Made by a program: the position numbers and the translations under genes. From Leptogorgia sarmentosa (Eukaryota), in assembly GCA_964658305.1 (NCBI GenBank), contig OZ210886.1:806001-870000 (forward strand): 64,000 nt of DNA, read 5' to 3'. Every line of letters begins with the position of its first letter. The stretch's first letter is position 1. The notes below the pieces were generated by a model. The model was not told the origin of the DNA, did no database searches, and saw only the letters and a program-made list of their open reading frames with translations. Positions 1-64,000 of the stretch are shown one piece after another.

Positions 1-220
1 CGTCCCACTCCCTCGGATGTGTGGCTAAAATAGGATATGCCATACTGAAATGTTAGGGCCTTGCAATATTTTACCTTTGGGTACCTTTAAGTACTGTATG
101 TTTCTAATGGCTCCTCGATTATAGATAGTTTCCAAATTGCACTGAGTTTTACTCGGAAGTTGTTGTACAAGTTATAGCCAACAAGGACATTGCATTCATT
201 CACGGCAACATTTTATGTAG

Positions 221-1135
221 GTGTATACTGGATTGATCCTAACTTGGGTAGCTATGGAGACGCCTTCCAAGTCAGCTGTAACTTCACTTCGCGAGAAAAT
301 TGCATTAAGTCTCGCAATTCCATGAAAATGAACAACAATGAAAACGTAAGTAAAACTATTAAAACTGAGGTGAAAACCAAGTCATTCACTCTCATTTTGA
401 GTTACTTGCTGAAGAATTCTCTTTCAAATGATCAAATTATTGAACTCATATTGTAAATATGGAACATTTCATGAATTTCAGCTAATTTCTACTTCCATTT
501 ATACGTTTTCTGCCACCAAAGCTAAACCATTCACTAGCGGTCTTCGCACTGTATTTGCAATGAAACTATATAAACTTTCTAATATTGAATAATTTTATTT
601 AAGTTCAAGTATCCTGATGAAGTTCAAATGAATTTCCTCCGATTATTAACCATTTCTGCTCACCAACAAATAACCTATCGCTGCAAAAACTCCATGGCTA
701 TAGATGACAAACAAAATTCTGTTGACTTGATTGGATACAATTACGATGCTATGAATATGAAGAGTTCAGAAGATTCACGATACACACTCACAACTATCCT
801 AGATGACTGCAAGGTATGCTTAAGTAGCGCTTTTAGTCAAATTGTAATAAAGTAAATAGCTTCGTTGTGTTTTTTTCCTGGTAGTCGTTATTTGTTATGT
901 CTACTGGCTTAACTAATTAAAGAACGCGTGTTATTGCAAAGAAAATGATTTGATGGTCCAACACTTTCAAATTATTATTTTGTTTTAGAAACTTGACGGC
1001 AAATGGCATAAGACGATATTTGAAGTAAAAACGGAGGAAAAACAGCGATTACCGATTATCAACGTAACACCATTTGACACAGGTTCAAACAAAGAGTACA
1101 AGGTTGAAGTTGGAGATGTATGCTTTGTATGGTAA
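221..1135 (+). CDS. Fibrillar collagen paralog 1, last three coding exons (COLFI C-propeptide); 5' part lies outside the window
   Basis: GT-AG exons 221-345 (GVYWIDPNLGSYGDAFQVSCNFTSRENCIK), 604-813 ([27 protein letters not shown]) and 989-1135 ([31 protein letters not shown]). Phases are compatible and the COLFI motifs are classic. Confidence 0.95.
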
Positions 1136-1707
1136 AGAACACAATATGAACAAGGAGCCTGCCGAACAACGGAAAAAATAAATGTAGACGTGAAAACGCA
1201 GGCTAGGGGAATTACATCTTATTAGTTGAATAAATATAACAGCTAAATCGATATTCTCTGTACATTTCAGTGTGTGTAGAATTGTTAAAAATATAAATTG
1301 TTTTGTCTTTGTTCGTTGCCGGTGATTAACACCAATACTGTCTGAAGTAATCGTGGCAGGCGGTACATATATTAATATTAGAATTCCAAAGTTAGTTAAT
1401 ATCATTGAAATTTAAAATATATTTTTTCACTTAAATAGAATTTATGTATACTAGTAGTTGGTGTAGTTTTGACTGTCTAATACTGCGGTGATGGTAAGCA
1501 ATGAAAATTCAGGGAAGGATGAGTTTTATCTTGTACTATACCATGCATCATGTGGTATATGACCACAACTGTGCTGGATCGTAGGTAAGCAATGCCAGAA
1601 ATTTCGCTTGATGTAAGTGAGTGTGCAATGAATTGGAGTATCTTTAAACGTCGAATTTTTGTCGTGTCGAATGCAATTAAAACTTGAAAATAGGGAAAAT
1701 TCATGGC

Positions 1708-1883
1708 CACAGCTTGAAAGAGCATCCTAAATTTAGTAAAATGGCAAAGTTTGGTTGCGAAATGTTGTAAATCCGCGCGTTATACAAAAAAATTTGCCAG
1801 CTTTGCAAGCTTTTCTTACTTTACAATATTTCGTAACCAAACGTTGCAGTTTTATTAAATTTAGGATGCTCTTTCAATCTGTG
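1708..1883. repeat. Imperfect inverted-repeat (MITE-like) element; related fragments near 12060-12120, 20600-20650 and 44470-44590
   Basis: cacagcttgaaagagcatcctaaattt... pairs with ...aaatttaggatgctctttcaatctgtg, with arms of about 60 bp. Confidence 0.6.
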
Positions 1884-3538
1884 ATGAAAGAATTTCTTAT
1901 TTCAAAATGATTTGAAATTTGGTCTAAGGTTAGAGGTCCGAATCGCGACGGAAAGCACTGTTTTCTCCCTCGATCACAAACTGCAATAGGTTAGATTTGT
2001 AGATAGATTAAATCAACTCTTTATTATATAGACAAGTAGGTGATCACAGTAAATTACCAAAATATACTTCGGAGCCCACAACACTACATTTGGAAAGGAC
2101 AGTCGAGCATTTAGTTTATTATCCAAGCAAATTCACGTGACTTTTTGCCCAAATGACGGGCAATTGAATAACTTGTACACGTATTTTTTCAGTATCTAAG
2201 GGCTTGAAGCAAGATAAAATGATGGTAACATAGGACTTCAAATGTCTTTAAAATGTCTGCAATGGATCCACTTTCGTCCTAATTGCCCGTCAACTGGAAT
2301 TCCAAATTTACGCCATTGCAAACACAATCGAGCATAACGTTTTGTCAGATACAAAAATGCCGACGCGGCAGTGATTTCCGTTGTTTTTTTCTTGATGGAT
2401 TCTCCATGAATTTTCTAATGCTGTAAAGCAGACTTTTATGACATGAAAGTGTGGGACAGACAGGAACCTCTCATTGAACCCCAGTTAACTGAACATATAA
2501 ACAGCCCCATATTTCTTGTTTGACACACAAAAAGTGGTGGTCAGGCCGGCAACCCTGCTACGCCCATCATATACTGTGTAATTCTCCTGCTTTGGATTCC
2601 CCCATAGAGATCCCTGCGGCGATTTCCCCATGTCAATGTAATTATAAAAGGAGAAGTAGTGGCGGCAAGTGCGTGGTATCCCATACTTAGGCGGGTGGTA
2701 ATGGTTATTCAACTTGTGAGATGGAACAGAAATTGTGGTGAAAATGGCGCAATGACGCATAAAGCCGTAGCGTGTATTTGCCAATGGCCGGTTTATCTTT
2801 GTGAACTATCATCACAGTCTCGAGGGTAGAAGTGTGCAAATACTATAGATCATAGATTTTGAGAAAAGCAAATAGACCATGCAGGCATATTCATCTTTCT
2901 AGCAAGGGGAACTCAAGGCATTATAATTAGGATTATTAAAGATCCCGGTCAGGATCCTAACCCTGTTTCCTAGGAAACGGGGTGTAAAAGCGGCAAACTT
3001 GAAAGTCATTGATATACGGGCTCCTCGGTGCGAATTACGACTAATGCATTTTCATCAACTACGCATTGAGAGCTAGGCTCTTTACATCGGTTTTGACTCT
3101 AGTTACTGCCGGTTCTGCCACAAACATTTCTACCTTTCTCTGGCTGTGGCTGGAGGGCGTTAAAGTCCAGTTGGTGTCTTGGTGCATTAATAGTATTGAA
3201 TGATAAACATATTCCTTTGTTCATGTAATACTGTATAGTTATCTGATTGAATCTTCACGAAATTTTCTCCAAACGACTTACCGGCCGTTTGCACCGTTAA
3301 TAATTGCTGATTATTTTATAGCGATTAACTTATCACAAGGTCACGGCGTGACGCTTGCAGCTCAAATTGCGCCTGTGTGCGAGGCTGGTCGACGAGCTCA
3401 TCTCAGCGTTCTTGTCACGCACAAGAAGTCTTGTCCCCGAAACCTGGTCGCTAGTCGTTCCTTCAGCGCGTTGCCTTTTTATCAAAAAGAGACAAAGGAA
3501 ATTAATTCATTTGAGGAGCAGTTTGGCTTCCAGTGCCA

Positions 3539-6500
3539 ATGATGATGAGAATTCTTTGTACTGTGTTAATACTGGCATTAGCCGTGTCATCAGTAATATC
3601 GCAAGCTGGTAAGACATGTTGCTTAATTTATACTATTTTCACTTGTTCTCTATTAATTCATTCTTGCTGTTTGCTATTATTTTCCTTGCTGGATTGTTTT
3701 GTTTTCTGAATTATTTCTTTGAACCACGCTTTGATTCAATCATACAGGTATTGGGATTATAATAAGAGCGCAGTGAATTTAATAGAACATTGCTGTGATA
3801 AATATTTACAACAATTATCGATGAAGTAATAACTGTATTTCAAGCAGATGCTGCAAGGAAAATATGGCTTGAGGATGGTTTAAGGAGGCATGCACGTGCC
3901 ATGTTCATTACATTCATTGTACATTCGAATTCTGCGCAAGAAATTCAAGCTTTTCGTATAAGAACCGTATTATATTGAAGCATGTTAATACATGAAAACA
4001 TGCACCCGCTTTGCATAATGCGTCGATTTAAAAGCATATTTAAAAAGCGGTATTATAAAAGTGTTCATGTATATTTGGCGCGGTTATGAATGAGTCCTTG
4101 TTCACTTGTTATGGTTTCCATAATTCTATTCACAGGTGGTATTTCCTATCGGATTTTCACTTGTCAACTGCTTTATGTTACTTTAACCCTTTATATTTAG
4201 TAAGTTATCAATGTTATGATATTAAAAAATGAAATTATCTTAAAGGCTATTCTGTTCTCATTTACTTGATATTAAAAGTGTGTTTAAAGTTAATGATTTC
4301 ATGCGTGTACCGCCCGCCGCCTGATGTAGGCGACAGGGTTCATTGACCCCGGAGCAACCCTGAGCTGGAGTTTGGTATGTGTTTTATAAAAAACATATAA
4401 AAATTTCACATTAGCGTTTTAGTGAAACGACTCGTGCAATATATTGCACGACTTTTTTCGTTTCAAAACGGTTAGGGTTCTCTTTATCGGGTTCTTATTT
4501 GTGTCTTCAATATAAAACTTCCCTTGTCTTGTTCACAGATAATCGCCGCATCTTTGCGTGCTTGGTATTAAATTACACGTATTATATGTTTAATTATTCT
4601 CGATTCATTACAATTAGATGACATTTAACTTCTGTATTAAACTAACTAAAATTTCAGTCGCCTGGCCTTTTTGTGTAAACTGACAAAGATGCATTTTATT
4701 AGAAAATCTATTCCGTTTAAACCTCACGGATCTAAAAAACAATTAGTGAAAAATTCTCGAAATGATGATGCAAAGTTTCTACTGCGCATGTGCGATAAAT
4801 TTTGACAGATACCTGGATGACAAAAACGTGCTACAGTGAAATAACGATTTATTGTATTGCATTGTAGTTCGGTCGAAGACGACAGTGACTCTGGAAAAGT
4901 CTAATCCGCAGATGTTTTAAATATTATGAGGCATTGATGTACCAATTAATACTGTCTACAATACATTTCTGTATCCCAAACATGGTACAAGTGCAAAATT
5001 AAGAAATGGTATCAAGAGATCATTATTGGGGTATCAAATGTCATAGTGTGACTTGGGAACTAATGCAAATGTTATCTTGTGTGTTCATGCTTGGTAACGC
5101 TCAATCACACCATACACCACAATGATTGTTACTCCCATACATGGTGTCTAAAAAACGGAACCTGCATACATAATTATGTATTTATTAAAAACGAAATCGC
5201 TTTGTTGTATCACAGTCTTTTTATCCAGTTTTGCTTTTACTTATACTGTACACAAAATATGAAATCCCAGAGGCACAGAAATATCAAGTTCATGAGACAA
5301 ATGTGAATAATAATTACATATTGTGAATGAAAATTTCATCGAATAATAATACCAAGCTATAAGGTACACTAGCAGCATATTGTGAACAATGACTCCTCAC
5401 TATAGCACCTATGAATCTTTCCTAGCGAAATCATGAGTAACTAAACAGTATAAGGCCCGTTTTAGACGTCGAATTTTCGTCGCGTCGAATGCAATTCAAA
5501 CAATAGTGCTGAGTATCTCATTAACTATTGTTTGAATTGCATTCGGTGCGACGGAAACTCGACGTCTAATGCCGTTTCATACGTCGAATTTTGGTCGCAT
5601 TTCGAACAATAGTTAATGAAGTTAGTCATCGCATTATCCATTGTTTGAATTGCATTCGGTGCGACCAAAATTCGATGTAAGTAGTAATGTATAGGCGCTA
5701 TATAAATATTTTCTTCCACAGGTTCAAAAGCTGGTCCAATTGATTTGGTGTTTGGTGTTCCATCTACGACTGCACTTGGCTCTAGGAGTTTTGAAAGTTT
5801 CAAACGTTTTGTCAAGACAGTAACGAGCTCATACCCATTATCTGGCCAAGATACAAACGTTGGTATTATTAAATATGGTAGCCGGCCTGAGGTTGTTTTA
5901 CGATTATCTCAAGGAACATCTACACAAGCAGTGAATCGGGGACTTGATCGTATGACATATAGCTCTGGTGTGCAGAATGTTCCCGAAGCCCTGAAGTTTG
6001 CAGGCTCTGACATGTTTACTTCAGCTAGGCCAGGATCCAGCAGGTATTTCGTTTTTGGTGCTGGCTCAGAATCCAACACAGAGGAAGCGTTGAAAAGTGC
6101 TGCAAAGCAACTTCGGTATCAAGGTGTTTCTATCATGCCTGTCCCAATTGGAGTTGCGAGACCTGAGAGATCGCCATTGAAGTCCGTAGCAAGTATTCCA
6201 CAAAATGATTTTTATCGGCCGGCCGCAGATACATCATCTCTTGAAAACGACCTCCCAGCTCAGGCTGTTTCTTCTATAGTTCCAGGTGAGAATTGAGAAA
6301 AACATTGTTATCGGCCAACCTAACCGTAGCTTTTCTAAGAATTCTTGCACAGGTCAGCTCATAAATAGGACAACGAATATACCAGTCATACCACCAAAAC
6401 CGTAATGCGACGCGCTACAAATTACGAGAGTCGACTATCAAACCGTGAACATCTTAAAGACACAACTCACAACACAGAAGATCTTTCCTACAGAATGAAT

Positions 6501-9500
6501 GAAAAAACCCTGATTGGCGTAAGGAAAATACCCCCGTGTGCGGCAAAATTTTGAGAGACCGTTTTCGTCACGTTTGCCAAAAATATTTCAAAATTTATCC
6601 GCACACGGGAGCATTTTGCTTATGCGAATATAGGCAAGAGTGACTGTCAGCTCAGCAGATAGCCCTCGTGTGCGGCAGGCTATACATTGGCCAACTATCG
6701 ATTAACATTTTACATGTAATATTCTCATAGCATGTAATTTTTGTTACTCTACAGGACTAACCCGGACGTATAAACAAGGTGGCAAGATGGACATTTTACT
6801 CGGTATTCCCGACGGAGATGTGACAAGGGACTCTTTTTCACAAATTAAATCTTTTGCTCGGCAGTTTACTAAGGGATTAAAACTTGGAAATAATGATATC
6901 CGTATGGGTGTGTTTAGTTATGGTGATAGCGGAAAGACTGTGACGGAAATTAGAAACGGTATTTCAAGCTCAACTATAGAAACTGCTATTCAAAGTTTAA
7001 GTCATGGTGGTGGTGGCAATCGTAAAGGTGAAGCTATTCTACATGCTTCGCGAATGTTTGGTCTGAGCCCTCGTTCTGGTGTTAGCAAATCTGTCGTTCT
7101 TTTAACAAATGGCAGATCAACAGGATCGAGTGACTTGTCTACTATAAAGGAATCATATCCTGAAATGGACATCTATCCTGTAGCGGTTGAGTCCAGCGCA
7201 CGAGCAGATGGTGCAAAGCTCTCTGCCGAATACTCCTATTATGGCAGTTTTTCTGACTTGGTATCATCAGGACCATTTGAGATAACTAGCAAAGTTTTTG
7301 CAGCTGGATCTAGCACTGGAACTACTGTCACTGGTAATTTCAAAATCCTTTTCAATCTTGTACCGATTGCAATTTAATATGCATAAAGCATAAAAAAGTG
7401 TGAATTGAGAACAATCCAAATGAAATTTATACAATAACTATCAATAAAACAACATTAACTTTCGCCTCAGACAGACTCCTAGGAAATAACCTTTCCGCTA
7501 TTATTCACCCGAGATTTCGCCTAGTAGGGCTGAAATTTTCTCATATAAATGCTTTGGAGAGGACTGACCTTTCCTGTAGGGCTGAGTAGTGAGTTGAACT
7601 ACCTGAGTTTAACATCGTAAAACACCATCACCACAATATGCTCTAGCCTTTTTCCGTCTTTGAAATTATGCATCTACTGTATATTGTGTAGTGTGTATAG
7701 CTTCAACATTTGTGACAGCAAGTTGCCGTAATGTGGCAGATCAGACAACTAGCTTCTCTAGGGCTAGCTTTTCTACTTCAATTTTTATTGGTATATGAGA
7801 TTTTTACGTTTTATTTTAAAGGAAAAGGAATGAAAGGACAAAAGGGGGAACCGGTACTGTACATTATTGCATTGCATTTTATGAATAATGAATATTGATA
7901 TATTATAATGAATAAGAGCCGTGTTGACAGGCTGTATAAAAACAAACGATTTCAAAAGAAACGTATTGGGCAGAACACGAATATATGCCCAATATTAACG
8001 TGCACGAAAAAATTTCCCGCTGCTCGTAAAAGTTTTTTAATTAGTGTTGTCCTTTATATTTGTTGTGGTATATTATAAAAAGAAACTTTCCGTGTTGATA
8101 TTTAGTTATATCACTATTTAGTTACAGCACTTGTGAAAATTGGTGTTGATATAACTCTATATCAACACGGAAAATGTTTTATATTTCTTAAAAAATTGCG
8201 CTGTTGTTCATAATCGTTAACATTTGTTTAAGTCAGGAGAAACTGTTTTGAGATCTATTCACCAAATGTTTTATCTTTTTCCAGGGTGGCGCAGGCTTTC
8301 CTGGACGAACTGGCAGTCAGGGTGACCGTGGTGGAAGGGTGAGCTTTGTTAAATGATGCAAAGGAAGGGTACCGTTACTCGAAATAGGGTCATTTTAATC
8401 AATCTGTTTTTACAGTGCTCTTCGACAATTTCATTTTTTCTCGTCTGGATTTGTCTGTATGAAAAATTAGTCTATAATGGGAATTGTCTTAAATTCAACG
8501 AAACGACGTTGGCTTAATGTGTTATCTAGGGTCCCAGTGGTGGAAGGGGTCCGGCAGGTGATAAAGGGGATGAAGGTCGTCCAGGTCCAGCTGGTCCCGG
8601 TGGCTTTATCACGACTAGTGTAAGTATCACCATCTTTTGCTAGTATATACTGTTTATTATCCATGCACAATTCAGCACATTACCATTGAAATAGAATAAA
8701 AGTTTACCTGATATCGTGCTATTTGTAGGGTTTTGTTTACAGTTTTAATTGTTTACAGCCCGTACCACAGGAATATTGCCGGTCCTTCCTACTGCATGTT
8801 CAACTGTTGTTATCTTAAATGTGGTATATGCTTTTTTGATATTTTTTTCCATTTTAGCCCGATTCACGCGGTAAAGGCCCTGGACCAAATCAGTATCTCT
8901 ATATTCCAGGTCCGCCTGGTCCAGAAGTAAGTATTGAATATCTGCACTTACCAGCTGAGAACATGGATTTAAATCTGACTGCGATGTCACAAATACAACA
9001 AATATAGTTTGCAGTCTTTTTAATTTTTCCGATAATTTCCGTACACGTGACGTCTAGCGCAAAATTATCAAAACAATATTATAGGTCCTATTTATTTTTA
9101 AGGCCTAGGTCAAGGTATTCTTGTGCCGAACCTAATGTTAATGAGCCAAGTTCTTTGTTTGAGCTTAATTGCATTAGGTTCGGCGCATGAAAATTCGACG
9201 TTTGACCTAGGCCTAATTTGACTGTTTTTCAATAAATTTAAAGCTGGGTTACAGTCGCTTCTGCGCATGTCTCAAATGTGTACACATTTTGTAAACATCG
9301 CCATATAATAACATTGCGTAATTCAGAAAGATGGCTGACACAGGGGAGTGCCAAATTGCAATTGTTTTACGCTACAGCAAAGTTGATAGTTTTCAACCGA
9401 TTCCACCGACCGATAACATTATTCAGGAACACTTTCGATGCATACCTTTTCGCGAAATATTCTTTGCGACCTTCTTGTTGAGTTTGGCGACCAGGATTTG

Positions 9501-12500
9501 AAGGATTTGCCTTCGAAGCTCTTGGACTTGAAGTAGATGGCCGCGAGTCGGCGATTGTCAACTTTGCTGTAGCGTGTTGAATTAATATGTGTATTTGTAT
9601 TTATATGCGACATGATATTTGATACCAACAGCTTACTTATGGGGAGTTCATATCACTTTGTATAATTTAATTTCGCCACACAAATCCTTCACGTTTAGTT
9701 TACCCGGGATGATACTACTATGCACTATGCAATGCAGCTTCGTACGCATTAGGTAACTCGGTTTATATTTGATTTTGAAACATTTTCATCACGAAATAAT
9801 TCATAGAAGCACACTTTTTAATACATATTTTTTAGATATAGAGTTCTTTTTACCGCGTTTCTTGCTTTGATGTGAATATATAGGCGAGCTAAAAACAATT
9901 GCAATTTGGCACTCCCCTGCGTCAGCCATCTTTCTGAATTACGCAATGTTATTATATGGCAATGTTTACAAAATGTGTACACATTTGAGACATGCGCAGA
10001 AGCGACTGTAACCCAGCTTTAATAAAAAATTGCTGAATTCAAGACAATTTTTTATCCTGCTGATTAGATCATAGGCAGCCCAGTGATCTGGGGTTTTATT
10101 ATGTTAACTAAGGTTGAATAGGGCTATTTCATCATCCTTAGTTGTTTATATGCGTGCGCCGACAATACGGTCACTCGCGTATGTAATTAATAGTTATAAC
10201 AATTATTATAACTATTAATTACATACGCGAGTGACCGTATTGTCGGCGCACGCATATAAACAACTCAGGATGATGAAATAGCCCTATTCAACCTTAGTTA
10301 ACATAATAAAACCCCAGATCACTGGGCTGCCTATGATTAGATAGGCAGAATATCAACTCTTCATTTTCTTTCATCCATTATTGTACTTTTTAGGGTCCAC
10401 CTGGTCCCCCAGGACAATCTGGACAACCTGGACGAGAGGTATTGTATCTTTACTGGCCCGACTAGCTTATCAAGACGAAGAATTTCTATTTGTTCGCACT
10501 ATTTTGGATTGCATTCGATTCGACCAAAATTCGACATATGAAACGGGCTTTGGAATAATTTGTTTCTCATTTAGGGAAGTCGAGGCGACCCTGGTACACC
10601 TGGACAACAAGGTCCCGCTGGAGAACCTGTATGTATTGTTTTAATATAATAATCCAAGTTTGAAACGGATCCAATCTCAAAGTATCGACGTATGGACACC
10701 CCATATTGAGTAATGGGACGATACCAGAGTTTAGATACGAGATTGAGGACTCAGTTTATCGGGATTTCAAAGTCTCCAAGTGCTTTTGAGAACAAAATTA
10801 GCTGTATGCACGCAGTTACAAAATATAAAAAAGAAATGGTGAAATAGCTGAGTTTATTTGCTGTAATATATCTGAAATAAATAGTTTCAGCCAAGACTGG
10901 TTCCCAAAGGCAGATTCAGATTATAACGTCATATGCAAACAAAGAATACGCCGTTTAAATGTTTGCTTATATTTTTTTCCTAAACTTCAATCTAGGGTCA
11001 ATCAGGTCTTAAAGGAGTGAGAGGTCGCGATGGAACACCTGGGGAAAGGGTATGTATAATTAGGCCTTTTGTTTTCATCACAGGTTTTTGGAAACAACGC
11101 CAATTTCTTAGAAAATTATAATCATATGCTTGACGCAGCAAACGATGAAAATATATCTCATGCTGCAGGCAGACCGGACGCGATTTTTCAGTTTTTAGTC
11201 GTTCAAGCCTTATGCTTGATTCCCTAAATGAAAGAAGTTAATTGCTATTCCTGATTAAAAAAAAACTGTTGAGATATTTTAGTCTAAATATCACACATGT
11301 GACAACAAATGTATTGTAATAAATATTTTTAAAATAGGGCACTGATGGACAACCAGGTACTAATGGAGAAGAAGGTAGACCAGGACCACCGGTACGATAT
11401 GCTTACGATTTTTAGAGAACTCAAACTGCTATATATACAGGGTGTCCCAAAAAAAAGTGACCTCTATAGAAATCACTCTTTTGTTGTTAATCTCGGTTTA
11501 TTGCACCTCTGGAAATTGAAATTAGCTTCTGACGAACAGCAACAAAAGCGCGTGCTGTTATAAATACTTCTGTCGTTCATGAACCATTCAATTATATTCT
11601 CAAAGGCATAGGAACGCACGTTTAAAAACAAAAGAACTGATTTCGATAGAGGTCACTTTTTTGGGACACCCTGTATATATGCAATTAAAGCCGGCTTTCT
11701 ACTGGGGCCATTCCACTATTAGGCAAATTTCAAATTGCACGTTTGAAAAAATCATCCCCAAGACATTGACATAACACGTAATGTCTGGGTGGAATTTGGG
11801 TGATATCTGGCGTTTGGTTTTGAAAGGTTCGCTTATGATATTTCAGGGACCAAATGGAGCACAAGGCCAACAAGGCATACAGGGATCAAAAGGAGATCGC
11901 GTAAGAAAGTGTTATAATACCAGGATGTTACTTGTTTCTATCAGTTTTACTAAAATTCATTTCATTTTAGGGTCAAACTGGGCTGGCTGGTGATCCAGGA
12001 GAGTCAGGATTACCTGGGGATAATGTAAGTAGAGTAATAGAAATCACACACGAGATTTTGTGGCAAAAGTTCACAGTATTACTAAATTTAAGAGGCTCTT
12101 TCCAGCTATGCTAATAATTTTCAGTAGAAACCATATTCTTAGATTGGCGTATTCCAGCAATCAATGTTACTGCCGCACAGATATTAGTTTACAAATTATT
12201 TTTCGTTTAGGGTGAACCTGGTGAAGCTGGAAACGACGGAAGAGATGGAATGCCCGTAAGTTCAATTTTTTTCAAAAAATTCCTGTGCTGTGTCTTCAAA
12301 CCTCAACCTTATTTTCCAGGTGCATTTTGCATGAGCATTGGAATACGTAGGCTGTGATTTTCCAATACAAAATACGTATTACCATACAAGCAGAAGATAT
12401 GAATATTTCCTCAACGACACTAGCGACTACCAACTCAAACCTGAATGGCGAACTTTGACTGATATTTAACAATTATACAATGGCTGAGTAGCCAATCAGA

Positions 12501-15500
12501 ATGTAGCATTTGTAATAGACGATGGTTGGGTGTATACTAACGACTGTTATCTCTTGTTTGAAACAGGGTGAATCTGGTCAACGTGGTGCGAAGGGTTCTC
12601 AGGGAGTGAGAGGGTCACAGGTAGTTTGTAGTCCAAGTTTCTTCAATTAATCAGTAGATATTGTTATCTGTAATCACTACTACCAGTAATAGTCTAAATC
12701 ATTTATTGCTTTCCATTTAGGGTCAAGCTGGACAAACTGGAGTTTCTGGACCACCTGGGACCCAGGTAAGTCCTCGCATTTGCTAAACAACGCTCTATGG
12801 ACGCAGGGGCCGCATAAGCTATTTAAAAGCACTAAAATTTTTTTACAGTCATGTTACTCTGCATGCATGAGTATGCGTCCACACCGGGCAGGCTGCAAAA
12901 TTAGCCTGGTCTCAGTGGGATTCGAACCCGCGACCTTTCGTTTGCTAGTCCAATGCTCTACAAACTGAGCTACGAGGTCAAGTCGGTCGAGGGTATGATA
13001 TTTCGGAACTCGCTAGTTCCTTCAATATCTGTCTTTTTAGTGCAAAGTTTCAAAGAAACTTTGCAGTATTGTGATGAGTGGCGAAAATTCACATCAGTCA
13101 TGTAGTCATGTAGTCATGTAGTCATGTAGTCATGTAGTCATGTAGTCATGTAGTCATGTAGTCATTCAGTCATTCATAGTGTAAACTCCGGGGGGAGCGT
13201 CCCAAATTCTCCTGACATGCGAAACTCCGTAGTTGACTGATATCCTTGGAATGTTTGAACAGAAATTATTCGATTGCAGTTATATATCGTTGCTCATCAT
13301 TATTTGCAGTTGTTCTCATTGATATGAAAGTTTGTTAGATGTGAAATGTGATCAAAGAAGCGCAGAAATACAGTACACAATGGCGGACGCCCCTCCGGAA
13401 TTTCAGTTTTTGCAAAAATTGCAACTCAGCACTTCTGGGGAATGAAATTACACAATATGGCGGACGCTAAGAGTCGGGCCGTGAATCAGTAATTCAGTAT
13501 GAATGTATGATGATAATATAATGTGGCCAACATGTTTGAATGCGTTATAAAGCAGTTATGAATCTAGAGATTTGAATTTATTATCATTATCAGTAGAAAA
13601 CTTGTATTTGTCATGGATAATTTAGTATAGTAACGCCGCCGTGCGTATTTATATTAAAAATTTAGTTGGCCGACATTGCGGGCAAACTAAGATGTGTAAC
13701 ACAGTAGAACTCGTCACATATTTTAGATTGGTTGATGATAGGCAACATATTTGCGAGCTTTCGCATTTATAGCTTTCGTGTTTGTTTTTTCCGTCTCCGA
13801 CTCGACAACACTGGTCGACGGCATCACTAAGCTTGGGCTGTTTGTTTGCCCGAAAATACCGGGGATTTACAGAATTTTCGATACTAAAAGAACTAAACCA
13901 CATATAGGCATAGAAAAGTAAATTTAACGTTGGCTGATACTGTGAATAAACTGGATATTTTATTAAGACGCAGAAGTAGCGTGCCACATTGTGATTTAAC
14001 TCATTTAAGATCATTTGTTCAGTACGATGTGTATATAATTTCAAAAAGGTCAGAGGTCAGAGATTTATCTGATTTGCTTTACACGCGCGCTGCTGCGATG
14101 GCAGTTGCTTCCAGACAATAAAATAGTTATTATTTTCTCGTATCACGTCAACAATGTTTCCTTAGTTCTCTTTTAAAAAATATGATTTTAATGCCTTCTA
14201 AGGCCTAGGTCAAACGTCGAACTTTTCATGTGCCGAACCTAATGTTAATGAGCCAAGTTCTTTGTTTGAGCTCATTTGCATTAGGTTCAGCGCATGAAAA
14301 GTTCGACGTTCGACCTAGACCTTAGAAACTTTGCACTATCCTTGGATCCCTAGTTCTAATAACGTATTATGTTCTTGCGGTTGTAGTACATGTGGACAGC
14401 AACCACAACATCATTGTTTTACAGTAGTTACAGTTTCCTAATTCTTAGTAACATATTATGATATATAGCTACCAGCAAAAAAAAGTGAGTGATATTTTGT
14501 CGCGCTGCGTTATTACTACTACCAGCATACTTTATGATAATCATGCACAATAAAAAATAACTACAAATACTCGCGAAGCATCCGGGTATAGTCGTAGATA
14601 GGAAGAGATCATGCTGAGTAACTCGTATACACAGTATATACTCCCAATGTACATTAGTATCATTGGTATGAGCAGTTGGGGTTGAATTGCCACGTTTAAG
14701 TTCAAGTTTAAATTTTTCTTAGGGTCCACCGGGTGCAAGTGGTGTGGAAGGTCAGCCTGGTAAGGCTGGTGACCCTGGCGAGAAGGGGGAAGTTGGGTTA
14801 GTTGGACGCCCAGGAGCCCAAGGTCGGGTTGGTGATCAAGGCTTGAAAGGCCCCAAAGGGTCCAAAGGTGAAACTGGTCTTGATGGTTTGACAGGTGTGG
14901 CTGGAGATAAAGGAGATAGGGTAAGATGTTGGAATAAAATATGGTACCATAGCTTGAAGCAAATTACCGTTATTGACGTTGACGTCTTGTCTAGTGTTAA
15001 CCATATACAATCGAATGAATGAACTGAAAGCCCCTGACGCCAGAACCGTGATAAAACTTCATTCACTGCATTCTGGAACCCTGCAACTTCATTTTAAATA
15101 AATTTCGGGAAAATATAGTTTATCGCCTTTCAGTAGTACACTTCAAAAATTAGTTATAATGCAAAACACGAATATATGAATATATAAAAATGACTACTAT
15201 TTTTTATTAGTAACATGCACCCCGTTTCTCATGAAAATTTTAATTTTTGAAATGTCTTTATGAAAATCTTTTCAGGGTGTGCTTGGAATTCCTGGTCCAA
15301 TTGGTTATCAAGGCAGCCCCGGTAATGCGGTAAGTTTTTTTTGCAAACAAGGCAAATTTGTTAAATTTTGTCCGCTGTACTGAAGTAGGTTATTTTGTAA
15401 CTTGATGTAAAGAGGTTTTTAACTAACTATAGGTTAGTTAGATAAATTCTAACCCCTATCCCATTCTTTGCCTTAAACATAGGGTCCCCCTGGTCCTCCA

Positions 15501-18500
15501 GGAACGGCAGGCTCACGCGGAGAGAGGGTGAGGTTCTTTTGCAGATGTTGTAAGAAAAGGAAGATCTTCAGTTACCCAATACACTCACACTTACATTAAG
15601 GAAACACACACACCGTAAAGATTGAGATTATCACTTGAAGTACAAACTGAGGTTATTTGGGCGCAATAATTGGGCCATCTCGTGAAATCCTAAATGTTTT
15701 GACAATTTCTAGGGTCGTAATGGACAAGCTGGTCTTCCAGGTCCTGTTGGATCAAAAGGAAATTTAGTAAGCTCAAATTTCGTTGCACGTGAATATTTTT
15801 AAACCCTCTTCTTTCTAGTTGAATGCTTTGGGATGAGGTGTGAATGTCCCCTGCCCGCAATATGTTTTAAAAGCCTTAGAATAATACATGGATTGCTGTG
15901 TACCAAGTCTGCAACGAAAATAAAAAGGTGGTCAAAAGGAAGGAACCTCGCGTATATATGCGAGTATACACACATTGAAATTCCTGCAATTGTCAATCAT
16001 CCTTAGTTTGTGAATTAATTATCGTGTTTTTTAAATTAAATCATTGAGAAATGTTCCGCGCCCTACTATTCTGCATGTCACATGTAATTTTCTTTCTAAT
16101 AGGGTTTACCTGGACCTGCAGGTGAACAGGGAGAACCTGGTATGGTTGGAAAGACTGTAAGTATCACCTCACACACATAAACATATAAGCTATATAATGC
16201 AATCCTAAACCTCATTCAAGTGTCCATGGACACTAGATTAAGTATAAAGTAATGTGGGGTATTGATAAAAAAATTTATTCTGACTGCACTCGCAACAGAG
16301 AATTACTTTTTCATTGCTGTACCAATCATCCATTTTAGACATTTAACCTGGTGAAATTTTTTTTTCTTCCCAGGGTCCAACAGGAAGGTCAGGACGACAA
16401 GGTGCATCTGGCCCAACAGGAGTAAAAGTAAGTTCAATTGCACTAATTTTCTTTTCGAAGTTTATTCGGTGTATCATGGTTGAAGTCCGTGGTTGAGTAT
16501 CGTGGTTGAAGTCCGTGGTTGAAGTACTTCAACCACGATACTCATGCGATTGATATTTGATATATATATATAAATAATATTGGTTCCAGCAACAGCAAAA
16601 GTTTTACACCTAGATAATGTACTAAATATCACCTTTATGTTACATAGTGGTAAATTATACTATTTCTCAAAATCAAATAGGGTGATCCAGGTCTTGAAGG
16701 ACCTCGAGGACGAGTTGGACCAACAGGACCCAAAGTTAGTGATCGAGTTTTTTACAATGTCTATGTTTGCATATTTACTCATGTTCAACTCAATCTGTTG
16801 CTCAATTTCCGGGAGTTTGGAATTGGTATCCCGTCTTCTAAATACAACTCAGGTGGGATAGTTTTGTTATGTGCTGTACCTGACCCGTGAAGTGGGCCAG
16901 CGAAAGTGATGGATTTCCACAGCACATGTAAATAAAACAACAAAGCACCTTGCCTGAATAATGGGAAAATTATAATAGACGATATCCCCTTATTAGTAAT
17001 TCGTAGCGCGTTGCATTATTGTTTCAGTGGTATCACTGATATTCAATGCCTCATTTATGTGCAGACCTGTGCAAGGCTCCTAGAAAGTCAAGTGTAGGAT
17101 GGCCATCAACAACATTTTTGCCAAATTATTGATTATATTCATTCAACTCTGTTATCTTGAGTATCAGCGATACCAGTAAAACCAGAATGCAACGCGCTCT
17201 GGATTACTAACAACGGGAGTCGTCTATTATAAAATATTTAAATATGTTAAATAATTGAAACAATATTGCATTATTGCCTCTATGTGTGTTCTACCGACTA
17301 CCAAGTTATCTCAATAAAAACTATTTTACATAAAAGGGTGATCAAGGACTTCGAGGACTTAAAGGACCTTCAGGACTTAAAGGAGCAAGGGTAATGCTAC
17401 TGAAACCATATTGATGTCAATTTGTGAAATATCAATTGTCTGATTTTGAGATACTAGTTTAATTGTAGTGTTTTAATATTTGAACTTCAAAAAAATCTTG
17501 ACAGCAAACGATAAATAAATACAGTTAAATATGCACAGGTTGTACGGTCCATACATTATCCACCATTGCATCAGGTGTTTTTCTTGTCTTCTCTAATTTG
17601 GCATGGTTGCTATTTTCACAGGGCAGAGATGGTAACGTTGGTCCAAACGGTCCGCGAGGTGCACGAGTAAGTATAAAAAATAAACGTGTTAATATTGTAT
17701 TCTTTTTTGTCATTTATAGATTGTTGAGTTATGACAGCTTGATAGAAGCATCTTTCGATATGCTGAATGTGATATAATTAATATTGGATTTAAATCCATT
17801 TTGCACTTGGCGAATTTGCTCGCGCAAACAGATAGTCCACTGCAAAAAGTTGGAATTATGTTTCCTACTTTTTTTTGCGACGTACTTTATCGCCAAGCAA
17901 TTACGTTGTTGAATTCTTGTTTTCGATAAGCCTTGTAGAGAACATTTAGGATCCAATCACCCTGCAATTAATTGTACTGTGTTAAGTGTAGCATTAATTG
18001 TTACAGCATGTATCAATTAAGAAGTATTTTTGTTCTAGGGTCCCCCAGGTGTTCCAGGCCAGAATGGTGTTGACGGAAAGCCTGGTAGTCAGGTAAGAGA
18101 AGAAAGACTTTAGAATTAAGTAGTATATTAAATTCAGGAGCAGGTGAGCGGCTGATACAAAGGCTTCTCTACGAATTCTGTATAACTTAACAAGTTCAAA
18201 CACCTTTAATAACGTCATATTGATTGTACTAGGGAGTTGGTGGAAATCCTGGTCCAGTTGGATCACCTGGTGTAGCTGGTCAAACTGGTCCTCAAGGTCA
18301 AGCTGGTCCCATTGGGGACAAGGGAGAACAGGTTAGATCAAAATGATTGCTTTACTTAATTTAGGTAAATAGTGACTGTGCGTCTGTGATCTGGTTTTAA
18401 CATTGAAAGCAAAACCATGATCCCGGCCTGTTTCGTGTTTAAAAGAGCTAAAATTAAAAAGAATATTATTTCAAGCGTCCGCAAGGTTATATTATGAGGG

Positions 18501-21500
18501 AGCCATAACTTAAATTTAATTAATATTGTATGTTTCAGTTCATACAAGTAATGCCAAGCACAAACATAGTTATAGAAGAGCGTAGCTAATATTAAAAGTA
18601 TAAAGTTTTTCGTTGTAAAACAATACATGCTGATGTGTGCCGACAAACTAAATCTATGTATGTTCAACTAAAATGTATCAGAGTAAGTTTCTACATAACT
18701 TAGCTGATAAGTTGATTGTAATTATATTTAATTTACCGCTAGGGTGTCGTTGGTGTTCCTGGTGAAGTTGGTCCTGATGGTCCTAAAGGAGAGCAGGTTA
18801 GTATTAACTATTTTTTGGTGTTCTCGACTCTGTGATGAACGAATAATTTTGTTTATCAGAAAATTTTGAAAGGCTGCTGTTAAGAACCTACTATATCAAT
18901 CAGACTAAGTGCTTTAGTTTTGTTTTTCGCGGTGTTTAAAAAAACGGTTTTCTGAGACTTAGTTTGTTTAGTATCATTAAAACATACAGCATGAGATGAA
19001 GTTGTTCAAGGTCTAATGTTCTGTTAATTCTGTAGGGTGACACAGGTGCTCCTGGTGAGCAAGGAAACCCTGGAAACGATGGTATCAACGTACGTTTTTT
19101 CTTTTTGTAAAAGTAATAGGAATTTTCTATTCCTTTATAGTATATGTACTGTATAAATGCTAAAAATAAATGTATTTTTTCCATTTACGTATTAAGGGAG
19201 CTGATGGAGAACCAGGTCTGCCTGGTGACGCTGGCCGTCAGGGAGCCCAGGTTCGTATTTTTCACATCTTGCTCTTGTCAGTTATTTTAACTTCATGCAC
19301 CGTAAATCCTTTGTATAAGACGTTGAAAGGTTCTTTAAATGCTGATATACAATCTACACCAATGCGTTTAATTTGTGCAATTTACCAAGAACTGCCGCTA
19401 TCTGAAGAATGAAAATACAAATTTTTCCTGACAGTCCTGCGAACTTCGATATGCTAGAACGTCAAACTATTTGTTGAGTTGCTTAGCGATGTGAGAGCTA
19501 ATTCTTATGCAGTTAATGCTACGTAAATGAGAATTGTGTTTAATTTGTATCCCGTTCTTTATTCCCTTTAGGGTGAACGTGGTGAACAAGGTATGATTGG
19601 CCTAACAGGACCACCTGGGAATAAAGTAAGTTTATCTTCATTATAGTAATCCATGTTCAACATTGGAACTTTTTACCAGTGCATTAGAGTGAAGAGTTTG
19701 TCGGATCTCTTGATTGAACGTTCAAGGGCTATAGATCTCTGTGGAATTTCTTGCATTCGTCACTCATTGCACTATTTGTGCCATGCAAATACTAGTTCCG
19801 TAAATGTTCTATTTTCCATCTTCGTTTAAATTTTACTGGTACCTAAACGACTGCAACATCTGTATTCTTCGTAGGGTTACCGGGGACAACAGGGTGAGCC
19901 AGGCAAGAGAGGAAAGCTGGTGAGTGGTGGTTGTATTTTTGTACCAATCATTTCCATTTAAATTTGGACAGATGAGAAGAAGAGATTTTTGATTTGAATG
20001 ATCTTTGATGCCATTTGCTATGGATAAACAAAATAGGTCGTAAATACATCAATCCATTCATTTCTATTAAATTCTATTTCATTATTTTACAAGGGAGCTG
20101 CAGGAGAACCTGGCGAAGACGGTGCACGCGGACATCCAGTACGAAATTTAAATTTGCTTTAATAAAACGATCACTGCTTGAATAGACTAATTATTTCAAT
20201 ATATAGTCAGTGTATAAGTGATGAAAAATGATCTCAAAATACATACCTCAACACTTGCACACTCTACTTGAGTGCTACAACAAAGTGCGGGTTTTTAAAA
20301 AGTCAAATTATCATTTACGTCGTTACTGTAACATTTGATGTACTTGGATTGTTTGTATTCATGGCACCTTGAGAGGGGAGGGGAAGGGAGGGAGAGTAAG
20401 GTAGAGTAAAGGTAGGCCTAGAATTAGTCTTCACCAGAATTGTCACCATATTTCTGTAGGGTCAACCTGGAAGACCTGGTCCAATCGGTGAAGGTGGAGC
20501 TGATGGATTACCTGTGAGTATTTCGTTTCTTATCAATATATACAGATATTGTATTACATTACCTATCAGACACACTTTTGAATTAAGGAAATTGACTAGC
20601 ACAGCTCGAAAGAGCATCGTGAATTTGGTAAAATTGTGAAGTTTGGTTTGGTTCATTATTAAGGGAATTGAAGGCCCTGCAGGAGCGCCTGGTGGAATGG
20701 GACTGCGTGGTGTTGGGGGTCTTCCTGGCGCGCCTGGTATTCCTGGTACTAATGGTGAAAAGGGTGGCAAGGTATGGTCACAATCTTTTTATAACCTATT
20801 ATTCATGTGTAATGCCCAGTGGTAATGCCTGGCAAACGTATTTTTTGTAGCGAGGTAAATATATTCATTATTATAAATAATTTGTTGTATTTCTTGATAT
20901 TCTATATAATGTGTATTGGTTATTAATGTTCATACCGGTGTTTAGGGAGATAAAGGTAATGTTGGTTTTGATGGCCAGCCTGGTCAAGATGGCCGACCTG
21001 TAAGTACCTATCGATAAACTAATTTTTTCCATTGTTTCTTGTGGTCAGTCAAACGAGGTCACAAGGGACGTGAGCTTTGCAATATTTCAAATGACCCATT
21101 AGTTCTTCACAGAAGTGCTCAAAAACATCAAAGTGAAGGAGAATAATACCATCATAATTGATAAATCTACGAAAAGAAAAAAATTGAGATGATACGATTT
21201 TTATACTTGTATTGAAATAAACCACAGTTTAAAATTCAGTGAAATTACATCATTATCTCAGGTTTGATGGATGACTGCGAACGACAATTTCTGCACGGTA
21301 AAGTCATTATAACATTTGTTACTTTAGGGAAGAAATGGTAATCCTGGTGCTCAGGGACCTATTGGTCCTCCAGGTTTAAAGGTGTGTCATAATCATTTTG
21401 CTGGTTTGATGTAGTCAACATTTTTTTCTTAACTTTTCTTACCTTTTGCTTATAGGGAAACCGAGGAGATGTCGGAAGCCGCGGTCCTCATGGCAAACCT

Positions 21501-24500
21501 GGGGAACGTGTAAGTTTAGTATCAGTAATAGGTACCAATTGCACGAACCGGACTTTGTTTTGTGCTGTTCCTGTCGTTTCAGTCATTATTATCATTGCCC
21601 TGTGTTGTTTAGGGTCCCCAAGGTAATCAAGGAGCAACAGGAGAACAGGGTGAAATTGGAGCACCAGTACGTTTCTTATTTTACTGGATTGTTTTTGAAC
21701 TCGTACATTCAGGTTGTGCATGCAGTGGAAGCATGGCTTACTAAAATGTTGAGCAAGTAAAAATTGATGAAAATGACATAATGAGTTGACGAGTCATAGG
21801 CTTGAATGATGCCTTTAAAACCACTTTATAAAGAAACATCTATTTTTATCGATGTTGTTTCGTCGTAACGCGTTTTTTTAAAGCAGTCAAGCATGATTGA
21901 TTTTCTACGGAAACAATTCTGCCTGGATGCGAAATGTTTTATTTTAAATGCGATCCCAACTATACCATATATCGGTTGGCTGTGGTTTTTTCCCATAGCA
22001 TACGCAATTTTCGTAGGTAGTCCTATTCTAAAGTAAGCAGTTAACATGCGATTTTTGATTCACAGGGACAACAAGGACCAAGCGGCGCAAAGGGTAGCCG
22101 AGGAGGAAAAGGGAGTAAGGTGAGGCGATGAAATACGTTGGTTTGATATCACACGTGTAAATAGATAAAATCACCACAATTCAGCAGTTCAAATTAGGTT
22201 CCCCCCGGTGCATAATTAGTTTTGGCAAAATTGTAGACCTGGTCTAAATTTATCCTTCCAGAAGTATAAAATAATGAGGCGTAAAATTGCAACCCGCACA
22301 TTCCCTCGCTCCCAAGGATCGACGCCCGAGTTTTGAAGGTGTGTAAAAATCGCTTTATGTTTCAGGGTGAAAGAGGTTTGAAAGGTGAAACAGGAATGGC
22401 GGGGGCTCCCGGTGGACCGGTAAGGAAATTGATGTTGTGGATTTGTTGCGAATTGATTTGTTCCGTGTCTATAGTAGACGCACCTCTTGTATAAAAACGG
22501 CATGTACGTCATACCTACTACAAATGTACGATACATCTTGATCAGTTTTGTTGTGCGAAATGATCTTTACGTGATATTGGTATTTTAGGGTGAACAAGGA
22601 GATATGGGTGATGCTGGTGATCCCGGAGCTAGTGGTATAGCTGTAAGTCCACAATTGTCTTGTTAAGGCCCTTTACCTGTCGTATCGCATGATTCAAGCT
22701 AATTCCGTGTCAGTCACACAAATTTTTGTACAACTGGCCTCTGTAAAAATACATACCGTGTTGGGTATTTTTTTTTCAGGGAGGCCCAGGTCTTCAAGGA
22801 ATTCGAGGAGAAACGGGAACAGTCGGACCTGTGGTGAGCACATATACTCAGGGATAATGAGTTTATCTGGAGTGAAAAATCGAAGGAGCTATAAAACATT
22901 AAACCAGTATTCAACTTAGTCATCTGCGCGATCAACATAGGCGGGCGATAGCCTTGAGACCGCGCAGAGCACAGAGCTTAATTGACGTCTTATCGTTCCT
23001 ACGATTTCCACCTTTCTATTTTAGTGTAATAGGGTTTATAGGCTTTACGTCATAGGAAATCAAAAAGGTTTTTCTGGGACGCCCGGTTTAACGAGAAAAC
23101 TGAAATACCAGAAAGCGTGTTGGTAAAACCTGGACGTGTTGGGCTTTTATTTTTGTAGTATGGTATAAAGACAGCGATGGATTATTATGAATTGCTTATT
23201 ATGAGGAACTTCAGCTTAGAAAATGACCGATGTTTCTGATGTACAGCCAAATTTTCGTTTTGTAGGGACCACCTGGATTACTTGGTACTGCAGGAGAAGA
23301 TGGACTACCTGGAGATAAGGCAAGATCCTGAATCAGTTTTGCAAGATCAGTTTTACGTTATAAATAACTTTGGAAATTCCTGCACTATAGGGCTATCGTG
23401 GTCAACGTGGACCCGATGGTAAGCCTGGACCACCTGGTCCTCCTGGTAATCGTGGTTTTGATGGTGTTCCTGGTCATAATGGTGAAACTGGTGAAACAGT
23501 ACGTTACCTGCATCTGAGAAGTGTGAAGCAAAGGTGGTTGATATAGTGTAGCAAATGTGATAATCTCTTTTGTTCTAGGGTGACGCTGGCCCTCCTGGTG
23601 AGAAAGGTCTTAAAGGCCAAAAGGGCTCCTTGGTTAGTATGGGACTATGAACAAACTATGAAACGCGCAATGGAATTGAACTCACTTTCAACACACTGTC
23701 TTCCTAGGGACTTCCAGGACAACAGGGACCACCAGGAGCACCGGGAAAAGCTGGACCGAAGGTACATTTTGAATATTTTTTGTTAATGATTTGTTACATG
23801 ATAAGCATTTTGACTAATTGTGTGATTGGTCAATTTGAGGTCCGGATCGATTTTGCCTTAATGACTTCTCCTGCCGTCGTGGGGCATTGCGATATTTTTA
23901 ATGCCCTGAAAACAAAACAGAAAAAATCCGACTGGACTTTTTTAACAGAGATGTAAATTGCTGTATTTCACTGTATCTCAGACCTCGCGGATAATAAGTA
24001 TTATTACTGTCGAAGTAGAATCAAAAACCTCTGCCCTGGCCTTACCACGTGTAGTTTTAACTTTAGTTTGTGAAGAATTATTAAAAATATTGCTCGTGCA
24101 GACTTAGTTGTAAGCTACAGTGAGTTGGGTTTCACCTCAAGTGACATTTATCATAATCGTCAATTTGATTCATGATCAATAACTATAGGGAGCAGTCGGT
24201 GATAGCGGAGAGGCTGGAAGAACTGGAGAGCAAGGGGATAGGGTACGTTGTTCTTCACGTGATTTGTTATGCTCTTTGCATATGCGCATCTTCATATAGT
24301 CTGTATGAAAACTCATATTTGGAATACAGGAAAATAGATCTGTTGACCAAAATTGTCATCATTCTCCTAAATTAATGGCCGATACTAAATGACCTTCATG
24401 ACAAGTAATAGTGTAAAAGGCGCGCACAAATTTACGTACCCATGAATTTGGTCACGTGAAACTCCCCTTTCTCCAACAACAAAAAACGAGCGTTTTAACC

Positions 24501-27500
24501 GAAAGGGTTTGACGATATTAAATGTCATTAGGGATATGATGGCAAAAGAGGCGATAAAGGTTCAAGTGGTGATAATGGAGAAGCTGTAAGTCCATAATTT
24601 GTTTTAACATTTTTGACATCCATTCAACTTCGCTTAATGTTTGAATATGAATGATATTAGTGCTTCTTATTTGCCAATGTATTTCTAATGTGAACTACTT
24701 ATAATGAAATTCTTTTGACTTATTATGTTTATACATATAGGGTGCCGATGGTGTTGATAGTACGGAAGCTGGTGAACAAGGTGAACAAGGAATACAGGTA
24801 AGCAAACATTTTTACCCCTAGTCGATAATAACAATCTTATTGGCTTGTTATCGCTTCGCTTTATCTAACACCTGGACGTTCAATAACAAAATAATATATT
24901 GGAGGTAAGCAAGCAATTGTAATACAAAGTAAATTACCATACATTATACAATATTGGGAATAAAATTTTACTTTGTCGATTAAACGATCATTACAGAATT
25001 TTCATACCTGTTCTATTTCGTGAAATATACTTCTAATAACATTTTATACGTAAACCAGAATATATTGAAATGGGTTCACAAATTATTGGCTACGGCTCTG
25101 TAGAGACCATAGAAAAACAAATAATTTCGTTATTGTTTTCAAGGGCCCTGATGGCGAAGATGGCGCTCCAGGAAATGCCGGTCCACCGGGCCCTCCAGGC
25201 CCTCAAGGTTTACAAGGTAGTCCCGGAGATGATGGAAATCCTGGTAACCTAGTACGTATATGTATCGACTATATTTGCATGTATGTAAAACTTTATTTAA
25301 ACACGCTGGTCTCGGACAACTATATGAATGCACCTGATTTTCGCGAGGGGGCTATAAGATAAGTATAGTATGAATATTTGCAAATTATCAGCATATTTAC
25401 AAGAAGGAAAAAACCCCAAAAGAAACGGCCGATATACAGGAAAACCCACAAGAGAATGCATTAAAAACTGAAAGCTTAATCCAGCGACAATCATATTATT
25501 TGCTTTATCTACCTTTTAAATGAACTTATGGATTCAGCTCGCTTAAGCTCTCGTGGAAGATTATTCCACGAGATAGGGAGGGTAGTACGAAAACTCACTG
25601 AGTGTTTTTCACAGGGTATTCCTGGTATGAAAGGATCAAAGGGACAACCTGGGTTTGTTGGAGAACCGGTAAGAAACCTTTTCATTCAAATAAAGTATAC
25701 TATCAATAAAGATATAAATTTGTGAGCGAAGTATGCAATGGGCATTGTGCATTTTTCTGTAATGAAAGAAGTGGAATGATTGTTTGGTCAGGGTTGATAT
25801 TTTATATTTCAGGGAGATTCAGGTACACTCGGTGAGACTGGAGTTGATGGTGACGATGGTGCAAAAGGACCAAAAGGTGATATCGGTGCACCTGGATTAC
25901 GTGGACAACCTGGTACACCTGTAAGTAATATTTACAGCATGAGGCGGCTGTGTTATGAGAGAAAGTGAGATTACAAGAAATTATGTAATGATTAAATATA
26001 GCCCTATATAGTGCAGTGGTGATTTAAACAAGGTATACAACAATATCTATAAAATCAATTTTGTAGGGTAACCAAGGTAAAACTGGCAATCCTGGTTATC
26101 CTGGGTCATTGGGAAAACCGGTAAGAATTTGAATTAATTTCATTCCCCTATTTCATAGAAATCGTGTGAAATAGAATATCCGGTACAATCTGGCCCGTTT
26201 CATACGTCGAATTTTGGTCGCATCGAATGCAATTCAAACAATAGATAATGAAGTTAGTATCTCATTATTCATTGTTTGAATTGCATTCGATGCGACCAAA
26301 ATTCGACGTATGAAACGGGCCTTAGTCACAGGCCTTAGTCCGACGAAGGGCCTTTGCATGCTCAAAACGTCGCGTGAATCTTATCCTTACGGTAGTGAAT
26401 GGGAATTTTTCATCCTCCATTGCCACAGTCATATTGAAGTATTGTCTATAACGTCAATCCCGTTCTGCCTTTGGCAGTGCAACAAAGGTGGCACCTGAAC
26501 TTCAATAAGACCACGGAACGACTGAAGGCATGTTTCCACCTCAAATTTTGAAATTTAGGCAACTAAAATTGGACATTTAAAGCATATAGTTAGAACACCA
26601 TTGGAATTAATCTCTAAACTCTACGATTTCACAATACTTTTGCCTCGTGGTATTAATTATAATTTTCATTTTTTTAAGGGCAGCGCAGGTCCAAGTGGTA
26701 AAACCGGTCCTCCTGGATCCCCAGGCAATGTGGTAAGGCTACATTACCTTACTGCTGTATATTGTACGAGTTTTAATTGTTCAACATTTCCCTTAAAATA
26801 TAGCCTGACGTAAGTTGTGTCGTAATGAAATATGAGATGCACGCTTGATCAGGCATTGAAATTAGGAAATTTTACAAGGAATTAATCTACGTGTCGTGCA
26901 GGAGTGGAGAATTACTAATAATGCCGCTGTATTCACAAGAGTTTCACGAATTTTAATCGGCCATCAAAATGGCGTGCTTTCGCGATATATGAGCAAGCCA
27001 ATACAAAACCCCCACCCTGACACCAACAACATAATATTAATTAAAACTTTCGGTTGCTCACATATCGAGGAAGTACTAATAACAACGCGAAAACACGAAA
27101 AGTCTTGATTCAACACGAAAACCTTGCCTTGATTGGAGAATAAAATCCTTCACACATTTCAAGACAAAATCATAATTTTTCCTCATTTATAATTTACGTT
27201 AAGAATGTTTTGTGATGTTTAGGGACCCCAAGGTCAACGTGGACCACCCGGTCAGGATGGACCTTCAGGAAGAAATGGTGGCACTGGACCTCCCGTTAGT
27301 AATTACTTTGATTTGAGTTATTACTTATTACTATAATTGTGATCATATTGCTTAATGCAGCGCATTATAGATGGGCACTCGGAATCAATAAGCAATATTG
27401 TAAAAATAAGAAAATATGGAAAAATCATAAACGTTTTCCAAAAAGATTAAGAAGATATTTGCATGGGTACTTTTGCTTAAGTCATTTAATATTGTGTACG

Positions 27501-30500
27501 GTAAATTTACGAATTGAAAACAATTGCACTATTGTACGATTGTGACTTGAAACGATCAATAGTTTCTAAGCAAGTATTAGCCAAGTTTTCACTTCAATGT
27601 CATTTTAAGACTTCAGCTTTAGGCTGAATTTGAATGTCTGCACAATCGTAATCTTCACTTACAGCAGAATAAGCTCTATTACAATGTTGAGATTCGGACA
27701 AGTGTCTAAAGTTTAAAATCTTTGTCTTTGCACGTTTTTGTTCGACTTGCAAGTCATGCATCATTGTTTATTTGTTTTTTTGTAAAATTATAACATAATT
27801 ATAACATTATTAAGCAACTCAACAACGGCTAGCTTCCAATCTGTCTGTTTTTCGTAGTTCAATTTCCTAGAAATGTGCTGTCAATTTTTTATGGTAATTT
27901 TTGTCGGGGACCCTGGAGCTGGGAGCGCCTCCCCCCTCCACCTGACACCCTCCCATTAATTGTTTTTCTTTTTTGCGCAGGGACAGCCTGGTAATATGGG
28001 TCCACCTGGTCCTCCTGTAAGTGTTCAATACTTGAGAAAAAAATCAAATATTACTATAAAGTAATATACTTGGTGTTTAACAGGAAACAACTTATTTCTT
28101 ACATATTTCTTCATAGGGTCCACCTGGAAAACTTATAACGGTACGAATTTTTTCATTTGTGTTGTTTACGCCTGGCTCGTGGGAAATATGTCGAGCAGTG
28201 ACGAAGCCAGCCCGACTTTTGGTCATGCAATTTTTTCTGTGTTTATAGACCGTATAAGGAATCAATTTCTAAAGAAATGAATAACATAATGATTTAAATT
28301 TGCATTTGCATTACCAAAAGTCGAGCTGGCTTCGCCACTGATGTCGAGCCTATGCGAGTTAATGCGGAAAAAATCGATCTAAAGGAACAAGTTTAACTTA
28401 GCTACTACGAAATTGTTATCCAATATTGTTCAAACTGGTTAAACGGAGCCGTACAAAGTTAAGCTTCGTAGTTATAACGACCAAATGTCATTGAACTGAG
28501 TTCATGCATTACACTCGGATTGAAAAGCTCCATGTTTAATATGGCATTTATTAATAAGTAATTTCGACTATTAATTTTATAGCATTATTGTTTCATCTAT
28601 AGGATATTAAAATTTCCACATATAAATCGAAAAATTAAATTGCATATAAATTCTTTTGTAAATAGCAAGAACCTATTGAACGCCCGGTAGACAAAGGTCC
28701 TCGATTCTATTCAAGCAATAAGGTGAGTTCAGAGTCCACCATTCGCAAGGGGTGAATTTTTCCGCGCCTTGTAAGTTTCTAGCAGTAGCTATAAGAGTAG
28801 TTCACAGAACCATGATGTTTTTGAGACTATTATGGTTTCAGATTGATGGGGGGTTAAAAACAAGACGTCACAAATTATGTTATAGTAAATTCCTGGAGGC
28901 GTCAACATTGATTCCCCACAGATTAAATATTATAGCTCCCAAACAGATGGCTGTTTTTTATCCTAGCGAGTAAATAACTTCTCACCACTAAACAGATTTC
29001 CGACTTTTTGTATTGTCAATCGTGTATTGTTCTGTCCATCTTATATAGGATATTGATGATGCTGAATTTACAGAATTATCGAAAGAATCACAAGGTGTTG
29101 TTGACATGGTGGACAAGATGGATGGACTTGCTCCTTTCTCAGCAGCAAGATCATGTCGAGATATTAACATGGAACATCCCGATACTGCAGATGGTACGTA
29201 TAAACTCAAAACTCGCATACGTATGATTGTTATTGGAATGTTCAGACGTCTATAATGTCTGCATCAAATATTTAGGTGTTTATTGGATCGATCCTGACTG
29301 TGGTAGCCGTGGAAATGCTTTCCAAGCAAGCTGTTACTTCACATTACAAGAAACGTGCATTAAATCTCCTAACTATAACAAATCCAACAACAATGAAAAG
29401 GTACGTCAAAGCACAAAACATGGATCAGTTGGATGTTGGATCAGTTGTTGTTACTTTGTGATCGTAACATGTTGCATGGTGTACCACGAGAAAACAATAT
29501 TAACCAACTTCTGCAATCGTTACTGTTTTAATCATTGAGATAAATTAACCGAACTATCTCAATTAATGTTTCTCAATGGTTTCAACCCAATCCAAATTGT
29601 TGCTGTTTTTCAATATCTTTTCAAAGAAATATTCGTGAACACAGTCATTGATCACTATGTTTTTATTTTCCAATTAGACAAATTTTCCAACTAGAAAAAT
29701 TCATTCAGTTGTTTAATTTTGTTTAGTTCTTGTATGCAGATGAAGTTCAGATGGATTTCCTACGCTTGTTAAGTGTCTCTGCATATCAGCAAATTACGTA
29801 TCGTTGCAAGAACTCGATGGCGTTTGATGGCAAAGAGACGTCTATTGATCTGATTGGAGAAAATGAAGTTGCTATCAATATGAAAAGTTCAAATAAACAC
29901 AGACCTATTATCATCCAAGATGACTGCAAGGTGTGTTTTATAATAAATTTATATATCTTCTTGAATTGTACGTAATTTGGTACAGATACTGAGAATCGTT
30001 AAAGCATATAAGTCGTGAAGGACCCTTGAGGTACACGTTTTTTTTAAGAATTAAGTTCTTTTTGTTGCTTTTCCCCCCACGCCTTACTCTGAAAACAACC
30101 TCTCACGGTCCCTGGTTTGGTAAAACTGTCCCAAACTGTATTGGGAAGATTACTGATTGAGATTATAATAATTTACTTTCGTGAAATTCAGTCGAATCTT
30201 GCATTGCGTGTCATATATACTTTAAATTTTAAAAACGTATACAAATTGAACCATAAAAATCCTACTTAGTTACAAATACTTTTCGGATACAACCATTACA
30301 CGATACAAATTGTTATACAGCACTAATGATAGTTTGACTAATTTATTCAGGAAACCTGCTGCAAACACTGTATGTTTTCTTCATTATGACATTCTTCTCT
30401 TCAGAAACTTGACGGCAAATGGCATAAGACGATATTTGAAGTAAGAACAGAGGAGAAACAGCGATTACCGATTGTCAACGTAACACCATTTGACAAAGGT

Positions 30501-30551
30501 TCAAACAAAGAGTACAAGGTTGAAGTTGGAGATGTATGCTTTGTATGGTAA
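3539..30551 (+). CDS. Fibrillar collagen alpha chain paralog 2: signal peptide + 2 VWA + minor helix + major helix + COLFI; about 1734 aa, 63 exons
   Basis: Exon 1 3539-3608 is a signal peptide ([23 protein letters not shown]). VWA exons are 5722-6285 and 6755-7333. Minor helix exons are 7822-7853 ([11 protein letters not shown]), 8285-8338 and 8530-8619. The N-telopeptide exon is 8858-8926. Fifty phase-0 Gly-X-Y exons run from 10394 to 28016 (34x54, 7x45, 4x108, plus 198, 99, 57, 72 and 36 nt). Then 28117-28140, the C-telopeptide exon 28666-28722 (DKGP), and COLFI exons 29049-29193, 29276-29400, 29727-29930, 30405-30551 (stop TAA). The summed CDS is 5205 nt and stays in frame. Confidence 0.93.
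5454..5680. mobile_element. Two tandem copies of a palindromic GGCCCGTTT-terminated MITE (same family as 26192-26321; fragments at ~1645-1678 and ~10508-10549)
   Basis: cgtcgaattttcgtcgcgtcgaatgcaattcaaacaatag ... ctattgtttgaattgcattcggtgcgacggaaactcgacg, followed by a second similar unit. Confidence 0.75.
9102..9213. mobile_element. PIF/Harbinger-like MITE (second copy at 14202-14321)
   Basis: TIR ggcctaggtcaa...ttgacctaggcc flanked by TAA on both sides. The internal sequence is nearly identical to the copy at 14202. Confidence 0.75.
9242..10018. mobile_element. Non-autonomous DNA transposon with ~128-bp TIRs and TTAA TSD (Kolobok-like)
   Basis: ttaa|agctgggttacagtcgcttctgcgcatg... and ...catgcgcagaagcgactgtaacccagct|ttaa. 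Purine-purine termini with TTAA fit Kolobok better than piggyBac (CC termini). Confidence 0.75.
10070..10335. mobile_element. Foldback element: 130-bp near-perfect arms, 6-nt spacer, 7-bp TSD ATTAGAT
   Basis: Arms are 10070-10199 and 10206-10335 with one mismatch seen. The direct repeat attagat occurs at 10063-10069 and 10336-10342. Termini are CATAGG...CCTATG. Confidence 0.85.
11438..11673. mobile_element. Tc1/mariner-type MITE
   Basis: ta|cagggtgtcccaaaaaaaagtgacctctat ... atagaggtcacttttttgggacaccctg|ta, giving CAGGGTG termini and a TA TSD. Confidence 0.85.
12907..12979 (-). mobile_element. tRNA-derived repeat head (SINE-like or tRNA pseudogene; anticodon position AGC)
   Basis: The minus strand reads GACCTCGTAGCTCAGTTTGTAGAGCATTGGACTAGCAAACGAAAGGTCGCGGGTTCGAATCCCACTGAGACCA. 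It has an A box and B box (GGTTCGAATCC), but the acceptor and anticodon stems are mispaired. Confidence 0.7.
13096..13175 (+). repeat. (AGTCATGT)8 plus 2 variant AGTCATTC units
   Basis: Directly visible 8-bp tandem repeat. Confidence 0.95.
14202..14321. mobile_element. PIF/Harbinger-like MITE nested in the Helentron-like element
   Basis: ggcctaggtcaaacgtcgaacttttcatg...catgaaaagttcgacgttcgacctagacc with TAA/TTA flanks; homologous to 9102-9213. Confidence 0.75.
16971..17231. mobile_element. Degenerate TIR element (MITE-like)
   Basis: tataatagacga...gcgcgttgcatt...ggtatcactgatattcaa pairs with ttgagtatcagcgatacc...aatgcaacgcgc...tcgtctattata; imperfect arms of about 75 bp. Confidence 0.65.
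26192..26321. mobile_element. Palindromic MITE (GGCCCGTTTCATACGTCG termini)
   Basis: Near-perfect ~50-bp arms ggcccgtttcatacgtcgaattttggtcgcatcgaatgcaattcaaacaat / attgtttgaattgcattcgatgcgaccaaaattcgacgtatgaaacgggcc. Confidence 0.85.
28196..28340. mobile_element. hAT-type MITE with 8-bp TSD ATGTCGAG
   Basis: cagtgacgaagccagc...gctggcttcgccactg, with atgtcgag at 28188-28195 and 28341-28348. Confidence 0.9.
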
Positions 30552-31058
30552 AGAACACAAGATGACGAACAAAAAGCCTGATTACAACTTAACATGAACA
30601 GGCACAGTAAGAGAATACATCTTAATACTAAATAAAGATAACTGATAAAACGTTATGTACATTTCTTTGTGTAGAATTAGTGAAAATTATAGTAAAATGT
30701 CTTATGTTTGTTTTTAAACTATATCTGTATACACGAGAAGTGGAAAATTTAATATCAAAGAGATTAAATTTAACACAGAGGCCATTTATAGCCGCTTTCT
30801 CGATATATAGGCAACCGAAATATAAAAACAGTAAATCGAAAAAGGCCCAATTTATACCTCCGTTTCGTTCCGGAGACACAGCCGGAGGCGGTTTTTTAGA
30901 CAAAAACTGACAAAAGCGGCACTTATAAAGCCTATGCGGGCTACGCCCACTCCGGCGAGCGAGGATCAAGACCCTGGGTACGAGGTTGCGCCTTACTGAA
31001 TATTAATTTTGTTGAATTTGACTGGATGTGTCATGAAGTACTTGCAACATAATTCAAT

Positions 31059-34000
31059 ATGGCGGATGGAACGTTAAATTTGAAAGAAGCTTTTCAACAT
31101 GGATTTAGTATATTCAAAAGGATTGAGAGCGACGATGGGCCTGGGAATTCGAAGCAATTACAAGTAATTATATTCATGCTTTAATTCCATCAGAACAAAT
31201 TATGCTATAAGTTTTGGTTACACGCATATTCATGTATTAAATTTGTACATATTGCGTACATATAGGATTGCATTTGTGAAGCAATAGACTGTTTCCGCAG
31301 AGCAATAGAGATGATCAATGACTTGGCATTATTTAGTATCAATGAGGAGCTGGATGAAATTTCCACTGCAGATCTAAGGTATAGATAGGAGTAATTTATT
31401 GATTTCTCCATTAATTGTCTTGACCAGTGGTGACAAAGTGATTTTACTTTGCTTACTGGCACTCAGGCAAGTGTTTTACTTTTTATATATTTATACTTTA
31501 TATTATATTTTAGATATTTGTTAGTGCCAGCATTACTTGGTGACTTATATTTAAGACTTTGCTCACAAGAACGTATTGATGTTGTTACTATTTCCAAGGT
31601 ACTATACTGAACGTTAAACACTGTGTCCATCTCAAGTTCCTAGTTGAAAAGATACATACAGCACACTTGAATTTGCAGTTAATATATTTATTCAATACTT
31701 AAGATTTAATACTTCATGTTGTAAATTTAGGTTGTAAACTTGTTACCACCCCCCTCATTTTTTCCCTCTATATACATCCCAAAGTTATCATATTTAGAAT
31801 AAAGAAATTATATTTCAGGTGTATTTGCTAAATTACTTGGAAAGATGCAAGATGTATGGTTTGCTGAAACAACAGGTAATTAAATATAAAACCACGGCTA
31901 GCCACACAAGTTTTCACAGCACCATTTTTGACTTGTAGTGTTAATTTATTGCAAATGCTTGACTACCAAAATAGAAATGTATGTCAACCGGTTGATTAGT
32001 ATTCTTGGCAGTAAAATTGGCTCTACATTTACAGTTGATTTTACTGGTGAAGAGTGTAAGATTTAAATGATAATTTGTATCTTTTTTAAGGATGTAAATC
32101 CACAATCGGAATCGGAAGGGACTTCGTTATCAAATAAAAGAAGCCTTGAAGAACTAGCAAACGAAAGACAAGCAAAAATTGTGCGATATCGAAGAATGAA
32201 GGAGCAGGAAATTCAAATTAAAGTGAATATGCCATTTTTATTTCACTTTTACCTAATCTTGTTCAATCAAGAAGGTTTTTTTATTTAGCATAGCCATGAT
32301 TTTTTACAACTTTGTGTGAAACTACTGTACATAGTATAGAAATGATAAAAACCCCGTTTCCTTGACCAAAATAACGAATTTTAACTGGTAAAGTTAAACA
32401 AAACTGCATGTTCACTAATCCCGTGATCCCATTCATGATTCGCTATTTTAAGATTGCTCGACGTTGATTTTTTGCGTTGCTAACAGGAACTTTCTGACAT
32501 AATTGAAAATCCATCAGTTTCAAATCCAGATGAGGAAGTGGAGGTATTATTCCGTCTCTTCACTCTCTTGTACCTATGTTTGCCGTGCCAGTTACCTTAA
32601 CTAGCTATATGAGTTGCCTACAACGGACAACTTGCGCTAAAGACTAATTGTTATAATACTAATATACGTACTTTTAAAAATTAGTTGCCAAATTGTTTTA
32701 TCTGGTATCCTTGTTTTTAAAATATGTATTCGATAAGCGAAATAATGACAATTAGTTATTTATTACTTTTTATCAATCTATAGACCTTATACTTGTTTTT
32801 TTAGAGAAAATTGAATATTTTATTGCTGGAAAACTGGATAAATAAAGCATTTGAAAACATATCTTCTATAAATAGTACGTTTTACGAAATTGCTATCATG
32901 CTTTTCCAGCTTCATATGGCTGCATGTAGGATTAAAAATTCATAAGGTTGAAAATTCTCTGTTGTTTTCAGGTGAACTGCCAATCTTAGAACATATGGCG
33001 AAGGTAAAACAGAATGGTGAGAACCAAAGCAAGAATGGTGACGAAACTGTTAGGAATAATGAAGAAGAAAAGAAAAATCAAGTAAGAAACAATCTCTTGT
33101 TTGCAATCAGTATTAACCATAATGCTGTGCAACACAGGTGCGAATGTTTTACCGACTGTAAGAATTACTCCATCGAACTTTGCATATTGGCGGAGAGTAT
33201 TACTCTTAGCCAATCCTTATATGTTTCAAGTTTCATTTCTGGAGAAAATATTTATTTTTTAATTTCTAGTTATTTTCGAAGCCAGTATTAATAACGAGAC
33301 AAATGATACAGGTATTTAGCATATTGTCCACCTTAAAGCTCTGCATGCTTTCCAAAATTGCTGTATTTCGGTTAAGAAGTTGTTGTCTTTCAGAATAAAG
33401 TATTTGGTGCAGGATATCCTAGCCTACCAACAATGACGCAAGAAGAATATTTTGAAAAAGAATTACGTGAGGGAAAAATCGTTACAGAATTCAGGTGATT
33501 TCTTATTAAAACTTGGGGAAAATAGTGTTTGTATGGATTTGTTTATTTTGAAAATTCCGTGCAGGATTTTGCCATCAACAAGCAGCAAAATTCTACTGAT
33601 GATCTAAATGATATTGTACTGCATGGCTTTACGTTTCGAGCAAGCTCAACCATGCATATGTACACTTGGCATGATAACTTGGGTCCAAAAAGTGAAGCCA
33701 AAAGGTGATGTTAAAACACTGCAGTTTTTTCAAGTGGCAGTGTGTGTTTTGTGTGCGCGGTCACATACAAAGCCAATTAAATTCATATGGTGTCAGTGTT
33801 ACATAGTTCGCATGTAATTTTATCCTCTAAGAATATTTCGTCACTTTATATTTTTAGTGAAAATAAGACATCGCAAAGCAAAAGTGATGAAGAGAGAGTC
33901 AAAGACGAAATGGATTGCGCTGAAGATGAAACATATTTAGCAAAATTATCAAAAGAACGAAAATGGGATGACTGGAAAGATGGTGTGTACGTGTAACACG

Positions 34001-34094
34001 TTTCTCCCTAAAATGCATCTAACAAAGAAAATCCCTGTTACTTGTCTTTTTAGATCATCGTCGTGGTTGGGGCAACAGGGAAAATATGGGATGA
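31059..34094 (+). CDS. IGBP1: Immunoglobulin-binding protein 1 (alpha4/TAP42 family PP2A regulator), 12 exons
   Basis: Exons start at 31059, 31266, 31513, 31819, 32091, 32487, 32805, 32972, 33270, 33394, 33858 and 34053. Motifs: LALFSINEELDEISTADLRYLLVPALLG, RQAKIVRYR, KPVLITR..KVFGAGYPSLPTMT, KWDDWKDDHRRGWGNRENMG*. Confidence 0.95.
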
Positions 34095-34973
34095 ATAATT
34101 TATTCGATTTGATGAACGTTTTTTGATGTTTTCGTCAAAACCATGTTAACCATCATACTGGTTTCGCGACACACTAAACAACGTAAAATAATCCGTGAAA
34201 GGAATTGGATTACGTCATCAATGAAGATTTAGAATAAATAACAACAAGGACATCCAAGGAAAGCCATCTTGCATCTGTCGTTCCACCCTGTGCTTCCTTA
34301 ACAAATTCTGCTGAGAAAATCATGGAGAAAATTACTATGGGGGAGGCAGTGGGATTCTATAGGTTAACAGAACTGTCGCCATTTGAGGCCAAATCTTTGG
34401 CTTAAGCATTAGCGTGGCTGTGATGTACATGTCACAGGCCTTCTTATTGATATTTACTGCTTTGAACAATAGACAGTGTATGAGTCAACTATAGTATATT
34501 GCTTTGTTTCGAGCGCAAAGCCCTCGTTGGAAATCTCTATTTTGGTTTTTATTTTCCTGGTACAAGGCCTTCTAGTGCCGTAGTGCGCCGTTGGAATCAT
34601 GGTTCCAATACACCAGTAATTAAGACACTGGGGCCGCCGAGGGTAGCTCATTGGGTAGCTGTGAAAATGGAACCTAGAAAACCTAGAAATGAAAACGGAG
34701 TTCGTCCTAAACTCATATTGTTCGTTTACTGTTAGGGGAATTGAAAACAATTTTTCTTACGAGTTCATTACAACCTCGTGGAGGAGAAGGCCACGGCCAT
34801 GACCACAGTGACCCTGGGACCGAGGTTGGCTCACGTCTTTATATTATATATGTAACATGAAGTACTGAAAATGTACGTAGTCCACATGGAGTGACATCGT
34901 CGTGAACATGGCGGCTAACAGAGGAGTGAAACATCAGTTTATTTCAACCAAACTTTGCTGATTCCCCCTCATC

Positions 34974-36540
34974 ATGTCTGGCATTAGGAGACCATTGTAC
35001 TTGTATAAAGAAATACTTTCAGTACTACGGTCAGTTACTCATCAACCCAGTAATGTAAGTATTTAGTCAAATTTAAGTCAGTTGACGTGAATGAACCTTG
35101 GACTTTGGGTGCTTGCAGTCTCGATACACAGCTAACTTAAACTAAAAAAAACACTAACCACGTATTTCTAATTTCTTATATTGAAGAAGAGCCAAATAAA
35201 GTGGTGATAATTTTTTGATGACTGCACCCTTGGGACTCTCAAGCCGCCACCCCCCCCCCCCATCCTCTGCCCACTTGATGGATTTAATCCCAGAAACATG
35301 CGAAGCCCCAGAGTTTTAACTCTGTGGAGTTATATACACCTGCATGAAGCCATAGTGAAGTCTGAAATTCATCAAACGGCAGATATATTGGGTTATGGTT
35401 ATGGTGGTAATCAAAAAGTCTCCTGAGAAAACCTAAATATTGGAAAAAGGCAGGGAGAATTTTTGTGCGAAATATTTGGAATTTGCCCAGCCTTAGCAGA
35501 AGCAAACATAATTTGCTATCTTAGAGAAATTGAGTGAGTGTAAGGCTTTGATTTCATGGCCATCAGTAATAAAGTGGGTAACTACAAGCATGTTTTGGCA
35601 CTATTAAAATTTGTGCTACATGTACATTTTTGAATTACTCTGCTCAAAAACAAACAACTTGTCCTCTACTGGAGGTTTAATGGATGGCCTTTACCAGGTA
35701 TCAGACTGTAACTGTGTGCAAAAAAAAAATGGCTTAGTGAAGTGCAGGGTCCTAGGCAAATACCTGTCATGCTTTCTCTGTCACCTGCAACATTTTATGC
35801 AAATAATAGGTTGTATGTTACAGCAAATTTAAGTTTACATTTATAGGCATAATAACCTATGCATGACAAATGTTCTGCTATTAAAGAAATTGTGATTTGC
35901 ACATCAAAAAAGTACTTCATAGGCTTGCCAGTGACTCACTTGTGAATCAAGTGTATGTTACTTTGAGGACTGTACATTAATGTGTCTAAATCTGCAAGGT
36001 GCCCCGATTTTTTAATTTCCACCTTGCGTTGAAAGAGGAAGTGGTCGATATCATGGATTTGTGGTAGCACATAATTTACATAATGTAATATTTAATAGGT
36101 CTCAGACTACAGAAACAAATATGGTTATTCCTACATTAACATACTATATGGAAATAGCAAGAATCTCTGCAAAGATGAAAGCTCAACTAGGCATCTTCAA
36201 TACTTGGCTGAGACGTATTTGTGTCTTTTGAAGAGTATAAGAGCTGCTAAGGTATGATTTAGCTTCATGAAAATTACATACGTGAATTACGTAACTTATA
36301 TATTTATCCATAATCGAATTACTTTCTGAAGTCTATTTCGACGGCAATATTGTTGAGGTTAAATTCATTGTTATACTGGATTTATGTTTAAATTTTGTTC
36401 GTAAAGTGTTGCAGCATTTCGAGCAAGTTTCCTGTCCTCTGTAGGTATTGTACGACCGCTATAAAGGTGAAGAAAATTCCGTTGAAAAGTACGCTAGAAG
36501 AGTTGGTTTTAAACTCCCTCCCAAAATAAATGAAAATTAA
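34974..36540 (+). CDS. FMC1: FMC1 homolog (mitochondrial ATP synthase assembly factor), 109 aa, 3 exons
   Basis: Exons 34974-35054, 36099-36251 and 36445-36540, all phase 0. LQYLAETYLCLLKSIR...YKGEENSVEKYARRVGFKLP matches the recalled FMC1 pattern ATYLCLLRSIR...GKGERSVEESAGLVGLKLP. Confidence 0.88.
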
Positions 36541-37564
36541 CTAGATGAAATGTATAGGAAACTATAAAGGCTGGTTTGTGCAGAACTTACCTACCGTACG
36601 TACCTTCGTACGCACTGTGTGATATTTCCAGAATAATTTAATGATAAATTAAGCGCTATAATAAGAGGTCTTTTACATAATTTTACATGGTCGACTTATT
36701 GTCTATATTTATATATGTATCTATATTTATATAACAAAAATTTTAATTATTTGGTCGGAAGGGATGATCTATTTAGGGCGTAGTAAAACACTTCAAAAGC
36801 TGTGAAGCAACGAAGGAGAAATTGTATATTTCCATCACAAATGGTGTTTCCTAAGACAAATGGACAATCTGATTTTTCCTACTAAAATGTTATAGTGGGC
36901 AGTGTAAGTCCTCCACGGAATTTCAAGGGATGAAGTTTTGCTCTTTTCTGTTTCAATTATGGCTACATAGACGTCATAATGTGGCGAGAACATCAGTAAA
37001 CCCCTCGGGTAAATGGCGTGCAGGCCGTTGCTCTTACGACATAATGACGTCATACTATGATATATATATACTTTAATAACTTTATAACTTCCCTCTAATT
37101 ATGCACAAGTATTTTCAATTGGTCCTCAAACTTGTTCCCGTGCTTGCAAAAATGAGCACGATATCTTGTACATTTAAAAACCAGTTTAAATTCTTCGCTT
37201 TAATTCAAAATTCGTTTTGGGTTGTCTTTCTTATGTTGTATAGATATACTACTTAAGTAAGATAATGAATTACTGGACGGTTACAAATAGTTAAAGACAT
37301 TTACAATTGTCTGAAAAAATAATTGTTAAAGAGTTAGGTATAGGTGTGACAAATCTTGACACAGTCGAATATTCGAAGAAATAACCCACACATTCTGGAA
37401 CCTCACTGGAACAAAGACGGGATTGACATCACGTTTCATCAAATATTTTTGGTTGTTTAAAATTCCTGTCATTCCTAAAGTACTATTTATAGGTTTTCTA
37501 TATATGATATAGTTATCTAAATTTAAATGGTGTATAGTATTAATAATAAATAATGTAATAGTAT

Positions 37565-37726
37565 ACAAATAATGAATGTTTATGAGTGCAATGGTAAGAA
37601 TATTTTCATAAGGTGAAAGATGGAATGTTCTATTCAACGAGGCGAAGCCGAGTTGAATGGAACATTCCATCTTTCACCGAATGAAAATATTCTTTCCATT
37701 GCACGAAATAAACATTCATTATTTGT
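37565..37726. repeat. Long palindrome with central GAGGCGAAGCCGAG loop (interspersed hairpin repeat)
   Basis: acaaataatgaatgtttat...gatggaatgttctattcaac-gaggcgaagccga-gttgaatggaacattccatc...ataaacattcattatttgt. Confidence 0.8.
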
Positions 37727-39355
37727 TTTATATGACACCAAAATAAATCATTGACACGAAATGCCCGCCATTTTGCTTCGTTAGTTTACTAAATAAAATT
37801 CCATCGCTCACATGGTCGCGCCACGTTCATGGATTCGCCATTAAATGCGTGCGATAATAACATTTTGAGTGATTGAAAATAATTAAAACCACCGTGCAAT
37901 GGAAAGAAATATTTGCACGGTTCCATTGCACGATCATGAAAATGGAATTTCTATTTTATATCACGTGATCGTAAATAACCAATTAAATCGCGTTAATTTA
38001 ACCAAGTGTTATATAATAGCTAATAATAATGATGACTATATACACTGTTGGACAATTTTCTCTCATGACTGAAACTGTGTTCAAGAAAATAATTTTAACC
38101 AAAAGACACCCATCAGGAAAGCTTAACTGATATCGAAATATGATTTTCAAATGTGGTTATTTATAATATATTTAACAATAATTGAATATAATACATAAAA
38201 TATTTATATTGAGGAAACCACGATAGCCAGGAAAACCGTTCTACTGTATATAGCAGCACGCATAGAGAAGTTACTATTGCTTCGTTTCGACGATTTCACT
38301 TCCTTAAGGCGTAAGGTTCACATGTCAAAGTGAAAGATTTATTGTGAAGCATTTATAAAAGTATTATTATATTGATCATGCACATATATCATAACAAAGC
38401 AAAATCGTGTGTGGCTGAACTTAAAGTGAATATAACCGAATCAGTGGTATTGTATGCATACAGTATTTCATTGGTTTAAAAAGGCCAACATTCAACTGGC
38501 ATTCAATATGTGGAAGCATAAATTTTATGTGTCTTTCTCATACTTTGAAACAAAATTATACTGGAGATCGCGGCATTTCTACTTGAAGAATTAAACTATG
38601 CTATCCAGGTTTTTTTAAACATAAAATATTTGTCTTCTTTTTTGTTAAAAAGAACAAAAACCACGACAGGACGTGCATGTATTGCATTTTTTCAAGTAAT
38701 ACATTTCAAATCACAAAGCAAATAATAGTATATATATATATGTAGTCATGGTCAAAGAAAATTTGTTTTTGTATCTTTGAAGCCTTACCATGCAAGAACC
38801 ACGGTACGAAATATCGAAGTTCTAGTTTCAAATTCTCAACTCATTGCACGATTGGCACATTTTCATATAAGGTTCAATGGTTCATAGCACTGTTCATAGT
38901 TCTTATTGCCCACTTTTCACGCTAGGGATTGTTTTGTTTCAAAATATGCACCGAACATCTAAATTATGCGAGATTACTCCTTACTTATTCAGCAAGAGAC
39001 AATTAATTCTTTAGCGCGCTGTCGTTAGCGGATGTAATTTAAAGGTTTTGTATCTCAAGCATTTCCGAGTTTGGGGCTATAAATGCCAACGGGAATTTTC
39101 CATTCAAACACAATATCACCAAAAAGCTGTTTATTATTACAATCTCAAATAGTTTAATATTCATTTGGTATTCTTTTTTATTTCTTCATAGTTCATTTAG
39201 ATACAGGTTTTTGATATTGAAATTCGAGTATACAAAAATACTTTACAATAATATTTATATATATTATATATACAGATTTTTAATATTATACAAATAAAGG
39301 ATGTTATGACTACATATATGTACAGTACTGTAGGTGTAATTTATTATCACTTTAG

Positions 39356-40114
39356 TTATTCCATGTGTTCGTAGAAAAAATTGCGCAATTCTCTTTTTAA
39401 TATTCCAGGCAATGGCAGGAGGTCTATAGAGTGCGTATTGCTATGCGAAACCCTAATATTTTTGATAATTGAGTTCATAGCAATATCTTGTAAAGATTTC
39501 GCACGGTGTCTGGAGACAAGTTTACCCATAATGTTATACTTTTCCGTGTAGATCCTTTCCCACTCCTCCAGATTCGTTTTTTGGATATCATTAAGGTCCG
39601 AGAGATCGTCATAATCAGAACGCAATGAATTTACATCAAAAGATAAAGTCGCAAATGCGCGACTAGCATCTCGTCCCGCTAACATTTTATAGCATCCACC
39701 GGAATCAAATTGCTTCTTATCTTTGGTTACATCAAATATCTTGCCGTTTAACGCGATATAGATCGTTCCATTTGAGCCATTATAACAATTCAGTTCAGAC
39801 AGCGAATACTCTCTTAATTCAAACAATGATGATGTCTCGATCATTCGGGATGTTTCTCTACCTTGCGGTTCCTGTTTCTTCAAGATATTCTTCCAGTAAA
39901 CACAACACGCTGTAAAACATAGGCCAAATACGAGTAGAAAATCGAACAATCCTTCCCGTATATCACGATCTTTTGTCTGATTTTCACCCGTAAGTATTGT
40001 GGTTTGAATGCTTATCCCGAAGCTTAGCAACATGGATGTTAGCCATGTGATGTCCATGTTATTCATTTGTTTGCCAATCACACTACTCGACTTTATATAC
40101 ATACCACATCCCAT
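39356..40114 (-). CDS. Intronless PGRMC-like membrane-associated progesterone receptor (MAPR) family protein with a C-terminal SOCS box, up to 252 aa
   Basis: TM segment GLFDFLLVFGLCFTACCVYW. Cytochrome-b5-like domain YSLSELNCYNG..IYIALNGKIFDVT..YKMLAGRDASRAFAT..YDDLSDL..LEEWERIYTEKYNIMGKL. Tail KSLQDIAMNSI..IDLLPLPGILKREL. The true start may be a downstream Met. Confidence 0.9.
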   Translation of the reverse strand: MGCGMYIKSSSVIGKQMNNMDITWLTSMLLSFGISIQTTILTGENQTKDRDIREGLFDFLLVFGLCFTACCVYWKNILKKQEPQGRETSRMIETSSLFELREYSLSELNCYNGSNGTIYIALNGKIFDVTKDKKQFDSGGCYKMLAGRDASRAFATLSFDVNSLRSDYDDLSDLNDIQKTNLEEWERIYTEKYNIMGKLVSRHRAKSLQDIAMNSIIKNIRVSHSNTHSIDLLPLPGILKRELRNFFYEHME

Positions 40115-42702
40115 ATTTTCTTTTTATTTACGTTTACGTTTTTACAATAACACTACTTGGTAAATTGTGGCGATTATAAACTTGATATGGTCCAGGCGAC
40201 CAGTGTCTCCAATGGCAATGACTCTATGAGTTTTCTCTTACTGCTTGTCGATATATATTGTCGACCGCCTGCTGTCAAGCTTCAGTGCCGCAAACAGGTG
40301 GGAGACCGGAAGAGACAAACGTGTGTTTTGTCTTCTTTTGTTTGCTCCTGCTGCTTTGCTTCTTGTGTTCTCGGCTATCCCTTGGTCGTGTGAGGTTATA
40401 TTAAGATCCCACAATCTTTTCTTATTGTGTTATTTTGGGAACGAAAAGAGTTATTTCTGAACCGATATGTATGACTGCATGTACGTGTCGTATTCTCTAT
40501 TAGAGCTTTGCTCTTTTACCGAGCCGCAATCCTTTATGTCGTTAACGCATCACTATTGCGATGTGTTTATATAATTATATCGGTTCCGTACGTACTTAGG
40601 AAAGTCAGAATACTGAGTATAGATAATACATTGTTGGCGTTATGGTTGGCTGTTGTCATAGAAACAACACGAATACAAGCATCAGTATTACTGTGAAGAG
40701 GAATCAGTAATAAGACACAGATATAATTGATATGTGTATTATCTTTGAGTGAAGAAGCCAATATTTTCGAGACAGCAGATAAGAAGGAGGTTGTACTTTA
40801 TGAAATGTGGCTGCCAGTCATGCTGGATTAACAGGATTAACAAGCAAAAAAATTGTATGAGGCAGAATAGTTGGAAGTCTTTGGAACAAAGCGAGTGCAT
40901 TCTTGGAATACTAAAAAGTTGGAATAAAAAGAGTGCCGATACTTACATCCGGAGTCTTAAGACCTGGGCAAAGAATCGTCTCATTATGGAATAAAGAGCT
41001 TGTTCTAGCGCCAATATACTGGAGGAACTTTATACAAAGCGAACATAATGAATTATTCTTATAGTGTCTATGTTTGGATAAGCTAAGTGGTAGGTAGTAT
41101 GAAAGCAATGTTGGGCTGGGTTATAACAGCTGAGTTGAGCTAGAAATTTCTGGCCTAGTGCTTAGAGTTGTACTGTGCACATTATTGTACATACTGTAAA
41201 TTCTTTGCTTATGTAGCGGGCATAAATTGAAATTTAGAGGCAAATTCTGTGAGCATGTTCTTTTTTCTTTCGTTTCTCACCCTTTACATCATATTGAAAT
41301 AATGCGTATCAAACAATTGAGTAACAGAATGCAGAAAAATGTCACTTTTCGTGACACTAAACACGTGAAAAAAAGAGGAATATATGTTAAATAGTGCATG
41401 CATCAAGTATTCATGAACGAAAGGATTGCTACTCCAACCCCGTTCCCTCCCGTTCCAAAGCTTTTTCCTCTTAGCTATATGGCTGCTCCTGTTTGATAAT
41501 CATCTCTTGGCTGATTGTAGATTATTTGGAAGTCTCGGGAACCTGTACGTTCTAGGTTCTACCATTACCTGAACGATACAATAAGATCTGACGTTTCGAC
41601 CAAAGGTCCTTTGTCGAGAATTAGGAAACGAAGGGCCTATGCTCTGAACGTCGAATCTGCTTACTGTATCGTTTGGGTAGTGAGCAGAAGTTTTGCTGGT
41701 TGTGGATGTTGTTATCTCATTACATCAGCTAGCAAATATTTTTTATTACTGTATATATGTAATATGTTTAGGGGCATCTATTCTAATAATCAATACTCAT
41801 AAGCTGAAATTGCAGATAGAGTCTGCAACCGTGTGCTGATCCTCGTTCCCTTTATGCTGTTCATAAAACAAAAAACGTCAGGAAGGTATTGGCGGCATAG
41901 GCCATCATATACACATGGAAGAAACATGAAGTCTTCATGAACATAAGATATATCGTGAGGTCGTCGATGGTCAAGCGGTAAAAAACACATCCGCTACTTG
42001 ACAATACACACTTTGATTCGCACACCCTTTCCGTTCCTCACGTGGAATAAACCTTCGGTGCACTTGTAACGATGCCAATTACAGAGCTTCAGAGAGGTAA
42101 ACAGGGCTGGAGTTGCACGCCATCCATAATTCTCGAAAACAAATCATTAAATACATTTCATGGCTTTTGTTGAGATTGTTGATAGGATTTGTAACCTAAT
42201 TGGTCGCTATCCTGTTTTCCAGAACTAGTTCCTAGTCGTCTATATGATGTTATTGATCTCGTCTAACAAGTCTTCATTTTTTTCCAATAAAACCCGCAGT
42301 AAACGACTGTTCACGTGATACGATTATATATTATATTCTTTACGATACTACACGTGGCTAGCCGGTAAACACGACTGTCTTTGGGGTTGGGACTTGGGGG
42401 ACTTGGGGGACTTGGGGGAGGGGAAGAAGACAGAAGTTCTTTTCTCGCTCTCCTTCGCACCCCATTACAAGAACGTCTGTTTGCAGGCTACCACGTGGCC
42501 GGAACGAACGACCTATACCAGGCACTTGGTTCCTTGCGCGCGCCCACCTGATCTATATATATATTTGTCTGGATTCTTTCTTAATCTGGGTACGAGGCTG
42601 TGTATGCATGCACACCAGCACACCTACCGAGACCGAGGCCTCAAGGAAGGTTGTGAAGCACTGAGACTAGAACGAAAATGGATGTGAATATGGAACTTGA
42701 GA

Positions 42703-43028
42703 CAGGGGCGTAGGAAGCGGGGGGGCCGGGGGCCCCCCCAAAAATTTAAAAGGGGGGGGCCGAGATAGCTTTTGCCCCCCCCCCCCCCCATTAAGAGGTG
42801 GACCAGCTGGTGTATTTGGTTTGCAAACTGTGCGATTAGTTCGCAAGCTGTGGTTGTACTACATCTAAGACCTCTAGACTCTATTCTGAGTGTTAAGGCT
42901 TTGGTTAACACTCTGAAATGGCCGTTTCCGGCGATCTAGAGGCTCTAAATTGTCTCGCTCGACGCCAACCATGGTGGCGTCTCGTGAGACTCGGACCCCC
43001 CAATCTTCAAACCGTTCCTACGCCCCTG
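42703..43028. mobile_element. hAT-type MITE with 8-bp TSD ACTTGAGA
   Basis: caggggcgtaggaa...ttcctacgcccctg, with acttgaga at 42695-42702 and 43029-43036; G/C homopolymer runs inside. Confidence 0.92.
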
Positions 43029-43848
43029 ACTTGAGAAACAGAATGGGGGGCTTTAAGAACATTTTAATTTCGCAAAAAGACCGAACGAAGTGCACAAACC
43101 ATGACCTCGAGGAAGAAAACACTCGAGAGAAACTTACTGTGCAAGTGGAACAATACCTACTTGTGCGAGACAAAAGTCTTAAGTTGAAAACTTCGTCTTC
43201 CTTCCTGTCCTTTGAGCAATCTTTAGTTGACAAAACGAACTTATACACTTTTTTGATAGACTAAATACTAAATGCTATAGCATTATTAGCATAGATCAAC
43301 GTGGAAGCAAAATGCCGTGGGTACCGAGGTTGCTACTTTCTATATGAGGAAAATTCTCCATAAACATCTCAAATTTACAGTTTACCCATGACAAATTACC
43401 AACGCCTCACACCTCAATGGTAAATGAAAACCAAGCCCCTAATCCCTGGTTCAAAGAATCTATTTGGGAGCTCATTTAAACCTTTTCAGTCAAAAAATGA
43501 AACGAGCGTTATTTCAGTTCGCTGGGCCTTTTTCTGTTGACCATTTCCGAACGTGCAGAGGACTGGGTTTAGTCGCTTGTGCAGGGACAAAAATAAACAA
43601 TACGCCGAAATGGCATCTATGAAGTTTTCCTAAAGTTTTTTTGTGCAGCCTGAAATGCAATAATTATAATTGAGGCATCCCCTAATATAAATTATATTTA
43701 TTTCGCTCACTATAACTTGTCCCCTCAAACATCAAATAGAGCCAGTCCTTTGCTCGATTTGGAGATTTCCAACAGTCTCCAACTGTTTACTCTGTGGGAA
43801 AGTCTTGGGTTAGCTGTGTATTTTTTACAAGAAGCTTAAATATTCAAA

Positions 43849-46800
43849 ATGGCGAGCAAAACAGGTAGAGCTGTGTCGTCGAAAGGAAGACTTATTGCTG
43901 TGATTGGAGACGAAGTTAGTGGTATTTTCGTTATTATTGTTACTAGTATGAGATTAGAAAGGTACTGAGATCATGTCATTTATACAGGATACGTGCACTG
44001 GCTTTCTCCTGGGAGGAATTGGTGAAATTAATGATAAAAGACAGAAAAACTTTTTTGTTGTAACTAAAGGTAGGAATGACATATTTTCTCTATTAATAAT
44101 TTACTTTCTGAAGTCGCATTTTGATCAATAACTTTCTTTTACGCTTACTGTATTTAACTGAGCCAGCAGCAGTGTCCCAGACAATGGTGTGTTTCTCAAT
44201 TATAAAGGTCATGTGATTAAACAAAATGTGTTCATCAGGGTCGTTTACCCATTAACATGAAATGGAGCTCAAAATTTGGATTGAAATTCCTGTCTAGGGC
44301 AGGCATGTTTCATTTACCAGAAGACCAGAAGCTTTAAAAATTGAAAATCTCAGTAGGCAGTATTATAAATTCCAGCCTTCACAAAGAGCCTGTAACTAGT
44401 GTAGCCTGTAACTAGTGTAGCCTGTAATGTGATAATACTTTTCTGTATATATTATGTAATCAAAAGTATAGTGCAAAATTTGCAAACTGCATATTATTGT
44501 ATTTACCAAATTTTACAATATTTTGCAAAGAAACCTCACAATTTTAGTTTAGGATGCCTGTTAACCCAGTTATGCTAATGATTAGTAACTAATTCCAGTT
44601 CCCATTTTACCCCTTCAGGACCCTCAAAACGCGTCAGTACTGAGCGACTCTTTTCAGCTTCAGATGAACCATTGATTTGTAAAATTTTGTATGATTTTTT
44701 GCTAAACATAAACACAGAAAAAGTTGCAGAAAGTATTCAGTTATAAATGAAATTGAAACGCCATGAGTGGACAGATTATCAATGACGTACATGTATTCAA
44801 ATTTTGCACATAGGTTCTAAAGTGCAACTAATATACCATACCAATAGATATGTAATTTTAATTGGAACATATACAATGTGTAATATCCTAAAACGAGCAA
44901 TTTCTCAACTATCAGGCTACGGCTATACCAAGAACAGCGACATTTCCGTCCTTTGTAATTCTGACAGTTAACGTGTGGTTTCCAGGCCTTACTCCTGTAG
45001 CCACAGGTACCACTACTGTCTGGCGTTGGCGAGTCTTAGGATATATACGTTTCCTTGCATCACTGTCCAACCAAACCTCAAATTCTCCGCTGTCACGACT
45101 GCTACGAGTAAACATGTTGACTGATGAAACCGAGGGTGAGACATCTGGAACCTCAAATAAAAATGTAATTTCAGAATCTTTCGTCTTTCCACGCCAGCAA
45201 GTAAAACAATCAGTCCGATGTACCTCACCACGATAGCTGGGGCTTATTATTGGTATGTCTTCCGTGTGATCGAATCCTTTTCTTTTCAAAATAGAAACTT
45301 TTAGAGTGTTCCTTGTCTTAAATTTTCTATCTGGTGCAAGTCCCGTCCAACATAGAGCATTTTTGATGATTCTGAATGGGGGTTTAATGTACTTCGGCGG
45401 AGGCAAGGGTTCGGACTTTGATACATTGGGTGATGTGTAACAATCATTGGTAGTTCTGTGTGTGACGACGTGGCTGTCATTGAGTAGTCTTCTTATTGAT
45501 TTCGTAATCACTTGAATGATCATGAAGGCGGCTTGAGCATGCCCTACTAAACTCATATGATACTTATCTTTGGCTTGATGTTTAACCGCCTTCGCTGTTA
45601 TCTGGAAATGCCCCGACCTGAATTCACAAGCAAGATTTCGCAGATTAAATGTAGTGATATTATAAAGATCAGTTACAAGTGATTGGCCAAGATCCATTAA
45701 ATTAAAACAACCACAACTTCGATTCCTCGTAAGAAAGAAGTTTACAAACATTACTGCATAGTGATTTGGTTCGCTCAGTAATTGTCGTGTAAATTGTTCT
45801 AATGGCAAGCTTTCATTCATATGGTCTAAATTCTTTAATTTTACTGCTACTCCGTCATTGACTGATGAATCTAGTATAACGAGGTCAACATTATTATGAT
45901 CAAGGTAAACCTTATAGCAAAACTGATAGTAGCTGCTTGATGTTCCACCAATACCAACAATTTTCACATTTAAACTCGATCCAGTCACTGGTGTGATGAC
46001 ACTTTTCCACCAGCCTTCTAATATATTAGGAAATCGTCCTTTTATACTATTTTCATCCTCCTGAAGACCCCCGCCTGCGGTGTTAGATCCCCCGTAAACA
46101 ACCACATTAACGGTCTCTCCGTGTAGAACTTTCCTTGCGGTCCTGTCCAACCGTTTGTTATTCTCATATTTAATGACAGACCAAAAATTGCTTTTTTTCA
46201 GATACAAGTCGTTTAATGATGAGAAGCGTTTTTGTAACGGCCATTCAGATAACACATCTTTATTAAGCACCTGGTCAAGTAATTTCATCACAGTAGTTTC
46301 GTTACATTTCAAGGGCGTTTTATTTTCTGTATCTAAATGGCTTGTTTTTGACATTTGAGTAACAACAAAAACGGAGATTAGGAGTATTGCTTGATATAAC
46401 ATTGTCTTGGCCATGGTTTCTGTTTGTGTTTTTAATAATCTTTCTTTAGGGAGAACTTAAATGATCATCTAGCAACATGTGGGCAATTGTTCATGCTCAT
46501 CTGCCATACTGCTGGGATAATGCCGCACCCGTTGCTAATCAATATCGACAAATCACCGAATATAATAAATAACTGTTGTAATTAATTTTTTCATTGTTTA
46601 ATAATAAAAAGTGGCTTAACATACAATGCCACCTGAATTTAACACCGTAAAAACCGTACTTAAAAACAATACGTTTTAGCGTTTGGATTTATAGGATAGA
46701 ACAAAATTATTTTGAACTGTCTTATCAACTCCTATTTCATTTCTCTTTGGGTCAGGTTATTGTTCTAATCATCACCTGCATTTGTATCGTTGTTCGAATT

Positions 46801-47966
46801 GAAAATATCACTGTTAACTCAATTCGAGATTTATAACAATTAAAAAATAGGGGAGTATGTGAGCACGAATAGCAAATTCACATAGAGTCATTAATCATAG
46901 GACTTCACTGGCCAATAATCTGGGGCAGTGCCAATTAATTTAAAATCCGTTCACTTCTCGGTGGAAGGATTATAACAGTGTCACGTTATTTATAGCAGTA
47001 TATTTATGTGTTTTTAGATACGTCTGTTAGTGAAATTGAAGAGACATTCAAGGGATTTACAAATCGTAGCGATATCGCTATCATATTAATTAACCAAGTG
47101 GTAAGTATGAAAACATTTCTCGAGAATTGACCACTAACTACGGATGTAGCAACCTCGTACCCAGGGTTTTTTTCTCTTGCTCAAGGCTCTGGGTACGTGG
47201 TTGCGGATGTAGATGTACTTGTGGATGTGAGCAAGCGTGAGTAATGTGTATTTGGGATGGTAATGCCTGCCAATTTCACATGTGTAAAATTTCCACTCAA
47301 TAAAAAGCCCCCATTGATTTGCAGGCATAACCATCCCAAATACATATTGATGAAGTATGTATTCTCCCGTAGCTTATAATGGTCGGAGTAGTGCCCTGGC
47401 TCGCACAGGCGTAGGTCACATTCCTGCCGTTCTGTTCCCGTTTGTTGAGAATAACTTGAATTAATTTCCAGGTAGCAGAAGAAATTCGCCATGTTTTAGA
47501 CTCCTATGCAGAAGCAGTTCCAGCTGTGTTAGAAATACCTTCAAAACATCATCCTTATGATCCTTCAAAAGATTCCATCTTGCGGAGAGCCAAGGTAGGC
47601 AATAGTAATGGTAACTCGTTTTGTAGTGTTCTGTTACTGTATCTAACCATTGATAAGCACTAGCGACATCCAATATTCGTAAACAAATTTAACAAAAACT
47701 AATATCTGGATAACAATTGTTCAATTCAAAAATCATTTTTTCCCTAGCCCTGTGTGATTGACGCTATTTGAGCAACCGGCTTTTAAGATCACGAATGATT
47801 CCTTGTCTTGGGTGGGATTTGTAGTTGTATATCTGGGTTTCCAAACTAGACTCTAGACTATACCCAATGAGCCAAGATGACGCTTGAACCTAAATGTAAA
47901 TTTATAAAATGATACAGTCACGTTTTGTTTCTTTAGGGTCTGTTTTGTGCAGAAGATTTCAAGTAA
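43849..47966 (+). CDS. ATP6V1F: V-type proton ATPase subunit F, 127 aa, 5 exons
   Basis: Exons 43849-43914, 43988-44069, 47018-47100, 47472-47594 and 47937-47966. [23 protein letters not shown]...[15 protein letters not shown]...[28 protein letters not shown]. Confidence 0.97.
44912..46414 (-). CDS. Secreted or membrane-anchored SGNH/GDSL-type hydrolase, 500 aa, intronless, nested antisense in ATP6V1F intron 2
   Basis: 1.5-kb open frame with an N-terminal hydrophobic segment. Block [10 protein letters not shown], block II GIGGTSS, block [14 protein letters not shown], block V DKYH. Beta-rich C-terminal domain (FEVWLD...GNHTLTVRI). Confidence 0.85.
   Translation of the reverse strand: MAKTMLYQAILLISVFVVTQMSKTSHLDTENKTPLKCNETTVMKLLDQVLNKDVLSEWPLQKRFSSLNDLYLKKSNFWSVIKYENNKRLDRTARKVLHGETVNVVVYGGSNTAGGGLQEDENSIKGRFPNILEGWWKSVITPVTGSSLNVKIVGIGGTSSSYYQFCYKVYLDHNNVDLVILDSSVNDGVAVKLKNLDHMNESLPLEQFTRQLLSEPNHYAVMFVNFFLTRNRSCGCFNLMDLGQSLVTDLYNITTFNLRNLACEFRSGHFQITAKAVKHQAKDKYHMSLVGHAQAAFMIIQVITKSIRRLLNDSHVVTHRTTNDCYTSPNVSKSEPLPPPKYIKPPFRIIKNALCWTGLAPDRKFKTRNTLKVSILKRKGFDHTEDIPIISPSYRGEVHRTDCFTCWRGKTKDSEITFLFEVPDVSPSVSSVNMFTRSSRDSGEFEVWLDSDARKRIYPKTRQRQTVVVPVATGVRPGNHTLTVRITKDGNVAVLGIAVA
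47150..47203. mobile_element. 54-bp micro-element with 9-bp TSD CGGATGTAG
   Basis: caacctcgtacccag...ctgggtacgtggttg flanked by cggatgtag at 47141-47149 and 47204-47212. Related termini occur near 30973, 34771-34828, 42585 and 43318. Confidence 0.8.
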
Positions 47967-48327
47967 AAACTTTATTTATTATTACCAATAGTTAATGTAA
48001 TTAATGTAATGAATATAATTCCAATATAAACTGAATACGAGGGGAATTTTTGTTGACTAATGCACTTTGACTTTGTTACATGCCGTCACGTCGTATTTAG
48101 TGTGGTGTGACGTGCTGTCACACTTTGTTAACTCATGGACATAACTGAATGCTTTTGTATTAATTTTAACAAGCTAGGATAAATTAGTTTCCAATCATAC
48201 TGTATAACATTGTTAACCATGGCAAATACGAGAGGTTGTCCAACCATGCATACCCATAATCTTCAGCTCTGTTCCTTAGAAGTCCACAGAAAGATACGCT
48301 TGGACCATTGAACTAAATATAGTTTTT

Positions 48328-48461
48328 CTTCAGTAACGAACAAGAACAGCAGGGAGGATAATCTCACTACCCCGACGAAGGCCCTTCGGTCGAAACGTCG
48401 AATCTGTTTTATCGTTTAGGTAGTGAGATTATCCTTCCTGCTCTTGGTCGTTATCCTGAAG
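48328..48461 (+). repeat. Hairpin repeat enclosing a minimal hammerhead-like motif (Penelope/retrozyme-like)
   Basis: Arms cttcagtaacgaacaagaacagcagggaggataatctcactacc / ggtagtgagattatccttcctgctcttggtcgttatcctgaag surround CCGACGA-aggcc-cttc-ggtc-GAAACGTC. Confidence 0.5.
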
Positions 48462-49142
48462 TGCTACCTACGCTGGTCACGTGTGCAGTTTTTGTTATAA
48501 TATAAACTAGTACAATGGCCCGGACCCTCCCACTCGCTTCCAGAGATCAACATCAACACTGGAGAGATCTCTATTCGACGTTATTGTGTGTATTTGGGAA
48601 GTTCTGGGTCCAGGTGCTATGATCCTATCCGAATCCAGCCTGCGTGGCAGGTGGTCAAAAGTAACCCAATCCAAGTCAAAAGGAAATCGACAAATCGTAA
48701 ACCGATTCGATGGGAAAAAATATCATACAATTCCTTCCGATCATTTGGATTATATGTGATTACTTTACGAATAAATTAAAAACGTGTTTGGCGAAGTAAG
48801 CCTTGTAGAAAATGCGATCCCATGTCATGCAATTAACAAAGCAATTATATGCATCTTGCAATTTCGTAATCATAATTCATAACACTTAGTTTACATGAAG
48901 GAACTTTCCTGTATTGCTCAACACCGCAATGAAGAGATTTGTGGGCTCGGTTGGAGAAAACTTGAATACTATGAATTTTTATGTTGATCAAATTTCACAA
49001 GCTGAGCCAATGATGTATTTAATACAGGCCATCTGGCAGCTGTTGCTCTGATCAATGGCTTGCCAAAATAATATTGTAATAAAGAGAGGATTTCACATCT
49101 CTTGTATTTGTGACAAAGAAGGAGTTGCAGCTAGATCAAGCG

Positions 49143-62181
<13,039 letters not shown>

Positions 62182-63061
62182 TTTGCACTAAGACGCTGTT
62201 TACACAAAGACGCGTACGAGCGGAACGAAATTTCACAGATATTCACGATTCCCCCTGAAATGATGTCATTTTCCTTTCGCATATCTTGAACGTGTTTCAA
62301 AATTTCGATGTGATCATTCGTCTGCAGAATGATATATTCGTTGAACGTTAAGCTAGGCGAAAGTAACTTCAGTTTAGTTTTGAAGCCAGCCATATTTCAA
62401 CAAAATACAACACCGAAGTGAAATCGTCTCCGTAAACGCTTCTTGGTTGAACTGAACCATCGACCAAATATTGTCACCAATGGGAATTATTTTTTGGGTA
62501 TAATTTTGTGCCGAGTAGTTTTTTTAAATTGTAAAAAGTCCGGAGTTGGATCAGATAAAATGCCGCGGGAGGCACTTTTTGCACCAGAACATTTTGGGAA
62601 TTCACCATTGTATATAAGTGCTTATCTCATACGTATAGAGATTATATATTATATCTATATATGTAAATTTATTGATATACAATTAGAATAAATTATAAAG
62701 ATATATATATATTGATTGTGACATAAATAAATTATCAAAATGACGTTTTGTTCTTGTTTTGTCTGAAAAGTTTCTCCATAATCAACGATTTCATTCATTT
62801 CAACACATTGTTACCCACTTGTTAGATAACATTAAGTTTCCTAAGGTGGTTCAGTAAAATGCTGGCTCATGTTAATAAGGAATGTAAAGGAATGAGGAAT
62901 GTATATAAAAAAATTTAAATGACCGGAAAAGAGAATCAAAAGATTCTTCACCCTTCATCTTCACACATTTTACCACAACACAAGTTCTTATAGCATGCAT
63001 TACGATTTATTCAATACTAATTGCAAACATGCATTATGATTTATTCTATAGTAATTGCAAA

Positions 63062-64000
63062 CATGCATTATGATTTATTGTATAATAATTGCAAAAAGGT
63101 GAATAGAAAATGAAACCAACAAAAAGAATAAACAAATTGTCACTTGAGAAATACAGGAAATTAACGATGCATGCACATTAACGTGAATTTTGAAAATTCG
63201 CGTTAATTTAATTACTGCTATTAAATGCTAATAGAAATCTAACGCTCATTTTCTAAAAACGATTCAGAGCTATGTGAATTCAACATTATTTGCATGTTTG
63301 TATGCGTTGCGCGTTAATTACATGACTCTTACCATTTATATACCCGGAGCGAGGGTGATTTGACCAAATATTACCGAAGGTCATGGTATTTTCCGAGGAC
63401 GAAGTCCGACGGGAACACCATGATCTTCGGGTAATATTTAGTCGAATCACCCGAGCAGAGGGTATATAAATGATATATAACACCGAAAATAGATGTGTAA
63501 ATTGAACACAAGTTCTTATATGCATGCATTATGATTTACTGTATAATAATTGCAAAGAGGTGAATAGAAAATGAAACCAACAAAAAGAATAAACAAATTG
63601 TCACTTGAGAAATACAGGAAATTAACGATGCATGCACATTAACGTGAATTTTGAAAATTCGCGTTAATTCAATTACTGCTATTAAATGTACAATAGAAAT
63701 CTAACGCTCATTTTCTAAAAACGATTCAGAGCTATGTGAATTCAACATTATTTGCATGTTTGTATGCGTTGCGCGTTAATTACATGACTCTTATCATTTA
63801 TATACCCGGAGCGAGGGTGATTCGACCAAATATTACCGAAGGTCATGGTATTATCTGAGGACGAAGTCCGACGGGAACACCATGATCTTCGGGTAATATT
63901 TAGTCGAATCACCCGAGCAGAGGGTATATAAATGATATATAACACCGAAAATAGATGTGTGAATTGAACACAAGTTCTTATATGCATGCATTATGATTTA
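63062..64000 (+). repeat. ~461-462-bp tandem repeat (two units plus the start of a third, continuing off the window), preceded by 34-bp subrepeats
   Basis: catgcattatgattta recurs at 63062, 63523 and 63985. Units are nearly identical and each contains an internal palindrome (~63333-63472). Confidence 0.92.

Follow-up and report, generated by a model that had tools for sequence, protein, structure and literature searches.

An anthozoan PGRMC paralog with a SOCS-box-type tail: a candidate membrane-anchored Cul5 substrate receptor

The fusion locus in Leptogorgia sarmentosa

We describe a PGRMC-SOCS fusion gene in a 64,000-nucleotide stretch of Leptogorgia sarmentosa contig OZ210886.1, referred to here as the window and numbered from its first letter. 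An uninterrupted, single-exon open reading frame (ORF) of 252 amino acids on the minus strand encodes a predicted transmembrane helix, a cytochrome-b5-like domain of the PGRMC type, and a 47-residue SOCS-type tail (residues 206-252, starting at 39499), in the arrangement that the first-pass annotation had read from this locus. By tblastn the window holds one PGRMC locus, and the nearest named relative of its product is Dendronephthya gigantea XP_028393201.1, at 75% identity. The features of the gene are as follows.

39356..40114, minus strand: ORF of the PGRMC-SOCS fusion (P0001), 252 amino acids; full-length relatives exist and RNA-library contigs of relatives span it unspliced
39995..40051, minus strand: weak N-terminal hydrophobic segment, residues 22-40 (Kyte-Doolittle 1.27), seen in the octocoral group
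39896..39952, minus strand: predicted transmembrane helix, residues 55-73 (Kyte-Doolittle mean 1.99), followed by basic residues
39512..39817, minus strand: MAPR (PGRMC-type) cytochrome-b5-like domain, residues 100-201 (Pfam, phmmer, fold match)
39689..39691, minus strand: Tyr142, equivalent of the PGRMC1 axial heme ligand Tyr113 (alignment to 4x8y)
39467..39496, minus strand: predicted BC box, residues 207-216, with Ala replacing the usual Cys (published consensus; L208 invariant in 50/50 aligned members)
39386..39427, minus strand: predicted Cul5-box region, residues 230-243, with LPLP at 233-236 (consensus; PLP invariant in 50/50)
39359..39382, minus strand: C-terminal extension, residues 245-252, strongly conserved in octocoral-group alignments
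39321..40407, minus strand (strand and ends are not given by the contigs): likely transcript body, from single RNA-library contigs of related species

The N-terminal transmembrane helix is assigned by hydropathy only; net charge around it is -1 before and +2 after, and basic residues also follow the helix in 2/3 relatives checked. Residues 22-40 may form either a second membrane segment or an amphipathic helix. By Kyte-Doolittle analysis, a second peak above 1.2 also occurs in P0010, P0017, and P0021, and none like it was found in the hexacoral-type proteins tested. Six hexacoral-type relatives outside the stony corals (P0022, P0023, P0095, P0100, P0102, and P0334) begin with Met-Gly-Lys-Cys, which we take to recall N-terminal lipidation motifs, and P0096 begins with Met-Asn-Lys.

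Expression of the fused gene is supported in relatives. RNA-library contigs of related species from three studies, at ~88-92% identity, carry domain and tail in one unspliced piece (X17, 39321-40407; X16, 39321-40290; X18, 39333-40122; X20, 39321-40116), and X15, from a run guessed to be RNA, extends over the tail and into the domain. These contigs have a depth of 15-32, versus about 3-8 for non-repeat flanking contigs, although transcription and strand are not provable from contigs. We reject a spliced-out tail, given that these contigs are contiguous through domain and tail. A further run contig, X2, spans the whole region without a difference and possibly derives from the same source DNA. 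In a single pair, the window gene against L001 (86% identical protein), dN/dS is 0.27 for the tail (Fisher p 0.007) and 0.11 for the MAPR domain, indicating that the tail is under purifying selection.

Other parts of the window hold features of their own. Nested inverted repeats at 37554-38016 (58-nt arms at 90%, 30-nt arms at 87%) match very many short RNA-run contigs and are probably a multi-copy MITE-like element; related short palindromic repeats at 41584-41662 and 48345-48445 are matched by multi-copy contigs too. On the minus strand, an uninterrupted 500-residue ORF (44912-46414) has a hydrophobic N-terminus, a best Pfam match to CE2_N at E 0.087, no exact match in the protein collection, and a Gly-Gly-Ser motif that presumably recalls SGNH hydrolases. 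Two plus-strand ORF pieces with von Willebrand A domains (5952-7377; E 2.5e-5 and 1.9e-16) are probably exons of one gene. A tRNA-Ala(AGC) lies at 12906-12980 on the minus strand (Rfam, ARAGORN), and GC skew is raised, up to 0.16, over ~10 kb within 14000-26000.

The SOCS-type tail

We assembled 440 proteins by word-based and profile searches and cluster look-ups. A profile of the tail, built from 50 of the 95 proteins that carry it, scores those 95/440 higher than 20 bits and leaves the range from 5 to 20 bits empty. The published BC-box consensus is (S,T,P)LXXX(C,S,A)XXX-hydrophobic, followed by an LP-hydrophobic-P Cul5 box (PMC3355856). The window tail fits both boxes, with LPLP 16 residues after the BC box, as do 2/100,000 shuffled tails. 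The strict published pattern for the two boxes is present in 46/95 fused and 0/345 other proteins, and a relaxed BC-plus-Cul-box pattern in 94/95 and 0/345.

Pfam matches Cyt-b5 at E 4.6e-8 in the window protein and scores the SOCS box named by the first-pass annotation (SOCS_box, PF07525) at 12.9 bits for the whole protein and 16.8 for the tail alone, short of the 23.5 cut-off. Because the window protein falls below this cut-off, the SOCS call rests on the motif and on orthologs. The curated cut-off is reached by 17/56 fused relatives scanned (3/23, 14/28, and 0/5 by batch), the figure for octocoral-group relatives P0002-P0021 being 2/20, and 28/50 aligned family members match PF07525 at E<=0.001. 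Pfam gave a SOCS match in 0/6 ordinary PGRMCs scanned and none at E<=0.2 in the anemone proteins P0100, P0102, and P0103. Taken alone, the low score of the window protein would favor a motif arisen by chance, read-through of a pseudogene, or an assembly error; we reject these as very improbable, given 95 proteins with the tail, the X2 contig without a difference, RNA-library contigs from three studies, and dN/dS below 1.

Conservation within the family is concentrated in the two boxes. L208, P234, L235, and P236 are invariant in 50/50 rows of the family alignment, and L233 is kept in 49/50. When the two main groups are compared, identity reaches 0.30 for the BC box and 0.42 for the Cul box, as against 0.08 for the spacer that separates them. 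With box residues invariant and the spacer 8% identical, selection acts on the motif rather than on the tail as a whole. Every non-octocoral row (31/31) carries the BC-box Cys, in whose place the octocoral-group rows have Ala, Ser, or Thr (19/19). Many SOCS boxes have Tyr or Phe at the place of residue 242, which is Glu in the window protein. Behind the Cul5 box, the final 8 residues (39359-39382, minus strand) hardly vary within the octocoral group, and hexacoral-type members lack them.

We modeled residues 95-252 with AlphaFold from 98 sequences (mean pLDDT 85), setting aside a model from 22 sequences (mean pLDDT 50). The tail is predicted to form three helices (construct positions 114-128, 133-138, and 143-156; block pLDDT 69-85). 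Fold searches with this model, which comprised domain and tail together, listed b5/MAPR chains and, for the 45-residue helical tail, generic helical rows at Z 4.5 or less, with no SOCS-box chain among the matches listed. The best non-b5 PDB sequence matches of the family profiles include ASB7, SOCS3, and SOCS1, all weak (E 0.1-1.5); a search with the window tail alone reached no PDB chain at E<=10. In the ESM Atlas, the tail had no usable match, and the whole protein fell with ordinary PGRMC clusters at 0.80-0.81. A donor for the SOCS box was not found in these searches, ASB7 being a recurring, non-significant PDB match. On the consensus fit and the orthologs that pass the PF07525 cut-off, we are highly confident that the tail is a SOCS-box homolog.

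Descent from a SOCS box does not by itself specify the cullin. In octocorals at least, the tail could bind Elongin BC only, Cul2, or another partner through the C-terminal extension. The weak Pfam scores of the window protein and of its octocoral-group relatives (2/20 passing) point this way, as do the replaced BC-box Cys and extra conserved extension in that group and the unmatched P0100, P0102, and P0103; the Cul2 box also partly resembles the Cul5 box (PMC3355856). However, the box-defining residues are kept in all lineages, Ala and Ser are allowed at the BC-box Cys position, and the fourth-place Pro of LP-hydrophobic-P favors Cul5 (PMC3355856). We consider a tail without Cul5 recruitment unlikely. 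In our reading, Elongin BC binding is probable, and recruitment of Cul5 itself is favored with somewhat less confidence.

Distribution of the fusion and its heme pocket

Fused proteins occur in octocorals, stony corals, and anemones, and every named organism that has one is anthozoan: Dendronephthya, Oculina, Montipora, Stylophora, Actinia, and Nematostella (XP_032222929.1). A search of 1.84 billion representatives gave 5,975 matches; among the best 150, 7 match through the tail, all of the PGRMC-SOCS family, and the remaining 143 end by profile position 206. Matches in Hydra and Clytia are ordinary PGRMCs. The fusion is known from Anthozoa, and absence elsewhere is not proven. In databases, fused proteins are labeled 'MAPR component 1-like' or 'vem-1-like', some with precomputed Pfam matches for both domains. 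Dendronephthya has a fused protein as well as an ordinary PGRMC of 181 residues, and the window protein is 42% identical to the ordinary protein versus 75% to the fused one; ordinary copies are also found in Xenia and Paramuricea.

Fused proteins form one group, set apart from ordinary PGRMC, in a tree of the MAPR domain without the tail. This unrooted tree of 44 rows, to which cnidarian ordinary PGRMCs were added and from which P0049, P0047, P0050, P0051, and redundant rows were omitted, divides 22 fused from 22 ordinary proteins across one 98/99 branch, with 1 change. An earlier 68-row tree gave 2 changes, because it placed P0049, a plant protein on a long branch, within the fused group at weak support. 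A recent, species-level event is rejected, given fused relatives across octocorals and hexacorals; the simplest reading is a single origin at or before the octocoral-hexacoral split. By these relationships among sequences, the PGRMC-SOCS fusion is an old, pan-anthozoan PGRMC paralog.

Gene structure bears on how the fusion arose. Of 70 loci matched by ordinary PGRMC (several redundant), 17 are split at one shared position; those inspected have GT on the donor side, and 3 of the 17 have a second split. No such break interrupts the fused gene in the window, L001, or L004. Its junction lies ~10 codons past the second PGRMC intron position, and we reject fusion at a known PGRMC intron position, the junction being at neither. 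The missing introns are consistent with retroposition, as had been suggested for this locus, or with intron loss, by comparison with these loci. The neighboring 500-codon ORF is likewise uninterrupted.

The domain itself is of MAPR type, with the fold of PGRMC1 rather than that of classical b5. Residues 103-202 match PGRMC1 (4x8y) at E 1.2e-21 by phmmer, whereas classical b5 matches at 0.01 or worse; the AlphaFold model aligns to 4x8y over 108 residues (Z 19.1, rmsd 1.7), compared with Z 8.3 or less for classical b5. Identity to human PGRMC1 4x8y is 41-42%. Alignment to this structure bears out the residue mapping made by eye in the first-pass annotation: Y142, D149, K192/Y193, F136, and S158 correspond to PGRMC1 Y113, D120, K163/Y164, Y107, and C129, the roles of Y107, Y113, C129, K163, and Y164 being those described for PGRMC1 (PMC4802085). 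The window protein keeps 3/4 of the heme-pocket residues Y107/Y113/K163/Y164, Y107 being Phe, and the pocket is not conserved family-wide.

We counted these residues in the 50-member fused-family alignment (19 octocoral-group rows and 31 others). The axial Tyr, equivalent to Y113, is present in 19/19 octocoral-group and 4/31 other rows, and the Y113, K163, and Y164 equivalents are all kept in 19/19 octocoral-group rows and in 4/4 rows of the P0022 group (P0022, P0023, P0095, P0098). Stony-coral, Actinia, and allied rows have the axial Tyr in 0/27, with Phe in 21, Asp in 3, and Val, Leu, and Ile in 1 each. By subgroup, the stony-coral rows have Tyr in 0/21 and Phe in 18, and the 6 other rows have no Tyr, with Phe in 3 and Asp in 3; the Actinia and Nematostella proteins carry Asp. 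All 21 stony-coral-group rows also replace Y107, and their K163 equivalent is Arg in 12, Met in 8, and Val in 1. The stony-coral group (P0025, P0075-P0094) thus bears naturally, in its 18/21 Phe rows, the Tyr113-to-Phe substitution of the human PGRMC1 heme-ligation laboratory mutant. Separately, in our own alignment, residue 168 (39611-39613, minus strand), equivalent to the PGRMC1 phospho-site Y139, is Tyr in 19/19 octocoral-group and 0/31 other fused rows.

These counts weigh on the earlier proposal that the fusion degrades its partners in a heme- or sterol-dependent way. In a ligand-gated ligase of this kind, heme or sterol in the MAPR pocket would switch substrate capture, and clients would be destroyed according to heme or sterol level. 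Retention of Y113, K163, and Y164 in all octocoral-group and P0022-group rows and the low dN/dS of the b5 domain (0.11) agree with it, as does the heme-driven dimerization and EGFR binding of PGRMC1 (PMC4802085), and PCMTD1 sets a precedent as a cofactor-dependent CRL5 receptor (PMC12590147). Against it, the axial Tyr is lost in 27/31 non-octocoral rows that retain the SOCS motif, the stony-coral group also loses Y107 and K163, and heme is not needed for PGRMC1-P450 binding (PMC8591507). Findings on the mutant differ: Y113F PGRMC1 was heme-unresponsive and lost dimer-dependent binding (PMC4802085), and full-length Y113F still bound heme and P450s (PMC8591507), so Phe members need not be heme-free. 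The proposal is weakened, and we regard ligand gating as rather unlikely. The window protein and other octocoral members probably still bind heme, and axial ligation is likely not the conserved switch. On either finding, conservation across anthozoans falls on the SOCS motif and the MAPR core and not on the ligation of iron.

Candidate function and relation to known systems

We propose a working membrane-anchored CRL5 substrate receptor acting on PGRMC-type clients, and judge the chances of this proposal to be evenly balanced. The transmembrane helix would anchor the protein in one of the cell's internal membranes, probably that of the ER, and leave both domains on the cytosolic side; the BC box would bind Elongin C/B, and LPLP would select Cul5-Rbx2. 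The b5 domain of PGRMC1, a type I membrane protein, faces the cytosol (PMC8591507), and this topology, together with the basic residues after the helix, predicts that the SOCS box lies in the cytosol with Elongin BC and Cul5. SOCS-box proteins join an N-terminal recognition domain to Cul5-Rbx2, and the SOCS boxes of SOCS1 and SOCS3 illustrate that Cul5 can be bound weakly (PMC3355856, PMC4812663). The lysine-rich C-terminus of ordinary PGRMC (P0361, P0365) is gone in the fusion, so that ER retention is not assured, and we infer an ER location less firmly than the first-pass annotation implied.

The transmembrane-MAPR module would bind PGRMC-type clients, the most plausible being cytochromes P450 and further redox enzymes of the ER. 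Ubiquitination and turnover of these clients would invert the stabilizing role of mammalian PGRMC1; heme could tune the octocoral members. In mouse liver, PGRMC1 binds and stabilizes >13 P450s, its authors suggest that it may shield ubiquitination sites on them, and it binds P450s with Y113F or without heme (PMC8591507). We infer P450 binding by carry-over from yeast and mammalian PGRMC, and by this analogy P450s are tentative candidates among the substrates. A different target may be the fusion itself or ordinary PGRMC: the fused protein would pair with and remove the ordinary protein, or would act as a short-lived competitor for clients with a half-life set by Elongin BC/Cul5. Both paralogs coexist in Dendronephthya, and PGRMC1 forms heme-mediated dimers in vitro and, in cells, associates with the endogenous protein (PMC4802085). 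Yet heme-stacked pairing needs Y113 (PMC4802085), and most hexacoral-type members are without it; we regard such self-directed control as improbable. An antagonistic anthozoan pair, in which the ordinary copy stabilizes ER P450s and a fused integral-membrane CRL5 receptor destroys them under heme or sterol gating in octocorals, would supply a ligand-sensing E3 for sterol and terpenoid metabolism; in full, this scheme is quite unlikely.

The candidate receptor combines traits of two known classes. Like PGRMC1 and PGRMC2 (MAPR family; yeast Dap1, worm VEM-1), it has an N-terminal transmembrane helix and a MAPR-type b5 domain, and the window protein keeps the PGRMC1 heme residues Y113/K163/Y164. 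Unlike them, it ends in a SOCS-type tail where they have an acidic one with a Y180 motif and a basic end. It is also an intronless paralog in its own right, has lost the axial Tyr in most hexacoral-type members, and is predicted to destabilize clients rather than stabilize them. With SOCS-box CRL5 receptors (SOCS/CIS, ASB, SPSB, WSB, Rab40, MUF1) it shares a folded recognition domain that is followed at the C-terminus by a BC box and an LPLP Cul5 box. That domain is SH2, ankyrin, SPRY, WD40, LRR, or GTPase in those receptors (PMC3355856, PMC4812663) and MAPR in the fusion, whose ligase binding is predicted. The passages on SOCS-box receptors in these two reviews mention no b5/MAPR domain and no receptor with its own transmembrane helix. 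ASB11 (ER-associated, acting on ribophorin 1) and Rab40 (Golgi) are SOCS-box ligases for internal-membrane proteins, but with ankyrin or GTPase domains and no PGRMC module (PMC4812663).

PCMTD1 offers a further comparison, in that the fusion, too, would pair a housekeeping module with a CRL5 role. PCMTD1 has a methyltransferase-like fold, and we know of no transmembrane helix in it. It reuses a housekeeping cofactor-binding fold as a CRL5 receptor and binds substrate when AdoMet-loaded, a cofactor dependence that is demonstrated for PCMTD1 (PMC12590147) but doubtful for the fusion.

No description of a PGRMC-SOCS fusion or of a membrane MAPR CRL5 receptor was found in the literature searched, in which subscription papers are thinly covered, in keeping with the first-pass remark that the architecture is not known from characterized MAPR proteins. 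In a coral paper (PMC12630909), both terms are present in unrelated table rows. The main text of a MAPR evolution survey (10.1101/737684) uses SOCS 0 times; paralogs were removed there, and its supplements may list such sequences. The portion of PMC6604198 searched also uses SOCS 0 times, and a table in it appears to count two PGRMC1 genes in the Nematostella row, the column meaning being inferred.

If the SOCS box works, the fusion would represent a type of CRL5 receptor that we have not found described, an integral-membrane protein with a MAPR recognition module, and the Nematostella ortholog XP_032222929.1 makes it testable in that animal. It would also represent a natural conversion of a client stabilizer into a degrader by a ~40-residue motif, retained ever since octocorals and hexacorals parted. 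The change of the laboratory mutant Y113F occurs naturally in stony-coral members, so the family bears on the question of whether client binding by PGRMC needs heme, and the clients of the fused proteins could show which PGRMC clients are ancient.
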